The translations under genes and the position numbers were made by a program. 64,000 bases of DNA from Escherichia phage AV118, in sequence record OR352948.1; one strand, 5' to 3'. This document shows positions 1 through 64,000 of this stretch, piece after piece; the first letter of the stretch is position 1; the number at the start of each line of letters is the position of its first letter. Under the pieces are notes generated by a model. That model had not been told where the DNA came from. It did no database searches and saw only the letters and a list, made by a program, of their open reading frames with translations.

Positions 1-325
1 TTGTGAACACATCATGGTTTTGGCAAAGACGAATATAATCCTGTTCATAAACGTCAAGAACCGAGTCCGCATCTTGTCGAATACGTCCGTAAACCCAGTT
101 ACTAATATATCCACGGTCTAACAGATAAATCTTAGTAGGGTCTAAATAATTCAACATCGTTTCGAAACAGCCAACTTCATTTCGAGACTTAACATCGAAA
201 CGTCCATCAACTGTTCGTTTAGGGAAATCAATCTTTACATATCTTTCACTAATTTCCATTATGTCATTAATGAAAGTTGTTTTACCAGCATTATCCGGTC
301 CATCTACTAAAATAATTTTAGCCAT
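1..325 (-). CDS. P-loop nucleoside/nucleotide kinase-like protein (N-terminal part; gene runs off window edge)
   Basis: Manual minus-strand translation from ATG 325..323: MAKIILVDGPDNAGKTT (Walker A) ... LLDRGYISNWVYG (DRY-like kinase motif); truncated at position 1. Confidence 0.5.
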   Translation of the reverse strand, partial: MAKIILVDGPDNAGKTTFINDIMEISERYVKIDFPKRTVDGRFDVKSRNEVGCFETMLNYLDPTKIYLLDRGYISNWVYGRIRQDADSVLDVYEQDYIRLCQNHDVFT

Positions 326-326
326 T

Positions 327-1226
327 TTATTCCTCGATTACGACATCTTCATATTTAGGTATATTATATGGTGAAGAAATTAAAGCATTAAAGTAGATGA
401 ACTCACCAAGACCTGGATGAAATACTTCTTCAGGATTTTCGAAATATTGAATCTTCGGACGTCCTTTAAGAATTTGATAGTACTCGGTTTTAGTTGGTTT
501 AAAAATTCGAATCAACGCTTCTTCAGGATACTTATTTCTGTCAAAGCTATTATTTGGATCTGTTATATAAAGCGGTTGACCTAATTGAATTGCGCATTCA
601 ACAACTTGTTCAAAACGATAGCATGGGTCACTAATTCGAAATGGATGAAAAATACCATCTAGATTAATAGGAGCCAAATCACCTACAAGACGCTGCATGA
701 TGGAAGGACGTATAACTTTCTGCGTTACGATAATCTTATTACCATCTGCACCTGCGTTAACCAGCACTTCTTTTTGACGTTCATTCAACACAGTTGTTTG
801 GATTGAACGATTAACCGACAATATGTCGGTTTTTAAGAATTCGTCAATATAAAAACGTGGTTTATTAGGGTCTGCGGTGATATTGAAATTGAATTCTACA
901 TCAAAAGCGCCGTCATATCCAGTGATATCTGTGATTAGAAAATCACAATCATAATAAGCAATTAATGAATCAACCACAAATTCATTTTCAGACCAGAAAT
1001 ATTTACGAGTGTTATACGCGTTATCTTTATACCATAATGGAACAAACTTAAATTCTGGAAAAAGACGTTCGCATTCTTTAATATCAGATGCATTACGTGG
1101 ATATGTAATCACATCACCCGGATTAGCACGGTGCAAATGAAGTTGGAAGTTGCCATCCTTAAGGATAGCATACTGTCCAGTTTCATAAGACCGCATACTC
1201 AAGATAGGTACGCGGAAAATAGCCAT
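327..1226 (-). CDS. hypothetical protein at the T4 beta-glucosyltransferase position (candidate DNA-sugar transferase, unproven)
   Basis: 299-aa ORF, ATG start overlapping gp42 stop (TAATG); no motif I can assign with confidence; possible DxD-like DCD near residue 93. Confidence 0.5.
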   Translation of the reverse strand: MAIFRVPILSMRSYETGQYAILKDGNFQLHLHRANPGDVITYPRNASDIKECERLFPEFKFVPLWYKDNAYNTRKYFWSENEFVVDSLIAYYDCDFLITDITGYDGAFDVEFNFNITADPNKPRFYIDEFLKTDILSVNRSIQTTVLNERQKEVLVNAGADGNKIIVTQKVIRPSIMQRLVGDLAPINLDGIFHPFRISDPCYRFEQVVECAIQLGQPLYITDPNNSFDRNKYPEEALIRIFKPTKTEYYQILKGRPKIQYFENPEEVFHPGLGEFIYFNALISSPYNIPKYEDVVIEE

Positions 1227-1942
1227 TAGTCAAGGAATCCTTTAACATAATCAAAATCACGTTCAAACACATGGGCACTTACCATGGTATGAGTATAATC
1301 ACCAACTTCTACACCACATTCGTTAGCGATATAATGAAGTAATTTTCCTTGGAGATAAAAATCCAACTGCATAACAACAGCACAGTTCTGAGAACGCATA
1401 TGACAGTGGGTATAAAGCTTACCATCACGAATATAATAAGTCACTGAGTCAGTACATGGATATTCAAGCGTTTCGTCTGAATCAAGCAAAGCCTGATCAG
1501 AACTTTCTAGAATTTGGAACACAACTCTTCGGGAGTTAGGCTTCTCTTTAAGTTCTTTTAGAAGAGCTGGTAATTGAGCCGCAATGCGAGGACCATAGAA
1601 AGTGTTGAAGTTCGCCGGCAAAACATCTGATTTTGGTTTAGAAATAAATTTAGCGACATTAGGATATGCCTTAAACGCTTCTTCTGCATTGGTACCACCA
1701 GAAATCATAAACTTCCAGAAGTCTTCGGCATATTCATAAGAGATGCGGTTAATACGTGGGTCGGTCATTTTGAATGTCGATGGAGTGTCAACAACTACTG
1801 TCATAGACCCAATTTCATTACAACGTCCAATACGAGAATCAGTTACGAATTCCGGGTTTTCTAAAATTTCACGATTGACTGCTTTAAATGCGGCTTGAAA
1901 ATCTGCGGCTTTGATATATTTCATTGTGTTATGTTTTCCCAT
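1226..1942 (-). CDS. 42: dCMP hydroxymethylase
   Basis: 238-aa ORF, thymidylate-synthase-like core with PCTDS catalytic-Cys region; size and position as T4 gp42; SD GAGGTAAAC before ATG. Confidence 0.8.
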   Translation of the reverse strand: MGKHNTMKYIKAADFQAAFKAVNREILENPEFVTDSRIGRCNEIGSMTVVVDTPSTFKMTDPRINRISYEYAEDFWKFMISGGTNAEEAFKAYPNVAKFISKPKSDVLPANFNTFYGPRIAAQLPALLKELKEKPNSRRVVFQILESSDQALLDSDETLEYPCTDSVTYYIRDGKLYTHCHMRSQNCAVVMQLDFYLQGKLLHYIANECGVEVGDYTHTMVSAHVFERDFDYVKGFLD

Positions 1943-2124
1943 GTTTACCTCAATACAATTTATTATATACTCAATTTGTAAAGCTTATTTGAATTTCTTG
2001 ACAATGTTGATATAACGTAAAGCTTCAGCATCGATACTTCCAAGAACACTATGAAGAAATGCGTCAGCGTAGTATTCCAATTGAACAGGTTTCTTTAATC
2101 ACTTTAGCCGCTTTAGTTTTAAAC

Positions 2125-2145
2125 AGGCCCATCAGGGCCTTTTTA
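2125..2145. terminator. GC-rich hairpin AGGCCC-ATCA-GGGCCT followed by T5 (orientation ambiguous)
   Basis: Inverted repeat plus T-run read directly; lies between gp42 and the 391-aa gene. Confidence 0.3.
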
Positions 2146-2221
2146 AGAATTTGTTCGTTAGTGTTCAGTTTAATAGTCAAAATCTCTTCGTTAAGTTTAT
2201 AATTAAAAGTTTTTCTAGAAA

Positions 2222-3397
2222 TCATTCCGGGTACCTCAAAGCGTCATCAGAGTTAGTTATATCAATAATAGATATAGAGTTTTCTGCTAACCCGTTTTTA
2301 GATAATTGACGTTTATAATATCTTTCACAATATGTACACGTCGTCCCGCAGATTTCATTAGCACAATCGAAATCTGGATGTCTGAACCACCTTTTTTCTA
2401 AAAAGCCATCTAACAAAGAGGTTTCAATATTTACTGTATGTGAAAACTCAGTTTCGTTTTCAAGAGTGAAAATGGTCTCTAAAGGCTTCCACAGTTCTAA
2501 CAAATTACCTTCAAACTTTTCAGAAGCGTATGCTTCAAGAACTTTCAAAATGTAGTCTGTGCTACCTGTACGTCCTGAAACTTTGAATTGAGTGATACCA
2601 ATATCATTATAAAGTTTCAAATCTTGAGGACGAACAAAACGAGTTCTCAACCAGTTAAATGGGTCTGTATCACGAGCTTTAATACAGTGCTGCATAGGAT
2701 ATCCGTTTAAGGATTTAGCATCATCAGCTGTAACATCAGTACTATGGAAAATATAGCAAGAGTCACGATAGCTACAATGTGTTGTATACCCTTTACCAGC
2801 ATTAGAACAGAACTCATTTACAAGAACTTCAAATATTATATTGTTCTTATTGCAAAACTCTGCTGCACGCTTCAGGAAAGAAACTGAACGGTTCTTATGA
2901 ATTCCACAGCAGACCTTTTTGATATTATATTGGTCATGCAAGTATTTGATTTGAGTTACAGCATCGACATGTAGAATTGTTGAAACTTCAATCTCAATGT
3001 CTTTATTGACTTCACGAACAATTTCCATAACAACAGGGTTAGCGATAGTAATACGCCATACGCCTATTGACCAAAGATACTGAACATAATCCTGAATAGC
3101 TTTCTTCTTCCACTCAACTAGTTCTCTTTTTGAACCAGGATTTATCGTGTTGAGTGTATAGTTAAAGCAAATACCTAATTCGTTACAACGTTTAACGTAA
3201 TCTTCTAACATCTTTTTGTCAACGTCAGGAAGCCTAAAATCAGGTCTGGCTGCTACAAAAGCCATTTCTCTTGTAGAGCCGTATACTTCGTTTATCAAGC
3301 TATTAGGATAAGTTTTATTGAGCTCTACGATTTTATCAAGAAGAGCTAAATCAAAATTCGTTCCAATTTTAAAAGTATTCATTTTTTTGCATCTCAC
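2222..3397 (-). CDS. Cys-rich protein of unknown function (weak peptidase-U32-like / Fe-S enzyme resemblance)
   Basis: 391-aa ORF; Cys cluster FCSNAGKGYTTHCSYRDSC and C-terminal CANEICGTTCTYC; start may be internal Met (MNTFKIG). Confidence 0.6.
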   Translation of the reverse strand: MRCKKMNTFKIGTNFDLALLDKIVELNKTYPNSLINEVYGSTREMAFVAARPDFRLPDVDKKMLEDYVKRCNELGICFNYTLNTINPGSKRELVEWKKKAIQDYVQYLWSIGVWRITIANPVVMEIVREVNKDIEIEVSTILHVDAVTQIKYLHDQYNIKKVCCGIHKNRSVSFLKRAAEFCNKNNIIFEVLVNEFCSNAGKGYTTHCSYRDSCYIFHSTDVTADDAKSLNGYPMQHCIKARDTDPFNWLRTRFVRPQDLKLYNDIGITQFKVSGRTGSTDYILKVLEAYASEKFEGNLLELWKPLETIFTLENETEFSHTVNIETSLLDGFLEKRWFRHPDFDCANEICGTTCTYCERYYKRQLSKNGLAENSISIIDITNSDDALRYPE

Positions 3398-3438
3398 GTT
3401 AATTGATGCGATGGTTTTTGCAGGTCTTACTTAAATTA

Positions 3439-3840
3439 TTATAGATTCGGTTTATATGATTTAAATGTTTCGAATTCGCCTTTATTCATAAGAGCTTTGA
3501 ATTCGTCAGGACGCATAGCTTTGTCGTCGATAATCCAATCATATACTGGTTTATGTGTTAGCAAATTATGGTACTTCAAACCAATGTTTTCCAAGTTCTG
3601 AATCAGACTTGGGAGAATGTCAATTGCTATACGTCCAGGACCTACTGACTTCATACCGCGAGCAGTGTAAAGCGTTATGGTATGCCCTGCATCATACAGG
3701 GCATTAATGGCAGACACCATTTCGACGTCTGGTTTGAAGTTCACGTAATCACGATTGTTATTCCACTCTGTTATACAATCATCGACATCAAAACAAAGAT
3801 TAAGCATGTTTTCTACACGGTGCATTAGATTCGTTCCCAT
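3439..3840 (-). CDS. HAD-superfamily phosphatase-like protein (putative sugar-phosphate phosphatase)
   Basis: 133-aa ORF; N-terminal FDVDDCIT (DxD motif I-like), LYTARG, HKP, IIDD motifs in HAD order. Confidence 0.55.
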   Translation of the reverse strand: MGTNLMHRVENMLNLCFDVDDCITEWNNNRDYVNFKPDVEMVSAINALYDAGHTITLYTARGMKSVGPGRIAIDILPSLIQNLENIGLKYHNLLTHKPVYDWIIDDKAMRPDEFKALMNKGEFETFKSYKPNL

Positions 3841-5510
3841 TGATGAGTGATATCGCCACCGATTGGACGATAGGAAACACCAGTTTCTTTATCAGTTAGT
3901 ACCCATTTACCAGGATTTTTTGTAATCAGAGTAGCCGTTACAGGTTCTGCTACGTCATAACTAATAGAGCCGTCTTGAAGTACACGGCCCATATTACGTA
4001 ATTGCTTAGTCAGAAGTTCCATACCTTTATAATATGCGGCTACCGCTTTAAGTGGATTATTCTTGAAATAACCACCTAATGCAATCCAGATAATTGCCAC
4101 TGCCAAATGATGATACTCGTTAAACGAACTCATCTTTCCATATTTGTAAACTAATGGATTGATGTTAATAGTCACATTACAAGTTGTTTCATCAATAGTA
4201 AACTGTCCCCAGGTCGGATTAGCATTGAATTCATCATAACCTGAAACAGCATAAAGCACTTTAGCTTCATCATACAATTTTGGCCCGTAAATCTTGGTTT
4301 CGCCAAAATATCCACGAGGGTCGATAAACTTGACTTCGCCGTTATCAGTAATCATAGTATTACTGAAGTTCGGGTCACCATGAATAACAGAGTACTGTCC
4401 CTGAGAACGGTTATGATAACGAATAAGGTGTTCTAAAGCTTGTTTCAGCATTGGCTTCAGACGTCCAATCTTAGTGTAGTTCACATGTGTGATTTTACCA
4501 AATGAATCAATCAATGGTTGAATGCTTTCACAACGATCAATAACTTTCGTATAGAATTCTTTAGTGAAATCACGACGAACAGTTTCAGGACTTACAAAAT
4601 AAGTGTCTGTGCTGAATTTCAGTGCATCTAAAATTGCATCAACAATTTGTGGACGAGCAAGACTTGATTTGGATTTAATATATTCAAATGCCGGCTTACC
4701 TTTAATGCGTTCCATTTCAAAGTTATTTTCATTAACAGAAACTAACTGAGGAACTGAATCTGATTTCACTTTCAAATACCACGAAATCTCATCTTTCTGA
4801 AGAGCTCGACCCTGTTCGGTTAATGCGAATTTAGTTACAGTTTCTTCACCAATTTCAACTGCATTAAAACTACGATTAAGTTCACGAACTTCATGAGCCT
4901 TTTCAAGTTTAGGCATATCACCAAGGTCGATGATATTCATAAGCTCTGATTTATTGAATGCGCCACTGTAAAGGAATTCTACGAAATCACGTCCTTTGCA
5001 GTATTCATGAATTTCCTCATCAGTAGAACCCATATAGAATTCCCAGTCTTTGAACTGATAAATTCCTACAACATTACCACCTGTTGAACCTACGTTAGTG
5101 ATATTTTCACCGTCGAAATTATATCGACATTCGTCACCCTTAACATAGATTGCATTAACATTCCAAGACCATGAACCAAAATCGGGAATAATATCACACC
5201 AGTTAACAATTACGTTATGGCCGTCTAAATCTTTGTGTAATTTAGCAAGAGCATAAGCAGAACCATACGCTTCATCAACTGTACGAATAGTCACATTGAA
5301 CCCTTCTTGCTCACAATAAGCTCGAACAGTTTCAGCAAATTTTGAATGAACTACTACAATAATTTCATCTGCGCCAAGGTCAGAATAAATTGTATACAAA
5401 TTGCTCAGAATAGTGTCTTGTTTATAGTTAACAAGCACCTTAGGAATATGATGCGTTATTGGATACAAACGAGTTGCCAGTCCAGCACCAAGAATAACAG
5501 CTTTTTTCAT
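3825..5510 (-). CDS. bifunctional sugar-1-phosphate nucleotidyltransferase / sugar kinase (APH-like kinase domain)
   Basis: 561 aa; N-term ILGAGLATRLYPIT..PK (GxGTRLxPxT NTase signature); C-term VIHGDPNFSN...FIDPRG (Brenner kinase motif); SD GAGGA 7 nt upstream. Confidence 0.8.
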   Translation of the reverse strand: MKKAVILGAGLATRLYPITHHIPKVLVNYKQDTILSNLYTIYSDLGADEIIVVVHSKFAETVRAYCEQEGFNVTIRTVDEAYGSAYALAKLHKDLDGHNVIVNWCDIIPDFGSWSWNVNAIYVKGDECRYNFDGENITNVGSTGGNVVGIYQFKDWEFYMGSTDEEIHEYCKGRDFVEFLYSGAFNKSELMNIIDLGDMPKLEKAHEVRELNRSFNAVEIGEETVTKFALTEQGRALQKDEISWYLKVKSDSVPQLVSVNENNFEMERIKGKPAFEYIKSKSSLARPQIVDAILDALKFSTDTYFVSPETVRRDFTKEFYTKVIDRCESIQPLIDSFGKITHVNYTKIGRLKPMLKQALEHLIRYHNRSQGQYSVIHGDPNFSNTMITDNGEVKFIDPRGYFGETKIYGPKLYDEAKVLYAVSGYDEFNANPTWGQFTIDETTCNVTININPLVYKYGKMSSFNEYHHLAVAIIWIALGGYFKNNPLKAVAAYYKGMELLTKQLRNMGRVLQDGSISYDVAEPVTATLITKNPGKWVLTDKETGVSYRPIGGDITHQWERI

Positions 5511-5551
5511 GTTGAAGTCCTCATTGGTAAGTAGGAGTATTGTACACTATT

Positions 5552-5695
5552 CTAGTTAAAGCATTCATACTTTGCTTGTAGTCCAATCATAATCCATCCA
5601 ATTACAAGTGTTGGAATCATTACCGGAGCCGTTAAGCTCCAGTAGATAGTCATGACAAGCATCAATAGTAAAAGTCCTATTGTTATTGCTTTCAT
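5552..5695 (-). CDS. small hydrophobic membrane protein (47 aa)
   Basis: Manual translation MKAITIGLLLLMLVMTIYWSLTAPVMIPTLVIGWIMIGLQAKYECFN; ATGA start/stop overlap with upstream SIS gene; below ORF-track size cutoff. Confidence 0.35.
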   Translation of the reverse strand: MKAITIGLLLLMLVMTIYWSLTAPVMIPTLVIGWIMIGLQAKYECFN

Positions 5696-6327
5696 TGTTC
5701 GCCTCGTAACATGGCACCTAGTGCACCGCCTGGATGGAACTTAAGGAAATCATTAGAGGTAAATCCACGTTCAGACGAAAGGTTGATAGCAAACGTATCG
5801 ATAAGCGCTAACAACAATGTAGTGGACATTGTCGGAGCTAAAGAGTTCTCGTCAACTTCTACCGCGATACCAGTACAGAACGTATAATCAAAAAGAGCTT
5901 CGTATTCTTGTGGAATGTCAGGGTTACAATGTAACAGAATCTGTTTAACCTGAGGACGAATCATACGAAGATGTTTAGCAACACCTATCATTTCTTCAGT
6001 CTTACCAGAACGACTGATGTGAACTAATACATCATTAGGTGCAATAAATCCTGCGTCACCATGAGAATAATGCCCAGTGTTCAAGTACATACTTGGGATA
6101 CCGAGTGAAGCAAAAGTCTCGGAAGCTTTAGTTGCGATATTAGCGTTCTTACCAACACCTGTAATAATTACCCGGCTTTCATAATTACTAAGTCCAGGGC
6201 GTCGAAGAGTTTCTAGAATAGCGTTATAACGAGCAGGGTTTTGACTAATTACTTTAGCCATAGTGGCAAGAGATGAAGCTTGTTTTACGATTGCGTCAAT
6301 AGCGATAGTGATTGGTGTAGTTTTCAT
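5692..6327 (-). CDS. SIS-domain sugar-phosphate isomerase, KdsD/GutQ-like arabinose-5-phosphate isomerase
   Basis: 211 aa; ITGVGKNANIATKASETFASLGIPS, SHGD, ISRSGKT, LAPTMSTT, HPGGALG motifs match KdsD SIS domain. Confidence 0.8.
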   Translation of the reverse strand: MKTTPITIAIDAIVKQASSLATMAKVISQNPARYNAILETLRRPGLSNYESRVIITGVGKNANIATKASETFASLGIPSMYLNTGHYSHGDAGFIAPNDVLVHISRSGKTEEMIGVAKHLRMIRPQVKQILLHCNPDIPQEYEALFDYTFCTGIAVEVDENSLAPTMSTTLLLALIDTFAINLSSERGFTSNDFLKFHPGGALGAMLRGEQ

Positions 6328-6367
6328 ATTTCTCTCATTTAATTAGTTGGCCGTCCTTGGCATTATA

Positions 6368-9079
6368 TCAAAAATCAAACATATCGAACAGAGATGCTTT
6401 CTTCTCGTAATCGAGTTTAGCTGCTGATGTGAATCCTTCAAGTGGTTTAATAAATGTCTTCTCAAGGAGAACAGTGTAGTCCATCCAATGAAGTACATCG
6501 TCTTTAATTAAATCTGTGATTTCAGTACCAGAAGGCCATGCGATACATTTATCACCGAATGGGTTTCCTTCACGTAAAGGCAGAACATATACTTTTTCAC
6601 CTTCTACAACTTGCGGTGCATCGATATTACCTTTGATAGCCCGGTTATACGTCAGAATTCCACGAATATGGAACGGGCATTTAGGACCAGGGAATCCACC
6701 GACATCATATTTAGCAATGTTATTCGCAGAAGATACCGACGCGATGCTAATATAATTCAATTGACGGAATTCTTTTTCAAACTCTTTAAAATATTCTTGT
6801 AATGATTCTTCACCTTCTTGAAGCATACGACGAATACATTCTTTAAGAGCTTTCTGTACTGCTTTAGGGGTCGAAGATTTCTGAGTCTCTAGACCCATGA
6901 TTTTGAGTTTAGGCTCAGCGTAACGAGTGCCTTCCATATCCCACACGTTTAATGCATAACGTTTCTTACCAGTCCAGAATCCACCAATACCTTTAGAACC
7001 GAGCGGAGGACCAGCGATAGCTTCTCGGTCCATGAACATTAAGTGTTGTTTATTGTTCATGTATTCACACATTTCACGGAAACCTCTATCAATAGCTGGT
7101 TCCATACGTTCACGTGCAAACTTATCTAAGAAGTCTACCCAATGGTTGGTATCACGGAATTTAGATTCACCAACCTTATCGATAATTTTATCAGCAGATA
7201 CGTAAATAGAGTCTGTATCACCATAAAGAACGAAAGCTTTACCTTCTGTACCACAAACTTCATTCAGATATTCATTAACTTTACGTTCAATCCACTGTAA
7301 AGCCATTTGCCCGAATGTTGTGATTGCAGTAGCATTACGCAAATCATAATAACGGAACCAAACGTTGCCAAGTGCACCATAAAGTGAGTTGATAAGCAAT
7401 TTACGGTTAATTTGTGCAGTCATACCTGCAACTTCAGTACGTTGAGCTCTAAACAACATTTCATTAAGAGATTTAGCAGACAACTTTTTAATCTTTTCTT
7501 TAATCTCATCACTGAAGTCGAAACGATAATCAACATCTAATGGTTCGTCAATAGAAAGATTAGGATTATGCAATGCCTCTTTAATTATTTCACCATTACG
7601 TTGAGCTGCAAGCATGTAACCTTTATGTTCTTTACGTTGATTAAAGACCTTAGTGATTTCAGTTGGAACTACACCATCACGGTCTTTATAATACATCATG
7701 CCGTTAGGAGAGCAACTGTACACATCTGAAGGACGTTCAGCGATTGCGTTAATATAATCATGCAATGGAGCTACTTTAAACGTTCCTGCTATTGTTTCCG
7801 GGCTAATATTCACTTGGCGAATAATACTTGGATACAGAGATGTAAGGTCGAAACTCATTACATATTTGTATCGATTTGGAATAGGTTCCTTAACAAAAGC
7901 GCCAGGATAAGGTTGAACCGGGTGAGAACGACCTTGTGGAATCACCTTGTTTTGTTCTTTAAGGCTATTAAAAATAATAGCATCCCAAGTTTTAATTGGA
8001 CTGAACACAGATTGAATCTGAATTTTAGCATAATAACCCATGTCCAAGCTCAAGTTGATGAACTGACGCTTAGAATCAATTTGCAATACACGATACACGT
8101 CGATAATGTTATAAGAAATATATCGTTGGTGATTGCTTTCACGAAGCTTAGAAATAGGGCCGTCATATTTCAGTTTACCAACGTTCAATTCAAATTCTGA
8201 AATGTAATCCAGAGAATACGACGGTTGATTGGTAAAAGAGAATTTTTTGTAAAGGTCAATGTAATCAAGAACAGAGATACCGAACAATGTAATGATTTCA
8301 CGAGAACCATACATGTTTTCGATAACTTTAACACGAGTTTTACGATGTGGCGATAAACGTTTCGCAGTAGATTCGCCAAAAATATTCTTGATTCGGTTAT
8401 ACACATATGGAATATCAAATGACTCAACGTTCCATCCGGTTAAAATGACAGGAGTTTTCTGTTGCCAGAAATTGAGATATTCCATCAATAATTCTTTTTC
8501 ATTATCAAACGGCATATAAACAATTTTGTCGATAATTTCGGATGGAACTTCATCACCACCTTGTTCTTGAAGCTTAGCCGCAATTTCGATAGACCATTCT
8601 TCTACATTGCCGTATGGAGAATTCAAAAGGTCAAATACGTAGAACCTGTCGTCAATTGAGTCATAATGGGTGATAGCATCAATCGGATGTTTTGCTTGTG
8701 ACGGCTCAGGGAACCCGTCCGGAGATGTTACTTCGATGTCGAAGTTAGCCACACGAATTTTTGTATGGTCGTATTTGATTTCATAGTTATAAGTGTCAGA
8801 CAAATACGCCAATTTGAAATCGTCCATGCCAAGTGCTTCAAGTCCGATATCTTCCATGCGTTTAATCCATTGGGAGGCATCACGCATATTAGCGAACAAC
8901 TTACGAGTACACGGCTTACCGTAGATATCGAAATATTTCGTAGCCTGACTTTCCGGACAATGAGCAAACAGTGATGGTTTATATTCTACTTCACGAGTAC
9001 GTTCACGGCCATTAGAATCGATGTAACGTTCAAAAATTGAATCACCAATCTGTTCAACCGTTAAGTAAAATTCTTTCAT
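6368..9079 (-). CDS. 43: DNA polymerase (family B, T4/RB69-type)
   Basis: 903-aa ORF; exonuclease FDIE, polymerase motifs DLTSLYPSII, KILINSLYG, YGDTDS; SD AAGGAAA upstream. Confidence 0.97.
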   Translation of the reverse strand: MKEFYLTVEQIGDSIFERYIDSNGRERTREVEYKPSLFAHCPESQATKYFDIYGKPCTRKLFANMRDASQWIKRMEDIGLEALGMDDFKLAYLSDTYNYEIKYDHTKIRVANFDIEVTSPDGFPEPSQAKHPIDAITHYDSIDDRFYVFDLLNSPYGNVEEWSIEIAAKLQEQGGDEVPSEIIDKIVYMPFDNEKELLMEYLNFWQQKTPVILTGWNVESFDIPYVYNRIKNIFGESTAKRLSPHRKTRVKVIENMYGSREIITLFGISVLDYIDLYKKFSFTNQPSYSLDYISEFELNVGKLKYDGPISKLRESNHQRYISYNIIDVYRVLQIDSKRQFINLSLDMGYYAKIQIQSVFSPIKTWDAIIFNSLKEQNKVIPQGRSHPVQPYPGAFVKEPIPNRYKYVMSFDLTSLYPSIIRQVNISPETIAGTFKVAPLHDYINAIAERPSDVYSCSPNGMMYYKDRDGVVPTEITKVFNQRKEHKGYMLAAQRNGEIIKEALHNPNLSIDEPLDVDYRFDFSDEIKEKIKKLSAKSLNEMLFRAQRTEVAGMTAQINRKLLINSLYGALGNVWFRYYDLRNATAITTFGQMALQWIERKVNEYLNEVCGTEGKAFVLYGDTDSIYVSADKIIDKVGESKFRDTNHWVDFLDKFARERMEPAIDRGFREMCEYMNNKQHLMFMDREAIAGPPLGSKGIGGFWTGKKRYALNVWDMEGTRYAEPKLKIMGLETQKSSTPKAVQKALKECIRRMLQEGEESLQEYFKEFEKEFRQLNYISIASVSSANNIAKYDVGGFPGPKCPFHIRGILTYNRAIKGNIDAPQVVEGEKVYVLPLREGNPFGDKCIAWPSGTEITDLIKDDVLHWMDYTVLLEKTFIKPLEGFTSAAKLDYEKKASLFDMFDF

Positions 9080-9137
9080 TTAATTTCCTTTAGACGAGTT
9101 ATTGTCTTTTGTTTGTTGATGAACTTATTATACTCCA

Positions 9138-9157
9138 AATGGGACCGAAGTCCCATT
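9138..9157 (-). promoter_or_regulatory. stable hairpin (8-bp stem, UUCG loop on mRNA) upstream of gene 43; candidate translational operator/RNA element
   Basis: AATGGGAC-CGAA-GTCCCATT inverted repeat in regA-43 intergenic region. Confidence 0.35.
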
Positions 9158-9160
9158 GCT

Positions 9161-9529
9161 TTAATTACCAATTGTATATTTTGCTTTCAAAGTCCAGTCA
9201 TCTTTCTGTTTAAAAGAGATAACACGGAAGTTATTAGTAAGGCCAAATAGATCTTCACGAGCAGAGTCTTCAATAACAATCAATCCCCAGTCTTCAAGCA
9301 ACTGGGCAATCGAATCACGTCGCTGATAGTCTTCACCGTCAATATCAACCTGACGTCCATCCATACGCAGCATTTCTTTAAAGTGGACGATGTAGTATTT
9401 ACCTTGCTTTTGGAGGATATGACAGGACTGATAAAGGACTTTATCCTTGTTATTAGCGATGCCCATACGGGTCAGAGTCTCTTTGACTTTCAGAAAATCT
9501 TCAGGGTTCTTCAATTTAATTTCAATCAT
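9161..9529 (-). CDS. regA: translational repressor RegA
   Basis: 122 aa from ATG 9529 (MIEIKLK...); sequence and position between gp62 and gp43 as in T4. Confidence 0.9.
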   Translation of the reverse strand: MIEIKLKNPEDFLKVKETLTRMGIANNKDKVLYQSCHILQKQGKYYIVHFKEMLRMDGRQVDIDGEDYQRRDSIAQLLEDWGLIVIEDSAREDLFGLTNNFRVISFKQKDDWTLKAKYTIGN

Positions 9530-9531
9530 TT

Positions 9532-10095
9532 TTACCATTCCAATGCTAATTTTTTAAATTGTTTTTGTTCTTTCACATTTTTTGTAACTTCTTTGAGAAA
9601 CTCATCAGTGACCATGGCCTTCAGTTCTTTAAGGACTATTGGCAGCTTGTTATTTTTTTCAAGGAGCCGTTTATACTCGGTGGCATCATTCATGTTGATT
9701 GTGTAATGTTTCATCAACAATTTGATAACTAGTAACTCTGAAGTGTCTTCGACTAGTTTAGCCCATTTAGAGAATCGTCGGCCACGTGGAATTGCCGCCA
9801 TCATATAGTTGAAGTGCGCTTCATCACTTAATTCAGAACCGACTAAGTTCATCATGTAAACAGCTGGCATACATTCCTGGAACTGGGATAATGAGTTCTC
9901 AACCATAAATTTTGAGTAGTCGACCTGAGCAATTGACATAGATTTCTTTTCATTAATAGCATTAATGATTTTAAAGAATTCGTTCTCAGGTTTTTCTTTA
10001 AACATGTCAGCACATTTTTGAATCGCATCAGCGTCATTAGACTTCCATGCAATTTGGTGCTCGTTAAGTTGGACGTCATCATCAAATAAGTTCAT
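9532..10095 (-). CDS. 62: clamp loader small subunit
   Basis: 187-aa ORF directly downstream of gp44; size/synteny of T4 gp62. Confidence 0.85.
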
Positions 10096-10096
10096 A

Positions 10097-11059
10097 TTAT
10101 TTCCAAGTCAGTTCGCAGGTCAGTTGAAGAAGCATATACATAACATGTAATTCAATATTACTTGCTAATCCATGAAACTTATTATTTTCGCCTGCAATTT
10201 CATAAAGCGAAATAATACTTTTACCTGGTGCAACTTGGTCATAACATTCTGAAACTAATTTATCGATGAACCATGAATAATCTGCAGCATATTTTGGAGC
10301 TAATGCACGAAGTTGTTTGATATCTTTGTTCTTCATTGCTTCTATGACATCATCTACCGTGCCACGGTCATTAGTTACGATAGACAAAATACCCGCATCA
10401 AGAACACCTTTAGACGAGTACTGGTCTAATTGACCAATTGTACGACGAAAGTCCGGGAAGTTCTTTTTAACCAGAGCTGCAACAACTTTCATATCAGCGA
10501 TTTCGATATTTTCGTTCTTACAGATTTCAACCATACGATGAATCATTTTCTTCATCATCGAGATTTTATCTTCTTCGGTTGGACGTCCGAATTCGATAAC
10601 TCGACAACGACTACGTAACGGTTCGATAATTCCATCGATGTTGTTAGCAGTAATAATAATAGAACAGTTACTAGAGAATTCTTCCATAAACGTACGAAGG
10701 TGACGTTGTGATTCGGCGAGGCCACTACGGTCAAATTCATCGATAACGATAACTTTCGGCTTGCCTTCCATTGAGACTGAACGAGCGAATGCAGTTAATG
10801 GACCACGCACAAAATCAATCTTACAATCAGAACCGTTGACGAACATCATTTCGGCATTAATATCATTACATAATGCTTTTGCTACGGTTGTTTTACCTGT
10901 ACCAGGAGAAGGAGAGTGTAAAATAATATGAGGAAGTTTTCCTTTAGATACTAAAGACTTGAATGTTTCATGGTCATACGCAGGCAGAATACATTCGTCA
11001 ATGGAAGAAGGACGATATTTCTGTTCTAGAATGTGTTCTTTGGAATTGATAGTAATCAT
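10097..11059 (-). CDS. 44: clamp loader large subunit (AAA+ ATPase)
   Basis: 320 aa; Walker [11 protein letters not shown], Walker B VIVIDEFD. Confidence 0.95.
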
Positions 11060-11134
11060 GTAATTTTCCTCATTATCATTAAACTGGAGGATTTCTCCTC
11101 CATAATCGTATCACAATAAACGTAAAGCTTTGAC

Positions 11135-11821
11135 TTAGAAGTCGTGAGTAGAATCGGCTTCCATCGCAATAACATAACTTACTTGAGAGCTTTCAAACTT
11201 GGCTGCAACTTTATCACCAGCTCCCCACAACATTACTTTATAGTTACCTGGCTGGATTTTCATATTAGCCATATTGATTACGAAGTTAAAGTTGTTAGAA
11301 CCATCATAATCGGTAAGAGTCAAAGAATACTTAGGACGAGTTAGTCCTGAATCTTCAACTTTATTATAGCCATTGATAACAATTTTACCATCTTTATTTG
11401 TAATAGCAATTGTATCAATCTGAAGACCACGTGAAACTCGAAGCAATTGTTGAAGGTCTTCAGCTTTAATTTCAGTAATCACAGAAGCTACTGGGAATTG
11501 AATTGGCTTATTAGGAAAAACAATTGTGCTCTTGTCAGCGGCAGGCCAATAAACTGTGGAACGTGTATCTGCAATTTTAATATTGCCATCAGTGTGCATT
11601 GAAATTTCAGCATCATCAGACACTAGACTCAAAATGCTTAAGAAGCTATTCAAATCATAAAGTGCTACGTCAAAATCAATTTCATCAGAGATATTTGCTT
11701 CCGCATAAGTGGTGCCATTAACTGCACGAGTCATAATAAATTTACCTTGACTCAGCAGAATGCCAGAGTTAATAGAAGCGAAGTTTTTCAGAATATTTAC
11801 GGTTTCACGGCTAAGTTTCAT
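11135..11821 (-). CDS. 45: sliding clamp
   Basis: 228-aa ORF; sequence and size match T4 gp45. Confidence 0.95.
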   Translation of the reverse strand: MKLSRETVNILKNFASINSGILLSQGKFIMTRAVNGTTYAEANISDEIDFDVALYDLNSFLSILSLVSDDAEISMHTDGNIKIADTRSTVYWPAADKSTIVFPNKPIQFPVASVITEIKAEDLQQLLRVSRGLQIDTIAITNKDGKIVINGYNKVEDSGLTRPKYSLTLTDYDGSNNFNFVINMANMKIQPGNYKVMLWGAGDKVAAKFESSQVSYVIAMEADSTHDF

Positions 11822-12708
11822 TTAGGTTTCCTATTAGCATAATAATTTGTCCAAGACCGGATAGCACCTTGGTATGATTCATCATTAAAACCATGCTGAA
11901 TTGCATGTTTTCTAAATGTAATATAACTTGGTTTTCCTAAAGCAATCCACAATTCCTTTAATTTTTGTTCATGAAATATCCATGTACCTCTAGCTTTAGA
12001 TTTTCTGAATTTATCCTTAAATTCTTTGGTTGCATTTCTTTTCGAAGCTGCGATAGAGGCCTTTGCTCTATTTTCAGGTTTAGACCAATACAATGTTTTA
12101 GATATTTTTATTTTATCTTTAACATTAGGAGAATTCATTATATCTTTAAATTTTAAAGCAAAATCTCTATCGCTAAACATTTTTTTAGAAAGAATAGAAA
12201 CTTTCTCTCTTCGTTCTTTGGTCCAATATGTTTTTTGAAATTCTCTAATTGCGTTTAAATGATTCTCCGACAATTTGCAATTTTTTCTAACACCGACGTA
12301 ATCTTCGTTTATTTCGTTTTTAGAAAGTTTTACTATTTTGCCTGTTTTTAAATTTTTATACGGTGCATATCCTTTAGCTGATATTCTAGACTTCTCGTTA
12401 GCATAAGCCTTATTAAAATATTTTTCATTTGAAACGGCTTTAACATTGAGTTGGAATAGTCTTTCTATTCTTCTAGGGTCTAATGTGGTTTCGCCTAAAA
12501 TTTTTACAGAATATTCGCCTTGGTCTATTAATCTGGTATATAAAGGAGAATACGAGGAATTAACACTACCGGTATATATTTTACCGGTAGAATCTTCAAT
12601 AATATCCTTTCCATTAAAATGACACGAAACTTTAGAACCTATATAATAACACGGGTATTCATTTTTAATCTCACGATTATAAAAGGTTATAAGATATATT
12701 AAATTCAT
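11818..12708 (-). mobile_element. GIY-YIG homing endonuclease gene (Seg-like), free-standing between rpbA and gene 45
   Basis: 296 aa from ATG 12708; N-term LIYLITF...YYIGSK; basic HTH-like C-terminus; paralogous to ORFs at 16570 and 23522. Confidence 0.6.
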
Positions 12709-12713
12709 AATTA

Positions 12714-13130
12714 TCAAGCAGCAACCATCTGCTTTTTAATAGTTTCAGGCAGTGATTCAATATATTCTGGAATTTTAGAAGCAACAATTTCGCCAGCTGC
12801 AATTAGTTGTTCGTCGGCATCAACACAGTAGGAATCTTCCAGACGCTCAGAACCGTCTTTATCAAGAACGATTTTTGCGCCAGCTTCAATAGAATCGTTA
12901 TAGTGCTTACGCATCAGATGAATCCACATATCAGATACATCGTTATCAATAAAACCATAAATCATAAAACGAGTTTCTTGTGGCAAAGATTGGAGTTTTT
13001 TAGCACTTGCGTCATCACAATGCAGGACCCATGCTTTACGAACACGATTATGGTTATGTGGGTTAGCGTCAGTACGGATAGAAGTAACTTTCAGATCAGC
13101 AGCAGTGAAACCTTTAGCAGTAGTAAACAT
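12714..13130 (-). CDS. rpbA: RNA polymerase-binding protein RpbA (by synteny)
   Basis: 138-aa ORF between gp46/45.2 and gp45 region; start uncertain. Confidence 0.5.
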   Translation of the reverse strand: MFTTAKGFTAADLKVTSIRTDANPHNHNRVRKAWVLHCDDASAKKLQSLPQETRFMIYGFIDNDVSDMWIHLMRKHYNDSIEAGAKIVLDKDGSERLEDSYCVDADEQLIAAGEIVASKIPEYIESLPETIKKQMVAA

Positions 13131-13142
13131 ATTATTTCTCTC

Positions 13143-13343
13143 TTATTCGTAGAAGTCGGTAACTGTCCATGCAGAATTGCGATTAGACATTATTTTATTA
13201 TACTCGTCTTTAAAAGCAGATTTGAGCATTTGTTCAGTAACAATATGTTCTTCACCTGAAAACGTATTGGTCAGAACATATTTTTTAATTTCAGGGACAA
13301 CAAGAAGATGTTGTCCGGTTGAATACTCCATGTTGTTCTCCAT
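13143..13343 (-). CDS. hypothetical protein (45.2-like)
   Basis: 66-aa ORF between gp46 and rpbA. Confidence 0.5.
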   Translation of the reverse strand: MENNMEYSTGQHLLVVPEIKKYVLTNTFSGEEHIVTEQMLKSAFKDEYNKIMSNRNSAWTVTDFYE

Positions 13344-13385
13344 TTAATTTGATGTGGTCATTATAACCACATCGTGTTAAAGCGT

Positions 13386-15074
13386 TTATGAAACAGTCAT
13401 TACCGTAAATCGTCCAACTTTGCTCATTTGAAGATGTTGTCCATAAGCTTGTGGGTCATGGTCTCTGTGACTAATTATAAACACGTTTGCATCGGTTAGA
13501 GAGTTAAGAATTGTTGAAATAGCTTTAATACCTTCAGAATCAGTCGCGGAATCCATGACTTCGTCCATAATTAATGTATTGATTCTAACACCAGAGACCT
13601 TTTCAGCAATATCTCGCCATGTAAACAACAACGCGATATCGATACGTGCTTTTTCACCTTGACTAAATGAAGCATAACTGAACTCTTCACGACCACGTGA
13701 TTTTATAGATTCATTGAATTCTTCGTCAATAGAAAACACGTAATCAGCTTCCATGATTTTAAGATAATGGTTAATCTGCTTGTTGAACAGAGGCACATAT
13801 TTTTTAATGATAGCACCTTTAATACCAGAATCTTTTAACATATCTGTGATAATACCACGATGGTATTTTTCAAGAACGATATCCGATTTTGTTTTAATGA
13901 TTTTATCAAGTTCTTTTTGAAGCAAAGCTATCTCATCGGCATGGTCGATAAATTCCGCTGAGGCTTGTTCTATTGCAGCTTTAACTTTCTTAGCTTTATC
14001 AATAGTGGCAATCATTGCTTGTTTCTTGGTACGAATATCAGATGCAAGGTCCTGTTTAGTCTTAACATTAGCTCTATATTCGTCCACTAGGACACTCAGA
14101 TTATCTCTGTGGCAGGTAAGTTGCTCGAATGAGTGATTACATTCATGAAGCTTATCGGTAATCTTAGAGACAATAGGATCACCCTGGTGCAACTGTGATG
14201 CGCAAGTAGGACATGTACCGCCATCATGATACATCTTAATAACTTTGTTGTATGAGTCAATTTTAGATTTAATCAAGAATGCTTCTTGTCCTATCTTGTT
14301 GAATGCCTCAGTAGGGTCTTCATCAAGAACGATATTAAGTAGTCGCTCATTAGCTTCTTCGATTTCTGCTTTTAATGAACGAGCTTCTTTAGCTAGGTCG
14401 TCATACATATTCTGTAGACGCGCTACATTATCACCAGATAATTTCTTTTGACGTTCGATATTCTCGTTATAAATCTTAATTTGTTGGATAACACCATCTT
14501 TCTTGGCATCGAGAACTTGTCCCTGGGAATTAAGTTCTCGAACTTGAGACTTATTGATTTTATCCATTTCAGCGAGTGTGCCGACTTCTAAAAGGTCTTC
14601 GACAAGTTTTCTACGAGCAGGGGTGCTAAGAGCCATGAAAGGGGTATACCCTGCCGTCCCAAGCACAACGATCTGTTTAAAAGACGCGTATGACATTCCG
14701 ATGCTACGTTCAAATTCTTCTTGGAAGTCACGACTGCTGGCAGATTCATCAAGACGAACACCGTCAACGGAGATTTCGAAAATATTGGGCTTTTGGCCAC
14801 GTTTAATGAAGTATTTTTTATCATCGAATTCCATCCAAAGCTCAACTAAGAGCTCTTTCTTGTTCGTGCTATTAATGATTTGTCCTTTCTTAACATCACG
14901 AAATGGTTTACCGAAAAGTCCGAAAGTAATGGCTTCTAACATCGTAGATTTACCACCGCCATTTTTACCAGTGATTAATGTCTTTTGAACTTTATCTAAT
15001 TGGATATCAATAGGATTCCCACCTACCGACATGATGTTTTGATAACGAACACGATTTAATTTAAATGATTTCAT
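13386..15074 (-). CDS. 46: recombination endonuclease subunit (Rad50/SbcC-like ATPase)
   Basis: 562 aa; Walker A GKNGGGKST, coiled-coil middle, Walker B IMDEVMD. Confidence 0.95.
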   Translation of the reverse strand: MKSFKLNRVRYQNIMSVGGNPIDIQLDKVQKTLITGKNGGGKSTMLEAITFGLFGKPFRDVKKGQIINSTNKKELLVELWMEFDDKKYFIKRGQKPNIFEISVDGVRLDESASSRDFQEEFERSIGMSYASFKQIVVLGTAGYTPFMALSTPARRKLVEDLLEVGTLAEMDKINKSQVRELNSQGQVLDAKKDGVIQQIKIYNENIERQKKLSGDNVARLQNMYDDLAKEARSLKAEIEEANERLLNIVLDEDPTEAFNKIGQEAFLIKSKIDSYNKVIKMYHDGGTCPTCASQLHQGDPIVSKITDKLHECNHSFEQLTCHRDNLSVLVDEYRANVKTKQDLASDIRTKKQAMIATIDKAKKVKAAIEQASAEFIDHADEIALLQKELDKIIKTKSDIVLEKYHRGIITDMLKDSGIKGAIIKKYVPLFNKQINHYLKIMEADYVFSIDEEFNESIKSRGREEFSYASFSQGEKARIDIALLFTWRDIAEKVSGVRINTLIMDEVMDSATDSEGIKAISTILNSLTDANVFIISHRDHDPQAYGQHLQMSKVGRFTVMTVS

Positions 15075-15325
15075 ATGTATTCTCTTCGAATGAAGTCCTC
15101 TACATATTTTAACATGTCATCCCTATCAGCAAAATATTCATCTAGTTCTGCATACATAACAACACCTGGTGCATACTCACAGGTAACATACATTGTTCCA
15201 AAGAAACGAGGAGTTGATTCCTCGTAATTCTCAGTCCATTCAACGATACCAATATAACCGTCACCAATACTAAATTCATGACGATGGATTTCATAATCAG
15301 TCTTCGTCATTATACGCATCCTCAA
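15071..15325 (-). CDS. hypothetical protein (46.1-like)
   Basis: 84-aa ORF between gp47 and gp46. Confidence 0.5.
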   Translation of the reverse strand: MRMRIMTKTDYEIHRHEFSIGDGYIGIVEWTENYEESTPRFFGTMYVTCEYAPGVVMYAELDEYFADRDDMLKYVEDFIRREYI

Positions 15326-15554
15326 TACACGCTTCAGCCATTTTAAGAATAGAGCCAGGAGTATCGTTGTCCATTATATTAAAGCTAAATTCAATAGCCC
15401 AGTCAGTGCAGACATGAACTGCTTTAACTTCATTGCCTTCAACGCGTAATGGCTCAATCCAATACTTGATAGTGTTCTCGAATCCATCGTCATCTTTAAC
15501 GTCCATTTCAACTTCAAGCCTGAGTCCAGCATTGTTAAATTCATCTAAAGTCAT
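15297..15554 (-). CDS. hypothetical protein (46.2-like)
   Basis: 85-aa ORF, overlaps neighbours by a few nt. Confidence 0.5.
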   Translation of the reverse strand: MTLDEFNNAGLRLEVEMDVKDDDGFENTIKYWIEPLRVEGNEVKAVHVCTDWAIEFSFNIMDNDTPGSILKMAEACIEDAYNDED

Positions 15555-16573
15555 TGTGTTGCCTCAATATAAAGTTCGTTGGAATATTTGACCAGCGCTT
15601 CTCTGTCTTCATCTGAGATATCTGGAATCGCGTCAATATATTCTTTAATGATATCTTGAAGTGATTTAATCTCGATTTCCTGGTCGTCATCAGATTCAAC
15701 ACTGTTATCAACTTTAGAAACCATACGAAGAGAGTGAACTACTTTTTCAAGTTCAGATTCAAACTTAGTCAACTCTGAATCAATTTCTGATACTATAACA
15801 CGTACGGCTAGATTAGTATAATCAGAATAATTGATTTTGCCTTTAAATGGATAAGTGATTCGTCGATGCCATGTTGTTTCATTAGGAATAAATTCCATAC
15901 GTTCAACATCAGTGTCAAATACCCAGAATCCGCGAGGGTCGTTCTCATCACCTGCAGTAAGGGTCCATGGTGTCCCAATATATTTGACGTTAGCAGCTTC
16001 AGAGATTGTGTGGAAGTGGCCAGACCAGACTTGTTTATAGGTCTTTAAGAAATCAGGTTCAAGCCCATGAGACTTCATTCCTTTATAGAAATAGAAGCCA
16101 TTTAATTCCCAGTGCCCAACACAATACGCTGCAGAAGAAGTCTTGATGTGCTCTAAGATTTCACCTGTATTTTCTTCACACATCCATGGAATCAAATCAA
16201 TCAAGCACCCATCAAAATCTACTGTAGTTGGCTTATCATAAATTATTACGTTTTTACGATGGCTCAATAATTCTTGAACAGTGTTAGGATATAAGGTTGT
16301 TTTATAAAAGAGATCATGATTCCCAAGTATTGTATGGACTGTTATACCAGCGGCTTCCACCAAATCAAACATTTCACGCGTGAATTCCATACAACGTTGT
16401 GTGGTGTGGGCTCTGACATCAAATGTATCACCATATTGAATCCATGTTGTTATTCCATTTGCGACGGAATAGTCGATCATTTGTCTGAAACCGTCACGTT
16501 GTATAGCTTGAATCCAATCGTCGTCTTTTTTGACGCCTAGATGCAAATCGCCTATATTAAGTATTTTCATCAC
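15551..16573 (-). CDS. 47: recombination endonuclease subunit (Mre11/SbcD-like phosphoesterase)
   Basis: 340 aa; ILNIGDLHLG, GNHD metallophosphatase motifs. Confidence 0.95.
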   Translation of the reverse strand: MMKILNIGDLHLGVKKDDDWIQAIQRDGFRQMIDYSVANGITTWIQYGDTFDVRAHTTQRCMEFTREMFDLVEAAGITVHTILGNHDLFYKTTLYPNTVQELLSHRKNVIIYDKPTTVDFDGCLIDLIPWMCEENTGEILEHIKTSSAAYCVGHWELNGFYFYKGMKSHGLEPDFLKTYKQVWSGHFHTISEAANVKYIGTPWTLTAGDENDPRGFWVFDTDVERMEFIPNETTWHRRITYPFKGKINYSDYTNLAVRVIVSEIDSELTKFESELEKVVHSLRMVSKVDNSVESDDDQEIEIKSLQDIIKEYIDAIPDISDEDREALVKYSNELYIEATQ

Positions 16574-17373
16574 ATACCTTTAAATTTGGAGTAAATTATA
16601 TTGTGGTACGATATATCAGGAAACCCTTTATCGACCGCAATTTTTCTAAACTTATTAGGACTTATTTTACCACACTCCATCCATAATGCAAACAACTCGT
16701 CAAAATGCTCATATGCTGGACCTCGACGAGCTTTTGACACAGCAGCACTTATGCGAGCCTTTTTCTCAGAATCAAGGTTTTTAAGAGAATTACTTATTTT
16801 ATTTTTTTGCTCTTCTGAATTGAAGGTGCCTTTTTCCCAGCCTAAAGGTTGGCTTCCTTCATGGAACATTTTTCTTGAAGTTCCATTGGTATACCATATT
16901 TTACCTTTATTGTGCCCTGATGCTTTATATTTTGGTGAGCGTCCTTTTATAAATCCTTCAGGTATAGTAGGAGCAAATGTTTGTTCAAGGGTTTCTGGGT
17001 TATACGAATGTATGTTATTTTTGGCGTTATGAGACCCATATAATGGGTGATTTTTACCAGAAACATCACGCCCAAAGAAACCAGTTGGTGATGCCAAAGA
17101 CATATTCATATACAAAGGATTTTTATGAGCTTGAACTCTAATTTGATAGTCCTTTTCCACCTTTAAAGCTTCTTCTCGTGTTGGATGTTCGCTCAAAATA
17201 CAAGAATCAAACAACGTAGGATTTTCTAAAAGTTCTTTGTTATAAATTTTACGATAGGCTTTAGATAGAATAGTACCATGATACCCGTTTAAATGTTTTT
17301 CTAAGCTAGTCGAACCTATGTAAAAAGGTGGTAGCTTATCTCCAGAATAAATTGTCAAATAGACTATAAACAT
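16570..17373 (-). mobile_element. GIY-YIG homing endonuclease gene (Seg-like) at the locus where T4 carries alpha-glucosyltransferase
   Basis: 267 aa from ATG 17373 with SD AAAGGAGA; VYLTIYSG..FYIGST; NUMOD3-like GKNHPLYG and GHNKGKIW repeats. Confidence 0.65.
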
Positions 17374-17427
17374 ATATTTCTCCTTTGATTTAAGGAGATT
17401 ATAACACGCCTTTAATGAAGCGTAAAC

Positions 17428-17456
17428 AAAAAAAGGAAGCACTAGGCTTCCTTTTG
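17428..17456. terminator. bidirectional intrinsic-terminator-like hairpin (A7-GGAAGC-loop-GCTTCC-T4)
   Basis: Inverted repeat flanked by A-run and T-run. Confidence 0.5.
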
Positions 17457-17518
17457 ATATCGCCTAAGGCTTATAGGTCCTTAGAAATCTGGATGTTCAT
17501 CTTCAACAAAGCTAGTAT

Positions 17519-17734
17519 TCATCGCTGCCACCATTTTTTAAGTTGATGTGAATCTACCCATACCTTCGCTACAGGCTCAATATTAAAAATACCATCGGAC
17601 GTACGTCCAATCATTTTGTATTCGGTTTCAGATTGCTTGATACAAATATCACCATAAGAGCGAAGTCTAAAAGCGGCTCCTACTAGAAGCCGTTTAAACT
17701 TTGTTTGAACTAGCGCCATTAATGATGTCCTCAA
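17519..17734 (-). CDS. hypothetical protein
   Basis: 71-aa ORF. Confidence 0.45.
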   Translation of the reverse strand: MRTSLMALVQTKFKRLLVGAAFRLRSYGDICIKQSETEYKMIGRTSDGIFNIEPVAKVWVDSHQLKKWWQR

Positions 17735-18017
17735 TAGCCTGACGAGTAGTAACCCACTGGATTTTAATTAACTTGTCATTATATGGTTGTCTTAGAATAT
17801 CCCGAGATTTCTTAATAGCATATTCGTAAGCTTCGAAGTTGTTTTGAATTGCTGCTTCTTGAGCATGAGCATAAAGACGGTTTAGTTCAAAACGATTCTT
17901 TTTAAGAATCTTTTCGGATTTTTTACGTGCTTCAGCTTCATTTTTCTTTTGGATTTCTTGTAGCATTTTAGCTACTGCATCTTCTGCTTCTTTATTTTCA
18001 ATAATCTCGGTAGTCAT
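17694..18017 (-). CDS. hypothetical protein (coiled-coil rich)
   Basis: 107-aa ORF. Confidence 0.5.
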   Translation of the reverse strand: MTTEIIENKEAEDAVAKMLQEIQKKNEAEARKKSEKILKKNRFELNRLYAHAQEAAIQNNFEAYEYAIKKSRDILRQPYNDKLIKIQWVTTRQAIEDIINGASSNKV

Positions 18018-18018
18018 A

Positions 18019-18234
18019 TTATCTCATTAAATTAAAATAAAAACGTCCGTCCTCTTCAATACAGAACTCATACTCAACCGGAGTCCCATTTATCGAAAAT
18101 AACACGTCATGTGGGTTCAAAGGGTCGATGTCAAAATTAATTTTAAATTCACGACCCAACAGTTTTACCAAATAAGGGATTGCTTCGTCAAAAGGTTCTT
18201 CTAAGTAGTTAGAGATGTCAATTGTCATCCTCAT
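18019..18234 (-). CDS. hypothetical protein
   Basis: 72 aa from ATG 18234 (MRMTIDIS...), ORF-track N-terminal extension overlaps gp55. Confidence 0.45.
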
Positions 18235-18793
18235 ATAAAAAATCCAAACTAGGCGAATCGCTAACAACTTCCTTCTTTTCAGCCCCAGGAGCTTTATAAG
18301 CGGATTCTTCATAATGCGTCATTTTATCGTAGATGTCTTGAATAAACGTTTCATCTACCAACGCTACCATATCATCGTCATGACTGTCGTAGACATTATG
18401 AACGAAGTAACTATATTTCTTTGCAACTTCCTTACGTTCTTTTTTGATACGTTGGACAAAAGCATTAAAACAAGCTCGAGTTATGTATGCATGTGGGTTA
18501 TTGTACTTAGTTTCGTCGAAATTATGAAGTCCCTTAATAGAGGCTTCAATCCCATCTGCAATCATCTCCTGCTTCCAAGACTGGGTATATCCTGAAAAGT
18601 TGAAACGTTTGGACAGGCCTTCGGCGATAAGCATAATTGCTAAACCGATGGTATCATTCTGACGAATAATTTTGTTTGGGTCTTTATTATTTAAGAGCTC
18701 CTTTTTCCACTCGATTATAGCGGCGAGAAGCTCTTTATTATTCACATAGTTATTTTTAGGTTTTTGTTCAGTCATAAGTACCTCTTGGCTCAA
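18218..18793 (-). CDS. 55: late-transcription sigma factor
   Basis: 191 aa; sequence and size match T4 gp55. Confidence 0.95.
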
Positions 18794-18930
18794 TTCATAG
18801 GTCTATTATATCATAATATTTAGAGACCTATCTTAAAGCACGAGATACTATCAAAGATACGTAACTTTCATAAAGTTGTCGACTTAAAATTCACCAAACT
18901 TTTCTTCGGTTATAGCGATTCAAGATAGTT

Positions 18931-19158
18931 TCATTCTATTTCCTTTGCTGCAAATAAGGCAGCATCCAACGAATCAAATTGGTCAACAAAATCAATATTT
19001 AACGCATCGTCAACCGTAGCATATAACCACCATTGTTTGAATTCATATTCAAGAATAAATCCAGGCCCTTCAATCTGAGGAAGACCTAGGCTATTTGTAC
19101 CAACTTCGTAACCAGCTAGACGGAGGTCATTAATCAAAGTTTCTGTTAATACGCTCAT
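18931..19158 (-). CDS. hypothetical protein
   Basis: 75-aa ORF. Confidence 0.45.
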   Translation of the reverse strand: MSVLTETLINDLRLAGYEVGTNSLGLPQIEGPGFILEYEFKQWWLYATVDDALNIDFVDQFDSLDAALFAAKEIE

Positions 19159-19487
19159 TTTACCGCCTTAACAATTTTCAAGTCAACGAATTTTTTCTTA
19201 CGTTGATTTTTCATACGACGGATAGTCTTTTCAGAGATTTCATGTTTCTGATAAGCTTTAGATTCAACACCAAATGCAGCAACGTCAAATTCAGAAAGAA
19301 TATATTGTACTAGAATTTCACGAATAGAATTACGTCCAATTTTCTGGTCGTGTTTTTGCATGATTTCATAAAGACGGAATTCCCACGCGTCAAGAACTTG
19401 AGGAGTAACAATATTGCCGGATTCCAGAAGAGCAACAACTTTATCGAAAGCGAAAGAATTAACTACGTTTTTGATTTTAGTAGACAT
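19155..19487 (-). CDS. hypothetical protein
   Basis: 110 aa from ATG 19487 with SD GAGGAAA; follows duplicated early promoter. Confidence 0.5.
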   Translation of the reverse strand: MSTKIKNVVNSFAFDKVVALLESGNIVTPQVLDAWEFRLYEIMQKHDQKIGRNSIREILVQYILSEFDVAAFGVESKAYQKHEISEKTIRRMKNQRKKKFVDLKIVKAVK

Positions 19488-19524
19488 ATTATTTTCCTCG
19501 GTTATTTTATTATCCAATGAGAGC

Positions 19525-19554
19525 ATTATACTCTGCTCTCAAGAGTTTGTAAAT
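19525..19554 (-). promoter_or_regulatory. sigma70/T4-early-type promoter TTTACA-N17-TATAAT
   Basis: On minus strand: TTTACA, 17-nt spacer, TATAAT; 49-bp element identical to 48178..48226. Confidence 0.6.
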
Positions 19555-19556
19555 CG

Positions 19557-19757
19557 TTATCCGAACTTTTTAGCGCCTTTCCAGCCTTCGTACATAACTG
19601 CACAAGTCAGTAGTACAGCATGCTGGCATTCTTTGTATTTGTAAATCCAGAACCAGCGTAAGAAGTCTTCATCCTCAACGCCGTTGAGTTTCATATTGGC
19701 AAAGAATTCGGCACGTTCTTCACGAAGCTTTTGCGATAACATAGATTCAGGATTCAT
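19557..19757 (-). CDS. hypothetical protein
   Basis: 66-aa ORF. Confidence 0.45.
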   Translation of the reverse strand: MNPESMLSQKLREERAEFFANMKLNGVEDEDFLRWFWIYKYKECQHAVLLTCAVMYEGWKGAKKFG

Positions 19758-19981
19758 TTTGTGTTCCAGGCCCCATTTTCATCGATGAACTTAATCCAGT
19801 CATTTACAGACCATTTAGTTGTATCGCCCTTTGGATTAACATTTAAAGTATATAATCCCTGCTTAAAAAGCATTCGTTTGATATTCATAATTTCCTCAAC
19901 TGTAACGATAACATTCGTTAGCTTTACGTTTGGCTTCAGTATGAGAAGTATTATAATCATAATCTTCTTTACTGTAAACAT
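19754..19981 (-). CDS. hypothetical protein (start uncertain)
   Basis: 75-aa ORF; N-terminal part overlaps next gene, real start probably internal. Confidence 0.35.
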   Translation of the reverse strand: MFTVKKIMIIILLILKPNVKLTNVIVTVEEIMNIKRMLFKQGLYTLNVNPKGDTTKWSVNDWIKFIDENGAWNTK

Positions 19982-20188
19982 CTTTTTTCAACTTACGAAC
20001 TTCTTTGCGGAGTTGTCGATTCATTTCATTCTTGACTTCAGAATCAACGCCTTTCATACGTTTCCATTTATCTGAGCGGAAGATGTTTTCAACCATGTCT
20101 TTGTGGCTAACACCGTCAGGAGCTTTACGCTTACCAAAATAGTCGTAATCGCGAACTTTCAAATCTTTACGACGATATGTTTTACCCA
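19896..20188 (-). CDS. hypothetical basic protein
   Basis: 97 aa from ATG 20188 (MGKTYRRK...), SD GAGG. Confidence 0.5.
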
Positions 20189-20196
20189 TAAGTACC

Positions 20197-20445
20197 TCAG
20201 AGGTTGATTGATACAATGCGTTTGATAAAATTCACTTCACTTACTGAAAGGTCTTTAAGACCGATTGATTCTAAACGCTGAGTAAGCGTCAACATCGTGA
20301 TATAGTCCCATTGTGTTTTAGACGTTTGATAAGTACGGACGCCATTAGCAATTTCAACATGCAAATCGGAAATGGTAACGAATACCGGTCGCTCGTCATT
20401 AACTTTAAGGGTTAGAACAACTTTCTTTGAATCTAAACTAATCAT
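20197..20445 (-). CDS. hypothetical protein
   Basis: 82 aa from ATG 20445 (MISLDSKK...), SD GAGGAAA. Confidence 0.5.
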   Translation of the reverse strand: MISLDSKKVVLTLKVNDERPVFVTISDLHVEIANGVRTYQTSKTQWDYITMLTLTQRLESIGLKDLSVSEVNFIKRIVSINL

Positions 20446-20612
20446 TTTATTTTCCTCTGTGGTAGATGGTGTTAATCTTAACATATCTATCGAGGATGTA
20501 AACTGTTTTATGAAAATATTTTTTGATTTGAGAGGGGCACAAGGAGATAGTGAAGTGAAGATTCCAATGGATTATATTAGAAATGAGATAAAGAAGACCA
20601 GGCGGCACCTGG

Positions 20613-20921
20613 TCAATCTTCTATGATATCAGAGTCATATCCTAATGAAATCAAGGACTTTTTAAACTCTGCAATATTCTTTTGTTTCTTATCATTTAAA
20701 AATATGACAGGATAACGAATATTAAGTGAAGTGAATCCTGCACGTTTAGCAAGAGATACGATTAAAGGACGGTCATATTCAATCTTACCATTATTAGTGA
20801 GGACTTTATAAAATGTATAAGGAGCATTGAGCTCCTTTAAAAGTTTTGTAACAGTATAACATCCTGGACAACGTCCAACTTCTTCAGGGATGCCATAAAT
20901 TTCAATCTTGTTGTGTTCCAC
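20613..20921 (-). CDS. nrdH: glutaredoxin/NrdH-like redoxin
   Basis: 102 aa; CPGC redox motif; position downstream of nrdG as T4 nrdH. Confidence 0.6.
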   Translation of the reverse strand: MEHNKIEIYGIPEEVGRCPGCYTVTKLLKELNAPYTFYKVLTNNGKIEYDRPLIVSLAKRAGFTSLNIRYPVIFLNDKKQKNIAEFKKSLISLGYDSDIIED

Positions 20922-20923
20922 AA

Positions 20924-21136
20924 TTATTCCTTGCCAAGAACAGAATTCAGTTTATTAGTAATTTTGTCCAAACGTTCATTGAATTCGCTGGAGGATAAAC
21001 CCTTTTCCGGAGAAATTAAACTAATCACGAAAAATACAACAGTAAAAGGAATAAGAAAAATAGCTCCAACTGCCATAAATGAAAAGAACGTTACAGTTGT
21101 AAGAAAATCAGCTAAACCTTTACGAAATTTATACAT
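20924..21136 (-). CDS. small membrane protein
   Basis: 70-aa ORF with two hydrophobic segments. Confidence 0.45.
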   Translation of the reverse strand: MYKFRKGLADFLTTVTFFSFMAVGAIFLIPFTVVFFVISLISPEKGLSSSEFNERLDKITNKLNSVLGKE

Positions 21137-21246
21137 ATTTGCCCTTAATTAACTAAGCATTGATAAGCACTAAACTATATTGCGAATAAAATTCTGGACC
21201 AAAACGAAAAATCATATCATTTATAGTATCCATAATGTAATTCAAT

Positions 21247-21717
21247 TTAATCATGTTTCCACACCCCATCGGTATTTGACCAAAGTCGCTGATTATCTGA
21301 TCCTCGCCACAGCTTTTTAGTCGGAAGATTTTTCTCATACTTCCCATCAATAATAACATCAACATATTTAAGCATTTCTAGTTGTTTAATATCTTCAAAA
21401 TTATATCCTGTCCACAACCAAATGCTTTTATTGGGATAAAGATTTTTAATAGTTTGAACCACAGAGTGAATCACATCTCTGTTATCAGGATAGAGAGGGT
21501 CACCTCCGGTTATAGTCAATCCTTCTATATAATCATTATTCAAACATTCAATTAATTGTTCTAGTGTTTCACCAGTGAATGGAATACCATTTCTAGCATT
21601 CCATGTTGATTTATTATAACACCCTTCGCATTTATGCAAACAACCCGTAACGAAAAGAACGACCCTGCAACCAGGGCCATTCACAAAATCGCAAGGATAA
21701 AATCTATCATAATTCAT
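21247..21717 (-). CDS. nrdG: anaerobic ribonucleotide reductase activating protein (radical SAM)
   Basis: 156 aa; CLHKCEGC (Cx3Cx2C) motif; ATGA coupling with nrdD. Confidence 0.9.
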   Translation of the reverse strand: MNYDRFYPCDFVNGPGCRVVLFVTGCLHKCEGCYNKSTWNARNGIPFTGETLEQLIECLNNDYIEGLTITGGDPLYPDNRDVIHSVVQTIKNLYPNKSIWLWTGYNFEDIKQLEMLKYVDVIIDGKYEKNLPTKKLWRGSDNQRLWSNTDGVWKHD

Positions 21718-23531
21718 TGGTGTTTAACCCTATGCATGATTTCTTTATTTTTACCGAGATTAAATCCGCGTTCGTTCGGATTTCCCAAATAACCGCATGT
21801 TCTTCTTATGGTGTTCATCTTTTTAGGATCAGTTTCTCCACAGATAGAACAAACAAATCCGTTTTCAGTAGGAGTCATTTCATGGGTACTTCCACATGTA
21901 AAACATTTATCTACTGGCATATTAACACCAAAATAATCTAAATGTTGTGCAGCATAATCCCACACGGCCTCAAGTCCTTTTAAGTTATTTTTCATATCAG
22001 GAAGTTCAACATAAGAAATGTGACCACCTGTCGCAATGAAATGATATGGCGCTTCACGAGAAATCTTTTCAAACGGAGTAATATTTTCTTCTACTGAAAC
22101 GTGGAAACTGTTAGTGTACCAGCCTTTATCGGTAACATCTTTTACACTTCCATATTTTTCTGTATCGAGTTTACAGAAGCGATAACAAAGGTTTTCAGCA
22201 GGAGTCGAATATAAACTAAAAGCAAATCCAGTTCTTTCGGTCCACTGCTTAAGATGAGCATTCATTTTAGTTAAAATTTCTTGCCCAATATCACGACCGA
22301 CAAGAATATTCAATTCGTGAATACCAATGTATCCTAAAGACACTGAACTTCTACCGTTTTTAAATAACTCAATTATGTCGTCATCAGGTTTAAGACGAAC
22401 CCCGAATGCACCTTCTTGGTAAAGAATAGGAGCTACAGTTGCTTTAACACCCTTTAAAGAACTAATTCTACACATCAAGGCTTCAAAACACAGATCCATT
22501 CGTTCATTGAATAATTCAACAAATTTCTGTTCATTGAACTGTGTTCCAATATAAGAATCTAATGCGATACGAGGAAGATTCAGTGTTACAACGCCGAGAT
22601 TATTACGACCGTCAAGAATTTCATTTCCAGTTGAATCTTTCCATACGCTCAAGAAACTACGGCAACCCATCGGAGAAACTGGAACTGAAGAACCGGTAAT
22701 AGCTTTATTATTCTTAACTGAAATAATGTCAGGATACATTCTTTTGCTTGCACATTCTAACGCAAGTTGTTTAATATCATAGTTTGGATCATCTTTATAA
22801 AGATTAACACCTTCTTCAAAAAACATAACAAGCTTAGGGAAAATAGGAGTTATTCCATCACGTCCAAGGCCTTTAATGCGGTTTTTAAGAATTGCCTTCT
22901 GAATCATTCGTTCAGTCCAGTCAGTTCCTGTACCAAATGTAATTGTTACAAAAGGTGTTTGTCCGTTTGAACTAAAGAGAGTATTTACTTCATATTCATA
23001 AGCTTGGAATGCATCGTATACATCTTTTTCTGTTTTAGATTGAGCATAATTCAACGCATCAGCGATTTGCCATTTTTCTGCATCCTCAATATGTTTTGCA
23101 TAGGTGCGTTTAACATAAGGAGAAAGTACTTTATCTACATTAGCAAAAGTCGTTCCGCCGTATTGATGGGAAGCAACCTGTGCAGTAATTTGTGCCATAA
23201 TTGCAGTAGCAACACCGATTGATTTAGGAGTTTCAATCTGTGCATTACCAAGCTTAAATCCATTCTCAAGCATTCCTTTTAAATCTACTAAACAGCAATT
23301 AGTAAAAGGCAATGATATACTGTAATCTAAATCGTGAAAATGAATTAATCCGACATTATGAGCATTTACAATATGGCTCGGAAGAATACTACAAGCGATA
23401 TGTTTAGAAACAATACCGGCCATTAAATCTCTTTTTGTTGGAAAGACACGAGAATCTTTGTTGGCATTTTCGGTATTTAATTCTTTATCTTTATTTGAAA
23501 TAAAATTTAAAACATCTTTCTCTAAAGACAT
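21714..23531 (-). CDS. nrdD: anaerobic ribonucleoside-triphosphate reductase (class III)
   Basis: 605 aa; C-terminal glycyl-radical motif RRTCGYLG; uninterrupted ORF. Confidence 0.95.
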   Translation of the reverse strand: MSLEKDVLNFISNKDKELNTENANKDSRVFPTKRDLMAGIVSKHIACSILPSHIVNAHNVGLIHFHDLDYSISLPFTNCCLVDLKGMLENGFKLGNAQIETPKSIGVATAIMAQITAQVASHQYGGTTFANVDKVLSPYVKRTYAKHIEDAEKWQIADALNYAQSKTEKDVYDAFQAYEYEVNTLFSSNGQTPFVTITFGTGTDWTERMIQKAILKNRIKGLGRDGITPIFPKLVMFFEEGVNLYKDDPNYDIKQLALECASKRMYPDIISVKNNKAITGSSVPVSPMGCRSFLSVWKDSTGNEILDGRNNLGVVTLNLPRIALDSYIGTQFNEQKFVELFNERMDLCFEALMCRISSLKGVKATVAPILYQEGAFGVRLKPDDDIIELFKNGRSSVSLGYIGIHELNILVGRDIGQEILTKMNAHLKQWTERTGFAFSLYSTPAENLCYRFCKLDTEKYGSVKDVTDKGWYTNSFHVSVEENITPFEKISREAPYHFIATGGHISYVELPDMKNNLKGLEAVWDYAAQHLDYFGVNMPVDKCFTCGSTHEMTPTENGFVCSICGETDPKKMNTIRRTCGYLGNPNERGFNLGKNKEIMHRVKHQ

Positions 23532-24343
23532 AATTCTAATTTATCCTTTTGAAATTCTTCGTCTAAATATGGGTTCCAACCCATTTTAAACCTTTTGATG
23601 AAATTATCAATTCTAAATTTCGGTAAATTTAACTCCGCAAAAATAGATGATTTACTTTTAAAATCTGGACCTAAATAATCATATAAAATTTCTGCGTATT
23701 TTAACCATAATATATAAGTACCAGATTTAATTGCTCTAGGAGTTTTCCAAGGTTTTACGCCGTACATCGGATTTCCACTTCCTTTATGCCTGATAGAAGA
23801 TGAAATTCCAATTTTAATTTTAGCTTCCTTTGTGTGCGAAAATCCATGATGTGGATTTTCTTTCCAGTATTTTTTAGAAGCTTCTGATATTTTCTTTCTG
23901 GCTAAATTAGTATGATGCTTTCCATAAAATCCATGATTTTTACCTTTATTACGATTTCTTTTAATCATGGTTATTGATTGCTTTTCTCTAGTTTCTTTAG
24001 AAGGAGAAACACCGTACGTTGTAAATTGACCATTAGCATATGCTAAATTAAAATACTCTTTATTCCATATATCTTTTTCTATATTCTTTTGAAATTCAGC
24101 TTCAATGCTAGTTATTTGTTCATCTCCGACTAATTGAAAATATAATATTTCAACTTTCGGTGTTTCTTTCAACAGAGCTTTTTGAAATTCGGAAGATGAC
24201 GAAGACGAATAATAAAATTTACCATTTTTATCAATAATATTCGTTCCGTCAAAAGTGCAATTGGTTTTACTTCCAATATAATAATATGGCGGGGTTTTAG
24301 CATTAATTCTACTAATAAATGATAGTTTATATACTACATTCAT
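23522..24343 (-). mobile_element. GIY-YIG homing endonuclease gene (Seg-like), free-standing between gene 49 and nrdD
   Basis: 273 aa; VYKLSF..YYYIGSK; NUMOD3-like GKNHGFYG, GSGNPMYG; paralog of 11818 and 16570 ORFs. Confidence 0.65.
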
Positions 24344-24813
24344 TTTAAACTCTTTCTAAGCTGCTTCTTAAATGAAGCTATTAATTGTGTTTTGGTGTCA
24401 GATTCATTATATTCAAATCCTCTTTGAAGCATCTCGGCCATCATTTCCTCTTTTCCTAAACGAGAAAATTCCTTTGATTTATCTCCAACGAAGTTAGGGT
24501 GAATATTATTTTGGGTGTAATCGGATTTTAAATAAGTAAGTAAATTTTCTAACCATTCAAGATAATCAACGCCTTGTCCCTTTAAACCAGAGCGATTAAA
24601 TTTATGTTTCATTTGACCTTCTGCAGCATTGCAGAGATTACAAAGCAATCCACGTACCTTTCCTGCTTTTGGTCCATTTAATTCATGGTCATGATCGAGG
24701 TGATTAGCTTGAACATCAGGATTTAGTTCTCGTTGGCAAATTAAGCATTTACCGTTTTGTGCATCATAAAATTTCTGTTTTTCTTCTTTATATAATTTGC
24801 CAGTCAATAACAT
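24340..24813 (-). CDS. 49: endonuclease VII (Holliday junction resolvase)
   Basis: 157 aa; Zn-binding CLICQ...HLDHDH...CNLCN; sequence matches T4 gp49. Confidence 0.95.
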   Translation of the reverse strand: MLLTGKLYKEEKQKFYDAQNGKCLICQRELNPDVQANHLDHDHELNGPKAGKVRGLLCNLCNAAEGQMKHKFNRSGLKGQGVDYLEWLENLLTYLKSDYTQNNIHPNFVGDKSKEFSRLGKEEMMAEMLQRGFEYNESDTKTQLIASFKKQLRKSLK

Positions 24814-24819
24814 AATAAA

Positions 24820-24852
24820 ACCCTTACCTTAAATAGATAAGGGTATTTATTA
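24820..24852 (-). promoter_or_regulatory. hairpin sequestering gene 49 SD, preceded by late-promoter-like AATAAATA
   Basis: ACCCTTA...TAAGGGT inverted repeat 7 nt upstream of ATG; AATAAATA on minus strand at 24852..24845. Confidence 0.4.
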
Positions 24853-24855
24853 TTT

Positions 24856-25341
24856 TCAAGTATTGTAAAACATTTGATGCAATCGCTTATATTGCCGAAT
24901 CATTTGGTCAGAAAAAGAAATTTGAGTTTCAAGCCATTCAATGTATTCTGCGGCAGCTTGCATCAGGTTACCTTCATAGCCATCGTTATTTTCTTGTGCA
25001 GCTAATTTAGCTAATGCGTATGAAATACGTTCACCTTGAAAATCGGCTTTAGGCTTCTGAACAACTTGATTAGTTCGCTCTACAACTTCTTCAATTTCGC
25101 CATTTTCGACTGATTCAGTATTCCACAAACACCAATACGTAATTGGCTTATCGTAGATGTTAATAATCTTTCCATCAGAAAGTTCAATTTCAATAATTCC
25201 AGTATCAGGTTCTATATCATCTTCACATTCTTTTGCAAGTTCACGAACTTTAAAGACAGTACCTGCACTAAGTTCCGGCCAGTAATTACACAGCCCTGTA
25301 TCAGCACGATTAATTCTAAACCACTTATCTACTGTAATCAT
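24856..25341 (-). CDS. hypothetical protein (pin-like by position and size)
   Basis: 161 aa from internal Met; lies where T4 pin lies; no motif support. Confidence 0.4.
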   Translation of the reverse strand: MITVDKWFRINRADTGLCNYWPELSAGTVFKVRELAKECEDDIEPDTGIIEIELSDGKIINIYDKPITYWCLWNTESVENGEIEEVVERTNQVVQKPKADFQGERISYALAKLAAQENNDGYEGNLMQAAAEYIEWLETQISFSDQMIRQYKRLHQMFYNT

Positions 25342-25464
25342 GTCCCATCTCCATATCAATTAAGTCATTTATCGTTGGTTCATTATACACCGTTTCTTCA
25401 TCAGTGTAAACCGGTTCTTCCGGCTCTGGCTCTACAGTTTCCCATCTAGCCGCCCACCAAGGTT

Positions 25465-25785
25465 TTATAGCGTAATCCATTCTCTTACTGTCTGAGTTAC
25501 TACACGTTCTCGAAGCTCAACCAGTTCAACGGTAGGAACTGCATAATACCAATCAGAATGGTAAGAACCTGAGCGAGATTCATTTACAGCCACATGTACA
25601 TTATGTTTTGGACTAAAATAAACACACTGACGATATTGGCATTTACCATCTTGCACCCAGTCTTCTATTTCGACAGGTTTAAGATAATCGGAAAAATCGA
25701 AATCATAGTTTTCTGAAAATGCATCATGGTCTTCAATGATTTCACTCAGAACTGCATCAACATCTAATTTATTTTCAATAGTCAT
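25465..25785 (-). CDS. hypothetical protein
   Basis: 106-aa ORF. Confidence 0.5.
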   Translation of the reverse strand: MTIENKLDVDAVLSEIIEDHDAFSENYDFDFSDYLKPVEIEDWVQDGKCQYRQCVYFSPKHNVHVAVNESRSGSYHSDWYYAVPTVELVELRERVVTQTVREWITL

Positions 25786-25795
25786 TTTTCACCAA

Positions 25796-26005
25796 TTAAT
25801 TTCGCAATTTATTAAGTTCTTCATAATCAATCCAGGATTCTAATCCTGATGGCAAATCAGATTCAATTTCCCAAAGAAGTTCTTCAATTTTATGAAGACG
25901 ATCTAGTTCTTCAGCAGGAATAGTAACCATTGACGGAGCTTTTGCTACATTAATATCGTAAATCATATTTACCCCAGTTTGACCATACAATCGCCGTATT
26001 TCCAC
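25796..26005 (-). CDS. hypothetical protein
   Basis: 69-aa ORF. Confidence 0.45.
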   Translation of the reverse strand: MEIRRLYGQTGVNMIYDINVAKAPSMVTIPAEELDRLHKIEELLWEIESDLPSGLESWIDYEELNKLRN

Positions 26006-26184
26006 TTAGAAATAGACTTTTCACCGTTAGAATAATAAACTTCAAGTTTAGCACGATTATTTTTAATTTGAATAACCTTTGCTGTCATCAAAGTTCCATA
26101 CCCATAATAAACTGCAACTTCATCACCTACATATACCGCGCTTCCGCGGTAATCGTGAATATAGTCAGTTCCTTCGAGCATCAT
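25969..26184 (-). CDS. hypothetical protein
   Basis: 71-aa ORF. Confidence 0.45.
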   Translation of the reverse strand: MMLEGTDYIHDYRGSAVYVGDEVAVYYGYGTLMTAKVIQIKNNRAKLEVYYSNGEKSISKWKYGDCMVKLG

Positions 26185-26444
26185 TTAAAATATTCTCGCA
26201 GTTGGTCAAATCCACCAATATGACTTCCATCAGGAGCAAATACTTGTGGCATTGTCAAACCAATTTGAGTATCACGACCTAGTTTAGCCAGAAGCTCAGC
26301 GATTTTCTCATCATCAAAAACACCTTTTTCCGGCATAATGTTGATAAATTCAAACGGCTGTTTCTTCACGGTCAAAAGACGTTTTGCATTATCGCAATAC
26401 ACACATTTATGAATGTTGCTATCATAACCATATACTTTAAACAT
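26181..26444 (-). CDS. nrdC: thioredoxin (glutaredoxin-like)
   Basis: 87 aa; CVYC active site; sequence matches T4 NrdC. Confidence 0.9.
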   Translation of the reverse strand: MFKVYGYDSNIHKCVYCDNAKRLLTVKKQPFEFINIMPEKGVFDDEKIAELLAKLGRDTQIGLTMPQVFAPDGSHIGGFDQLREYFK

Positions 26445-26466
26445 ATTATTCCTTAATTCCTAGTAC

Positions 26467-26688
26467 TCATTTAAAAGTCTCGTCGTAATCAAGACTTTGG
26501 CCCGTTTGTTCTTTATGTTTGTATATAATATCACTTACTTCTGATAGCATATTTTTATATGAACGAGTTAAAGCAGATTTAAGCACGCTGTATCTATCAG
26601 GAAATTTACCATGTTCATTATAATACGCTATTGCTAATTCACGGACTGCCTTTTCAGCAGTCTCCGTATATTCTTTACGCTTTGTCAT
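26467..26688 (-). CDS. hypothetical protein
   Basis: 73-aa ORF. Confidence 0.45.
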
Positions 26689-26690
26689 TT

Positions 26691-27080
26691 TTAATCCAAA
26701 ATATTATTAGGCATTGGTTGAACACTCACAAGTTCTTTAAAGAACTCAGTAGAATCAGGCAATTTAACCATTTCCGGAGCATGCTTACTGAATTTATGTT
26801 TACATTGACGGCATTTATATTCAAGCTCTGGTTTACGCCAGTTAATCAATTGAACTTGTTCAGTACCGCATTCAGGGCAATTAGGAACGTTTTTAGAAGC
26901 TCTTTCACGTCGTTCAACCATAGCCATAATAGCATCCCATGCTGGAGGTTTAAAATCTAAATCGTCGCAGCCGTGAATCTTTCCACGCATTTCCATATCA
27001 TCTTCCTCACCAGCCATAATAATTTTAATTAAACTGGAATTACTTGAAGCTGCAATGTCTTCTAATAAACGCTTTTTCAT
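26691..27080 (-). CDS. zinc-ribbon protein
   Basis: 129 aa; CPECG...CRQCKH Cys4 pattern. Confidence 0.5.
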
Positions 27081-28027
27081 TTCAATACCTCAATAGCATT
27101 ACGTAAACCATTTGCTTTTGCATTAAGAGCTTTTAACAATTTGGTGTGTTCTGCAATTTGGGCTTCAACTCCAATCAAACGGGCATTGAGATATTCACGT
27201 TCTTCACTCAGATTATCAACCTTTTCTACTTTAGGCTCTTTTACAACTGTCTTATATGTATTAGGGTTCTTCAGTTTAATTAGAATGCGTGAACTGTACA
27301 GCATTGAATCATTATCTTCGGATTCGTCGAACGTTTCAACAACATCCATAGTCTCTAACAATGTAATAAGTTTATAAGACAACGAACGAATAGTTTTGTT
27401 GTGCTTATTAATTTCTTCGGCTTTCATGGTACCGAGATTACGTGAGTAATAATAAGGAACCTGGATATCAATTGATAATGATGCGTTACCATTACCGGTT
27501 GGTTTGAATACTGCAGTAACCCAATCTTTAACATGAACTTTATTTGTACGACCATCACCGCCTGTGAATAATTTACGAGAATGTTTAAAAAGCATATTCA
27601 CTTGTTTATTGAATTCACAAGCAAATTTATCAGCGAATTTAGTTTCAGGAATGGTAGATAACCAATCAGCCAAATGAGTCTTTTTAACATCATTAACAAT
27701 AGTGAATTCAACCAAATCGGTTTTAGATGTCACAGATTTAATAAAGCTCGGCTTCATAAAGTTTTTAATGTTATCGCGAGCTACAGTAGAAGATAATAAA
27801 CGAGAACGTTTGAACCATTGAAGCAGTGTCCCTAATGAATGAGAATACGCATTCTGAGTATCTTTACAGATATGATTTTCTTGGCCTGTATATGTACCAA
27901 AATCTCGAAGAATACCACTTACTACATCTCGGTGTGGAACATCAAATCCTAGTGCACCAGAAGCGCGCTGAGCATGAACGTTAGCGATAAGACCGGCAAA
28001 GTATTCAATGTAATGTGAACGTGTCAT
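27077..28027 (-). CDS. hypothetical protein with C-terminal coiled coil
   Basis: 316-aa ORF. Confidence 0.55.
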   Translation of the reverse strand: MTRSHYIEYFAGLIANVHAQRASGALGFDVPHRDVVSGILRDFGTYTGQENHICKDTQNAYSHSLGTLLQWFKRSRLLSSTVARDNIKNFMKPSFIKSVTSKTDLVEFTIVNDVKKTHLADWLSTIPETKFADKFACEFNKQVNMLFKHSRKLFTGGDGRTNKVHVKDWVTAVFKPTGNGNASLSIDIQVPYYYSRNLGTMKAEEINKHNKTIRSLSYKLITLLETMDVVETFDESEDNDSMLYSSRILIKLKNPNTYKTVVKEPKVEKVDNLSEEREYLNARLIGVEAQIAEHTKLLKALNAKANGLRNAIEVLK

Positions 28028-28054
28028 AATATTTTCCTCTCGTTAAGATAGAAA

Positions 28055-28083
28055 GATTATACTCCAACCATCCTTGGTTGTAC
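28055..28083 (-). promoter_or_regulatory. sigma70/T4-early-type promoter TGTACA-N17-TATAAT
   Basis: Hexamers and 17-nt spacer read on minus strand; spacer contains small inverted repeat. Confidence 0.5.
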
Positions 28084-28084
28084 A

Positions 28085-29080
28085 TCATTCCTTAAGAAGT
28101 TTTACTACCTGAATAAGATTAGCTCGTTCTGTTTTATTTTTACCGTTTAAGCCTGCTAATCGTGAGATTTCATCGTCGGTCTGTTGAATAGTTACATTAA
28201 GTTCGTTAATCAAAGCTTCAAAGTATTTGATTTGCTCAGCATGTTTTGATTCAAATTTCTGAACCGGAATAACGTCTTGGTTTAGTTCATCAATAAGGTC
28301 TTTAAGAGCATCTTCTTGGTTGATATCATATTCAACTTCTTTTATTTCTTCAACAAGCTCGTCTTTATATCTAACGTCTTTTAGTCCTGGGATCGGGCCT
28401 AAAATCTCTTCTTTAAGAGTACAAACATATCCAATACGGTATCCAATGCCGTCTCGCTTGATATCAACTTCGTCGATAAATCCACAATGTTTAAAACCAG
28501 AGCCGATTAGGTCAAAATATCCTTGACGTCGTCCTTCAAACGTTACACGAACTACTAAGATGGTTTTGCCACCAACCTTTTGAAGCTCACATTTATAAAA
28601 GTCTGTTGAACCTGAATAACGTGGATGAGTTTTAAAGTTCATCTGACGATCTAGGCCCATTTGTAAACGTGCTGTTACGGCCAGAAAACGTGTTTGGTTC
28701 TCGTTAAGATGAGCAACAATCCATTTCAAAGGCATTTTACCATGTTCACGACCGAACAAATCAGTACGTCCTAAATTACGCAGGATATTGTTAGAGTTAA
28801 TCATCGACAGAACGTTAAGTTTATTCAGCGCGCTGAAGATTCCATCGGCCATTGATTTTCCGTAACCTTTACATGCTTTAATAAGCGCTCGCGGTAGATT
28901 AGTATAGATTTCAGACGGCATATGAAAATCAAATTTACTAGTCAGTAATTGATGAACTTGGATAGCAATTTGTTCATAATTAAGTGCTCTGCGATCGTTA
29001 TGGTCTTTAAACCACACTTTAATCTGTGAAGCACATAAACCGTTAATTTCATGTTTTACCGCATCAGATGTAATGCTCAT
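28085..29080 (-). CDS. hypothetical protein with C-terminal coiled coil
   Basis: 331-aa ORF. Confidence 0.55.
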   Translation of the reverse strand: MSITSDAVKHEINGLCASQIKVWFKDHNDRRALNYEQIAIQVHQLLTSKFDFHMPSEIYTNLPRALIKACKGYGKSMADGIFSALNKLNVLSMINSNNILRNLGRTDLFGREHGKMPLKWIVAHLNENQTRFLAVTARLQMGLDRQMNFKTHPRYSGSTDFYKCELQKVGGKTILVVRVTFEGRRQGYFDLIGSGFKHCGFIDEVDIKRDGIGYRIGYVCTLKEEILGPIPGLKDVRYKDELVEEIKEVEYDINQEDALKDLIDELNQDVIPVQKFESKHAEQIKYFEALINELNVTIQQTDDEISRLAGLNGKNKTERANLIQVVKLLKE

Positions 29081-29142
29081 AACTATTTCCTCAGATTGAA
29101 TTGGAATTCAAAACCATTATAACCCGTCCTTGGGTAAAGCGT

Positions 29143-29670
29143 TTATGCGTGAACCGTCTTTAAACGTTCTTCAAATTTCCGAAGAGTACTAATACGTTCT
29201 GCTTTCTGTTTTGTATAGTTTGCAATACGTTCTGAAGTGAGAGCGTATCGTTCGTTTACTGATTCTTTCATGAAGTCAGGGATTTCACGAGAAGCTTTAA
29301 TTTCATCAAACTTATCGAGTACTGCCTGGTCTTCAGCGATTAAATTTTCGTACATCTCGATATCTTTCTTGATAAACTCGATATCTTCCTGGGTTACTTT
29401 GGATAAACGAGATGCTTTATCCTTTTTGTACTGCTCGTTAGTTTCACGAGACCAGAATAATGTACGTTTTTTGTTAGTGTTTTTGTAGACTTCCACAATT
29501 CCAACTGAATCGATGATAACAATCCAATTCCAGCGAGATTTGAAAATCTGACCTCCGTCCACGGTAATCTCGTTACCATAAGCAATGTCATTAAAGAACT
29601 TACTTTGTGCTTCAGATTTAAATTTACCGTCGTTATAATTTACCAGGTTGAAAATATCTTTAGCGTTCAT
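29143..29670 (-). CDS. hypothetical protein
   Basis: 175-aa ORF, SD GGAGG. Confidence 0.55.
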   Translation of the reverse strand: MNAKDIFNLVNYNDGKFKSEAQSKFFNDIAYGNEITVDGGQIFKSRWNWIVIIDSVGIVEVYKNTNKKRTLFWSRETNEQYKKDKASRLSKVTQEDIEFIKKDIEMYENLIAEDQAVLDKFDEIKASREIPDFMKESVNERYALTSERIANYTKQKAERISTLRKFEERLKTVHA

Positions 29671-29697
29671 GTTTTACCTCCAGTAGTTGATAGGTCT

Positions 29698-29726
29698 ATA
29701 ATAACATAACCATAGACCTTGTAAAC
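29698..29726 (-). promoter_or_regulatory. T4-early-type promoter GTTTAC-N17-TATTAT in palindromic element
   Basis: Member of repeated GATAGGTCTAT...ATAGACC family. Confidence 0.5.
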
Positions 29727-29728
29727 AA

Positions 29729-30016
29729 CTAAAAGAAACTTTTTTCGGTATTTTTTCCACTGAACCAAACAGACTTCGGGATTTTTTGTAATTTTTCAGA
29801 TTTAAGTTTCTCTTCCTGTTCTTTCTTATATACACCCTTGTCGTACTGGAGCATCTCTATGGCATTCTTTTGCAAACGATCTAAGGTAATTAAGGCTTTA
29901 GTTTTTCCTTTCAAGGAAGAGTCTTGGCGAACCTCCTCGCTATATTGCATCGTAGAACTAACCATACGATGAGCATACAGTTCTACTGCGGCTTTAATTT
30001 TTTGCATAAAATCCAT
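29729..30016 (-). CDS. hypothetical protein
   Basis: 95-aa ORF. Confidence 0.45.
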   Translation of the reverse strand: MDFMQKIKAAVELYAHRMVSSTMQYSEEVRQDSSLKGKTKALITLDRLQKNAIEMLQYDKGVYKKEQEEKLKSEKLQKIPKSVWFSGKNTEKSFF

Positions 30017-30192
30017 AACATATCCTCTTTGATTTGTACATCATTATTTTTAAATATTTCTATGCCCTCAGTAGGTTCCTGGTGTCCTTCTTTGAGGTAA
30101 GCCATATGATTATTCATCTTTATGGCTTTTGTTACCTCAGAACTTCCTATAAAGCTTATTTCAGTAAAGTAACTTCCGAGATTTCTTCCCAA
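29983..30192 (-). CDS. hypothetical protein (start uncertain)
   Basis: 69-aa ORF overlapping both neighbours; likely shorter. Confidence 0.3.
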   Translation of the reverse strand: MGRNLGSYFTEISFIGSSEVTKAIKMNNHMAYLKEGHQEPTEGIEIFKNNDVQIKEDMLWILCKKLKPQ

Positions 30193-31157
30193 CCATCTTT
30201 ATCAGTTGAAATAAAATCTGCTACATAAAGAGCCGTACGTAATGATACATTGCGAAGACGAGATACGTTAGCCTTCATCCAGGACAATGCTTTGTACGTT
30301 TCTGCATCCGTCAGGCCACGTTTCTGCATCATGTCAGTAGATAATATTACATCTTCAACTCGAACCATAATCTCTTCATTAGAGTGTACTCCAAGGTCGA
30401 GATACACTGAACGAGATACTAAAGCTTGAAGGTGTGGAGCAAGTTTCGAACCCCGTTCTAACTCTTTATCGATATCAACGTTTGTAATGAAAACGATAGT
30501 ACCTTCAAACTCAAATTCTTTATCAATACCCTTATCCTCGAGATAAGATGACGCAGTGCTCCAACAAACTTTGCGTTTATCGCCGGTATCTAATGCTGCT
30601 TTAAGAAGGTTCAAGATGTCCATATCTGAGAATACGTCAACGTCGTCGATTAAGAGAACGCTGTCTGCATCACGGTTGAGCCAAAGTTGTTCGTAAAGGC
30701 CAATACCAGAGATTTTACCATTAATGCTTTTGTATTTGATGAAACCATTATCATTAGCGTTATTAAGTGCTTTATCCAGAGAATACGTCTTACCAATACC
30801 GGCTGCACCTGAAATAATGAGTGAACGAATTTTGCCATCGATAATGCCATTCGTCATCATGTTCATTACTTTAAAGCGTTTGTTGATACGAGTTTTCATA
30901 TCTTCAGTGCTTTCAATAACTGCAACTGGTGACGTCCCAACTCCTTCCATTACGATGTCTGATTTGAAGACCCATACTCCACGTTCAGAACCATCAATCA
31001 TAACGAAAATTTTACCATCACCTAAGTGGGAACATTCAGGATTAAGCTTTGCCGGGAACCATGTCTTTGTGGCAACATAAGAACCAGAGATTTCGTTATT
31101 ACGATAGATACCTTTTTTGATTTGAACGTTGAACATTTTATTCTCCAATTTACTCAT
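30156..31157 (-). CDS. AAA+/P-loop ATPase
   Basis: 333 aa; Walker A GAAGIGKT, Walker B VLLIDDVD. Confidence 0.7.
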   Translation of the reverse strand: MSKLENKMFNVQIKKGIYRNNEISGSYVATKTWFPAKLNPECSHLGDGKIFVMIDGSERGVWVFKSDIVMEGVGTSPVAVIESTEDMKTRINKRFKVMNMMTNGIIDGKIRSLIISGAAGIGKTYSLDKALNNANDNGFIKYKSINGKISGIGLYEQLWLNRDADSVLLIDDVDVFSDMDILNLLKAALDTGDKRKVCWSTASSYLEDKGIDKEFEFEGTIVFITNVDIDKELERGSKLAPHLQALVSRSVYLDLGVHSNEEIMVRVEDVILSTDMMQKRGLTDAETYKALSWMKANVSRLRNVSLRTALYVADFISTDKDGWEEISEVTLLK

Positions 31158-31174
31158 TTCGTTTCGATAGGTCT

Positions 31175-31203
31175 ATAATAACATGTTTAAAGCAAAAGTA
31201 AAC
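31175..31203 (-). promoter_or_regulatory. T4-early-type promoter GTTTAC-N17-TATTAT
   Basis: Palindromic promoter-family element. Confidence 0.5.
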
Positions 31204-31205
31204 AA

Positions 31206-31424
31206 TTATTTGCGACGAGATTTTTTGGTAAGAGGTTGAAAGAACACTGCTTTACCGGCTGGGGTTAAGGTGACCCGTAATGCATTACCGATTCCTAAGG
31301 ATGCTTTAACTAGACCTTTAGCTTTCAGTTCACCGAATGCTTGACATTGGTCTGCATCACGAGTGTTAACCATAAGACCTTTATCACCGGCTTCACGAAT
31401 CATTTCTAACATTTTGGTTTTCAT
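31206..31424 (-). CDS. hypothetical protein
   Basis: 72 aa from ATG 31424 (MKTKMLEM...), SD AGAGGAG. Confidence 0.5.
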   Translation of the reverse strand: MKTKMLEMIREAGDKGLMVNTRDADQCQAFGELKAKGLVKASLGIGNALRVTLTPAGKAVFFQPLTKKSRRK

Positions 31425-31452
31425 TTTGTTCTCCTCTTGTTTTGATAGGTCT

Positions 31453-31481
31453 ATAATAACATATCCTAAAAGCATGTACAC
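31453..31481 (-). promoter_or_regulatory. T4-early-type promoter (GTGTAC-N17-TATTAT)
   Basis: Palindromic promoter-family element, one -35 mismatch. Confidence 0.4.
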
Positions 31482-31529
31482 TACTTTTTAAAAATATTTT
31501 AACCCCCTAAAGGGACCCGAAGGCCCTTA

Positions 31530-32519
31530 TCATTTATAGTATGAATTGTGGTTTTCTAAGTAGACTTGTTCAAGGAAATCATCCCAGAAACTCATATCTA
31601 CTTTTTGTTGCATACCGTTCTTAGCGGCTTGTTCCGATGCTTGTTCAACTTGGTCAACGATATCTTCTAGGAATTCTTGTACAGTTTTAAACGTATGTTT
31701 ACCAAGCTTAACATCGAGAATAAATGGAGCATCCTGAAGTGGGTAAACCAGGTCGCCGGTTTTGTAAATTTCCAATAATTGAAGTCCACCACGACATGCA
31801 TGACTCAATGCTTTCCAGTCAATACCTTCGTTGGCTTCAGCCTTACGAGCACGTTCACCATAGTTCTCTTCCAGTTTAACCAGGATGGCATTGAACTCTT
31901 TGTTAGTTAACGTATCTTGGAATTTACGGTCCAACAGACTATAAAATGTTTGCTTACCTGTTTTCTCGTTTTCGGTTTCAACCCATGAAGCAAATTCACC
32001 TACAGGCAGAACATTCTTCATATGTGATAAACGAATTACTGCACCATTATCAAAGTATTGTCCCCATTCATTAGAACGTTTAAGGGCTTGACGAAGAACA
32101 GCCAGTCGAGAACCCTTGACACCGTATTTAGAAGCTTGCTTACGGACATACCCTAAATAAGATTTCATGTTAGTAGTATAGAAACGAGACCTGTTATCTT
32201 GAATATACTTCCATACATCAGGCAAATCAGATTTAACTACTAGACTTTGTGGAGTGTGAAGCATATCTAATGCGACGGTTTCACCATCCGCAGCTAGTTT
32301 AAAGAAATATTTGAGACTGTACAACTCATGGTCCACGTCGTCTTTTGTGTTCTTAGAAGATGTGTTATTCGTGTTCTTGCTCATGTGTTCTTTAACGTTA
32401 CCGGTCAAAATATCACGAGCATGAGGGACATAAATTTCTTTAAAATCGATGTCAGATTCAGGAGTAGACGTTCCATAAAGGTGGCTGCCAAAGTAGCCTT
32501 TCATAATTGTTTTCATCAT
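31530..32519 (-). CDS. nucleotidyltransferase-fold (Pol-beta-like) protein
   Basis: 329 aa; N-terminal GSHLYGTSTPESDIDF matches hG[GS]x9-13DhD NTase motif. Confidence 0.6.
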   Translation of the reverse strand: MMKTIMKGYFGSHLYGTSTPESDIDFKEIYVPHARDILTGNVKEHMSKNTNNTSSKNTKDDVDHELYSLKYFFKLAADGETVALDMLHTPQSLVVKSDLPDVWKYIQDNRSRFYTTNMKSYLGYVRKQASKYGVKGSRLAVLRQALKRSNEWGQYFDNGAVIRLSHMKNVLPVGEFASWVETENEKTGKQTFYSLLDRKFQDTLTNKEFNAILVKLEENYGERARKAEANEGIDWKALSHACRGGLQLLEIYKTGDLVYPLQDAPFILDVKLGKHTFKTVQEFLEDIVDQVEQASEQAAKNGMQQKVDMSFWDDFLEQVYLENHNSYYK

Positions 32520-32989
32520 TTAGCCTTATATTCAAGAGTAGGACAGACTTTTTCTTTACGAGCTTTAAGGTATTCGCCTATTAATGATTTCTTACGTTCA
32601 ATAGGCTCAAGTCCATTTTTAATTCGTTCTTGGTTTTGTGCAATGAGCTCAATTTCTTTATAATATTTTCTGTCGTTATATTTGTCTAACAACCAAGACG
32701 GACCAATTACCAACCCGGTAGCAATAAAAGCCATGACTGCTACCATTAAAATGCCTACACCAATTGAAGCTGGAACTAATGTCCATAGACTGCTAAAAAC
32801 AAAGAATTTAGTTAAAATTTCCTGGCCAATGATTGTGACTGCTGCTAAAATAGCAAATCCAATAATTGAAACGGCCAATACCGGGATTAACGTTTTCCAA
32901 AAATAAGCACACAACGTTTTCGGCCGATTCCATGTACTATTGAACGCGGCATAAATTTTAAAATGCCAAGAGTTTTCATTGATAATCAT
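32516..32989 (-). CDS. integral membrane protein
   Basis: 157 aa; at least three hydrophobic helices. Confidence 0.55.
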   Translation of the reverse strand: MIINENSWHFKIYAAFNSTWNRPKTLCAYFWKTLIPVLAVSIIGFAILAAVTIIGQEILTKFFVFSSLWTLVPASIGVGILMVAVMAFIATGLVIGPSWLLDKYNDRKYYKEIELIAQNQERIKNGLEPIERKKSLIGEYLKARKEKVCPTLEYKAK

Positions 32990-32998
32990 AATAATTCC

Positions 32999-33529
32999 TT
33001 ATTTCAAAGTCGGGATAATGGAATCAAGATAAGCTTTAAGAGCAACTGCTTCATCTTTGTCTAATGTAATGATATGTTGACGAAGGTCATCAATTTGACG
33101 AATAACTACGACATCACCGTCTTCATAAGAAGGATTAACGCCTAGGACTGTTGTATAGTCAGGGCGGTCCTGATTTGTAATAAAAGCATTACGGCATTTA
33201 GCCCATTGAAGTTTGGCCTTTTTGGCTGTTTCAGATTCAATGAATTCTTTCACCTTAGCGACAAATGTTTTCCAATTATTAATATAAAAACATTCATCTT
33301 CGGTTTCGATATTAACCCCACTATAAAGTCCGTGATAAAAACGAACTTGAAGGTCTTCATCAATGTTAATTACAGATGCATGACCAGGTGGATTGAGTTT
33401 CAAAATCTTGTCTAGTTCCATAGGAAGAATAGTAACAACATCATCTTCTTGCGTCAGAACATACGCATAACCACGTTTTTCGATACATAAATCGCCAAAC
33501 AACTCGGTTGTTTCAATTACAGTTTTCAT
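32999..33529 (-). CDS. hypothetical protein
   Basis: 176 aa from ATG 33529 (MKTVIET...). Confidence 0.55.
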   Translation of the reverse strand: MKTVIETTELFGDLCIEKRGYAYVLTQEDDVVTILPMELDKILKLNPPGHASVINIDEDLQVRFYHGLYSGVNIETEDECFYINNWKTFVAKVKEFIESETAKKAKLQWAKCRNAFITNQDRPDYTTVLGVNPSYEDGDVVVIRQIDDLRQHIITLDKDEAVALKAYLDSIIPTLK

Positions 33530-33530
33530 A

Positions 33531-33710
33531 TTATTCACCAATTAAAGTTTCAACAAAATTCACCAAAGCATCCTGGCAAGCATCAACCTGATTTTCATAA
33601 AAGTCTCCGTTATCATTTACCGCGTGATAAGCTACAACATTCAAATCTGAATCGGCTTCACGTAGGTCACGGATAAGGTCCATCAATTTATTAGCTTGTT
33701 CACGGGTCAT
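33531..33710 (-). CDS. small hypothetical protein (59 aa)
   Basis: Manual translation MTREQANKLMDLIRDLREADSDL...; below ORF-track cutoff. Confidence 0.35.
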   Translation of the reverse strand: MTREQANKLMDLIRDLREADSDLNVVAYHAVNDNGDFYENQVDACQDALVNFVETLIGE

Positions 33711-33845
33711 TTTACCATACTCGTTTCAATAAGATTCACTATGCCGTTTACCATGTTATAAGTAAACATCGGATAATTGTATTGTATCACAACGTATACG
33801 ATAAGCAAAAGTTTCATTTTGTTCTCCATTTGTTTTGATAGGACT

Positions 33846-33874
33846 ACTATAACATAGTCCTATCAAGATGTAAA
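33846..33874 (-). promoter_or_regulatory. T4-early-type promoter TTTACA-N17-TATAGT inside inverted repeat GATAGGACTA/TAGTCCTATC
   Basis: Palindromic promoter-family element. Confidence 0.5.
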
Positions 33875-34081
33875 CTACCGATTATGTTTTAAATGTTGAT
33901 AAAGTTCTTCAACTTGTTTAGGGTCCAAAACAATTAGGTCATTTTCTTGGCGAAGATAAATCCATCCCTTATCTCCAGGACCATTTTTACAAAACATCAC
34001 CGCCATATCATCATCTTCAGCGCTTTCAGGTAAAAGTTCAAGTACACCGTCTTCAGATTTTCCAGTATAATCGTAAAGCAT
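33875..34081 (-). CDS. hypothetical protein
   Basis: 68 aa from ATG 34081, SD GAGGA. Confidence 0.45.
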   Translation of the reverse strand: MLYDYTGKSEDGVLELLPESAEDDDMAVMFCKNGPGDKGWIYLRQENDLIVLDPKQVEELYQHLKHNR

Positions 34082-34088
34082 AATATCC

Positions 34089-34268
34089 TCACATAATCTC
34101 GTTAACATACATTTGCAATTCGGTGTGGGCGTCAGCCATCTTTTTCATAGCTCTGTTAATGTCGATGTCTCCATCTTCGCAACCATGAGCATTTTCCCAA
34201 TCAGATACCGCATTAGCGTACTCTTCAATCAAAAACATTAACTTAGAAATTTTTTCTTTACGTGACAT
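34089..34268 (-). CDS. hypothetical protein
   Basis: 59 aa from ATG 34268 (MSRKEKIS...), SD AGAGGAG. Confidence 0.45.
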   Translation of the reverse strand: MSRKEKISKLMFLIEEYANAVSDWENAHGCEDGDIDINRAMKKMADAHTELQMYVNEIM

Positions 34269-34295
34269 AACGTTCTCCTCTAGTAAGTAAGGTTT

Positions 34296-34324
34296 ACTAT
34301 AACACAACCTGAGGAGAAGTAAAC
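34296..34324 (-). promoter_or_regulatory. T4-early-type promoter GTTTAC-N17-TATAGT
   Basis: Palindromic promoter-family element. Confidence 0.5.
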
Positions 34325-34333
34325 TGATAGATG

Positions 34334-34363
34334 CCAAAAAGCCCCGACCTTTCGGAAGGGGCT
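34334..34363 (-). terminator. intrinsic terminator hairpin + U-run
   Basis: AGCCCC...GGGGCT stem with GAAA-type loop followed by T5 on minus strand; 34-bp element identical to 49455..49488. Confidence 0.55.
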
Positions 34364-34369
34364 AGTAAA

Positions 34370-34672
34370 TTAGATAGATGTAGGCTCTAATTTTATTTTC
34401 ATGAACTCGGCAAATTGTCTGGCAGTTTTTATGCCTTGTTCATGACATTCAAATGCATCATCACAGGGACTATTTTTGTAATGCTTTGCCATATACTTAT
34501 AGAATTTTTCAGAATTCTCGACATTTTGAATTTCAAACAAAGTATATACGTTTTTAATCCCTGATTCCATAAAGTTATCAAAATATGGGTCGATATATGC
34601 AGTACCAACGATAGGAGTTGTTGCTGCAAAAAACCCCAGCATCGCCATGACAGCTATCGCTCTTAAGGCCAT
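34370..34672 (-). CDS. rI: lysis-inhibition regulator RI-like periplasmic protein
   Basis: 100 aa; N-terminal signal/anchor MALRAIAVMAMLGFFAA; position next to tk as T4 rI. Confidence 0.6.
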   Translation of the reverse strand: MALRAIAVMAMLGFFAATTPIVGTAYIDPYFDNFMESGIKNVYTLFEIQNVENSEKFYKYMAKHYKNSPCDDAFECHEQGIKTARQFAEFMKIKLEPTSI

Positions 34673-34684
34673 ATAGGCCTCCTG

Positions 34685-34897
34685 TTAATTTTGGCCAGTA
34701 TTTATTTTTCGCCTTTGGACGGCCTTAACATCTGTGAGGTATTTTTCCAGCTTGCGCTTGCGTGTATAATCAGCTTTAGAACCAGTTTGACGGATATCCT
34801 CGTTTAAATGAGAAATAGAATGTCCTAATTCTCTTCGGATTTCATCCAATTGGGTTACAGTAAGATTACGAAGTTGTCTTTCGTTTAATTGCTGCAT
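34685..34897 (-). CDS. hypothetical protein
   Basis: 70-aa ORF between tk and rI. Confidence 0.5.
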
Positions 34898-34924
34898 ATA
34901 TACCTCTTGGTTAGATATTAGTAT

Positions 34925-35506
34925 TTATAACAACCCTGTCAAATCGTTCCAATGCTTCCGGCATAATGACACATATCTATCGGTATCACCAATTTCAATT
35001 TGACTGCCATCTGTAATTGGAAGTCCGTCTTCCGTGACTCTAGCTACCATTGTGGCCTTTTTACCACAATGACAAACACCTTTAAGTTCAACAAGTTTAT
35101 CGGCAATAGCCATTAATGCTTGAGAACCTTCAAATAGATTACCTTTAAAATCTGTTCGTAGTCCATATGCCATTACCGGCACATTGTACACGTCAACAAT
35201 ACGACTAAGTTGATACACCTTTTCAGTAGTTAAGAACTGAGCTTCGTCAACAAATACACAATGAATATCCTTTTGTGCTGCAGCCCATTTATAAAATTCA
35301 AAGATATCCATGTCTTTTGTAATTATATTGGCATCCTGACGAATACCAATACGAGAGACTATTTCACCTTTTGAATCACGAGTATCAATAGCCGGTTTAA
35401 GAACTAATACACCCATGCCACGTTCTTTATAGTTATGTGCGGCAGTAAGTAATGAAGCAGACTTACCAGCGTTCATAGCGGCATAGGTAAAAATTAAACT
35501 AGCCAT
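34925..35506 (-). CDS. tk: thymidine kinase
   Basis: 193 aa; P-loop NAGKSASL, Zn-binding CHCGKKA...C motifs. Confidence 0.95.
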   Translation of the reverse strand: MASLIFTYAAMNAGKSASLLTAAHNYKERGMGVLVLKPAIDTRDSKGEIVSRIGIRQDANIITKDMDIFEFYKWAAAQKDIHCVFVDEAQFLTTEKVYQLSRIVDVYNVPVMAYGLRTDFKGNLFEGSQALMAIADKLVELKGVCHCGKKATMVARVTEDGLPITDGSQIEIGDTDRYVSLCRKHWNDLTGLL

Positions 35507-35515
35507 AAGAGTCCC

Positions 35516-35698
35516 TTATAGTGAATTCACGTAGTCAATGAGTTCTTGTTCTTTCCTGTCAAATGATTCCAACAATGCTTGATATTCTTCGTCCGTCAAA
35601 GGAGCATATTCATCATACGCATTGGTGGCTGCTTGCTCATCCAATAGGTCATGGATAAGTTCAAACAGTTTAGTTTTCTCTTCTTTAGTCAATTTCAT
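35516..35698 (-). CDS. hypothetical acidic protein
   Basis: 60-aa ORF. Confidence 0.45.
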   Translation of the reverse strand: MKLTKEEKTKLFELIHDLLDEQAATNAYDEYAPLTDEEYQALLESFDRKEQELIDYVNSL

Positions 35699-35922
35699 TT
35701 AGGTTCACCTTCTTTAACGAAATCTGGGTAAGGGTAAAATCCTGAGTAAAACCCTTCACCTTTATGATTGCTACAACCTTTGTTCGAACAGTAACACCAA
35801 TAATCAAAATCACAAGCCATTTCGTCATTGCATAAAGCAAAAACTACAGGCCATTCGCATTTTTCGCATTTAGCACCTGTAAGAATTTTTGTTTGACTCA
35901 TAGCCATGTCACCTTTAAGCAA
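35695..35922 (-). CDS. Cys-rich small protein (putative Zn-binding)
   Basis: 75 aa with about 10 Cys (CEKCEW, CYCSNKGC). Confidence 0.5.
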   Translation of the reverse strand: MLKGDMAMSQTKILTGAKCEKCEWPVVFALCNDEMACDFDYWCYCSNKGCSNHKGEGFYSGFYPYPDFVKEGEPK

Positions 35923-36125
35923 TATTCTTCTACATGTTGTTTACGGCCTTTCTTATCAATAAAGGTATATTCAACGAATGTTCCGATGTAGTCTTTATCT
36001 ACATCATGTGGACTATTAATTGGACATTTAGTACGACAAATGCGTTCCCATTGACGAATAATTACTGCCTTATTCTTTGGATCATATGGATGTGGATAAT
36101 GTATATTCATAATAACGGTTCCCAA
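35898..36125 (-). CDS. hypothetical protein
   Basis: 75-aa ORF. Confidence 0.45.
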   Translation of the reverse strand: MGTVIMNIHYPHPYDPKNKAVIIRQWERICRTKCPINSPHDVDKDYIGTFVEYTFIDKKGRKQHVEEYCLKVTWL

Positions 36126-36604
36126 TCAACAATCACAATTTCTAGTTTAGTGGAATACGTATCTAAAATCTCTTCGATGACATCCCAGTTTCCACCACCA
36201 ATACCTGCACCAATTCTTGGCATATAAATTACAGGCTTTGTTATCTTATTCTTTCCGAATTCATTTAATTCTATTATACAATTCATTAAAGCAGAGTACT
36301 CAAAATTAGGTCCCGGCTCAAACTGTGTATAAAGATTAAAGCAATAAGCTTTATGGGTCTTAAAATATTTTTCATAAACCGAATAAGTCCCGAGTTTAGA
36401 CTTGTCTCCGAATTCGGTTTGAAGTTTATCGGCTTCTAAAATTTTTGGATAAGCCTTTGCTAATTGGCCTGCTACACCGGCGCCCATTGTATGAAAACAA
36501 TTACACCCATGAGCAATATTATTACCTTTAGAAAACAGGGCGACAATATCGCCCTTGATATAGTTTTTAATCACTTGCTGCAAGTCCTCTATTATAAGAG
36601 TCAA
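36107..36604 (-). CDS. macro-domain protein (ADP-ribose binding/processing)
   Basis: 165 aa; GDIVAL...HGCNCFHTMGAGVAGQLA and YMPRIGAGIGGG motifs typical of macro domains. Confidence 0.6.
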   Translation of the reverse strand: MTLIIEDLQQVIKNYIKGDIVALFSKGNNIAHGCNCFHTMGAGVAGQLAKAYPKILEADKLQTEFGDKSKLGTYSVYEKYFKTHKAYCFNLYTQFEPGPNFEYSALMNCIIELNEFGKNKITKPVIYMPRIGAGIGGGNWDVIEEILDTYSTKLEIVIVDWEPLL

Positions 36605-36914
36605 CTAGACGGTCCACCATAGAATTGCATGCTGCCTTATCTTTAGGTTCCGCCACCGAGCATTCTAATATTTGCCATTTTTTATAGTATCTTTTAATTA
36701 AGGTAGACGCCTTGAACCTACTAGACGCCCCATCTTTTTCTCCGTCTTTATACGCGTATAACAATTTTTGTGAAAAATCTACTTTACACTCTTGACTTTT
36801 ACCACAATAATCAGACGCCGTTCTGTTTGTATACTCCGTTACATCAGTATATGTAGTATTAGCAAGAGCGTTAAATGAAACCAAGCTAACTATTAAAGCC
36901 AACATTTTGGTCAT
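36567..36914 (-). CDS. secreted/periplasmic protein with signal peptide
   Basis: 115 aa; N-terminal MTKMLALIVSLVSFNALA signal-like segment, 4 Cys. Confidence 0.5.
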   Translation of the reverse strand: MTKMLALIVSLVSFNALANTTYTDVTEYTNRTASDYCGKSQECKVDFSQKLLYAYKDGEKDGASSRFKASTLIKRYYKKWQILECSVAEPKDKAACNSMVDRLVDSYNRGLAASD

Positions 36915-37453
36915 TCTTTTATTTCCAGTAGTTTATTTGATTTAAGGTAATTAGCCTTTTCTAGGACTTCAGAAGCATATTTACTTCCAGCACTTGTCTT
37001 CCATCCTGCATTATATGAGGATATAGCTTTTCTTATATCCCCATTATGTATATTTAACCAATAAGAAAATTCGATATAAGCCCATCTGGCTGAATTAGAC
37101 CGCTTAGATAGCATTTTCTTAATTTGGGCATCAGACATATTATAACCAAGCTGGTTAATTCTTGCCCTCATTGTTGGTAGATAATTTTGGAACATTCCAT
37201 ACGCATGGTGACCTTTCTTATCTTTAAGATTAATACCGGCAGATGATTCCTGCCATAGTATTGCGGCCATTATGTATCCAAGTCCTTTCTTATGCATATT
37301 TTCATGCGTTTTAAATTTTCCGTCCTTAGAAAACTGTTCCCCAAACTGATAAGCATAATTCAAGTTATCGAGTTGGACATTACTAAAAGTATGCTCGGAG
37401 CTATGTGCTGATAACGAAAGAGCAAATAGACCAGCGAGTAGTGCTTTTCTCAT
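36911..37453 (-). CDS. secreted lytic transglycosylase (SLT domain)
   Basis: 180 aa; signal peptide MRKALLAGLFALSLSAHS; catalytic-region motif AAILWQESSAG...YGMFQ. Confidence 0.7.
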   Translation of the reverse strand: MRKALLAGLFALSLSAHSSEHTFSNVQLDNLNYAYQFGEQFSKDGKFKTHENMHKKGLGYIMAAILWQESSAGINLKDKKGHHAYGMFQNYLPTMRARINQLGYNMSDAQIKKMLSKRSNSARWAYIEFSYWLNIHNGDIRKAISSYNAGWKTSAGSKYASEVLEKANYLKSNKLLEIKE

Positions 37454-37461
37454 GTTTACCT

Positions 37462-37920
37462 CTAGATTTTAATCACTGCTTTAGAAGCTTTTCCTGGTAG
37501 TCGTTTACTGTTAATAATAGCCATTCTACATTGAAGAGTCTTCATTTTGAATGCCGGATTTTCGCGACAAACTGTAAGTCCTAACCAAAGATTTCCGTCA
37601 GTTATTTCTAAACGGCCTGGGCGATATTCGACACCTTCGACAAAATCTTCATCAACATCCGGACGTGCCGGCATTGATAAAAATTCTGCAACTTCTTTAA
37701 CGTGATTTTTTACTTTATGAAATAATTCAAAAACGTAATTCTCATCTATTTCTCTCTGGATGGCACGATCTAAGAGATGTTGAGAATACTTGATATGAAA
37801 GCCTGGTAGTCCAAGAGACTTTGCAGCATCTTTTATACCGGCATTTATTTTGCGGAACTCCGTTTCAAAGATTCGACGGAGTTTATTACGGCGGATAAAA
37901 ACATCCGAATTGATAGTCAT
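37462..37920 (-). CDS. regB: endoribonuclease RegB
   Basis: 152 aa; sequence/size as T4 RegB, position relative to tk and e. Confidence 0.75.
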   Translation of the reverse strand: MTINSDVFIRRNKLRRIFETEFRKINAGIKDAAKSLGLPGFHIKYSQHLLDRAIQREIDENYVFELFHKVKNHVKEVAEFLSMPARPDVDEDFVEGVEYRPGRLEITDGNLWLGLTVCRENPAFKMKTLQCRMAIINSKRLPGKASKAVIKI

Positions 37921-37948
37921 TTTGATTTCTCCTCTAGTTGACAGGTCT

Positions 37949-37977
37949 ATAGTAACACAACTAGAGGAGAAGTAAAC
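37949..37977 (-). promoter_or_regulatory. T4-early-type promoter GTTTAC-N17-TACTAT
   Basis: Palindromic promoter-family element. Confidence 0.5.
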
Positions 37978-37981
37978 TACT

Positions 37982-38197
37982 TTATTGATAAAATGGAGTT
38001 AAAGCCCAGGATTCTTTAGATACTATATTGGCGAAATGCCTCATCTCTTCGATTTGGCGACGACGCTGGTCAGCATAGTCTTCTTCGCCTTCTTCCTTAC
38101 AGTCTTCAAGGTCTTCTTCAAGATACTTTAAGTATTCACTACAAATTTTGTTGACCTTTTCTTGGAAGTCCAATAACCCAGTAATAGTAGAAGCCAT
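37982..38197 (-). CDS. hypothetical protein
   Basis: 71-aa ORF. Confidence 0.45.
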   Translation of the reverse strand: MASTITGLLDFQEKVNKICSEYLKYLEEDLEDCKEEGEEDYADQRRRQIEEMRHFANIVSKESWALTPFYQ

Positions 38198-38463
38198 TAG
38201 TATTTTTCCTCAGGTCGAAATACCGCACGACATGCCCACATACTGGCTTCTTTTAGATGTTGCTTAGCGTACTTAAGAGCCTGCACTGCATCCATATCTT
38301 CTTTGGTTTGTTGCTCTGTTTCATTTTCTTTCAAGATATATGCTTCTTCAATCAGAGCATCAAACAACAATCCAAGACGGACTTCAGCATCTTTAATAGC
38401 GTTCACTTTACCAATTTTATCATCGGTATGCGGCTTGTAACCTTTAATATCTTCAATCGACAT
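38197..38463 (-). CDS. hypothetical protein
   Basis: 88 aa from ATG 38463 (MSIEDIKG...), SD GAGGAAA; ORF-track extension overlaps upstream gene. Confidence 0.45.
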   Translation of the reverse strand: MSIEDIKGYKPHTDDKIGKVNAIKDAEVRLGLLFDALIEEAYILKENETEQQTKEDMDAVQALKYAKQHLKEASMWACRAVFRPEEKY

Positions 38464-38677
38464 AAGGAATTTCCTCATCTGTGGCAAGGTCATATTCGAC
38501 CAATTGGATAGGCTCATTAATACCATATCCACGTACAGTGATATCAGTTGTCGGATAGTTTCCAGTAATATCACCCGTTCTAAATGCTTCAATGAATGAT
38601 TGCTCGCCTGAGCAACTAAACCAGGCGGCAAAACATTTTAAAACATCTTCAGACCCTTCTATAATCAATTTAGCCAT
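38453..38677 (-). CDS. hypothetical protein
   Basis: 74-aa ORF. Confidence 0.45.
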   Translation of the reverse strand: MAKLIIEGSEDVLKCFAAWFSCSGEQSFIEAFRTGDITGNYPTTDITVRGYGINEPIQLVEYDLATDEEIPYVD

Positions 38678-39039
38678 TATAGACTCTCAGTAAAGGTACG
38701 AGCGATAACGTCGCGTTGCTGTTCCGGAGTCAGAGAGTTAAAGCGAACTGCATATCCGGATACACGGATGGTCAGCTGCGGATATTTTTCTGGATGCTTA
38801 ACTGCATCTTCCAAAGTTTCACGACGCAGAACGTTAACGTTCAGATGTTGACCACCTTCAATTTTAACTTTAGGTTGATGTTCAATTTCAATTTCACGGG
38901 CATTCAAACCGTAGAAAATTTCCGGGTCTACAATAGCGTCTTCTTTAAAAGTCTTAGAGACAATAATCCGGGCTTGAGTACCGTCTTCAAAATAAATAGT
39001 GCCTTTATGTGCACCTTCAAGAATTTGATATGCTTTCAT
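38677..39039 (-). CDS. hypothetical protein
   Basis: 120-aa ORF. Confidence 0.5.
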
Positions 39040-39045
39040 ATAACC

Positions 39046-39354
39046 TCAGTTAGAAAATAAATTTATCCAAGTTTTTTCTTTAATCAAAAATGGGTCGGAA
39101 TTAAACGCCATTAAACTTTGAGTGATTAATCCCTTAAATGGCCCATCAATAAATTCCATTTTGAAATGCGGAATACTAGTCATCAACCGTGCATTAGGAG
39201 CAGTACAAAGAACCTGCTGCCCTGCGAACGGTCCTTTAGTCAAACGGTATCGTTTAGGTTTAAAATGGTAAATCTCGTAATTTTCTACAAGAGCCATTTT
39301 ATTGCATACTGGGCTGTTATAACAATATTCAAAAACTTCAATAGTGGTCATCAT
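39046..39354 (-). CDS. hypothetical protein
   Basis: 102-aa ORF. Confidence 0.5.
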   Translation of the reverse strand: MMTTIEVFEYCYNSPVCNKMALVENYEIYHFKPKRYRLTKGPFAGQQVLCTAPNARLMTSIPHFKMEFIDGPFKGLITQSLMAFNSDPFLIKEKTWINLFSN

Positions 39355-39890
39355 TGCATTCCAATCACAAAAAATTGAGGACGAGCATTACCGCCGATGC
39401 AATATTTGCTTTTGCAACAGTGTTGGACTGTTTTAATATGTACATTGTAAATCTTATCCATATCAGGAGCTTTAATAGGCTCGTCAATTATGTACAGAAT
39501 ACGAGAAAGCGTTAATCCACGGAATTTAGAACCTTCATTGCCAATAAAACTACGAACAGAATCAGTAAATAAACGGAATCGAATATCGTCGCTAGAATAA
39601 CGAGAAAATTCTTTTTTAATGTTGCCGGCAGAAATTTTAGCATAAGCTGAAGTATTAGAAAGAACAATAACTGTTCCACCATCATACAGCCAATTAACAG
39701 CAAAATTAGTTACTGCGGTCGATTTACCTGATTGTCTGCCGCCGTCTAAACGAAGTGTACAGTACTGCTTGAGTACGTCTTCAAATGGTGGGACATAACC
39801 GTTCTTACAAATTTCTTCTACTCTAGCATCAGAATGGTGTGTAAAAGCATTCATCAGGGATAGATAAGGACCAGTTAAAAATGTTCTCAT
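39351..39890 (-). CDS. P-loop NTPase-like protein
   Basis: 179 aa; Walker A GGRQSGKST. Confidence 0.55.
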   Translation of the reverse strand: MRTFLTGPYLSLMNAFTHHSDARVEEICKNGYVPPFEDVLKQYCTLRLDGGRQSGKSTAVTNFAVNWLYDGGTVIVLSNTSAYAKISAGNIKKEFSRYSSDDIRFRLFTDSVRSFIGNEGSKFRGLTLSRILYIIDEPIKAPDMDKIYNVHIKTVQHCCKSKYCIGGNARPQFFVIGMQ

Positions 39891-39972
39891 TTAGTTTCTC
39901 TTTTAGGTTGGGCCATTCCGTGGCGCATGAATTGTCCATTTCTGTATTTACCCCTCCAAGTAATTATGAATA

Positions 39973-40001
39973 TACTATCACAATTCTAGGAGAAAGTAAA
40001 C
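39973..40001 (-). promoter_or_regulatory. T4-early-type promoter (GTTTAC + TAnnnT)
   Basis: Promoter-family element upstream of internal-protein gene. Confidence 0.4.
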
Positions 40002-40003
40002 TG

Positions 40004-40306
40004 TTATTTACCTTTAATTACTTTAGCTGCTTCGATAGCCGCTTGCTGAAGGTCATCCATAGACATACCAAATTTAGAAGCAAAGTTATCAATTTTCTTT
40101 TCGACAGCATTCAAAGGCTTGGCCTGTTTACCTTCATTAGCGCCAGGAAGAGCGAGAATACGCTCTTTGTCAATATAAAGGCTTACAAGTTTCTTACGGT
40201 CTTTATCGGACAAATCATGAAATGAATGGGCCTTTTTATTTATAGCGGCTTCTAATTTACCTGCACTCACTCGCGCTTCAGTAATAAATTCTTGATATGT
40301 TTTCAT
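40004..40306 (-). CDS. capsid internal protein with capsid-targeting sequence (IPII/IPIII-like)
   Basis: 100 aa; N-terminal CTS MKTYQEFITEA. Confidence 0.8.
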   Translation of the reverse strand: MKTYQEFITEARVSAGKLEAAINKKAHSFHDLSDKDRKKLVSLYIDKERILALPGANEGKQAKPLNAVEKKIDNFASKFGMSMDDLQQAAIEAAKVIKGK

Positions 40307-40336
40307 TTTTGTTTCCTTGTTTGTTTTGATAGAGTA

Positions 40337-40366
40337 ATTATACCATATTAATACTTAAGCGTAAAC
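40337..40366 (-). promoter_or_regulatory. T4-early-type promoter (GTTTAC-N18-TATAAT)
   Basis: Promoter-family element. Confidence 0.45.
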
Positions 40367-40369
40367 AAT

Positions 40370-40630
40370 TTAAGCTTTACCGCCAGAAATAATTCCGAAG
40401 TTGTTAAAATCGTATCCAATATCGTCAACATCTACTTTAGGACTTACTACAACATAAGCAATTTCACTACGTTTTGCATAGGTGTTGATTTCTTTACCAT
40501 CGCCACCTAAGAAAGAATACCCATTACGTTTTAATGAGCCAAAGTCTTCGGCATCACCAATGAAAGCTTTAACTTTAAATTTAGGACCTTTGGCATCTGC
40601 TTCAGCGATAAATTCTTGATACATTTTCAT
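40370..40630 (-). CDS. capsid internal protein with capsid-targeting sequence
   Basis: 86 aa; N-terminal CTS MKMYQEFIAEA. Confidence 0.75.
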   Translation of the reverse strand: MKMYQEFIAEADAKGPKFKVKAFIGDAEDFGSLKRNGYSFLGGDGKEINTYAKRSEIAYVVVSPKVDVDDIGYDFNNFGIISGGKA

Positions 40631-40636
40631 TTTTCC

Positions 40637-41050
40637 TTAGTAAATTGATTTACCATAGTATTTGTACCAAGTCGGACGTTGAGCAATTTTTTCATCTAAG
40701 CGTGCTTGACTTATCGCAATGGACGCTTCAGACGGGACGTAATTATTACGAAATTCTATAGGAATGTCGGAAATATCCTGGACAGTCGTGTCCTTGATTT
40801 TGAAACCACGTTTCAAGCATTCAGCGATTAGTTCGATTTGACGTAAACGTAAAAATTCGAGTTTGTCGTAAAAGAATGTTACGTGACCTGTGCCTAAGAT
40901 AAATGTTGGAGAGATTTTAAAATCCTTTACACGTTTACCGTTTTGAACATGTTTACGGACTGCACCAAATACGCGTGGTAATTCACGATACTCAGCCATA
41001 AGATGTTGGTCGGTCAGTTCAGAAACAAGTGTTAAATTGATACGGGTCAT
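40637..41050 (-). CDS. denV: endonuclease V (pyrimidine dimer DNA glycosylase)
   Basis: 138 aa from ATG 41050 ([12 protein letters not shown]...), SD GGAGGAAA; sequence matches T4 DenV. Confidence 0.9.
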
Positions 41051-41077
41051 AATTTCCTCCAAGTAGTTGATGAATGT

Positions 41078-41107
41078 ATAGTATCAAAGTCCTTGGAGGA
41101 AGTAAAC
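41078..41107 (-). promoter_or_regulatory. T4-early-type promoter (GTTTAC + TACTAT)
   Basis: Promoter-family element. Confidence 0.45.
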
Positions 41108-41108
41108 A

Positions 41109-41390
41109 CTATTTTTCTGAAGCGCCTGAAATATATTTTTCAAGACGTTGTTTCATTAGCGAGCCGTTCTTAGCGATTTCTTCCGGTTTATCGCACATAC
41201 GTAACAAGGCTTCAAGCTTAGCGATATCGCTGGTACGTTCAAATTTGCGAGTATCTATCTTACTAGCAAGTTCAGAAATACGTGCTAATAGACTTTCAGC
41301 TTCAACCAAAGCTGCACCTAGCTTAGTTGCAAATGTGTCAGTAGCTTCATTAAGAATAGATTCTGATAAAAATTCATTGTATGTTTTCAT
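41109..41390 (-). CDS. capsid internal protein with capsid-targeting sequence
   Basis: 93 aa from ATG 41390; N-terminal [14 protein letters not shown]. Confidence 0.7.
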
Positions 41391-41875
41391 ATATACGCTT
41401 TCCAAGTTCCTGTTTTAAATGTTGAGATTACGCGTTTCGCGCGATTAGGTGTCTGACGATACCATTTAGATTGGGCTAGATTTACTGCCGCTTCGTCCCA
41501 ACGTTTCTGTTGAAGCATACGAAGAGAATTAGTAAAACCGGCGACGCCTGCTACACCCATTTGGAAGACCATATTGACCAATGCACATCGACGAACCGCA
41601 TCTAAAGAATCATATACCGGTTTAAGTTTAGCATTACCCAAGATTCCGCGAACGGCTTTATCAACGTCTTCATTAAATAGCTTTTCAGCCTCATCGAGGG
41701 TAATTGTACCGTTGCATTTACGTCCGATCATTCTGTCAAGTTCAGCTTTAGCTACGGCTAAAGACGGGTTCTTTGTTACTAAATGGCCTATGCCAATCGT
41801 CCAAAAGCCTTCAGTGTCTTTGTATAAAGTTAGTCTAAGACCTTCGTCATTACGAAGCATTTCAAATATATTCAT
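41387..41875 (-). CDS. e: endolysin (T4 lysozyme)
   Basis: 162 aa from ATG 41875 (MNIFEMLR...); catalytic E11/D20 region [14 protein letters not shown]; matches T4 e. Confidence 0.95.
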
Positions 41876-41877
41876 AA

Positions 41878-41907
41878 TACCTCCCACGTTTATAGGAGGT
41901 ATTTATT
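41878..41907 (-). promoter_or_regulatory. hairpin sequestering the endolysin SD, with late-promoter-like AATAAATA at its 5' side
   Basis: TACCTCC-loop-GGGAGGTA inverted repeat; SD GGAGG in 3' arm 5 nt before ATG. Confidence 0.5.
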
Positions 41908-41909
41908 AC

Positions 41910-42368
41910 TTATAGGAGGGTAGTGAGCACCTTATATAATGATTTGCCCATTACATATTCCCATTGAGAAGGTTTAATTAAAGCGAATGCATCAAATTCA
42001 GGAATCTGACGTCCGTCTGGGAATGTATGATAGGAATTACAAACACTGTTTCTGAATTGCTCGTGCTCTACAGGGATGGTATATAGGAACAGATGAATAT
42101 TCTTATTATCTGAGTAATGATGTTCACCTAGGTCTTTCAGGAAGGCAGGGTCATATTGTGTAAACCCAGTTTCTTCTTCGCATTCACGAATAGCGGCTTC
42201 AATAGGAGATTCGCCAGGTTCGACATGGCCTTTAGGAATATCCCACCGATGAGCTAAAGAACCTTTAGGACGAGAACCAGTTACACGCCCCATGAATAAT
42301 TCTTTATCTTCGGTAAGGAAAATAATACCGGCTGATAGTTCTTTCACTTTATTTTTCTTACTCATCAT
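41910..42368 (-). CDS. nudE: Nudix hydrolase
   Basis: 152 aa; Nudix box GHVEPGESPIEAAIRECEEETG. Confidence 0.9.
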   Translation of the reverse strand: MMSKKNKVKELSAGIIFLTEDKELFMGRVTGSRPKGSLAHRWDIPKGHVEPGESPIEAAIRECEEETGFTQYDPAFLKDLGEHHYSDNKNIHLFLYTIPVEHEQFRNSVCNSYHTFPDGRQIPEFDAFALIKPSQWEYVMGKSLYKVLTTLL

Positions 42369-42609
42369 CTCGGTCCCATGATTTGGCCATTAATTCGGAC
42401 ATAAATTCTTCAATGCGCGTTTCTTTAGATGGACTTTCACTATTAGAGACCGCAAGTTTGTAATCTGCAATAGGACAGAACATATCAAGGTCCATATTAA
42501 GGTCGTCTTTGATTTTTTCTTCTGACACATCTTTATCGTATGTGTACAGATAACTATCACATGATTCTGATTTAATGTAAATTGCTATACTCATCTCAAA
42601 TTCCTGCAT
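42358..42609 (-). CDS. hypothetical acidic protein
   Basis: 83-aa ORF. Confidence 0.45.
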   Translation of the reverse strand: MQEFEMSIAIYIKSESCDSYLYTYDKDVSEEKIKDDLNMDLDMFCPIADYKLAVSNSESPSKETRIEEFMSELMAKSWDRDDE

Positions 42610-43070
42610 TCGGTAATAAAACGTTCAACTTCATTATTCTTGGCTTTTATCTTGTCTTTATGTTCTTGTAAACTACTTTTAATAAGATTAATAATGATAG
42701 CGACAGTGCCGCCGCCAATGATGCCACCAATAATACTTACGATAGTAGATGCTAATAAGATAGCAATAATATCAACAAAACCGAAAGAACTCACCTTAGT
42801 ACTAAAAAACCATATAGACGGTACAAATATAATCCATCCTGTTATCCATTGGCACTTATTGAAAAACTTTTCAAGCTCAGCTTGAGTTGTTCGTATTACT
42901 TCATCGATAGGTTGATATCCGTTAATGTATCTGTTCACGATAATACCTGCTGACTGGTCGATTTTAAATTCTTGGCAAATATGTTTCACTAAGTATGATG
43001 GACATCCTGTCCAATCTACTGAATAGTATGAAATACCTTCATTGCCGTCGTCTATATTATTGTTAATCAT
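42591..43070 (-). CDS. membrane protein with C-terminal ERFITECR motif (FIKECR family)
   Basis: 159 aa; hydrophobic core segments; C-terminus ...EVERFITECRNLR. Confidence 0.6.
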   Translation of the reverse strand: MINNNIDDGNEGISYYSVDWTGCPSYLVKHICQEFKIDQSAGIIVNRYINGYQPIDEVIRTTQAELEKFFNKCQWITGWIIFVPSIWFFSTKVSSFGFVDIIAILLASTIVSIIGGIIGGGTVAIIINLIKSSLQEHKDKIKAKNNEVERFITECRNLR

Positions 43071-43756
43071 TACCAGCCTTCCATAGGGAATTCCAGATAA
43101 ACTTGAGCATTGACACGAATTTCATTGGTAATCTTTTTAACTCGGTCTGTATTACGAGATACACGTCCGAACCAACGCCATCCGTTACTAATTGCACGAG
43201 AACCAGTGTGCCATGTTTGCCAATCAAATTGAAGAAGAGTACGGTCTGGAGCTTCCCATTTCTCTAGTTCGCCTTTTTCGATTTTTTCGAGGACTTCTTT
43301 GTGCCACTGGCGATAGATAAGTTTGCCATCAGGAATCTGACTGAACTCTGCAGTTCCTGTTGCAAAATGAGTAGGACACACATCAGCGTTAACAAGACCA
43401 AGAATATGTTCAGACAAATAGCGAGGATTGTCATAGTCAGGTTGTCCTGCAGTAATAAAGTGTTGACCAACTGGAATATCAGGGCGTGGAACATCGTCAT
43501 GGTGATATCCAGGAATAGCAGGGTACCAGCCAGGCATCAGCATGTGGACTCGTGAATCAAATACAACATCCGAGTCTTTCCAATCGTCAGGGAGATTTTG
43601 GATAAAGCTACGAGTAATTGGACCGCCATTATCAAAAGCAAAATTCAAATCGCAATTAAAGAACATAGGCTCGTTTTTAATCTGGCCATTTTTAATCGCA
43701 TGAGCAAAACCACCTACTGCACGAGCTTGACTATTAAACACTTTAGAACTATTCAT
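43070..43756 (-). CDS. hypothetical protein
   Basis: 228-aa ORF, His/Asp-rich central region, SD GAGGAAA. Confidence 0.55.
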   Translation of the reverse strand: MNSSKVFNSQARAVGGFAHAIKNGQIKNEPMFFNCDLNFAFDNGGPITRSFIQNLPDDWKDSDVVFDSRVHMLMPGWYPAIPGYHHDDVPRPDIPVGQHFITAGQPDYDNPRYLSEHILGLVNADVCPTHFATGTAEFSQIPDGKLIYRQWHKEVLEKIEKGELEKWEAPDRTLLQFDWQTWHTGSRAISNGWRWFGRVSRNTDRVKKITNEIRVNAQVYLEFPMEGW

Positions 43757-43757
43757 A

Positions 43758-44063
43758 TTATTTTCCTCGGCATTCTTTAATGAAATTTTCTAGATTGGTA
43801 GATTCAATAGCTTTTTTACGAGCTTCTGCATGTTCTTCTTCGGACAATTTACATTTATAATTGACCCAGACATTATGGTCGAAACTAGTCGTGGCATATA
43901 ATAACAATGCTCCAACGAATAGCAAAAACGGTGATAAGAATACAAAACCAGGAACACCATCCATACTGTAAGCCTTTTGTAATACTGCAACAGAAAGAGC
44001 TGCGTAAAAAGGTGATGCAAATATTGTTAAAAGACCAATTCGGTTGGTTTCGCCTAATTTCAT
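43758..44063 (-). CDS. membrane protein with C-terminal ENFIKECR motif (FIKECR family)
   Basis: 101 aa; two hydrophobic helices; C-terminus ...LENFIKECRGK. Confidence 0.6.
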   Translation of the reverse strand: MKLGETNRIGLLTIFASPFYAALSVAVLQKAYSMDGVPGFVFLSPFLLFVGALLLYATTSFDHNVWVNYKCKLSEEEHAEARKKAIESTNLENFIKECRGK

Positions 44064-44091
44064 AATATTCTCCTCATGTTTTAATAGGACT

Positions 44092-44121
44092 ACTATAACA
44101 TAATCCTATAATTATGTAAAC
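44092..44121 (-). promoter_or_regulatory. T4-early-type promoter in palindromic element
   Basis: GTTTAC + TATAGT inside GATAGGACTA-type inverted repeat. Confidence 0.45.
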
Positions 44122-44133
44122 AGTTTTGCGAAA

Positions 44134-45090
44134 TTATTTGAAAGGTTTTACCATATGAAAATTTTCTTTAAACCGTTTGATGTAATCATTTTTGCCGAGC
44201 TTATGATACATAGCCACTACTTCATAATAGTTCTCGTATGCGTACTCACGGAACCAACCGGAGGTGATGCTTGTGCAGACTTTTTCTAATGCCATCATGA
44301 AACTGGCTTCAGGGTTAATTTTAAAGTCATTAGGAATTTGAGAACGTTCTAATGCTAGTACACATGATTCTTCATATACACCAGCCAGTTTAATCATTTC
44401 GGGTAACGATTCGAACTTCTCGCGTGAGGTCATGACTTCAGAACCGTCTTTCATATAAAATGTATACGCTGGACGGTCTGTTAGTGCAATGGCTTCATGA
44501 ATAGTATCATGGTCATATGTATAGATGTCATCTTTAAAGAACGCACTTTTAGAAGTGTCAAGAACTGGGTGAGCATAGTTCAAGGTTTCTTTCTGGCGTT
44601 TCAGCATAATTTCAGTAAGTTCATCGTTCAGTGTAACACCTTTACCACGAAGATACTGAATATGGTTCATAGTCTTTAAAAAGAATGGATTATTTTTCTT
44701 GAAACGATGAGACATCTTAATTGCAAGACCTATCTCAGGAGTTGCCCAGTAAAACCCGTTCAAACGGTCTTTAGTCAAATTTTTCTTGGCGTATTTTAAA
44801 AGGTCATAAGAAGACGTGAAATCTTCAGGAGTGAGTTCACCGACTAATTCACGGACATTAGTGATTGCCGGAACAATATATGCTTCAAAATGAGTTTCGC
44901 GTCCATTATGGAAGCATTTGAAAACTTGGACATCAGGGTTATCTTGGTGAACATATACACCCATCATTTGATTTTTGAATGCATTCCAAGAACCTTGGTC
45001 CGCAATAAAGTCCCAATCACTATTTTTGATAGCGCTAGAATCAATAAGACCGTGATAGTGAAGTGCACGAGAACCAATAACTAACATCAT
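44134..45090 (-). CDS. hypothetical protein (possible divergent nucleotidyltransferase-like N-terminus)
   Basis: 318 aa; N-term GSRALHYHGL...SDWDF loosely resembles GS...DxD. Confidence 0.5.
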   Translation of the reverse strand: MMLVIGSRALHYHGLIDSSAIKNSDWDFIADQGSWNAFKNQMMGVYVHQDNPDVQVFKCFHNGRETHFEAYIVPAITNVRELVGELTPEDFTSSYDLLKYAKKNLTKDRLNGFYWATPEIGLAIKMSHRFKKNNPFFLKTMNHIQYLRGKGVTLNDELTEIMLKRQKETLNYAHPVLDTSKSAFFKDDIYTYDHDTIHEAIALTDRPAYTFYMKDGSEVMTSREKFESLPEMIKLAGVYEESCVLALERSQIPNDFKINPEASFMMALEKVCTSITSGWFREYAYENYYEVVAMYHKLGKNDYIKRFKENFHMVKPFK

Positions 45091-45115
45091 AATAATTTCC
45101 TCGAATTTAGATTAC

Positions 45116-45367
45116 TTAAATTTCGCGACATGCGATATCATATTCATCCCAGAGGTCATCATGTGAAGCCTCTACCAATGGAACGATTGTACCGTTTATG
45201 TCTTCATTATAAGGGCAAATTGTACAGTGCGCATCTTCGAATCGGATGCCTTTGTGTTCAGATTTTTTATAACGCATATCGAATATCTTTGCAAACTTTT
45301 CACGAGTAATGGTTTTAGCAACCACTTTGGTTCCAATACTTTCATAATAAATCATCGTGGACTCCAT
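45116..45367 (-). CDS. hypothetical protein (C-terminus ...DIACREI)
   Basis: 83-aa ORF. Confidence 0.5.
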   Translation of the reverse strand: MESTMIYYESIGTKVVAKTITREKFAKIFDMRYKKSEHKGIRFEDAHCTICPYNEDINGTIVPLVEASHDDLWDEYDIACREI

Positions 45368-45383
45368 TTAATTTGATAGGACT

Positions 45384-45413
45384 ACTATAACATAGCCCTA
45401 TCTTGTTGTAAAC
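45384..45413 (-). promoter_or_regulatory. T4-early-type promoter in palindromic element
   Basis: GTTTAC + TATAGT inside GATAGGACTA-type inverted repeat. Confidence 0.45.
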
Positions 45414-45417
45414 TGTT

Positions 45418-45615
45418 TTAGCAAGAATAACTAGATGATACCCAGCCTTGAACAGTGATACTATTGTGGGATAATGAGATCGCGTCCTGGAGATTCAGAC
45501 CTGCGTTATCTTCAATCCATAATGTAACTTCTTCGCGTTCTTCTGTTGCAATTTGGAACAGGTTTTCCAGGGCAGCTACTGCCGTACGTACAGCACAATC
45601 TAATTCACGAGACAT
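45418..45615 (-). CDS. small protein ending ...GWVSSSYSC (WVSSSxxC family)
   Basis: 65-aa ORF; last tandem paralog. Confidence 0.55.
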   Translation of the reverse strand: MSRELDCAVRTAVAALENLFQIATEEREEVTLWIEDNAGLNLQDAISLSHNSITVQGWVSSSYSC

Positions 45616-45624
45616 ATCGTTTCC

Positions 45625-45897
45625 TTAGCAAGTGTGAGAAGATGCGACCCAACCACCAGTTTCGAGGCTCAGGTTGTAGTCGTATTGGTAAACGTCAGCC
45701 CATTCAGCATAGCCGTTTTTTGTACAACGTTCAAGATCGGCTTTAAGATGTCCGGGTGAATGATAGGTTCCACCCATACCATAAGCTGGGTACAAGTCGA
45801 ATGTTGTGTTTTGTTTATCAGCAATTTCTTTGGCAGCCTCAATAGCTGCATAGATTTTTGCTACAGCTTCAGCCAGTTCGGTTTGTTCTTTAGACAT
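45625..45897 (-). CDS. small protein ending ...GWVASSHTC (WVSSSxxC family)
   Basis: 90-aa ORF; SD TAAGGAA overlaps upstream stop. Confidence 0.55.
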   Translation of the reverse strand: MSKEQTELAEAVAKIYAAIEAAKEIADKQNTTFDLYPAYGMGGTYHSPGHLKADLERCTKNGYAEWADVYQYDYNLSLETGGWVASSHTC

Positions 45898-45906
45898 AAT
45901 GATTCC

Positions 45907-46212
45907 TTAGCACAACGCAGAAGACGAAACCCAAGCACCTTCAGTAATAACGTAACCATTACCTTCACGCTTAACATCGCCACCGTTATTTTCAATTTCA
46001 TTTTTCATCCACTGGGATACGATTTCACCCTTAGGATAATAAGTACGACCGCTACCATAATCACCTACAGAAAATGATACGGCATATTGGTCTGCGATCT
46101 TTGTTGCTTCTTCTTCGATACGTTCAGATTGATTCAGAAGTTTATAAATTGCATCTGAAGCAGATTTGGCATCATTAAACTCTGGTACTTTAATTTCAAT
46201 AATCTTACTCAT
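45907..46212 (-). CDS. small protein ending ...AWVSSSALC (WVSSSxxC family)
   Basis: 101-aa ORF; ATGA coupling with upstream membrane-protein gene. Confidence 0.55.
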   Translation of the reverse strand: MSKIIEIKVPEFNDAKSASDAIYKLLNQSERIEEEATKIADQYAVSFSVGDYGSGRTYYPKGEIVSQWMKNEIENNGGDVKREGNGYVITEGAWVSSSALC

Positions 46213-46568
46213 TTTCTACATTCCTTAATAAAGTTTTCGATTGTTTCATTTTCACGTCTAGCTAGGAGTTCATTATAACTAATCATTTGAGAAGCGTAAA
46301 TCTTTTTATTTTTCTTGTTATGGTAAATAAAGTCATAGTAAAAATAGACTACAGTACAAAATGATGCGATGGATGCAAAGGCTTGGGTATACCGTAAGTC
46401 CTGCCATTGGTCTGTGAATCCGCCAGTGTTCCCTATAAATCCTAACACAACGCCGTCAATAAGAAATCCAACTAATCCAAAGGCAAATCCCATGCCAATA
46501 CTCATAATAAAAATTAGAATGTTCTCACCAAGAGAAGGCCATACGGTTAAGAGTTGAGGCTTTTGCAT
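46209..46568 (-). CDS. membrane protein with C-terminal ENFIKECR motif (FIKECR family)
   Basis: 119 aa; hydrophobic N-terminal half; C-terminus ...IENFIKECRK. Confidence 0.6.
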   Translation of the reverse strand: MQKPQLLTVWPSLGENILIFIMSIGMGFAFGLVGFLIDGVVLGFIGNTGGFTDQWQDLRYTQAFASIASFCTVVYFYYDFIYHNKKNKKIYASQMISYNELLARRENETIENFIKECRK

Positions 46569-46909
46569 CTTATTTCCTTAACGAATTCCATAGCTTCTTC
46601 ATATTCATACTTTTTAACAACTTCATCATACTGAGCTTGGGCTTTTGCGCACTGAACTTTCCATTCACGAACTCGAGCTCTGTGATGACGGCCTTGGTAC
46701 CAATATCCCACTCAGTTAATAGGCATTAATAAAAATGGCACAATAAACGACCCGGCTATAATAAGTAAAAACACTGCATCAGACGATATAACTTTATTGG
46801 AATCTAAAATAGCTCCTATAATCATAAAGATTAAAAATGCTAAAGCTAAAATAGGGCCAAATAATACTTCGTTTGGGATTAATTTACGTTTGTATTCGTA
46901 TGCCCAGGC
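46569..46909 (-). pseudogene. putative decayed FIKECR-family membrane-protein gene
   Basis: No ATG; hydrophobic reading frame interrupted by TGA, followed in another frame by ...EEAMEFVKEIR tail; no ORF-track call. Confidence 0.3.
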
Positions 46910-47533
46910 TTAATTGGCATGTACAGGGTTGGCTTTGACATATTCTCTACATTCCATAATAAATTGCTCAAGGATTAAATTGTTAGTGAAATTAGGACTA
47001 ACAACCATAGTTTCATAAAGCGCATCAATAGCACTTAAAGCATCAACTCTTTTAAGCAAAGGCTTGCCTTCATACATAGTTTCAGAATCGACGATTAAAG
47101 TGAAGTAGTATTTTTTATTATCGACTAGAACTTCTGTATCGATATAAAACATATTAGACCTCAGAAGCTTATCTCTAAAACCATAATAATCTTTAGAGCG
47201 TTCGCTGATATATTCCCATTCAGTGTTTAAACAACAAACAGACCATGTAGGAGCAACGAAATCGGTGAATCTAATATCATGGTCTGCAACTAGTTTAGCA
47301 ATAGCTCCGATATCATGAATCATAATACCTGGGGCTAATAAAGATTTTCTGCTATGGCTAGCCGTTTTCTCAGTAGTCTCATAAGAAGACGACCAGTACC
47401 ATTTACGTCCAGTTGCAACATATCGTAATGAATCAACTAAAGACGTAGGTGGATTTACCTTATCTCGGAACTCTTCGAACATTGAGTCAATATCATTATT
47501 TTGGTTTCGCATGTTAACTCCTTTATTATCCAA
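46910..47533 (-). CDS. hypothetical protein carrying EQFIMECR motif near C-terminus
   Basis: 207-aa ORF, not obviously membrane-embedded. Confidence 0.55.
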   Translation of the reverse strand: MDNKGVNMRNQNNDIDSMFEEFRDKVNPPTSLVDSLRYVATGRKWYWSSSYETTEKTASHSRKSLLAPGIMIHDIGAIAKLVADHDIRFTDFVAPTWSVCCLNTEWEYISERSKDYYGFRDKLLRSNMFYIDTEVLVDNKKYYFTLIVDSETMYEGKPLLKRVDALSAIDALYETMVVSPNFTNNLILEQFIMECREYVKANPVHAN

Positions 47534-47554
47534 AAGGAGGACCGGAGTCCTCCG
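47531..47554 (-). terminator. intrinsic terminator hairpin + U-run
   Basis: GGAGGAC-CGGA-GTCCTCC followed by T4 on minus strand. Confidence 0.5.
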
Positions 47555-47561
47555 TATTATT

Positions 47562-48155
47562 TTATTTCAAAGAGTTAATATATTCTTGTACATCAGCAGA
47601 AGTGGTTTCGACACCAGCTGGAGTGCCATTGAACGTTTCAACACGAGTCAGAGTGTCTTCGATATCAACCTTAGTCAGTGCAGCGATTTCAATTACATCA
47701 TCGGCCGTAGAGATACCAAGGGCATTAGCTGCTCGAGTTTCACGAATGTATTCGAGTTTGATTGCCAGATTCTGACGAGCATCATCAAGTTCAACCACCT
47801 TACGAGCAATTTCAATTCGCATAGCGGCATACCCGTCAGCTTTTGTATTAAGTTGTTCGGCAGTTCGACGATACAGAAGACCAAGCTTAGCATGCATGGT
47901 AACATCTTGTCCTTCAGCCAAGAGCTTACGAATTTCACGTTCCTTAGAAGCGGCTTGCTTGTTCTTTTCATTAACAAGTTCGCGAATACGTTTTTCTTCA
48001 TTAATAGATTTAACAGAAGCCGTTTTTAGTTCTTTGATTTGGGTAATCAACTTATCTGCAGCTGCGTTATACTGTTCTTCGACAGTCAGATTTTTAGCCA
48101 TAGCAGTACCCAGTTTAGTGCGGATGAATTCAACAAGTTTTTTCAGTGTGTTCAT
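47562..48155 (-). CDS. coiled-coil protein (weak PspA/IM30-like resemblance)
   Basis: 197 aa from ATG 48155; long heptad-rich helices; follows duplicated early promoter. Confidence 0.5.
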
Positions 48156-48196
48156 ATTATTACCTTTCAATTGGTGGTTTATTATCCAATGAGAGC

Positions 48197-48226
48197 ATTA
48201 TACTCTGCTCTCAAGAGTTTGTAAAT
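48197..48226 (-). promoter_or_regulatory. sigma70/T4-early-type promoter TTTACA-N17-TATAAT
   Basis: 49-bp element identical to 19506..19554. Confidence 0.6.
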
Positions 48227-48453
48227 TATTTTTTAATCAAATTGACATAAAACTCGGCGTCTTCCGGGTGCATGCCTTCACAGTATTCTTCAACCATGAA
48301 CTTCTTAACGGCTTCATAAGGACCACTCAGATTAAGCTCAGTTGTCCAGAACTTGGAATCTTGGACTGAATCGATACGAACTTCAGGGTGACGGTTGCGA
48401 ATAACTTCTTCAGTGTATTCATAATCAACGACATCAATACTAACTGTAGCCAT
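48226..48453 (-). CDS. hypothetical acidic protein
   Basis: 75-aa ORF. Confidence 0.5.
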   Translation of the reverse strand: MATVSIDVVDYEYTEEVIRNRHPEVRIDSVQDSKFWTTELNLSGPYEAVKKFMVEEYCEGMHPEDAEFYVNLIKK

Positions 48454-48520
48454 TTTGTTTCTCCTCTGTAGTTGATAAGTCTATAGTATCATAGACCATA
48501 GTTGTTGTACATCATTATTT

Positions 48521-48826
48521 TTAATTTTTCCAACTTAACAACTTGTAGTGTCCTTCATTAATACGTGGTTTATCCCAAGAAATACTAATATATGATTCAC
48601 TGTCAATAGAAGTCGTTTGGTTTTTCTCTACCGTAAGACCTTCACTTTCCAGCCATTCAATAGTATTTGCGCATAAATCAGAAGAACACCTCATTGGAAA
48701 CCGGCAAGATTTTTCACCTTTAGCTGCAGTGTTATACATCTTTTCTAAAATACGCTTTTGCACGTTTTTAAAAATAGTTTCAGCAGATTCTTCAGATTTT
48801 TTATTCAGTTCAGTGTAAAGACTCAT
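48521..48826 (-). CDS. hypothetical protein
   Basis: 101-aa ORF. Confidence 0.5.
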   Translation of the reverse strand: MSLYTELNKKSEESAETIFKNVQKRILEKMYNTAAKGEKSCRFPMRCSSDLCANTIEWLESEGLTVEKNQTTSIDSESYISISWDKPRINEGHYKLLSWKN

Positions 48827-48854
48827 AACATTTTCCTCTATGGTTGATAAGTCT

Positions 48855-48883
48855 ATAGTATCATGTCCTTAGAAGAAGTAAAC
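48855..48883 (-). promoter_or_regulatory. T4-early-type promoter GTTTAC-N17-TACTAT
   Basis: Promoter-family element. Confidence 0.5.
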
Positions 48884-48949
48884 ATCTTTATGAAATATTT
48901 TTATGCCCTAGATACCAAAAGGCCCCAACCATAAGGAAGGGGCATTCTA

Positions 48950-49414
48950 TTATTTAATTTGTTTAGCAGACCAGATACGGTCTTTAATAAGTTTTTGGAT
49001 ATCTTCAACATACTCAAGGCTATGAGCGTGAGGATTATCTTTGAAGCTATGTGCTCGTGCCAGTTTCTGTCCTTCTGTTTTGATTACTAAAAGCTCTTTA
49101 AGAATTGCTTCATACTTAGAAATAATTCCTTTGGCGATATTTTTTTCTTGAGCTGCTTTAGGGTCCACTTTTGGCGCAGGTGCTTTACCTGTAGCTTTCT
49201 GGAACAATTCACCTGATGCAGCTAGGCTTTTAAAAACTCGGCTAACAGTATTAGCATTAGTAAAACCTTCGGCTTTAAAATCTCTAATAAAACGGAAACG
49301 TTCTTCATCAGAGGCGTCTTTGTAAGAATATTTACCTGCTTGAATTGCTGCAATCGCAGCGGCTTTTACATCTGAACTAGATTGTTCAGTCAAAAATTCA
49401 GCGTATGATTTCAT
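48950..49414 (-). CDS. capsid internal protein with capsid-targeting sequence
   Basis: 154 aa; N-terminal CTS MKSYAEFLTEQ. Confidence 0.7.
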   Translation of the reverse strand: MKSYAEFLTEQSSSDVKAAAIAAIQAGKYSYKDASDEERFRFIRDFKAEGFTNANTVSRVFKSLAASGELFQKATGKAPAPKVDPKAAQEKNIAKGIISKYEAILKELLVIKTEGQKLARAHSFKDNPHAHSLEYVEDIQKLIKDRIWSAKQIK

Positions 49415-49457
49415 GTTGCTTTTCCTAAGTTAATTAACTTATCTATTTATTATTATG

Positions 49458-49487
49458 CCAAAAAGCCCCGACCTTTCGGAAGGGGCT
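49458..49487 (-). terminator. intrinsic terminator hairpin + U-run
   Basis: Same 34-bp sequence as at 34331..34364. Confidence 0.55.
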
Positions 49488-49798
49488 AAGCCTTGCGGCA
49501 ACCTTGTCGGGGTTCCACCTGCTAAGGCAAGTGTTTGTACGAAACGCCGGGATTCGAACCCGGTTATTAAGCAGTTGACGCTACTCAATATTTTTAAAAG
49601 GCCATATCTCGACCATATCCGAACGTTCCGTCAAAAACGCTACTCGGCTTACGGCAAAGATATTTCCTCGAATCGATAATTCGGTGCGCCGTTTCTGCTG
49701 TGATATAAGGGGGCATTAACAAAACATAAAGATTTATTAATGCCAGTCCTTACTCAGGGAACATCAGTCCGACGACTTACCGGTAGCGACCCGGCTTC

Positions 49799-50143
49799 TT
49801 ATTTTGACATATCATCAATTTGCTCTCGACGCCGACGCCATAGATTAATCGCTTCATAAACACATTCTGCGTTTGGTATATGACGGCAATAATATAATGA
49901 TTCGCGTTTCTGGAATCGATGTTGCAATTGGATTTCGTTTAAAAGGTCTTTACGGTCAAAGTATTCAAAACTAGTTAACCTGGAACGGTTTTTAATGAAC
50001 TTCCAATGACCAAATTCATTTTGAACATAGATGTAATCTGCATGTTGGTATAACAAATTAATCAATCGGTCTGAAATAACTGTATCATGTTCGTTAAAAT
50101 AAAACGTTAAATCATGAACTACTAAGTAAACATTACCTTTCAT
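49799..50143 (-). CDS. hypothetical protein
   Basis: 114 aa from ATG 50143 with SD GAGGAAA; ORF-track extension would overlap tRNA-Arg. Confidence 0.5.
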   Translation of the reverse strand: MKGNVYLVVHDLTFYFNEHDTVISDRLINLLYQHADYIYVQNEFGHWKFIKNRSRLTSFEYFDRKDLLNEIQLQHRFQKRESLYYCRHIPNAECVYEAINLWRRRREQIDDMSK

Positions 50144-50161
50144 ATTTTCCTCACTTAAAAT

Positions 50162-50238
<77 letters not shown>

Positions 50239-50338
50239 ATGATGCGGCTTTGGGTGTTTCAGTGTTACTCGTTTGTAGGTTCTACTTTTAACCCTTATTC
50301 GAACAACTTACCTACCTAAGAGCGTACTCACCGCGAAT

Positions 50339-50413
50339 TGGTGGCCCTGGCTGGTTTCGATCCAGCTACCTATCAGTTATGAGCTGACAGCTCTCCCATT
50401 GAGCTACAGGGCC
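50339..50413 (-). tRNA. tRNA with anticodon CAU (elongator Met or Ile2/lysidine)
   Basis: Manual cloverleaf: acceptor GGCCCTG/CAGGGCC, D-stem GCTC/GAGC, anticodon loop CTCATAA, T-stem GCTGG/CCAGC, encoded CCA. Confidence 0.75.
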
Positions 50414-50509
50414 TAAATAACTTTCTATTATGAAAGGCACTTGAGGGAGCACCTTTGGTAATAGAGGGTAGATTAATAATAACACATAATTCTTAAAGCA
50501 AATTACGTT

Positions 50510-50800
50510 TTACCGTACCATATTAATGTAGTTATATTCAATGCAACGTAATTTCAAAGGGTTCTTGAAAATATCATATTCAAGAGGGCCTTTTTCTGTT
50601 TCAATAAAGAAATCAAAGTTAACTGTGTTAAATTTAACGTCTTCACAGAGTAATTTAACTTGTGAAGATGAACGGTCGATATAAACCTTTTCAACCTCAA
50701 AGATAGTCAGAATACCGTAGTCATTAACCAGTGCTTTAGCTGCACGTTGGTCGCTTTCATATCCGTTCTCAATGGACGATACTTTAGCATAAAGAATCAT
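50510..50800 (-). CDS. hypothetical protein
   Basis: 96-aa ORF. Confidence 0.5.
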   Translation of the reverse strand: MILYAKVSSIENGYESDQRAAKALVNDYGILTIFEVEKVYIDRSSSQVKLLCEDVKFNTVNFDFFIETEKGPLEYDIFKNPLKLRCIEYNYINMVR

Positions 50801-51159
50801 GAATGTTCCACCATTTCAAAGGTATGAGCATCAACAATATGATACCAGTCAAAATTTTCTTCCGCGTTTTTATAAATTTCGCGAAGAGCTTCAACAGTTT
50901 TTCCTGTAGCAACAAGATCGTCAATACCACCAAGAGGATAACAGTAATAACCAGCAAACAGAAGGAAATTAATAGTTTCTGTAGGTTCTGGATGCAGAAC
51001 ACCGTTATCATCTACCACTTCAAAGAAAGTGTAAGAAGGAGTACAAGTTTTAATCCAAGCCCATGCTTGGGCTGCTGAATCAAATGGACTGCGTATCAAA
51101 CGACAATCAGGGTCTTTAGAAGGATTTGCTTCAAAATCCGCATATACGTGATATTTCAT
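50797..51159 (-). CDS. hypothetical protein
   Basis: 120 aa from ATG 51159, SD AGGTGA. Confidence 0.5.
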   Translation of the reverse strand: MKYHVYADFEANPSKDPDCRLIRSPFDSAAQAWAWIKTCTPSYTFFEVVDDNGVLHPEPTETINFLLFAGYYCYPLGGIDDLVATGKTVEALREIYKNAEENFDWYHIVDAHTFEMVEHS

Positions 51160-51160
51160 T

Positions 51161-51367
51161 TTACTCACCTTTTGCAATTTTATCCATAACGATAGCGATT
51201 AAGCCGATTAGAAATGCTACTACCAATGAGATAGAATTTTCTGTTGTTGTCAGTAGTCCACAAATGAATCCTACAAACATCGAAAAACTAAAAGCCATTG
51301 AAGCAATTACTACAGCAACATTACGAATCAGTTCAGCGCGTTTCATTTTATTTCTCCATTTACTCAT
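51161..51367 (-). CDS. small membrane protein
   Basis: 68 aa; two hydrophobic helices. Confidence 0.5.
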   Translation of the reverse strand: MSKWRNKMKRAELIRNVAVVIASMAFSFSMFVGFICGLLTTTENSISLVVAFLIGLIAIVMDKIAKGE

Positions 51368-51383
51368 TTGTTTTGATAGGACT

Positions 51384-51413
51384 ACTATAACATATCCCTA
51401 TAGGCTTGTATAC
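51384..51413 (-). promoter_or_regulatory. T4-early-type promoter-like palindromic element (weaker -35)
   Basis: GATAGGACTACTATAACAT element; -35-like GTATAC. Confidence 0.35.
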
Positions 51414-51415
51414 CT

Positions 51416-51679
51416 TTATTTCAAATATATTGCGTATTTTTTATAGCCACCAGGCTCGTGTCGAAGACCTTTATCATTCGCAAAACGTTGAATGTTATTG
51501 AACTGATTTTCATCAAGTTCGGATGTGTCAAATACGAAAAAGTTTCGTTTGTTACCAAGCGTGATATGCGGAGTTAAGTCAATGTTATACAAATTAAGAA
51601 TATCAGCAATAACCTGATTGACCGCTTTGTTAATTTTCACACCAGATGATTCTGAGATGAATTCGTTGAAAGTTTTCAT
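51416..51679 (-). CDS. capsid internal protein with capsid-targeting sequence
   Basis: 87 aa from ATG 51679; N-terminal CTS MKTFNEFISES. Confidence 0.7.
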   Translation of the reverse strand: MKTFNEFISESSGVKINKAVNQVIADILNLYNIDLTPHITLGNKRNFFVFDTSELDENQFNNIQRFANDKGLRHEPGGYKKYAIYLK

Positions 51680-51711
51680 TTTAGGTTCCATTTGGTTGTT
51701 TTGATAGGACT

Positions 51712-51741
51712 ACTATAACATAGTCCTATCGTGTTGTAAAT
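51712..51741 (-). promoter_or_regulatory. T4-early-type promoter-like palindromic element
   Basis: GATAGGACTA/TAGTCCTATC inverted repeat with TATAGT and ATTTAC. Confidence 0.4.
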
Positions 51742-52052
51742 TATTTTATGCCTTTAGAAGAAATGGTATTTTGGCGTTTGACCCCTGTTTGTGAAAAATC
51801 GTGGTTATCGATTTGGTCGACTCGCATAACACCAAATGCAGATTTAATTTTAGCCTTTGAACCTTTTTTAATACTAATTACCATATAAGTATCATTTTTC
51901 TTATATTCGAAATTTGTTACTTCAACGCCTTGATTAGAAATTGACTTAATAATAGCATTAGCGTATTCATCATCTAACGGACCGGTGGTGTTAATAATAA
52001 AATTTTTATCGGCTTTAGTAGCTTCAGCGATAAACTCTTGATAAGTTTTCAT
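51741..52052 (-). CDS. capsid internal protein with capsid-targeting sequence (IPI-position)
   Basis: 103 aa; N-terminal CTS MKTYQEFIAEA; adjacent to 57B as T4 ipI. Confidence 0.75.
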   Translation of the reverse strand: MKTYQEFIAEATKADKNFIINTTGPLDDEYANAIIKSISNQGVEVTNFEYKKNDTYMVISIKKGSKAKIKSAFGVMRVDQIDNHDFSQTGVKRQNTISSKGIK

Positions 52053-52097
52053 TTTATTTCCTTGAGGTTGTTTATTTGATAGGATGATAGTAACACA

Positions 52098-52127
52098 CCA
52101 TCATCCTTATGTAAACTGTTTTGTGAA
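52098..52127 (-). promoter_or_regulatory. T4-early-type promoter (GTTTAC + TACTAT)
   Basis: Palindromic promoter-family element. Confidence 0.45.
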
Positions 52128-52129
52128 AA

Positions 52130-52815
<686 letters not shown>

Positions 52816-52819
52816 TTTA

Positions 52820-53554
52820 TTACCTTAAGATTGTTTCAATTTTAGAATAAAGCTCTTCTAAAGAGCCGTCGTTTGTAATAACTAAATCGCCTTCTTCAAT
52901 AGGCAACCCAGCTTCTGTAATATGTTTATCTGTGGATTCCGTACCAGAGCGAACCACATGAATAACTGTAGCACCCATCGCTCTAGCGGTTTCCATTTCA
53001 TGGACTTGGCGTGTATCGGTCACAACATAGTAATCGAAATCACTTCCAATATAATCCATATAGTTTAATGCAAAAAGTTTAACCCAATACATACGGTCAA
53101 ATAAATTAACGACAACATCCGTACCGAGGGCTTGCATAAGACGGCGGATTGACCATGTGTCGTTGATATTATTTATAGCTTCACGCAGGGCTTCATATGG
53201 TTTAATATCTAGATACGAATATCCACCTTCTAACGATGATAATACTTTAACATTATTAATTGGTAAATATTGACTTTGCAAATAAATTAGCGCTTCTTCC
53301 AATAATTCAATAACATCCAACTTATTGATATTTAATGGCGTTTCACGGTCATATCCGATACCTTCAAAGTATTCGTATTTCAACTCTGTGAATACATCAG
53401 GATTTTCAGCATGCCTACGTCCCCAGGCTATTGCTAGAGAGTCTTTAATTGGATATGCTAATTGGTATTTTACGGATTTAAAGTTTGAATTGATGTAATC
53501 AGCAGTAGTGTCTTTACCACTACGTTTGATGCCACTTAAAAAGATTAGCTCCAT
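52820..53554 (-). CDS. 1: deoxynucleoside monophosphate kinase
   Basis: 244 aa; P-loop GIKRSGKDT; matches T4 gp1. Confidence 0.9.
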   Translation of the reverse strand: MELIFLSGIKRSGKDTTADYINSNFKSVKYQLAYPIKDSLAIAWGRRHAENPDVFTELKYEYFEGIGYDRETPLNINKLDVIELLEEALIYLQSQYLPINNVKVLSSLEGGYSYLDIKPYEALREAINNINDTWSIRRLMQALGTDVVVNLFDRMYWVKLFALNYMDYIGSDFDYYVVTDTRQVHEMETARAMGATVIHVVRSGTESTDKHITEAGLPIEEGDLVITNDGSLEELYSKIETILR

Positions 53555-53607
53555 AGGTTTTCCTCATATAATTTATGAGTGATTATAACATACGGAGCTA
53601 GAAGCGA

Positions 53608-54198
53608 TTAACGCAAGGAAGGGTGTCTAGAAATGGATTTAGATTCGACCGCTTGACGTGGTTGTTGAGATACAATGACTTCACCATCCTTTTCTATCGT
53701 CATATACGCATAGTGAATAGTTGCTACGCACGTAACGGCAGGGTCAGAATCTTCAGTGTAACTAAATTCAATTTCACTCAAATCAGAAATCCATGGTTTA
53801 TAGAAATTTGCCGTCAAAACTACTTCTGTCTTATTGTTGTTTAAAATGTGCAAAGTAACAAACTCAGGACCATCGGAGTGGGCCGTATTATGCCCAGTTA
53901 TATAGTTATTAGTGCTGAGCATCCATTTATACATGTTCATCCAGGACGTCATGTCTTCATCAACTATAAATCGTACAACAAAAGGGTCATATTCAAATGT
54001 GGTGCCTGCACGCATTGCACGTCCTAACCCCATCGTGCCTGTCACAGTTTCAACAACAGGAATTCTCACACCTGGCAACGGTGCCGTTTGGGCATTGAGC
54101 ACAAAACCTGAAGTTCGTGTACTATCTGGGATATCCACAACAAAGTTTGTTATATTTGTTTGGTTAAAAATCTGTCTCGTTGGACGAGTCATAAGCAC
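53608..54198 (-). CDS. 3: tail completion / sheath stabilizer protein
   Basis: 196-aa ORF (start may be internal) at T4 gp3 position. Confidence 0.7.
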   Translation of the reverse strand: MLMTRPTRQIFNQTNITNFVVDIPDSTRTSGFVLNAQTAPLPGVRIPVVETVTGTMGLGRAMRAGTTFEYDPFVVRFIVDEDMTSWMNMYKWMLSTNNYITGHNTAHSDGPEFVTLHILNNNKTEVVLTANFYKPWISDLSEIEFSYTEDSDPAVTCVATIHYAYMTIEKDGEVIVSQQPRQAVESKSISRHPSLR

Positions 54199-54294
54199 CT
54201 CAAAAACGCTTTAATAAAAATGCAGTATAATGGTTTTAGGTCTCTTCCATTAATCTGGTTCAACAGAATATCAGAAGAACGGAAGAGAATAGAA

Positions 54295-55116
54295 TTAAGA
54301 TTTCCAAACAGTATTCGCAGAGAAACGTTTTCCTTTTGACATAAACTGCTGAGTAGGTAACATGATTATGTTAGCCCAGTCTTTAGGAGCTATTTCTGTT
54401 ATTGTTCCTCTAATGTGGCCTGGCAGGTATGCTTTAATCATTTTGTCAGCACCTTGAAATCCTTTCACCTTGCTCCAGTCTATCTTCAACTTTGTGTTAT
54501 TAGTAATAGTAGTTGTGCTAGCATATTGCTTCAGCAATTCTTCAAGAAACTGTTGTCGTGCTTTAGGTGGGATATAGTGCAAGTTTAACCCATACATCAA
54601 ATTATGTTTACCTAATCCTAAATAAATAATCAAAGGATAACGGTCCCAGTATGGCAGAGTATCTTTATGTTTAGCATCATACACGTAAGTATAAATTTTG
54701 CCTGGCGTAGGCTTGACTACTTTATGACCTTTTACACTTTTCTTAATTGTTTCAACAAACCACTTAGATGATTTGTTGTTTACTGCTGCGCCTTCATTTC
54801 TAATCTTTTCTCGTATTGAACTGCGAAACGAGTTTATCATCAGAAGTTGACGTTCTTGCTTATTGAGTTTATTTTTAGGTTTAGATTCAAGCGTTTCAAT
54901 TTTCTGTGCAGTCTTAATAGATGATGCATATCTAGACATTGCAGATGTAAACGACGAGTATTTTATTCCTTTTGATTCTGCAAATGCTTTTGCGGTGATT
55001 CCTTTCTCTTTAGCTTTCTTGTATTCTAATCCTATCTCAATCCATTTTCTTTCATTCATAGACTGAGCAATCTTAGGGGCTTGTGCGCCTTCAGATATAA
55101 TTTGGAATATGCTCAT
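54295..55116 (-). CDS. 2: DNA end-protector protein
   Basis: 273-aa ORF, size/position of T4 gp2. Confidence 0.8.
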
Positions 55117-55118
55117 AA

Positions 55119-55568
55119 TTACCCCTTGTATCCGAGTTTTCTAAGTCCGTCTTCGGTTAGAACTCGAAATTTTATATTTCTCTTTTCAGCAACAGCTGAG
55201 GCAGCTTTCCATTTGTCACAGTTCACAGACCAGGTATATATTTCATTCATATAACGTTTCTTTGCTGCGGTCGTAAGATTTGCGGGCTTAATAGGTGGCT
55301 GAGTTTCTTTCTTTGGTTTTATTTCTACAAAAAACTCTTGACCTGATGCATCTTTCATCCATATGTCCATATAGTATCGACGTTTCTTACCTTCAGCATT
55401 ACAAAAATATGGAATTACTGCTGTTTCACTACCCCATGCAATAATTTCTGGATTTTTATCCAACCATTCGAAAAAGAATTTTTCCCAGTTTGAACGATAC
55501 GTTATTTTGGTATGGTCTCCACGGTATTTTTTTAAATTTTTTGGGACCCATTTACCAGAGTAGGCCAT
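55119..55568 (-). CDS. 4: head completion protein
   Basis: 149 aa from ATG 55568 (MAYSGKWVP...), SD AAGGAGG; ORF-track extension overlaps gp53. Confidence 0.8.
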
Positions 55569-55579
55569 GTTGTCCTCCT

Positions 55580-55587
55580 TATAAATA
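55580..55587 (+). promoter_or_regulatory. T4 late promoter TATAAATA (gene 53)
   Basis: Exact TATAAATA about 50 nt upstream of gp53 start. Confidence 0.6.
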
Positions 55588-55594
55588 GTATTAT

Positions 55595-55602
55595 TATTTA
55601 TA
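55595..55602 (-). promoter_or_regulatory. T4 late promoter TATAAATA (gene 4), divergent from the gene 53 promoter
   Basis: Exact TATAAATA on minus strand about 27 nt upstream of gp4 ATG. Confidence 0.6.
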
Positions 55603-55629
55603 CCAATTTCATATTGGAAGGAGACTATC

Positions 55630-56205
55630 TTGTTATTTACATTCTTCGACCCAATAGGATATAGTGCTAAAACAGTTAATAAGAATGCACCTACTATTCC
55701 TATGACAGACATATTTCGTAACTATAAAGAGTACTTTAAGCGTGTGGCTGCCAATTATAGATTACGTTCTTATTACATTAAAGGCTCTCCACGTCCTGAA
55801 GAACTAGCGAATATCATTTATGGCAACCCGCAATTATACTGGGTTCTTTTGATGTGCAACGATAACTACGACCCGTATTATGGTTGGATTACATCTCAGG
55901 AAGCAGCGTATCAAGCTTCTATTCAGAAATATGCTAATGCTGGTGGAGACCAAATTCTTTACCATATTAATGAGAACCGTGAGAAATTTTACAATTTAGT
56001 TTCATATCCTGATGAGCCTTTAGTGTGGTACGATAAAGGTGATGAAGCTCGTAAGTATCCGCAATATAAAGGACCTTTAGCTGCAGTAGATACTTATGAA
56101 GCGGCAGTATTAGATAATGAAAAACTTCGTAAAATAAAAATTGTTGCAAAAGAAGATATAAACTCGTTTATCACAGATTTGATTCGTGAGATGGAGATTG
56201 CATAA
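55630..56205 (+). CDS. 53: baseplate wedge protein
   Basis: 191-aa ORF; apparent TTG start with SD AAGGAG 7 nt upstream; precedes gp5. Confidence 0.85.
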   Translation: MLFTFFDPIGYSAKTVNKNAPTIPMTDIFRNYKEYFKRVAANYRLRSYYIKGSPRPEELANIIYGNPQLYWVLLMCNDNYDPYYGWITSQEAAYQASIQKYANAGGDQILYHINENREKFYNLVSYPDEPLVWYDKGDEARKYPQYKGPLAAVDTYEAAVLDNEKLRKIKIVAKEDINSFITDLIREMEIA

Positions 56206-57938
56206 TGGAAATGATTAGCAGTAGCCTTAATTGGTTCGTGGGTGTTGTCGAGGACAGAATGGACCCATTAAAACAAGGGCGAGTTCGAGTTCGAGTCGTT
56301 GGTCTTCATCCGGCACAGAGAGCACAAGGTGATGTACAAGGTATTCCTACAGAAAAACTTCCATGGATGACTGTTATTCAACCTATTACGTCTGCATCAA
56401 TGTCAGGTATTGGTGGTTCTGTTACAGGTCCTGTTGAAGGAACTCGAGTATATGGTCATTTCTTAGACAAATGGAAAACAAACGGGATTGTACTTGGTAC
56501 GTATGGCGGAATTGTACGTGAAAAGCCTAATAAACTTGAAGGTTTTTCAGACCCGACAGGCCAGTATCCGCGACGTTTAGGTAATGATACGAACGTATTA
56601 AACCAAGGTGGTGAAGCTGGTTATTATTCGAACTCTAACGTAATTCAAGATAACAACTTGGATTATGGTATAAACCCAGACGATACAGATTTAGCAAATA
56701 TTCCAGAAGATGATGACCCTAATTTTACAATAACAGAAATGTTACGTCGTGACGAAGGTCTTCGTGATAAAGTGTATTGGGACCATCTCGGATATCCTAC
56801 CGTAGGTATTGGTCACCTTATCGTAATGGAAAAGACCCGAGATATGTCTCGAATTAATAAATTGTTATCTGATCAAGTAGGGCGTGAAGTAACAGGAAAT
56901 CCCGGAACTATTACATTAGAAGAAGCAACAGCGTTATTTGAGAAAGACCTTGCTAAGATGCAGAAAGACATTCGTTCTAATTCTAAAGTAGGTCCTGTTT
57001 ATGCTAAAATGAACAGGTCTCGTCAAATGGCATTAGAAAACATGTGCTTCCAAATGGGTGTTGGTGGTGTAGCAAAATTCAATACTATGCTTAAAGCAAT
57101 GGCCACAGGCGATTGGAAAACTGCATACAAATCTGGACGCGATTCATTATGGTTCCAACAGACTAAAGGACGCGCTTCACGTGTAACAACAATTATTTTA
57201 ACCGGTAATATGGAATCATACGGTGTTCCTGTTAAAACACCGCCTTCACCAGGAGTTGGTGCCGATTTAGTTACTAGAAATACCGATCCAGAAGACCCGG
57301 CCGGTCCTCCTGTTCCATTAGATTCACGTATCCTTTTTAAAGAACCAGAATCAAGTTATCGTGGTGAGTATCCATACGTTCATGCTATGGAAACAGAAAG
57401 TGGTCATATCCAAGAATTTGACGATACTCCAGGTAATGAACGTTATCGCTTAGTTCATCCAACAGGGTCATATGAGGAAGTTTCTCCGTCTGGGCGTCGT
57501 ACTCGTAAAACTGTAGAAGACCTTTTTGACATCACTAATGGTGATGGGAACTTCTTGATTTCTGGCGATAAGCTTGTTAACGTTGGTGCTAATGAAATAT
57601 ATTATAACATGGCAGACCGCCTCCATCAAATAGACGGCAATGACACAATCTTTATTCGTGGTAACCAATCTAAAACTGTTGAAGGCGATGGAACTCTTTA
57701 CGTTAAGGGTAATATCAAAATAGTTGTTGACGGAAATGCAGATATTCTTGTTAAAGGTGATGCTAAAACTCAGGTCGAAGGGAATCATGATTACACCGTC
57801 AACGGAAACGTTAAATGGACTGTTAATGGTAATGTTGATATGACTGTTGCCGGGGATTGGGCAGAAACAATGTCTACAATGAGCTCAGTAGCTTCAGGAC
57901 AATACACTGTTGACGGATCTCGTATTGATATTGGGTAA
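56205..57938 (+). CDS. 5: baseplate hub + tail lysozyme (cell-puncturing device)
   Basis: 577 aa; central lysozyme domain EGLRDKVYWDHLGYPTVGIGH; C-terminal beta-helix VxGxxxxx repeats. Confidence 0.95.
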   Translation: MEMISSSLNWFVGVVEDRMDPLKQGRVRVRVVGLHPAQRAQGDVQGIPTEKLPWMTVIQPITSASMSGIGGSVTGPVEGTRVYGHFLDKWKTNGIVLGTYGGIVREKPNKLEGFSDPTGQYPRRLGNDTNVLNQGGEAGYYSNSNVIQDNNLDYGINPDDTDLANIPEDDDPNFTITEMLRRDEGLRDKVYWDHLGYPTVGIGHLIVMEKTRDMSRINKLLSDQVGREVTGNPGTITLEEATALFEKDLAKMQKDIRSNSKVGPVYAKMNRSRQMALENMCFQMGVGGVAKFNTMLKAMATGDWKTAYKSGRDSLWFQQTKGRASRVTTIILTGNMESYGVPVKTPPSPGVGADLVTRNTDPEDPAGPPVPLDSRILFKEPESSYRGEYPYVHAMETESGHIQEFDDTPGNERYRLVHPTGSYEEVSPSGRRTRKTVEDLFDITNGDGNFLISGDKLVNVGANEIYYNMADRLHQIDGNDTIFIRGNQSKTVEGDGTLYVKGNIKIVVDGNADILVKGDAKTQVEGNHDYTVNGNVKWTVNGNVDMTVAGDWAETMSTMSSVASGQYTVDGSRIDIG

Positions 57939-57941
57939 TAT

Positions 57942-58457
57942 ATGGCACAAATACTTCCTTTAAATACCGACTTAGGAGAAGACATGGAAGGGGCGTCTAT
58001 TGACGTCCTTTTTACTCCGCAGTTAGAAACAACCGAAACTTTAGTGTCAATAAATATAACAGATTATGAACCGACACAAGGCATTACGGTAGATGGTAAT
58101 CGTTTATATGGAACATATGAAAGTGTGTTTAGCTTTTCTTCGGACGCATTGAAATACCGATTAAATGATGATTTTGAAACCGCATCTTCATGGGATGATT
58201 TACCAAAAGATGAGTCCACACAGTTATATTTGTGGAGAGCTCCTCAGAATCTTCGTAAAGTGTTTAGTTATACGGTTGAAATGATTTATAACTACCAAGA
58301 AGAAAGTTCATCAGGCGGTTCTAGAAGCGACTCTGGTACAGAACCTCCACCGGCTCCAGTACAAAAAACTCTTACTAAGGTTTATACAAAAACTATAGTA
58401 GGAAATTGGAGCAAATGGGCTCATCAATTACGAAACTATGTTTATGAGAGGCCGTGA
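57942..58457 (+). CDS. 5.1: baseplate-associated protein 5.1
   Basis: 171-aa ORF between gp5 and PAAR gene. Confidence 0.6.
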
Positions 58458-58753
58458 AAATGTCTGGCTTAAGTTACGACAAGTGCGTTACAACAGGTCA
58501 TGAAGCATGGCCTCCTACTGTAATAAATGCTTCCCAATCTAAAGTGTTCACCGGCGGTATTCCTGTTCTTGTGGCAGGAGACCAAATAACACCTCATACA
58601 GAAATTAAAAAACCATACGAGACTCATGGAGGTGTTACTGAACCTCGTACATCTAAAGTATACGTCACCGGTAAAAAGGCCGTTCAAATGGCTGACCCAA
58701 TTTCATGCGGGGATACTGTTTCTCAGGCCTCGTCAAAAGTCTTTATAAAATAG
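58454..58753 (+). CDS. 5.4: PAAR-repeat spike tip protein
   Basis: 99-aa ORF with Cys/His-rich PAAR-like core at T4 gp5.4 position. Confidence 0.7.
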
Positions 58754-58761
58754 GAATTAAA

Positions 58762-60735
58762 ATGGCAAACACTCCTGTAAATTATCAATTAACCCGAACA
58801 GCGAATGCTATTCCCGAGATTTTTATCGGGGGCACATTTGCCGAAATCAAACAGAACATTATCGAATGGCTTAATGGGCAGAATGAATTTCTTGATTATG
58901 ATTTTGAAGGTTCACGCTTAAACGTATTGTGCGACCTTTTAGCATATAACACTCTTTACATCCAACAGTTCAGTAATAGTGCAGTGTATGAAAGTTTTAT
59001 GCGTACTGCAAACTTGCGTAGTTCTGTTGTACAAGCGGCTCAAGATAACGGATATCTGCCTTCATCTAAATCAGCAGCACAAACAGAAATTATGCTAACA
59101 TGTACAGATGCATTAAATAGAAACTATATCACCATTCCACGTGGCACTCGTTTCTTAGCATACGCTAAAGATACTTCTGTTAACCCGTATAACTTTGTTT
59201 CTACTGAAGATGTCATTGTAGTTAAAGACAAAAATAACCAATATTTTCCACGTCTTCGATTAGCTCAAGGACGTATTGTTCGCACTGAATTAACATTTGA
59301 TAGATTAAAACCTATCATTATTCGTGATAAGAATATTGACCGTAATTTGGTTAAGTTGTATGTTGACGGAGCAGAATGGATTAACTGGACTCGTAAGTCG
59401 ATGGTTCACGCTGGTTCTACGTCAACAATCTATTATATGCGTGAAACAGTTGATGGGAACACCGAATTTTATTTTGGTGAAGGCGAAATCTCTATTAACA
59501 CGTCAGAAGGTGCGTTAACATCTAACTATATTGGTGGCCTTAAACCTGTTCAGGGTTCTAAAATCGTAATTGAGTATATTTCTACTAATGGCGCAGATGC
59601 TAACGGTGCTGTAGGATTTTCTTATGCTGATACATTAGCTAATATCACGGTAATCGATATTAATGAGAACCCTAGCAATAACCCAGACTTTGTTGGGGCC
59701 GACGGCGGTGGTGACCCTGAAGATATTGAACGTATCCGCGAATTAGGCACAATTAAACGCGAAACTCAACAACGTTGTGTAACCGCTTCCGACTATGACA
59801 CATTCGTTTCTGAGCGGTTTGGTTCTATTATTCAAGCGGTTCAAACATTCACAGATTCATCTAAACCAGGGTACGCCTATATTGCTGCTAAGCCTAAATC
59901 TGGATTGTATTTGACTTCTGTCCAACGTGATGATATCAAAAACTATTTGAATGATTATAACTTAGGGACTATTACACCTGTTGTTATTTCGCCTGATTAT
60001 TTGTTTATCAAAATGAATATCAAAGTTACATATGCGTTGAATAAACTCCAAGAATCAGAACAATATCTTGAAGGGCAAATTATTAATAAAATTGACCGAT
60101 ATTATATTGAAGATGTAGAAATTTTTAACTCATCGTTTGCAAAATCTAAAATGCTAACTTATGTCGATGATGCAGATATTTCTATTATTGGTTCTTCAGC
60201 TACTATTCAAATGGTTCGCGAAGTACAAAACTTCTATAAAACGCCTGAGGCCGGTATTAAATACAATAATCAGATTAAAGATAGATCGATGGAATCTAAT
60301 ATATTCTCGTTTGATTCGCACAGACCTAATCCGGAAAATGCAAACGAAACTATTAAATACGGTGTTCGCATAGTATCTTCTGACCGTAATGACCGTGGCA
60401 TAGGTCAAGTTATTATTGGTCCATTTGCAGATGGTGATGTTGTTGAAAACGAAAATATACAACCTTATACAGGTAATGATTTTAATAAACTTACTGTTAC
60501 TGACGGACGAAACAAATACTATTCAATTGGTGAAGTGAATTATCCTGCCGATTCGATTTATTGGAACATTGCTAAAATTGACCTCACTTCAGACCGTTTT
60601 GAAGTTCAAACAATTGAACTTTATTCCGACCCTGCAGATGATATTATTTTTACAAAGGATGGTTCTTTAATCGTATTCGAAAATGACTTACGTCCTCAGT
60701 ACTTAACTATAGATTTGGAGCCTATTTCACAATGA
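58762..60735 (+). CDS. 6: baseplate wedge protein
   Basis: 657 aa from ATG 58762 (MANTPVNY...), SD AGGA. Confidence 0.9.
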   Translation: MANTPVNYQLTRTANAIPEIFIGGTFAEIKQNIIEWLNGQNEFLDYDFEGSRLNVLCDLLAYNTLYIQQFSNSAVYESFMRTANLRSSVVQAAQDNGYLPSSKSAAQTEIMLTCTDALNRNYITIPRGTRFLAYAKDTSVNPYNFVSTEDVIVVKDKNNQYFPRLRLAQGRIVRTELTFDRLKPIIIRDKNIDRNLVKLYVDGAEWINWTRKSMVHAGSTSTIYYMRETVDGNTEFYFGEGEISINTSEGALTSNYIGGLKPVQGSKIVIEYISTNGADANGAVGFSYADTLANITVIDINENPSNNPDFVGADGGGDPEDIERIRELGTIKRETQQRCVTASDYDTFVSERFGSIIQAVQTFTDSSKPGYAYIAAKPKSGLYLTSVQRDDIKNYLNDYNLGTITPVVISPDYLFIKMNIKVTYALNKLQESEQYLEGQIINKIDRYYIEDVEIFNSSFAKSKMLTYVDDADISIIGSSATIQMVREVQNFYKTPEAGIKYNNQIKDRSMESNIFSFDSHRPNPENANETIKYGVRIVSSDRNDRGIGQVIIGPFADGDVVENENIQPYTGNDFNKLTVTDGRNKYYSIGEVNYPADSIYWNIAKIDLTSDRFEVQTIELYSDPADDIIFTKDGSLIVFENDLRPQYLTIDLEPISQ

Positions 60736-63700
60736 CAGTAAAAGCGCCAGCAGTCACAAGTCTCAGAATATCCAAGTTGTCCGCTAACCAAGTTCAAATA
60801 CGCTGGGATGACGTTGGTGCTAATTTCTACTATTTCGTAGAAATCGCTGAGACTAAAACGGCAGACGGGGGAATAATTCCCACTGCCAGCTACAGATGGA
60901 TAAATTTAGGATATACTCCTAATAGCAACTGGTTCGAAAGTAGCTTAGACCCATTAACTTCTTATATTATTCGTGTATCAACTGCCGCCGAAGGCTTCGA
61001 GAGATCTGATTGGGTATATACCGAAATATTTGAATCATTTCAGACTAACGCGTATACATTTCAACATATGATTGAAATGCAATTGGCTAACACTTTTATT
61101 AGAGAAAAATTTACAAATAACAACATGTCTTATGTCGATTTTAATAACGACACTATAATGGCAGCTCTAATGAATGAATCGTTCCAATTTAGCCCTGCTT
61201 ATGCGGATATTTCATCTATTAAAAATTTCATTATTGGCGAAAATGAGTATCATGAAATTCAAGGTTCGATTCAACAGGTGTGTCATGATATAAACCGTGT
61301 TTATTTGATGGAATCCGAAGGAATTCTTTATTTGTTTGAACGGTATCAGCCTGTGGTTAAAGTCTCTAATGATAAGGGACAAACCTGGAAATCGGTTAAA
61401 TTGTTTAATGACCGTGTAGGATACCCTGTATCAAGAACAGTGTATTACCAGACAGATTACACCACGTATGTTCTTGGGTATGATAAATTATTTTACGGCC
61501 GTAAATCAACAGATGTTCGTTGGTCTGCTAATGATGTGAGATTTAGTTCTCAAGATATAACATTTGCTAAAATTGGTGACCAGTTAAATTTAGGATTTGA
61601 TGTAGAAATATTTGGTAACTACGCATCATTACCTGCTAACGTATCACGTATTGCAGAAGCTATCGTTTGCAATGACGATTATGTATACGTTGCTGCTCGA
61701 GATAAAGTTCGTTTTATTAAAACTAGTAATGCCCCTATTGATTCAGACCCGTTATCTCCGACATATTCCGAACGTTTGTTTGAACAAGAAACATTTAACA
61801 TCACAGGTAACCCTAAGGCAGTTTGCTATAAAATGGATTCTGTCGGCGGTAAAATATTTGCACTGATTATTGGTGAAGTTGTTAATCTTAATGACGACCC
61901 GAGGACCACTCCTATTGTTGATTCTGTTGATAAGGGTGTTTACGTTCTAGACCATGATGCTGGCACATTTAAACGTGTGTTTGGTAATACTGAAGAAGAA
62001 CGCCGTCGTATTGAACCAGGGTACACCAGTATGTCTACTGATGGTGTTGAGTTATCTATTTCATCTAGTAATTTTAAATTTCTAGAATCGGATATTGTTG
62101 GTGACCCGAAAACACAAGTCAAGTATGGTTTAATCGGTGCTGTTAAATATGAGTATCCTCGTGAATGGCTGGCTGATAAACATTATCATATGATGGCATT
62201 TATTTCAACTGAAGACTCTCAATGGGAATCGTTCACTCCCCAACCAATGGAATACTATGCTGAGCCATTCTTTAGTTATTCTAGAAAGTCTGGTACTCGT
62301 TGTTGGATTAATAACTCAGACAAGGCCGTTGTAATTTATTCTGATTTACTTTACACTAAAGTTATTGAGAATCGTCCGCTTAGTTCTTCAGATCGAGAAG
62401 TTCATGAATATTGGAAGGATGGCGACTGTACAATAGTGATGCCTAACGTAGATTTCACCGGATTTAAAAAATATGCATCCGGCATGATTTTCTATAAAGC
62501 ATCAGGTGAGATTATTTCTTATTATGATTTTAGTTATCGTGTTAGAGATAATGTTTCTATAATTTGGAAGCCTACTAATATATTCTTAACAGCATCGTTA
62601 CAAAACCAAGAAAAAGATACCACATGGACTCCTGTAGAAGAGAACGGCATTGCAGACCCAGATTTACGACCATTGCTCACTACAATGATGCCGGAGTCTT
62701 ATCTTTTAGATAATACAAACTTCGAAGCATTCTGCGAGGCTTATATTCAGTATCTTTCTGACGGTTATGGGACCCATTATAACAACCTTTTGAATCTTAT
62801 TAAAAATCAATATCCGCGCGAAGAACATGCGTGGGAATACTTATGGTCTGAGATTTATAAACGAAACATTTACTTAAACGCCGAAAAACGCGATTTAGTG
62901 TCTCGTTTCTTTGAATCAAGAAGTTATGACTTCTATTCAACTAAAGGAACTGAAGCATCATATAAATTCTTGTTTAAAGTGCTTTATAACGAAGATGTTG
63001 AAATTGAAATTGAATCTAGTTCCGGGACCGAATATGATATCATCATTGAATCTGATTCGTTGACAGAAGATTTGGTCGGACAAACCATATACACCGCGAC
63101 AGGGCGTTGTAATGTGACGTATATCGAGAGAAGTTACTCTAAAGGTAAATTACAATGGACAGTAACAATTCACAACCTCTTAGGTCGTTTAATCCAAGGA
63201 CAGGAAGTTAAAGCTGAAAGACTCCCTGGTTTTGAAGGTGAAATTGTTCGTGGTATTAAAGGTAAAGAGCTTTCTCAGAACAACATTGATTACATAAATC
63301 GTGGTAGAGCATACTACGTAATGAAGATTAAATCTAAACTTCCATCATCTCGTTGGAAATCAGACGTATTACGTTTTGTTCATCCGGTTGGATTTGGATT
63401 TATCGCAATTACACTTCTCACAATGTTTATTAACACTGGATTAACACTTAAACATGTTGAAACCATTATTAATAAATACAAAAACTATAAGTGGGATTCT
63501 GGATTACCGACTAAATATGCAGACCGAGTGGCTAAATTAGACCCACAAGGAAATGTTGAGTTTGACCCTATTACAGGTAAAGCGATATATGAAATAGGCC
63601 CTATGGCTGGTCAAGATTATCCATTGCCTGAAGATTATAACGCTGAAAACAATAACTCCATATTTCAAGGTCAACTTCCATCGGAACGACGTAAACTGAT

Positions 63701-63830
63701 GAGCCCGTTATTTGATGCTTCCGGAACAACATTCTCTAGATTTAGAGATTTGGTTGAACAACGGTTAATCGATAATGTGGGAAATCCAAGAGACCCCGTG
63801 AATCCACCACAGGTTAAATTAGATGAATGA
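60732..63830 (+). CDS. 7: baseplate wedge initiator protein
   Basis: 1032-aa ORF, size and position of T4 gp7. Confidence 0.9.
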   Translation: MTVKAPAVTSLRISKLSANQVQIRWDDVGANFYYFVEIAETKTADGGIIPTASYRWINLGYTPNSNWFESSLDPLTSYIIRVSTAAEGFERSDWVYTEIFESFQTNAYTFQHMIEMQLANTFIREKFTNNNMSYVDFNNDTIMAALMNESFQFSPAYADISSIKNFIIGENEYHEIQGSIQQVCHDINRVYLMESEGILYLFERYQPVVKVSNDKGQTWKSVKLFNDRVGYPVSRTVYYQTDYTTYVLGYDKLFYGRKSTDVRWSANDVRFSSQDITFAKIGDQLNLGFDVEIFGNYASLPANVSRIAEAIVCNDDYVYVAARDKVRFIKTSNAPIDSDPLSPTYSERLFEQETFNITGNPKAVCYKMDSVGGKIFALIIGEVVNLNDDPRTTPIVDSVDKGVYVLDHDAGTFKRVFGNTEEERRRIEPGYTSMSTDGVELSISSSNFKFLESDIVGDPKTQVKYGLIGAVKYEYPREWLADKHYHMMAFISTEDSQWESFTPQPMEYYAEPFFSYSRKSGTRCWINNSDKAVVIYSDLLYTKVIENRPLSSSDREVHEYWKDGDCTIVMPNVDFTGFKKYASGMIFYKASGEIISYYDFSYRVRDNVSIIWKPTNIFLTASLQNQEKDTTWTPVEENGIADPDLRPLLTTMMPESYLLDNTNFEAFCEAYIQYLSDGYGTHYNNLLNLIKNQYPREEHAWEYLWSEIYKRNIYLNAEKRDLVSRFFESRSYDFYSTKGTEASYKFLFKVLYNEDVEIEIESSSGTEYDIIIESDSLTEDLVGQTIYTATGRCNVTYIERSYSKGKLQWTVTIHNLLGRLIQGQEVKAERLPGFEGEIVRGIKGKELSQNNIDYINRGRAYYVMKIKSKLPSSRWKSDVLRFVHPVGFGFIAITLLTMFINTGLTLKHVETIINKYKNYKWDSGLPTKYADRVAKLDPQGNVEFDPITGKAIYEIGPMAGQDYPLPEDYNAENNNSIFQGQLPSERRKLMSPLFDASGTTFSRFRDLVEQRLIDNVGNPRDPVNPPQVKLDE

Positions 63831-64000
63831 TTCAAGTGTTATCTATCGTGCAATAGTTACATCAAAATTTAGAACAGAGAAAATGCTGAATTTTTATAAT
63901 TCAGTTGGGGATGGAGATGATAAGAACTCCATTTATATTACGTTTGGACGTTCAGAGCCTTGGGCGTCAAATGAAAATGAGGTGGGCTTCGCCCCACCTT
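63823..64000 (+). CDS. 8: baseplate wedge protein (5' part; continues beyond window)
   Basis: ATG 63823 overlapping gp7 stop; translation MNDSSVIYRAIVTSKFRTEKM... open to window end. Confidence 0.8.
   Translation, partial: MNDSSVIYRAIVTSKFRTEKMLNFYNSVGDGDDKNSIYITFGRSEPWASNENEVGFAPP

Follow-up and report, generated by a model that had tools for sequence, protein, structure and literature searches.

Sequence analysis of Escherichia phage AV118 (sequence record OR352948.1) suggests with high confidence that three of its genes, here named ORF1, ORF2, and ORF3, belong to a SegG-like branch of the GIY-YIG superfamily, encode free-standing homing endonucleases, and spread by homing. The window, which is the whole stretch of 64,000 nucleotides analysed, comes from a Mosigvirus (RB69-like). 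Three intact minus-strand ORFs with ATG starts were found at the positions given in the initial annotation. ORF1 (11818..12708, 296 aa) has rpbA on one side and gene 45 on the other; ORF2 (16570..17373, 267 aa) lies directly upstream of gene 47; ORF3 (23522..24343, 273 aa) has gene 49 on one side and nrdD on the other. The ORF map agrees with the neighbours named earlier, as each ORF is directly upstream of 45, 47, or nrdD. The reported YYIGSK-type N-termini were also found, as CYYIGSK in ORF1, FYIGST in ORF2, and YYYIGSK in ORF3. All three lie outside any intron or intein and are flanked by conserved genes whose orientation (minus) they share, and each overlaps or abuts the start of its downstream gene. 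The ORF list also contains longer alternative starts, TTG (12717) and GTG (17442). These are unlikely, because the ATG starts yield the family-conserved N-terminus MNxVY/MFIVY, and because the GTG start of ORF2 is inside a terminator-like hairpin. No exact copy of the late promoter TATAAATA was found close to ORF1, ORF2, or ORF3. Profile and PHROGs searches of ten other mid-sized ORFs in the window identified no other endonuclease genes.

The three proteins had been described as paralogous. They are distant homologues but not recent duplicates, and are better categorized as three distinct lineages of one SegG-like clade. ORF1 shares 28% identity with ORF3 over 190 aa (E=7e-13) and 26% with ORF2 over the full length (E=9e-9). 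The pairwise comparison of ORF2 and ORF3 was not significant, and these two are connected via profiles only: an HMM of ORF2 homologues alone, run against all 268 six-frame ORFs in the window, recovered ORF1 (E=1e-4) and ORF3 (E=1.7e-4) and no others. The N-terminal domain of ORF3 shares 40% identity with T4 SegG over 126 aa (E=3e-17), and that of ORF1 36% over 136 aa (E=6e-8). ORF1 also matches phrog_7504, "homing endonuclease" (2e-16). In other genera, counterparts of each lineage are found in the same slot.

The catalytic domain of the whole SegG-like clade is missed by Pfam. The GIY-YIG family PF01541 scored 17.8 bits for ORF2 (E=0.004), below the gathering cut-off of 22.6, and had no match in ORF1 or ORF3; a precomputed PF01541 match exists for one of 120 listed ORF2 homologues. 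The NUMOD3-like repeats that had been assigned to all three proteins (Pfam PF07460, threshold 20.4 bits) hold for ORF3, which scored 33.1 bits in two stretches; ORF2 was sub-threshold at 15.8 bits, and ORF1 had none. A Foldseek search against the PDB gave no significant match. NCBIfam gave a weak sub-threshold match to "group I intron endonuclease" for ORF3 only (23.8 bits vs 56). PADLOC found no defence system, and its sole match was the generic "HEase" model in the C-terminal region of ORF2.

The α/β fold of the GIY-YIG domain, a three-stranded sheet flanked by helices, is present. Comparison with the canonical GIY-YIG profile by hhalign (E=4e-5 and 1e-5) aligned the YIGS motif, the Glu (E75 in I-TevI), and the Asn (N90). 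Y5, Y22, G24, E81/82, and N99 are invariant in all 23 sequences of the SegG-like alignment; Y5, Y18, G20, E73, and N90 are invariant in all 99 sequences of the ORF2 family. The loss of catalytic residues, which would speak against endonucleases, was not seen: both families retain the catalytic residues Tyr, Tyr, Glu, and Asn without exception. At the position of I-TevI R27, the SegG-like family has no clearly conserved Arg. Two other basic residues are near-invariant in it: Arg12, located between the GIY and YIG motifs, and Lys26, after YIGS. In ORF2, the family-conserved Lys26 was aligned by hhalign opposite I-TevI R27. One reading of these differences, possible but rather doubtful, is that the SegG-like clade, which takes in ORF1-3 and the large ORF2 family missed by Pfam, is a GIY-YIG subfamily of its own whose active site is rearranged, and in which the nuclease and a pre-diverged "immunity" 5' segment of the essential gene downstream make up a two-part cassette. 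The first-helix Arg would then be replaced by a basic residue from elsewhere, either Lys26 or Arg12, the latter in a short helix that connects the GIY and YIG strands. If this is true, target sites could be read straight from genome comparisons.

The three ORFs share a common architecture at three independent loci: a nuclease gene, a conserved gene directly downstream, and a divergent patch confined to the 5' end of that gene. At the first locus, the ORF1 stop overlaps the gene 45 start (ATGA). Junction alignment of five ORF1+ and three ORF1- genomes showed that the 42-bp rpbA-45 intergenic region of the ORF1- phages is replaced in the ORF1+ phages, and that the first ~57 nt of gene 45 (11765..11821, minus) form a divergent, ORF1-linked patch. 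Compared with RB69, the first 60 nt of gene 45 are 73% identical, and the remainder is 96-100% identical. ORF1 is carried by 9 of ~153 related records, and a 59% identical homologue occupies the same slot in Tequatrovirus PaulHMueller. The gene is intact in the AV118 window and in AV109, and is independently frameshifted in AV115, JM17, and AV111, as expected for the late phase of the homing-endonuclease life cycle. The frameshifts are located in poly-A runs, and sequencing error could explain part of them.

At the second locus, the ORF2 stop TGA shares 1 nt with the gene 47 ATG. ORF2 is a GIY-YIG endonuclease gene encoding a helix-turn-helix-like domain at the C-terminus, and is found in 4 of ~152 related records. 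Its C-terminal region is similar to the HNH enzymes MobE and MobD, and therefore modular shuffling is suggested. The ORF2-linked patch covers ~360-420 nt of gene 47, about 120-140 codons (16150..16573, minus). It shares 60-71% identity with RB69, JM17, HX01, and ST0, compared with 92-100% deeper in the gene. The patch is equally divergent from gene 47 of the Tequatrovirus/Dhakavirus phages that have an ORF2 homologue, and all sampled lineages are equally distant as donors. The upstream flank (17374..17700, minus) is also divergent, with ~62% identity to ORF2-less Mosigviruses, and the identity returns to 97-100% from 17700. This flank holds an a-gt.3-like ORF of 71 aa (17519-17734), and a-gt.2 is absent, by comparison with the RB69 annotation. 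Sequence reading and a consensus scan identified putative expression signals for ORF2 on the minus strand (17379..17455). Consensus matches are a terminator-like hairpin (17455-17431), a Sigma-70/T4-early-like promoter, TTTACG-17-TATAAT (17426-17398), and a hairpin pairing with the AAGGAGA ribosome-binding site (17398-17379). Overall, promoter-like sites are no more frequent in this region than in shuffles, and the promoter, terminator, and hairpin may function as their names imply.

At the third locus, the ORF3 ATG lies in an ATGA overlap with the gene 49 stop, and nrdD uses the same overlap in empty-site phages. The 3' end of ORF3 overlaps nrdD by 10 nt. ORF3 is carried by 48-49 of 701 related records, and is under purifying selection. 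The first ~74 codons of nrdD (~225 bp, 23300..23531, minus) form a patch strictly linked to ORF3, which probably marks where the target site lies in phages that lack ORF3. The patch is at least 96% identical in all six sampled ORF3+ genomes, from two genera, and ~69% identical in three ORF3- genomes. There are 28 non-synonymous and 24-37 synonymous codon differences in the 74 codons, followed by identity. The database-wide distribution is bimodal, with 49 records at or above 95%, 3 at 80-90%, and 939 at 60-80%; ORF3 itself is also found in 49 records, at a protein identity of at least 90%. In a search for a donor of the patch, the closest nrdD among ORF3-less phages, in Klebsiella phages, was only 72-76% identical. 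The cassette of ORF3 and the nrdD patch is 100% identical in Tequatrovirus FL08 and this Mosigvirus. Just upstream of nrdH (window 18959-20189), the backbones of the two phages are only ~74% identical.

The third locus is part of a recombination tract (22950..26691), as determined from a mismatch map, segment identities, a 100-bp identity profile, and gene 49 bins. The tract is mosaic: the window is AV115-identical to ~22950, then resembles FL08/JM17 across ORF3 and the 5' end of nrdD, and is of T4 type (Tequatrovirus/HX01-like) from gene 49 through nrdC. The T4-type block from gene 49 to nrdC (24340-26691) was considered as an ORF3 co-conversion tract and was rejected. The block is present in HX01, where ORF3 is missing, and gene 49 is of RB69 type in other ORF3+ Mosigviruses, so that the link between block and ORF3 is not strict. 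T-even genomes are highly mosaic, and general recombination could yield some tracts without an endonuclease.

Conservation of the ORFs at the same positions in all relatives was not observed. They are sporadic and missing from most relatives, where the junction alignments showed clean empty sites. These sites are precise; their junctions were both aligned and mapped. Judged from the sequences, the three ORFs are likely mobile. The claim that they are active or recently active is best supported for ORF3, with its identical cassette in another genus, its intact state in 7/7 genomes examined, and its dN/dS of 0.08-0.37. The interval from ORF1 to ORF3 (~12.5 kb) shares 90-99% identity with RB69, as is usual for a Mosigvirus, and therefore there is no sign of joint movement of the whole block.

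The following mechanism is proposed. Each protein would consist of an N-terminal GIY-YIG nuclease joined by a flexible linker, either NUMOD3 or beta-rich, to a C-terminal DNA-binding domain. When a related phage without the gene infects the same cell, the enzyme would cut this rival in or near the 5' end of the adjacent 45, 47, or nrdD. Resection would follow, and T-even recombination would repair the break with the endonuclease-carrying genome as template. The endonuclease gene and its flanking DNA would be copied into the rival, resulting in intronless homing, co-conversion, and local marker exclusion. The carrier might be immune through the divergent 5' allele of the downstream gene, which would travel together with the endonuclease gene. 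ORF1 and ORF3 appear to be promoterless cassettes, translated within existing operons; ORF2 may use its own terminator, early-type promoter, and a hairpin masking the ribosome-binding site. Marker exclusion by these ORFs, as initially proposed, is suggested by extension from T4 SegG and SegF biology (PMC2988022).

The three ORFs might instead be inactive relics, kept only because their 3' ends supply the translation start region of 45, 47, and nrdD, with the patches as old scars that say nothing of present mobility. This is improbable. Three of the five ORF1 carriers sampled indeed have a frameshifted copy, the canonical Arg of the active site is not clearly conserved, and the overlap of each ORF with the downstream gene start would make clean deletion costly; such retention, via embedded promoters, has been reported in a T4 review (PMC2988022). 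However, all three ORFs are intact in the AV118 window, ORF3 is under purifying selection and identical in two genera, and the four catalytic residues are invariant among homologues. Moreover, the type of N-terminal domain is shared with T4 SegG, which is listed as active (PMC2988022), and genes 45, 47, and nrdD are expressed in ORF-less relatives. It is still less probable that the patches and cross-genus tracts came from ordinary homologous or illegitimate recombination of co-infecting T-even phages, with the nuclease genes as mere passengers: the block in ORF3-less HX01, the known mosaicism, and the replacement of another ORF3 allele by the window allele, relative to the nearest backbone relative AV115 (an exchange between two carriers, for which homing into an empty site cannot account), would fit, but the single architecture at three independent loci, the exact co-occurrence of the nrdD patch and ORF3 in 9/9 genomes directly examined (database counts of 49 each, three records intermediate), and the described pattern of nuclease genes bounding exchanged segments (PMC10448857) argue against it.

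Several known systems are close to ORF1-3. Among free-standing GIY-YIG enzymes, SegG is listed as active, with gene 32 as its target (PMC2988022). T4 SegG (gene 32.1, between genes 59 and 32) shares the N-terminal type MNxVY...R...PPYYYIGSK...Y.SS...E...YFN, and its C-terminal end is also common to ORF3. Like ORF1-3, it is free-standing and directly upstream of a conserved replication gene; it has been described as promoterless (PMC2988022), and ORF1 and ORF3 look likewise. However, the sites and presumed targets of ORF1-3 are 45, 47, and nrdD. SegG has 210 aa, whereas ORF3 has inserted NUMOD3 repeats and 273 aa, and ORF1 and ORF2 have a C-terminal helical DNA-binding domain of another kind. 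I-TevI, encoded by the T4 td intron, is the structural prototype of the GIY-YIG homing endonucleases. Its GIY/YIG tyrosines, Glu75, and Asn90 are matched in ORF1-3, and the order of catalytic domain, linker, and DNA-binding domain is alike, although ORF1-3 are not intron-encoded. Sequence similarity to I-TevI was undetectable by phmmer or hmmsearch, and the SegG-like domain differs by a ~20-residue insertion after the YIG motif as well as at the R27 position.

Free-standing endonuclease genes in the same neighbourhoods include T4 mobC and phage U5 segH (nrdG/nrdD slot), which are among the anaerobic ribonucleotide reductase genes like ORF3, and T4 mobB (alpha-gt/alpha-gt.2 slot), which is in the alpha-gt region by gene 47 like ORF2 (PMC2988022). 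In contrast, ORF3 is on the opposite side of nrdD, at the 49/nrdD junction, and ORF2 is directly at gene 47. The mobB and mobC products are HNH enzymes, whereas Mob likeness is limited to the C-terminal DNA-binding region of ORF2. The "HEG islands" of Barth, Dunham and Seed (2023) have nuclease genes at genetic-exchange boundaries (PMC10448857). Both they and ORF1-3 show endonuclease genes beside essential genes, at the edges of segments exchanged between phages; the ORF1-ORF3 interval differs in not appearing to move as one block.

The closest GenBank records annotate two of the three ORFs as "hypothetical protein", the RefSeq record of ST0 leaves ORF3 unannotated, and ORF2 homologues are mislabelled as "HNH endonuclease". 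Searches of the literature did not find these particular genes described. Their kind of biology is already well established, and ORF1-3 add further cases of free-standing homing endonucleases. They are a clear but ordinary case of homing-gene spread among T-even phages, which refines rather than changes the current understanding. The extents of the patches suggest the probable cut regions, which are the first ~55 bp in gene 45, the first ~400 bp in gene 47, and the first ~225 bp in nrdD. Free-standing homing endonucleases influence gene survival in mixed T-even infections, and the three loci are clean natural examples that comprise filled sites, empty sites, and the patch alleles linked to them, among phages that are now collected for therapy.

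The 15 kb around the three endonuclease ORFs share 98-99% identity with Escherichia phages AV115, AV114, and AV109, and 94-97% identity with ST0, HX01, and other RB69-like Mosigvirus (Straboviridae, Tevenvirinae). Its genes all lie on the minus strand and keep the T-even order 44, 45, rpbA, 45.2, 46, 46.1, 46.2, 47, a-gt.x, 55, 55.x, nrdH, nrdG, nrdD, 49. ORF1 (11818-12708, minus strand, 296 aa), ORF2 (16570-17373, minus strand, 267 aa), and ORF3 (23522-24343, minus strand, 273 aa) are all intact, exactly where the initial annotation had placed them. Their ATG codons are the right starts, because the family-conserved N-termini MNLIY, MFIVY, and MNVVY result; an alternative GTG start of ORF2 is disfavoured because it falls inside the terminator hairpin upstream. 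Every ORF adjoins or overlaps the gene downstream: the ORF1 stop and the gene 45 start overlap (ATGA), the ORF2 stop shares one base with the gene 47 ATG, and ORF3 overlaps nrdD by 10 nt. The ORF3 ATG and the gene 49 stop overlap as ATGA, and in ORF3-less phages the nrdD ATG takes this position. Elsewhere in the window, the minus strand carries tRNA-Arg (tct) and tRNA-Met (cat) at 50162-50413.

General family models detected these proteins poorly. The Pfam GIY-YIG model scored 17.8 bits on ORF2, under its 22.6-bit cut-off, and missed ORF1 and ORF3; NCBIfam gave just one weak, sub-threshold match, and neither single sequences nor a 23-sequence profile retrieved I-TevI in PDB sequence searches. 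In PHROGs, ORF1 and ORF3 were assigned to phrog_7504 ('homing endonuclease'), and ORF2 to phrog_10820, whose label 'HNH endonuclease' is wrong for ORF2. In tblastn comparisons with T4 SegG, the N-terminal domain of ORF3 matched at 40% identity over 126 aa (E=3e-17), that of ORF1 at 36% over 136 aa (E=6e-8). A review of T4 counts SegG among the active free-standing GIY-YIG endonucleases, with gene 32 as its target (PMC2988022). A small canonical GIY-YIG alignment that includes I-TevI, compared profile to profile, matched the SegG-like family (homologues of ORF1 and ORF3) at E=4e-5 and the ORF2 family at E=1e-5, with the YIGS motif, the catalytic Glu, and the Asn in register. Residues Y5, Y22, G24, E81/82, and N99 are invariant among 23 SegG-like sequences, as are Y5, Y18, G20, E73, and N90 among 99 ORF2-family sequences. 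The SegG matches and the profile-profile comparison are among three lines of evidence that establish the GIY-YIG fold of ORF1-3. The NUMOD3-like repeats previously noted in all three proteins are solid for ORF3, but not for ORF1 or ORF2. ORF1-3 are new Seg-type free-standing GIY-YIG homing endonucleases, nearest to T4 SegG.

Neither family has a conserved Arg opposite the catalytic R27 of I-TevI. In the SegG-like family, Arg12 is near-invariant and lies between the GIY and YIG strands in a short helix, and Lys26 is near-invariant as well; in the ORF2 family, hhalign aligns a conserved Lys26 with R27. T4 SegG has the same Arg12/Lys26-type arrangement as the ORF1-3 clade. Since SegG is listed as active by the T4 review, the absence of the R27 Arg would characterise the clade as a whole rather than point to decay.

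The three proteins are only distantly related. ORF1 shares 28% identity with ORF3 over the first 190 residues (E=7e-13) and 26% with ORF2 over the full length (E=9e-9), and ORF1 and ORF2 have a common C-terminal motif, LWxxxGKxSxxxFRKxAxxxGFxDxSY. No significant pairwise similarity was found between ORF2 and ORF3. When the 268 six-frame ORFs of the window were searched with an HMM built from database homologues of ORF2 alone, the sole matches were ORF1 (E=1e-4) and ORF3 (E=1.7e-4). ORF1-3 therefore represent three lineages within one clade, not recent duplicates. The term 'paralogous', as first applied to them, holds in the sense of distant relationship but overstates their closeness.

All three ORFs are sporadic. 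ORF1 was found in 9 of ~153 records with flanks at least 95% identical; ORF2 in 4 of ~152 records only (AV109, AV114, AV115, and AV116); and ORF3 in 48-49 of the 701 records matching its flanks. The empty sites in relatives are precise. The ORF1-less phages have a 42-bp rpbA-45 spacer instead, the ORF2-less phages have the small genes a-gt.2 and a-gt.3 in place of ORF2 and its upstream flank, and in the ORF3-less phages 49 and nrdD overlap directly. Counterparts occupy the same slots in other genera: for ORF1 in Tequatrovirus PaulHMueller (59% identity), for ORF2 in Tequatrovirus AndreasVesalius (65%) and Dhakavirus KIT01 (57%), and for ORF3 in Tequatrovirus FL08 (100%). Many GenBank records name the ORF3 product 'homing endonuclease' or 'SegG homing endonuclease'; for ORF1 and ORF2, BASEL-collection phages have the label 'putative homing endonuclease' and the closest records the label 'hypothetical protein'. 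No published description of these genes was found in the literature. In the ST0 RefSeq record (NC_041990.1; positions 16929-17736 of the extracted locus), an intact ORF3 homologue with 96.7% protein identity is unannotated, in the gap between nrdD and gene 49. The ORF3-carrying phage vB_EcoM_G8 (NC_054915.1) spreads the 2-kb query region over 3.05 kb in two pieces (43054-46106 in its own coordinates), and so apparently has ~1 kb of additional sequence inserted close to nrdD, ORF3, or gene 49.

At all three loci, the ORF is accompanied by a foreign-looking allele (a patch) at the 5' end of the downstream gene. The first ~57 nt of gene 45, including a TCT-to-AGC serine codon switch, have 73% identity to the ORF1-less phages, versus 96-100% in the remainder. 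The first ~360-420 nt of gene 47 have 60-71% identity to the ORF2-less Mosigviruses, rising to 92-100% deeper in the gene, and are equally far from Tequatrovirus and Dhakavirus gene 47. The first 74 codons of nrdD differ from those of both RB69 and Tequatrovirus RB18 by 28 amino acids and 24-37 synonymous codons; beyond this stretch the sequence turns identical to RB18. The nrdD patch has at least 96% identity in six of six ORF3-carrying genomes from two genera, and ~69% in three ORF3-less genomes. Its database-wide distribution is bimodal (49 records at 95% or above, 3 at 80-90%, and 939 at 60-80%), and the count of 49 equals that of the ORF3 carriers. There is no comparable patch on the gene 49 side of ORF3, where both genera have almost the same sequence over the final ~110 nt of gene 49, a natural homology arm. 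This asymmetry suggests that the endonucleases would cleave ORF-less phages in the 5' portion of the downstream gene, and that carriers would be immune owing to their patch allele. Such a model agrees with free-standing endonucleases described as cutting hundreds of bp or more from their own gene, with co-conversion of the flanks (PMC2988022).

Two further divergent stretches were observed. In gene 46 (window 13400-13600), JM17 has 66-81% identity to the window over ~200 bp and RB69, HX01, and ST0 have 96-99%; here a further small patch has diverged in JM17, not in the window. In nrdG, ~100 bp (window 21450-21550) have 10-13 mismatches to AV109, JM17, AV111, ST0, and FL08 and none to AV115; this is a short mosaic patch unrelated to ORF1-3.

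Between 20950 and ~22950 the window and AV115 have essentially the same sequence; from ~22950 through ORF3 the window matches FL08 and JM17 with 0-2 mismatches per 100 bp, and its mismatches to AV115 reach 17 per 100 bp. Gene 49 and 1.9 kb beyond are T4-type, with 97% identity to RB18 (Tequatrovirus) and HX01 (Mosigvirus); gene 49 is RB69-type in other ORF3-carrying Mosigviruses. This T4-type block (gene 49, pin, 49.1, 49.2, and nrdC; window 24340-26691) is replaced by another, partly non-homologous block in RB69 and in the nearest backbone relatives, AV115 and AV109, and is a mosaic module boundary adjoining ORF3. The ORF3 region has therefore passed between backbones more than once, also across genera. 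Part of this exchange need not be endonuclease-driven, since the T4-type block is also found in HX01, which lacks ORF3. In seven of seven genomes ORF3 is intact, with dN/dS of 0.08-0.37, which argues for a functional protein. ORF1 is intact in the window and AV109, and carries independent poly-A-run frameshifts in AV115 (+4), JM17 (+1), and AV111 (-1), the expected pattern of an element drifting to loss in some lineages, although homopolymer sequencing errors are possible.

ORF1 and ORF3 have no obvious expression signals of their own and overlap translationally with their neighbours, resembling segG and other genes described as promoterless cassettes (PMC2988022). Upstream of ORF2, 145 bp hold a terminator-like hairpin with a 10-bp stem (17455-17431), a candidate sigma-70-like, early-type promoter (TTTACG-17-TATAAT with an extended -10 TG; 17426-17398), and a hairpin in which the AAGGAGA ribosome-binding site forms the 3' arm (17398-17379). 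A read-through transcript would have this site masked; in a transcript starting at the ORF2 promoter, the 5' arm would be missing and the site free. The promoter is a consensus match of a kind no commoner here than in shuffled sequence. An early-type promoter would be unusual for ORF2, because none of the endonuclease-specific promoters of T4 is early-type (PMC2988022).

Another endonuclease candidate was observed in the ST0 locus, where an unannotated 238-aa ORF (5763-6479, plus strand of the locus) lies between 45.2 and 46 on the opposite strand. Its HNH-like motif (ERHHIIPQCLGGSDDALNLVDLTPEEHYLAH) is accompanied by repeated zinc-finger-like CPHCG motifs, and the product is probably a homing endonuclease of the Mob type; the window lacks this ORF.

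In summary, the SegG kinship, the sporadic distribution, and the linked patches support the interpretation of the initial annotation that ORF1-3 are homing endonucleases and likely mobile. We infer that they may have nuclease activity and might mediate marker exclusion. The result is a sound and tidy one, of a kind to be expected in a T-even phage on biological grounds.

Follow-up and report, generated by a model that had tools for sequence, protein, structure and literature searches.

Organization of the gene 47 to gene 55 interval

The window analysed here is a stretch of 64,000 nucleotides of Escherichia phage AV118 (OR352948.1), which is assigned on its sequence to Mosigvirus (RB69-like phages) and whose gene order is collinear with that of RB69. 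On the minus strand, the interval from gene 47 to gene 55 was found to contain a 267-aa ORF, a hairpin terminator and homologs of a-gt.3, a-gt.4 and a-gt.5 (Table 1). The small ORFs of the original prediction are present and were identified as the conserved T-even genes a-gt.3 and a-gt.4, a-gt.5 lying just outside the region that it covered. The a-gt.3 homolog is missing from the annotation of the AV phage records. Positions 16000-18900 are 100% identical to the Mosigvirus phages AV109 and AV114, positions 1-12000 are 98.5-98.9% identical to AV phages, and phage mogra is the nearest relative at the 3' end of the window (97.7%). For whole-genome statements the complete genome of AV109, which is the same as the window across the locus, was used as a proxy.

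Table 1. Position of the features described in the 64-kb window
Feature	Position	Strand	Basis
Arabinosylation gene cluster (context)	327..6327	-	functions from PMC13326640
Putative DNA arabinosyltransferase, equivalent to RB69p047+046	327-1226	-	PMC13326640
Thymidylate-synthase-like 5-hydroxy-dCMP synthase	1226-1942	-	PMC13326640
U32-like protein	within cluster 327..6327	-	PMC13326640
NTP-transferase/kinase	3825-5510	-	PMC13326640
Arabinose-5-P isomerase	5692-6327	-	PMC13326640
Gene 47 (Mre11/SbcD-like recombination nuclease), chimera	15551..16570	-	Pfam Metallophos
Predicted endonuclease gene, free-standing, SegA-like GIY-YIG, 267 aa	16570..17373	-	profile, fold, homologs
Hairpin UCUCCUU-AAAUCA-AAGGAGA pairing the Shine-Dalgarno	17379..17398	-	7-bp stem
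Promoter-like site, sigma-70 / T4-early-type	17398..17427	-	consensus match only
Intrinsic terminator hairpin and U-run	17431..17455	-	folding, terminator scan
a-gt.3 homolog, chimera	17519..17719	-	phrog_1648, E 2e-29
a-gt.4 homolog, RB69-type backbone	17694..18017	-	DUF2654, E 1e-27
a-gt.5 homolog, RB69-type backbone; just beyond the noted region	18019..18228	-	DUF5491
Gene 55 (late sigma factor), right-hand edge of locus	18218..18775	-	
Foreign, co-conversion-like tract	about 16192..17687		sliding identity

Family and fold of the 267-residue product

The endonuclease ORF starts with the ATG at 17373, a GTG-start version of 290 aa being an upstream extension, and its TGA overlaps the ATG of gene 47 by one base (TGATG). 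Taken alone, the protein matched the Pfam GIY-YIG family below threshold (E 0.004, 17.8 bits versus a cut-off of 22.6) and NUMOD3 with an E of 0.013; among its 76 homologs, GIY-YIG was matched by 17, SegE_GIY-YIG by 3 and NUMOD3 by 41. Aligned by hhalign, the family profile matched T4 SegA with a probability of 96.7% (E 4e-10) across 187 columns, the C-terminus among them, and matched the AV109 I-TevI homolog in the NUMOD3-like segment only, the catalytic domain giving no match. Searches of PDB chains with the single sequence and then with the profile returned no useful match and no residue-level alignment, and none was obtained in NCBIfam.

The AlphaFold model (pLDDT 89.5, and above 95 in the N-terminal part) displays a beta-beta-alpha-alpha-beta-alpha N-terminus (E2-9, E17-23, H24-28, H41-50, E55-63 and H66-79), that is, the three-stranded sheet with flanking helices of the GIY-YIG fold, and its Foldseek matches (probability 0.97-0.99) were all GIY-YIG nucleases. 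The predicted architecture consists of an N-terminal catalytic domain, a NUMOD3-type linker and a C-terminal helix-turn-helix, the C-terminus aligning to that of SegA. All family-invariant residues (Y9, G11, P15, Y18, G20, Y31, G33, E47, F55, E73 and N90) are kept, and Y5/Y9, Y18-I19-G20, E73 and N90 vary little or not at all among the 76 homologs. We take the positions of Y5/Y9, Y18, E73 and N90 to be I-TevI-like (compare Y6, Y17, E75 and N90 of I-TevI), and no residue aligns clearly with the canonical GIY-YIG arginine (R27 in I-TevI); the family has K27/H28.

In the databases, the same family goes under another name: the endonuclease matches phrog_10820, 'HNH endonuclease', with an E of 2.5e-75, and RefSeq product names of its homologs (teqhad, LF82-4 and others) also say HNH. 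That the ORF encodes an HNH enzyme is nevertheless extremely improbable, given that the HNH Pfam family was matched by none of the 76 homologs, that no HNH structure stood among the top fold matches, that the family profile matches T4 SegA instead and that the N-terminal motif ...VYLTIY...FYIGST... is present. By profile and by model, ORF 16570-17373 is assigned as a GIY-YIG homing endonuclease gene of the Seg (SegA-like) type, in agreement with the GIY-YIG gene originally predicted between gp47 and gp55. This assignment would cover widespread T-even genes now labelled 'hypothetical' or, wrongly, 'HNH'.

Predicted expression signals around the endonuclease gene

The strong Shine-Dalgarno sequence that had been predicted, AAGGAG at 17385-17380, lies 6 nt ahead of the endonuclease ATG and is paired in a hairpin (local fold -13.3 kcal/mol, z -3.5). 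The promoter-like site consists of GTTTAC (17427-17422), a spacer and a TG-extended TATAAT (17403-17398), with 10/12 consensus matches, and the transcription start that it predicts, at ~17391, falls within the loop of this hairpin; promoter-like sites as such are not enriched across the region (11 found versus 8.9 expected). At T4 endonuclease genes, RBS-sequestering hairpins with embedded or displaced promoters have precedent, and the endonuclease-specific promoters are reported to be middle or late, never early (PMC2988022). A regulatory role of the hairpin may be proposed by analogy with T4 I-TevI/II/III, segB and mobE (PMC2988022). An embedded gene 47 promoter in the 3' end of the endonuclease gene (16692-16664) was also considered and set aside, its match to consensus being only 9/12 in a region without enrichment. 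A search for an I-TevI-style operator, meaning a copy of a candidate target near the endonuclease promoter, gave 15/20 as best match, equal to shuffled controls.

The terminator hairpin has a 10-bp stem and a 5-nt loop (-17.1 kcal/mol, z -3.7) followed by UUUGUUU, and is bordered by A7 and T7, hence formally symmetrical. The hairpin of the original prediction is thus real and symmetrical, but the bidirectional function given to it did not hold, since a terminator was called on the minus strand only; on the plus strand, the stem is followed by only 4 U, and no gene of that strand runs towards the hairpin. The transcription unit a-gt.5-a-gt.3 would end at this hairpin, ahead of the endonuclease gene. 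The corresponding position in RB69 and PhAPEC2 is occupied by a different terminator.

Taken together, these signals suggest a scheme in which the strong terminator would shield the endonuclease gene from upstream transcription and the Shine-Dalgarno sequence of any read-through RNA would be locked in the 7-bp hairpin. The TG-extended -10 promoter would overlap the 5' arm of the hairpin, and transcripts starting at ~17391 would lack this arm and be translatable. Gene 47, too, would then be served by this promoter and by the one-base stop/start overlap.

A foreign tract bounded by two chimeric genes

Sliding identity to RB69, PhAPEC2 and LF82-4 is 97-100% outside the tract and 59-70% at 16200-16570, followed by a segment without any alignment to these phages (17387-17687) and by a return to 97-99% at 17688. 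On the left side, dense mismatches stop at ~16192 and a sparse patch reaches 16079. The tract, ~1.5 kb long in a backbone that is 98-100% RB69-type, brings most of a-gt.3, the endonuclease gene together with a promoter and a terminator, and the first third of gene 47 at its 5' end; the alignments indicate that the resident counterparts of these two gene portions were displaced, along with a-gt.2 and the region of the resident terminator and gene 47 promoter. An assembly error at 16192 or 17688 is unlikely because the tract is common to four independently sequenced AV genomes.

Compared with RB69, the gene 47 product shows 61% amino acid identity over residues 1-120 versus 99% over residues 121-339, and dS within the gene is ~2.0 in the 5' third versus 0.15 in the rest. 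Gene 47 is a chimera, codons 1 to ~125 being a foreign allele and the remainder RB69-type. The first ~120 codons encode the N-terminal third of the Mre11-like nuclease, which presumably includes the phosphoesterase motifs. The conserved PTTVDFDGCLID block is a candidate location for recombination breakpoints in gene 47. At the other end, the first 11 codons of the a-gt.3 homolog are RB69-type and are joined at 17688 to donor sequence, and its amino acid identity is 51% to RB69 a-gt.3 and 46% to T4 a-gt.3.

Such a footprint is typical of what homing co-conversion would leave, and the sequence comparisons point clearly to a distant, unsampled T-even relative as donor. Distant blastn searches for it reached at most ~71% nucleotide identity, no sequence among 5.8 billion proteins other than the allele itself exceeded 63% amino acid identity to the endonuclease, exact-pattern scans of viral and metagenome contigs gave no match, and a protein-pattern scan of IMG/VR gave only a 40% paralog; the exact protein occurs in AV phage records only. 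A dN/dS ratio for the endonuclease was not obtainable, synonymous sites being saturated relative to LF82-4 and KIT01.

Absence of a-gt and DNA modification

As originally predicted, no glycosyltransferase lies between genes 47 and 55, and tblastn searches with T4 a-gt and b-gt as queries gave no significant match, whether in the 64-kb window or across the whole of the AV109 genome. One weak a-gt match at 47246-47425 (E 0.016) was attributed to chance, being 27% identical over 69 aa within an unrelated 207-aa ORF (46910-47533).

The original prediction had gone on to propose that a-gt was replaced here by the homing endonuclease, as an illustration of how T-even phages exchange modification genes. 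This interval is a hot spot for genes of either kind: in T4, gene 47 is separated from a-gt.2 by 47.1, a-gt and the HNH gene mobB. A contribution of homing endonucleases to the movement of modification genes in Tevenvirinae has been speculated upon (PMC8056088). Nonetheless, a replacement of a-gt is very unlikely. RB69 and PhAPEC2, with the order 47, terminator, a-gt.2, a-gt.3, a-gt.4, a-gt.5, 55 and just 69 nt from gene 47 to a-gt.2, have neither a-gt nor the endonuclease, and the Dhakavirus KIT01 is likewise without a-gt at the locus. Conversely, the Tequatrovirus teqhad carries an endonuclease homolog between gene 47 and an intact a-gt. Moreover, the foreign tract holds no modification gene or a-gt remnant, the donor segment itself being a-gt.3, terminator, endonuclease and 47, and no modification gene was displaced by it, so that the locus does not illustrate modification-gene exchange. 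Since RB69, PhAPEC2 and ~150 relatives, among which the endonuclease is rare, are without a-gt at the locus, these comparisons indicate that absence of a-gt is a genus-wide trait, independent of the endonuclease, and that a-gt was never at this locus in the genus.

Absence of a-gt and b-gt in RB69, and its non-glucose (arabinose) modification, have been published (PMC6024577, PMC13326640). The non-glucose modification proposed for the present phage therefore stands, but it is the arabinosylation cluster at 1-6330 that shows it in the window, not the endonuclease locus. A further modification gene, the ORF003c homolog, lies outside the window. Cytosines are thus arabinosylated throughout the genus by genes sited away from the endonuclease locus. 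The tempting but wrong inference from the locus is thereby corrected: in RB69-like phages a missing a-gt goes with arabinosylation genes elsewhere, not with an insertion.

Distribution of the endonuclease among T-even phages

Among ~150 high-identity Mosigvirus records, carriers are limited to four AV phages with the allele of the window and LF82-4 with a 63% relative, and the gene is accordingly seen, on these genomes, as a rare and recent addition in Mosigvirus; non-carriers include AV112, AV113 and RB69. Gene 47 of LF82-4 is likewise swapped, up to ~nt 360, and its right flank is RB69-type; this is read from the sequences as a second acquisition, independent of the first and sharing its left junction. 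Among close relatives, the gene is thus present or absent at one fixed site, with replaced flanks. The nearest alleles of the gene 47 5' end are those of LF82-4 (87%), Roskildevirus FBB1 (77%) and Winklervirus LC53 (75%), all others being at or below 63%, and in each of these three phages gene 47 is immediately preceded by a homologous endonuclease gene, a pattern according to which the module appears to cross genera. In teqhad, where the homolog is truncated at 207 aa, the 5' end of gene 47 matches that of T4, a phage without this endonuclease, at 92-98% identity, so that the endonuclease gene and a particular gene 47 allele are not always transferred as a pair.

Homing or passive recombination

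The reading that we regard as probable is that a Seg-like GIY-YIG homing endonuclease gene was inserted right upstream of gene 47 in Mosigvirus and arrived with ~1.5 kb of foreign DNA, by what we infer to be homing. During mixed infection, the enzyme would cut the DNA of an endonuclease-free relative near the insertion point. The putative target would most likely be the 5' third of gene 47. T4 SegG is reported to target gene 32. SegA of T4 targets the gene adjoining its own, uvsX (PMC2988022). T4-type recombination would then repair the break with the endonuclease-carrying genome as template, and the endonuclease gene and its flanks would thereby be copied in (homing, or marker exclusion). The carrier itself would escape cutting, since the 5' part of its gene 47 belongs to an allele with 30-40% nucleotide divergence.

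Ordinary homologous recombination during co-infection, with the endonuclease as an inactive or decaying passenger, could also have brought in the tract. T-even genomes are highly mosaic, and a block of ~9 kb (10.5-19.5 kb) in which the window is identical to AV109, with flanks at 98-99%, shows that plain recombination is frequent. In addition, relatives of the gene are decaying, that of teqhad being cut short and that of LC53 frame-shifted at the C-terminus, and the canonical arginine is not evident. The gene of the window, however, is full length with every family-invariant residue, has a high-confidence predicted fold that includes the DNA-binding C-terminus, and is equipped with its own Shine-Dalgarno sequence, promoter-like site and hairpin. 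A passenger would also have to account for two different endonuclease alleles in one backbone with the same left junction and for a pairing of endonuclease and gene 47 5' allele that recurs in four genera; passive transfer without homing is thus judged unlikely. Going beyond homing, the endonuclease gene might constitute, with gene 47 codons 1 to ~120, one mobile module among T-even genera (Mosigvirus, Roskildevirus, Winklervirus), a reading that we hold to be quite doubtful. If it were true, the effect of homing would not be confined to the spread of a selfish gene: deeply diverged (~60% aa) versions of a portion of a recombination nuclease that matters to the phage would be exchanged. The nuclease could then differ in its properties or in how it responds to inhibitors from host or phage, and gene 46/47 expression would be rewired, an early-type promoter taking over from a MotA-type middle one. 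The locus offers a clean case, found in nature, of gene 47 allele replacement associated with an endonuclease, and leaves the understanding of phage DNA modification or homing unchanged.

Comparison with known systems

T4 mobB occupies the same variable gene 47 to gene 55 interval, in which homing endonuclease genes have settled repeatedly, but it is of the HNH family, its slot is between a-gt and a-gt.2 whereas the present gene abuts gene 47, and the locus of the window has no sequence similarity to it. I-TevI of the td intron resembles the present endonuclease in that the NUMOD3-like element of the latter matches the AV109 I-TevI homolog, and in having an RBS-sequestering hairpin that is relieved in transcripts starting inside it (PMC2988022), a role that is predicted here. 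On the other hand, the present endonuclease is not intron-encoded, its catalytic domain has no sequence-level match to I-TevI, and no operator-like duplicate of a candidate target was found upstream of its gene.

Uncharacterised orthologs with 55-65% identity occur in LF82-4 (Mosigvirus), KIT01/LQ5 (Dhakavirus-like), FBB1, LC53, teqhad and many Tequatroviruses, where they too abut the start of gene 47. The tract of the window differs from theirs in having also removed a-gt.2 and replaced a-gt.3, and the Tequatrovirus orthologs differ in being C-terminally truncated. With respect to the T4 Seg family, identity to SegA is only ~23%, the site of the gene, just upstream of gene 47, is free of endonuclease genes in T4, and its predicted promoter is sigma-70/early-like, not middle or late. 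Nevertheless, the present gene shares with SegA and the rest of the Seg family (SegB-G) the catalytic fold, apparently also the family signature YIG ... GY-GS ... E ... N, a free-standing location in an intergenic slot beside a conserved DNA-metabolism gene, presence or absence among close relatives, and replacement of flanking markers as in Seg-mediated marker exclusion.

Gene order at the locus

The sequence features predicted at 16570-18017 are real, and every gene in the region is carried by the minus strand. Gene order was established by combining the list of ORFs with homology and the annotation of AV109. An ORF with a strong Shine-Dalgarno sequence (AAGGAG, 6 nt ahead of the ATG), small ORFs (the homologs of a-gt.3 and a-gt.4) and no glycosyltransferase were found between gene 47 and gene 55, and the endonuclease stop codon overlaps the gene 47 start by one base (TGATG). 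The a-gt.3 homolog is unannotated in the AV109 (where it occupies record 115194-115394), AV114 and AV116 records and in gene calls for AV phage records, leaving them with an apparent 320-nt "intergenic" gap. The hairpin (10-bp stem, 5-nt loop, -17.1 kcal/mol, z -3.7) is followed by a U-run on the coding strand and stands as a minus-strand terminator. Its proposed bidirectionality is a formal symmetry only, since on the plus strand the stem is trailed by just four U, no terminator is called there by the scan, and no gene on that strand runs towards it. Within the a-gt.3 homolog (17594-17611, minus strand), the scan flagged as terminator-like a 12-bp palindrome without mismatches, GGACGTACGTCC, with a T-rich run after it; the site belongs to coding sequence in the foreign tract described below.

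Features of the endonuclease locus and of the modification gene cluster
Feature	Position	Strand	Remarks
Gene 46	13386-15074	minus	then 46.1 and 46.2
Gene 47	15551-16570	minus	
Endonuclease ORF	16570-17373	minus	267 aa
Endonuclease ATG	17373	minus	
Hairpin pairing the Shine-Dalgarno	17398-17379	minus	7 bp, UCUCCUU/AAGGAGA
TG-extended TATAAT	17403-17398	minus	consensus match
Promoter-like GTTTAC	17427-17422	minus	consensus match
Hairpin terminator	17455-17431	minus	
a-gt.3 stop	17519	minus	
a-gt.3 homolog	17519-17719	minus	phrog_1648, E 2e-29
a-gt.4	17694-18017	minus	DUF2654
a-gt.5	18019-18228	minus	DUF5491
Gene 55	18218-18775	minus	
Proposed DNA arabinosyltransferase 1	327-1226	minus	intact single ORF = RB69p047+p046; function per PMC13326640
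Thymidylate-synthase-like 5-hydroxy-dCMP synthase	within 1-6729		function per PMC13326640
U32-like protein	within 1-6729		cluster member
NTP-transferase/kinase	within 1-6729		function per PMC13326640
Arabinose-5-phosphate isomerase	within 1-6729		function per PMC13326640

Family of the endonuclease

Pfam matches of the single sequence were sub-threshold for both GIY-YIG (E 0.004) and NUMOD3 (E 0.013). Of 120 homologs collected, 76 were aligned and each of these was scanned, giving NUMOD3 in 41, GIY-YIG in 17, SegE_GIY-YIG in 3 and HNH in none of the 76. The AlphaFold model built from this alignment is confident (mean pLDDT 89.5) and displays a beta-beta-alpha-alpha-beta-alpha order over residues 2-79; the only credible Foldseek matches were to the I-TevI catalytic domain (probability 0.97-0.99). 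By hhalign (96.7%, E 4e-10), the family profile matched T4 SegA along its entire length; both the YIG...GY-GS signature of Seg enzymes and the '...A-(E/D)-(A/K)-GFP-(N/D)-x-SY' segment at the C-terminus are covered. All family-invariant residues (Y9, G11, P15, Y18, G20, Y31, G33, E47, F55, E73 and N90) are retained, while no clear counterpart of the canonical GIY-YIG arginine could be aligned. Taken together, the homolog scans, fold, profile alignment and invariant residues identify the gene product as a predicted Seg-like GIY-YIG homing endonuclease, so that the GIY-YIG call was right. It is a new, uncharacterised member of a Seg-type family occupying the slot upstream of gene 47 across several T-even genera. 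The label "HNH endonuclease", attached to phrog_10820, in which the protein falls firmly (E 2.5e-75), and to its homologs in RefSeq, is a misnomer given the HNH scan, the fold and the SegA profile.

Gene 45 and rpbA are separated by a second Seg-like GIY-YIG ORF, 299 aa long (11818-12717, minus strand), at a position where RB69 has just 42 nt. Its N-terminus reads IYLITF...YYIGSK and its C-terminus resembles that of the gene 47-adjacent endonuclease; in tblastn (E 2e-6) it shares 27% identity with the enzyme of LF82-4. Beyond the window, AV109 has a third paralog adjoining gene 39 (record 79140-79823).

A foreign tract and its junctions

The endonuclease-free Mosigviruses RB69 and PhAPEC2 have the order 47 / terminator / a-gt.2 / a-gt.3 / a-gt.4 / a-gt.5 / 55, with neither a-gt nor endonuclease; that of T4 is 47 / 47.1 / a-gt / mobB / a-gt.2-a-gt.5 / 55. 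Sliding identity to RB69, PhAPEC2 and LF82-4 is 97-100% until about 16190, only 59-70% over ~370 nt at the 5' end of gene 47, undetectable at 17387-17687 and 97-100% again exactly from 17688. Relative to RB69, gp47 shows 61% amino acid identity over residues 1-120 and 99% over 121-339, with synonymous divergence of about 2.0 and 0.15 in the first and second parts of the gene. The left junction falls in the block PTTVDFDGCLID...EENTGEILE, conserved in all six sequences compared (window, RB69, PhAPEC2, LF82-4, T4 and the Tequatrovirus teqhad), and the right junction after codon 11 of a-gt.3, making this homolog a chimera (51% to RB69 a-gt.3 overall); a-gt.2 is absent from the locus. The identity drop, the junctions, the two-part divergence of gp47, the chimeric a-gt.3 and the missing a-gt.2 indicate by sequence comparison that part of gene 47, a-gt.2, most of a-gt.3 and the terminator and promoter region formerly resident there gave way to some 1.5 kb of foreign DNA (about 16192-17687). 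The footprint in gene 47 corresponds to a textbook co-conversion pattern. The donor lies outside the sampled sequences: beyond the AV phages, nucleotide matches reach about 70% at best, the closest protein match to the endonuclease is 63% among 5.8 billion proteins, and pattern scans for a donor were empty.

The original prediction had the endonuclease and small ORFs displacing a-gt, and this causal story is wrong. RB69, PhAPEC2 and the Dhakavirus KIT01 likewise lack a-gt, teqhad has its homolog flanked by gene 47 on one side and an intact a-gt on the other, and tblastn with T4 a-gt and b-gt found no significant match in the window or the complete AV109 genome, as published analyses report for RB69 (PMC6024577, PMC13326640). 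A non-glucose modification is real and already known, shown by a cluster elsewhere rather than by this locus: the gene 43-uvsX cluster of RB69 has a collinear counterpart (97.1%) in window 1-6729. The modification genes lie there; the locus at 16570-18017 tells nothing on how such genes were exchanged. The RB69p047/RB69p046 split of the RB69 record has been attributed to a sequencing error in a putative DNA arabinosyltransferase (PMC13326640), which the equivalent intact 299-aa ORF in the window independently supports.

Genome setting

The 2.9 kb around the locus (16000-18900) are 100% identical to AV109 and AV114, Danish isolates of Mosigvirus, i.e. RB69-like T-even phages (PMC10844046), and ~150 further Mosigvirus records match in the flanks only. 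Window 1-12000 is 98.5-98.9% identical to AV phages, and phage mogra is nearest at the 3' end (97.7%). Between flanks of 98-99% identity, one base is all that separates the window from AV109 over ~9 kb (about 10.5-19.5 kb). The near-identity of this block, which includes both GIY-YIG genes, suggests that co-circulating Mosigviruses recently exchanged it as a whole. Stretches at ~45940-48565 and 49560-50340, including ORFs 46910-47533 and 47562-48170, have no megablast counterpart in AV109 and are thus additional sites of mosaic insertion or replacement. Around nrdG, nrdD and gene 49 (20440-27050), AV109 identity falls to 84-95% and the equivalent AV109 region has another annotated homing endonuclease gene (record 121374-122195); this may be another endonuclease-associated exchange zone.

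Predicted expression

On the coding strand the a-gt.3 stop is followed by the terminator, GTTTAC, the TG-extended TATAAT, the Shine-Dalgarno hairpin and the ATG. A start ~7 nt past the -10 element, at about 17391, would lie in the hairpin loop, so that transcripts from it would leave out the 5' arm and be translatable, whereas read-through transcripts from upstream would have the Shine-Dalgarno paired and be translationally silent. We infer this logic of promoter and hairpin at consensus level, the scan having found no statistical excess of promoter-like sites in the region. The hairpin/start principle is documented for I-TevI/II/III, segB and mobE, which, unlike the candidate here, use late promoters (PMC2988022). 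The equivalent space before gene 47 is occupied in RB69 by another terminator and by a MotA-box-like element (TTTGCTTTA ... TAAAAT); the insertion probably changed gene 47/46 transcription.

Recurrence of the endonuclease with its gene 47 allele

The window's endonuclease allele is carried by four AV phages only. In the Mosigvirus LF82-4 the site is taken by an endonuclease of 63% identity and gene 47 is swapped up to the same junction (about nt 360), with an RB69-type right flank (terminator, a-gt.2, a-gt.3). The AV and LF82-4 cases thus amount to two independent acquisitions. Their common left junction suggests that the break occurred on the gene 47 side. With the N-terminal 115 aa of gp47, tblastn found near alleles only in LF82-4 (87%), Erwinia phage FBB1 (Roskildevirus, 77%) and Serratia phage LC53 (Winklervirus, 75%), all others being at most 63%, and all three have a homologous endonuclease gene immediately upstream of gene 47. 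Homologs also adjoin gene 47 in KIT01 and many Tequatroviruses. A counter-example is teqhad, with a homolog truncated to 207 aa and a 5' end of gene 47 that matches endonuclease-free T4 at 92-98% identity.

The LC53 homolog (L017, 1738-2470) looks decayed, its C-terminal part running on in another frame, as do Tequatrovirus homologs (teqhad, L010, 3869-4492), which end at ~207 aa without the helix-turn-helix; both fit the cycle of gain, decay and loss that is usual for homing endonuclease genes.

The AV-only allele, the second acquisition, the pairing of gp47 alleles with the endonuclease and the homologs in other genera, together with the targets of known Seg enzymes, argue that the locus is a homing module and not a one-off, a tidy and experimentally tractable example that would not surprise a specialist. 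The target of SegG is gene 32. That of T4 SegA is the neighbouring gene uvsX (review table, PMC2988022). An adjacent conserved gene as Seg target is hence an established pattern.

Follow-up and report, generated by a model that had tools for sequence, protein, structure and literature searches.

A promoter/stem-loop cassette, probably of the PeSL type, present in two exact copies in an RB69-like phage

A 49-bp sequence is present in two exact copies, 28.7 kb apart, in a 64,000-nucleotide stretch of the genome of Escherichia phage AV118 (sequence record OR352948.1), referred to here as the window. Both copies lie between genes and carry a promoter whose -10 box sits within an inverted repeat. 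This raises the question of what kind of element is repeated, why its copies are identical and whether the phage genome is rearranged between them. In the PeSLs described in phages RB49 and phi1, a stop codon, an AT-rich region, -35 and -10 boxes, a stem-loop, a Shine-Dalgarno sequence (SD) and an ATG are laid out together (Arbiol et al., 2010, PMC2839356). Taking our explanation as a whole, we consider it probable that both copies are PeSL-type cassettes, of the subclass in which the stem-loop overlaps the -10 box.

Anatomy and setting of the two copies

The window belongs to an RB69-like (Mosigvirus) T4-type coliphage, and its best match is phage AV115, with 99.6% identity. The 49-mer, TTTATTATCCAATGAGAGCATTATACTCTGCTCTCAAGAGTTTGTAAAT, occurs exactly at two places, L1 and L2 (Table 1). 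The window holds no further match at up to three mismatches, and none is expected from 100 shuffles; repeat finding recovered the 49-mer as family D13. Read on the minus strand, it is A-TTTACA-N17-TATAAT-GCTCTCATTGGATAATAAA, which resolves in order into A, TTTACA, AACTCT, TGAGAGCA, GAGTATAA, TGCTCTCA and TTGGATAATAAA. The -35 and -10 hexamers of both copies match the consensus at 11 of 12 positions. The arms TGAGAGCA and TGCTCTCA form a perfect 8-bp inverted repeat, with G-C at 4 of the 8 pairs, around the 8-nt loop GAGTATAA. The 3' arm opens with the last T of the -10 box, which otherwise lies in the loop, and the arm extends from this T to about +1, an end point that we infer from the spacing rules of sigma-70 promoters. 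The hairpin is the dominant RNA fold of the 49-mer (-13.8 kcal/mol, z = -3.6), and none of 200 shuffled sequences was equally stable.

Table 1. Features of the two copies, the neighbouring genes, related cassettes in the window and alleles in relatives
Feature	Coordinates	Strand	Remarks
Copy 1 (L1)	19506..19554	minus	between 55.3 and 55.2
L1 promoter boxes	-35 19553-19548; -10 19530-19525	minus	TTTACA; TATAAT
L1 hairpin	5' arm 19541-19534; loop 19533-19526; 3' arm 19525-19518	minus	arms TGAGAGCA, TGCTCTCA
L1 start site and tail	start 19518; tail 19517-19506	minus	inferred start A; tail TTGGATAATAAA
Copy 2 (L2)	48178..48226	minus	between frd.3 and e.6
L2 promoter boxes	-35 48225-48220; -10 48202-48197	minus	
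L2 hairpin	5' arm 48213-48206; 3' arm 48197-48190	minus	
L2 start site and tail	start 48190; tail 48189-48178	minus	inferred start
55.3 homologue (DUF5490)	19557..19757	minus	upstream of L1; stop codon 2 nt from L1
55.2 homologue (DUF7570, phrog_1475)	19155..19487	minus	downstream of L1; SD GAGG, ATG 19487
frd.3 homologue (PF05798)	48226..48453	minus	upstream of L2
e.6 homologue (phrog_1203)	47562..48155	minus	downstream of L2; SD AAGG, ATG 48155
e.6/e.5 terminator-like hairpin	47522..47553 (hairpin 47536-47553)	minus	GGAGGACTCCGGTCCTCC, then TTTTGGATAATAAA
Major-class cassette	33833..33874	minus	GTTTACA...GATAGGACTA-tgttatag-TAGTCCTATC; same register as 49-mer
Major-class cassette	44084..44120	minus	
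Major-class cassette	45375..45412	minus	G·T wobble in stem
Major-class cassette	51703..51740	minus	
Cassette with different stem	52081..52115	minus	AGGATGATGG.../...CTATCATCCT
Cassette with further stem	29692..29725	minus	AGGTCTAT/ATAGACCT
Arms, window L1 and L2			TGAGAGCA / TGCTCTCA
Arms, RB69 L1			CGAGAGAT / TTCTCTCG
Arms, FP43 L1			TGAGAGAT / TTCTCTCG
Arms, APCEc01 L1			TGAGAGCA / TTCTCTCG
Arms, phiC120 L1, F2 L1, RB69 L2			TGAGAGCA / TGCTCTCG

The genes around both copies are all encoded on the minus strand, and the layout is the same at each copy: a stop codon, the -35 box, the hairpin around the -10 box, an SD and an ATG, on one strand throughout. The TAA stop of frd.3 (48228-48226) overlaps the first base of L2. 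Directly upstream of L2 lies TTAAAAAATAA; L1 follows straight on the last coding bases of 55.3 (GTTCGGATAACG), and the one AAAAA there is distal. Both downstream genes, 55.2 and e.6, are assigned to PHROGs of unknown function. Regarding frd.3, its homologue stands beside e.6 in the window, the place that e.7 takes in T4; the frd.3 of T4 is found in the frd-32 region. The gene immediately upstream of L2 has been relocated between genera.

These results bear on most of what the original prediction had said about the repeat. The exact 49-bp duplication is confirmed (two exact matches, 0 in 100 shuffles), and the sequence of the TTTACA-N17-TATAAT promoter claimed on the minus strand is borne out as a T4-type early promoter consensus. 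The two downstream genes had been called unrelated; a protein comparison of 55.2 (DUF7570) and e.6 agrees, with no detectable similarity. The predicted arms GAGAGCA/TGCTCTC also exist, but they pair over 8 bp rather than 7, and they do not strictly flank the -10 box, which takes up loop bases and one base of the 3' arm, its first.

The position of L1 also affects the annotation of 55.2. The longest open reading frame starts at ATG 19526, inside the -10 box and 3' arm (TATAATGCTC), and adds the stretch 19488-19526 on the minus strand. This start is annotated in AV115, mogra and F2 as a CDS of 372 nt, and the downstream ATG (19487) is annotated in RB69 and PTE-Eco05. ATG 19487, preceded by GAGGAAAATAAT, is likely to be the true start, and the long form probably reflects misannotation, because local transcripts would start downstream of ATG 19526. 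Since the stop codon of 55.3 lies just upstream of L1, read-through transcripts from 55.3 would carry the complete hairpin. A further read-through fold at L1, pairing UUCGG in the 3' end of 55.3 with CCGAG in the SD region of 55.2, was set aside as a probable chance pairing; its upstream partner is missing in the relatives that contain RB69ORF075c.

Stem-loops in a fixed register at the -10 box

On the minus strand of the window there are at least eight strong promoter/hairpin sites, mostly between 29 and 52 kb, and at least six promoters other than L1 and L2 carry an unrelated stem in the register of the 49-mer. To quantify the register, we used the N17 promoter-like sequences of all Mosigvirus loci retrieved, 112 distinct ones in total, picked solely by their -35 and -10 boxes. 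In 24 of the 112, at least 7 of 8 positions pair in a single register, with an 8-nt loop and the 3' arm starting from the last T of the -10 box; registers off this axis are each found in at most three sequences. An identical geometry is therefore occupied by different stem sequences. The early promoters of RB69 are C-rich from -3 to -1 (Nolan et al., 2006, PMC1524935), and the arm ends GCTCTC-A and AGTCCT-A fit this feature. Thus the duplication first noticed is real, but the impression that it is isolated is not upheld: the 49-mer is one class in a large promoter/stem-loop family, with a third copy in many relatives.

The stems vary between orthologous sites in a manner that preserves pairing (Table 1). 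Relative to the window, L1 of RB69 shows a T-A to C-G and a C-G to A-T change, both with pairing kept. We aligned 21 distinct cassettes, a set whose rows were preselected for pairing and are in many cases related; 85% of the cells are paired, compared with 34-47% after a shift of the partner by 1-3 columns. Changes on both sides occur in 8 of the 10 pairs, and the covariation score of these cassettes is 0.48, against 0.23 when shuffled. Among the inner eight pairs, the cells that are not Watson-Crick comprise 10 G·T or T·G and no A·C or C·A, which argues for pairing on the sense strand in single-stranded form (RNA or non-template DNA), and not for a symmetric duplex protein site. Together, the compensatory changes and the sense-strand wobbles in these sequences point to a selected single-strand hairpin. 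The L1 allele of APCEc01 (locus L012, 32048-32096) joins an L2-type 5' arm to a 3' arm of the RB69 L1 type and has a C·T mismatch; it may be either a loop crossover or an intermediate on a path of compensatory mutation. We rejected it as proof of a loop crossover, because a single-mutation intermediate explains it equally.

Our comparative work was based on GenBank phages. At 90% identity or more, the 49-mer is found at 351 places in 160 records, up to three per record, and the carriers are all RB69-like coliphages or Shigella phages; the 36-nt core had no match among the viral contigs of IMG/VR. The element is entered as a host-type promoter in some GenBank records (ATK47/48), and one copy in SA35RD as a terminator. 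In PTE-Eco05, the third copy is a 35-nt identical core in the variable region beyond rIIB, before a 148-aa open reading frame, outside the part that corresponds to the window. L1 and L2 are exactly identical in the window, PTE-Eco05 and mogra, and the boundaries of identity are sharp. We also considered the tail as an indicator of whether sequence passed from L1 to L2 or from L2 to L1, and abandoned this: TTGGATAATAAA is ancestral at L1, as T4 has it, yet a similar sequence is present in the e.6 leader and at the e.6/e.5 junction.

As to termination, a consensus terminator scan of both copies did not call the hairpin of the 49-mer, whereas it did call terminator-like hairpins at 47536-47553 and 49466-49481. 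The tail that follows the stem, UUGGAUAAUAAA, has only two U and no U-run. Since the U-run is absent and the scan makes no call, the hairpin is not predicted to be a canonical intrinsic terminator. A search of Rfam 15 at E <= 1 over 19350-19700, on both strands, gave no match. On the window's minus strand, each occurrence of the 11-mer TGGATAATAAA comes directly behind a hairpin, and there are three of these, namely those of L1, L2 and the e.6/e.5 terminator-like site, so that e.6 is bracketed on both sides by a hairpin plus TGGATAATAAA. This tail also follows the 55.3 hairpin of T4 (T4 locus L009, about 512-522). This confinement of TGGATAATAAA, and the tail shared with T4, support a view of the element as composite, with the hairpin and tail as its terminator-side half. 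The tail itself is a candidate termination tail, processing site or cassette scar. A second exact repeat in the window, of 34 nt (34331-34364 and 49455-49488, with a 76% match at 48912-48945), holds a GC-rich terminator-like hairpin, GCCCCGACCTTTCGGAAGGGGC, and in PTE-Eco05 a 594-nt insertion is bounded by the 34-nt repeat at 34335-34363.

These data also bear on readings in which the hairpin has another role or none. That assembly or sequencing duplicated the segment, the objection raised together with the original prediction, has a practically negligible probability. It is ruled out by the same exact pair in the independently sequenced PTE-Eco05 and mogra and by copy 1 in AV115; moreover, the element stands at the same two loci in independent genomes (PTE-Eco05, mogra, RB69, APCEc01, phiC120 and AV115), it has 351 places in 160 records, and the flanking genes are distinct and conserved. 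The exact identity of L1 and L2 in three genomes, with its sharp boundaries, would also suit a recent promoter duplication or gene conversion in which the inverted repeat is a passenger and the hairpin has no function. We hold this to be highly improbable: the element is old and widespread, in about 160 records, its orthologous alleles differ by changes that keep the stem, unrelated stems occupy the same register in many other promoters, and the site in T4 that is orthologous to L1 holds another hairpin, with the same tail behind it. A protein might instead recognize the inverted repeat as double-stranded DNA, a dimeric phage or host factor binding the palindrome on the -10 box and repressing or timing a subset of early promoters. 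Such an operator would suit the fixed position of the dyad axis on the -10 box in many promoters, and sequence-specific recognition could explain why the major class keeps nearly the same arms, TAGGACTA/TAGTCCTA, at many non-orthologous sites. However, at least four unrelated arm sequences (GAGAGCA, TAGGACTA, AGGTCTAT and AGGATGATGG) share one register in one genome, the arms change by compensation, and the mismatches are only sense-strand G·T and never A·C, a bias not favoured by symmetric duplex sites. The analysis brought up no candidate repressor, and we regard the operator as quite improbable.

Indels and recombination at the cassettes

The clearest case of a gene-content difference at L1 concerns RB69ORF075c (phrog_11314), which lies between 55.3 and 55.2, flanked by two cassettes, in RB69, FP43, APCEc01, phiC120 and F2. 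It is present in about 99 records and absent from roughly 60 element-bearing records, the window among them. Relative to the window, the breakpoint falls at 19547-19551, within the -35 box of L1. This box is TATACA or TGTACA in all five genomes that contain ORF075c, and TTTACA in five without it (window, AV115, PTE-Eco05, mogra and PhAPEC2); in the three of the latter in which both loci were read (window, PTE-Eco05 and mogra), L1 is identical to L2. A broader rule, that L1 equals L2 only where ORF075c is absent, was rejected; it holds for the TTTACA box (five versus five genomes) but fails for the hairpin allele, as an L2-type stem coexists with ORF075c in phiC120 and F2. The junction without ORF075c, TAACGATTTACAA, is not a simple recombination product of the sampled flanking cassettes TAATAATGTACAA and AATAGTATACAA. 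The event may therefore have been either an insertion or a deletion. The cassette upstream of ORF075c, with arms GATAGGAAGA/TCTTCCTATC, has the loop TAATAACATTCG in F2 and CATGTTATTA in FP43. Between F2 (L014, 318-352) and FP43 (L007, around 2690-2730), nine loop nucleotides are reverse-complemented, and the loop that bears the -10 box appears inverted between the arms.

When the window is compared with four relatives, promoter cassettes coincide with 8 of the 37 edges of indels, where 2.15 would be expected (P about 0.0002), an enrichment that arises partly because cassettes and indel edges are both intergenic. Indels at -35 boxes elsewhere are found at 28056-28084 (minus), 44115-44121 and 46300. 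At 28056-28082, mogra, APCEc01 and phiC120 have an insertion of 969-993 nt with a duplicated promoter of 27 nt on its flanks; in APCEc01, 262 nt are inserted exactly at the -35 box of the 44084..44120 cassette; and at 46300 a 251-nt segment is restricted to the lineage of the window.

The repeats had been proposed as substrates for recombination and deletion, with a search of related genomes for rearrangement between the copies as the check. The first part stands, in that T4-type phages recombine at short repeats of this kind (Arbiol et al., 2010, PMC2839356) and a cassette-bounded indel is found at the -35 box of L1. The second part has no counterpart in the relatives: none of 162 related records has 80% or more of either synthetic chimeric junction, frd.3-element-55.2 or 55.3-element-e.6, so no junction of an L1-L2 deletion or duplication was detected among them. 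In six genomes the two copies are collinear and 28.6-30.5 kb apart. The interval between L1 and L2 contains gene 49 (24340-24813), nrdD/nrdG, tk, regB, denV and the lysozyme gene e. T4 needs gene 49 for packaging and gene e for lysis. A deletion between L1 and L2 is thus probably lethal, because the interval holds both genes. Within the same interval, a 273-aa homing-endonuclease-like open reading frame (phrog_7504) lies between gene 49 and nrdD (23522-24343, minus); the 866-nt segment with this frame is missing from PTE-Eco05, mogra, APCEc01 and phiC120. In PTE-Eco05, conversely, nrdD and nrdG are separated by a homing-endonuclease insertion of 844 nt (window position about 21717). No Rfam intron match was found.

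The breakpoints invite the reading that the hairpin is primarily a DNA-level recombination signal, in which a hairpin or cruciform arising in single-stranded or supercoiled DNA is a target of a nuclease or recombinase or a site of template switching, with gene shuffling as the main function and transcription secondary. Arbiol et al. (2010, PMC2839356) placed one mini-circle crossover in the loop of a stem-loop and speculated on a specific protein. In our data, several indels break exactly at cassettes, and in the cassette upstream of ORF075c the loops of F2 and FP43 are reverse complements of each other (TAATAACAT versus CATGTTATTA), as would result from template switching or inversion between the arms. 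Nevertheless, at L1, 44120 and 46300 it is the -35 box that contains the breakpoint and not the hairpin, general T4-type homologous recombination on short homology suffices, and a fixed register relative to the -10 box and +1 is hard to explain by recombination alone. We therefore consider a primary recombination signal unlikely. The duplex operator, the DNA recombination signal and the passenger palindrome are all less well supported than the PeSL-type reading.

Proposed role and comparison with known systems

In a PeSL-type cassette, the two boxes would act as a host sigma-70 or T4-early-type promoter, with transcription starting at about 19518 and 48190, at the A that ends the 3' arm. Genes 55.2 and e.6 would each receive their own early transcript, free of the hairpin. 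Polymerase arriving from 55.3 or frd.3 would transcribe the whole inverted repeat; therefore, only read-through RNA would fold the 8-bp hairpin followed by the A/U-rich tail UUGGAUAAUAAA. The hairpin would most likely attenuate read-through and/or form a stable 3' end, insulating the downstream gene, a role assigned by analogy with a GC-rich RB49 stem-loop for which it was shown experimentally. For the present phage, we infer promoter activity, start site and terminator activity from the sequence. Comparative data support a further role: the cassette, of roughly 35-62 nt at two or three sites per genome, offers short homology for the recombination system of the phage, and the identity of the copies may come from a shared origin plus selection and/or gene conversion. 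Such short shared homology would explain both the exact identity of the copies and the cassette-bounded indel of RB69ORF075c at the L1 -35 box. A crossover between L1 and L2 would not be seen in viable phages, because 28.7 kb with essential genes would be lost.

The register is strictly fixed, with the dyad centred on the first bases of the -10 box, and the tail UUGGAUAAUAAA is conserved at three sites. A more specific proposal is that this geometry marks a dedicated device and not a generic terminator, by which read-through and local mRNAs would be treated differently in 3'-end formation, decay or tail processing; the hairpins might also form in replicating DNA and drive template switches, such as the F2 loop inversion and the homogenization of the copies. 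We regard this extension of the PeSL-type reading as unlikely.

For the PeSL-type cassette itself, the analysis extends the concept to the large RB69-like genus Mosigvirus, and its support is cleaner than position alone would give, comprising the fixed register, the compensation, the sense-strand wobbles and an indel of an open reading frame that breaks inside a -35 box. In these therapeutic-candidate phages, exact short repeats of this kind are regulatory cassettes, not assembly errors. The cassette also explains the mis-annotation of the 55.2 start codon that is common in records, and cassettes mark likely places of gene-content differences between Mosigvirus isolates.

We compared the window cassettes with three known systems. 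In the published PeSLs, the stem-loop falls into five positional subclasses, most often in the interval that separates the -35 and -10 boxes or in overlap with the -10 box, and promoter activity, terminator-like activity of one RB49 stem-loop, cassette-bounded indels and mini-circles have been reported (Arbiol et al., 2010, PMC2839356). Comeau et al. (2014, PMC4122927) extended PeSLs to T4/PST and KVP40/nt-1 and proposed that they are general; RB69-like phages lay outside the analyses of both papers. Like PeSLs, the window cassettes are intergenic and have sigma-70-like boxes and a stem-loop overlapping the -10 box, followed by an SD and an ATG. They are also present in many copies in hyperplastic regions of small open reading frames, bound indels between close relatives and tolerate G·T pairs. 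Unlike the published PeSLs, the window stem is A/G-rich (GAGAGCA) and not GGGG/CCCC, it lacks a U-run, and its register is very uniform, with an 8-nt loop and a 3' arm from the last -10 base to about +1.

Regarding RB69, Nolan et al. (2006, PMC1524935, Additional file 3) predicted the early promoters Pe:72069 (25.3 bits), Pe:42515 (8.9 bits) and Pe:42816; hairpins or repeats are not mentioned in that paper. These are the sites orthologous to L2, L1 and the cassette upstream of ORF075c, respectively. The RB69 predicted promoters share the T4-type GTTTAC/TAtAAT consensus and the C-rich -3 to -1 with the window copies; however, the -35 box of RB69 L1 is weak (TATACA, HMM score 8.9), whereas that of window L1 is the consensus TTTACA, identical to L2.

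Lastly, the 55.3/55.2 junction of T4 has a hairpin (AAGGGCUUCGGCCUUU plus UUGGAUAAUAAAAU) at the orthologous position, followed by the same tail, UUGGAUAAUAAA(AU). It is a UUCG-tetraloop hairpin with a U-run, and together with the tail it reads AAGGGCTTCGGCCTTT-TTGGATAATAAAAT; a promoter is absent from this junction in T4. This T4 hairpin is of the terminator type without an embedded promoter, whereas the window hairpin has the -10 box in its loop and no U-run; at the e.8/e.7 junction, T4 does have a promoter with its -10 box inside a hairpin loop. In summary, the comparison reveals no new kind of system: the cassette is an ordinary member of the PeSL class, not a new kind of element.
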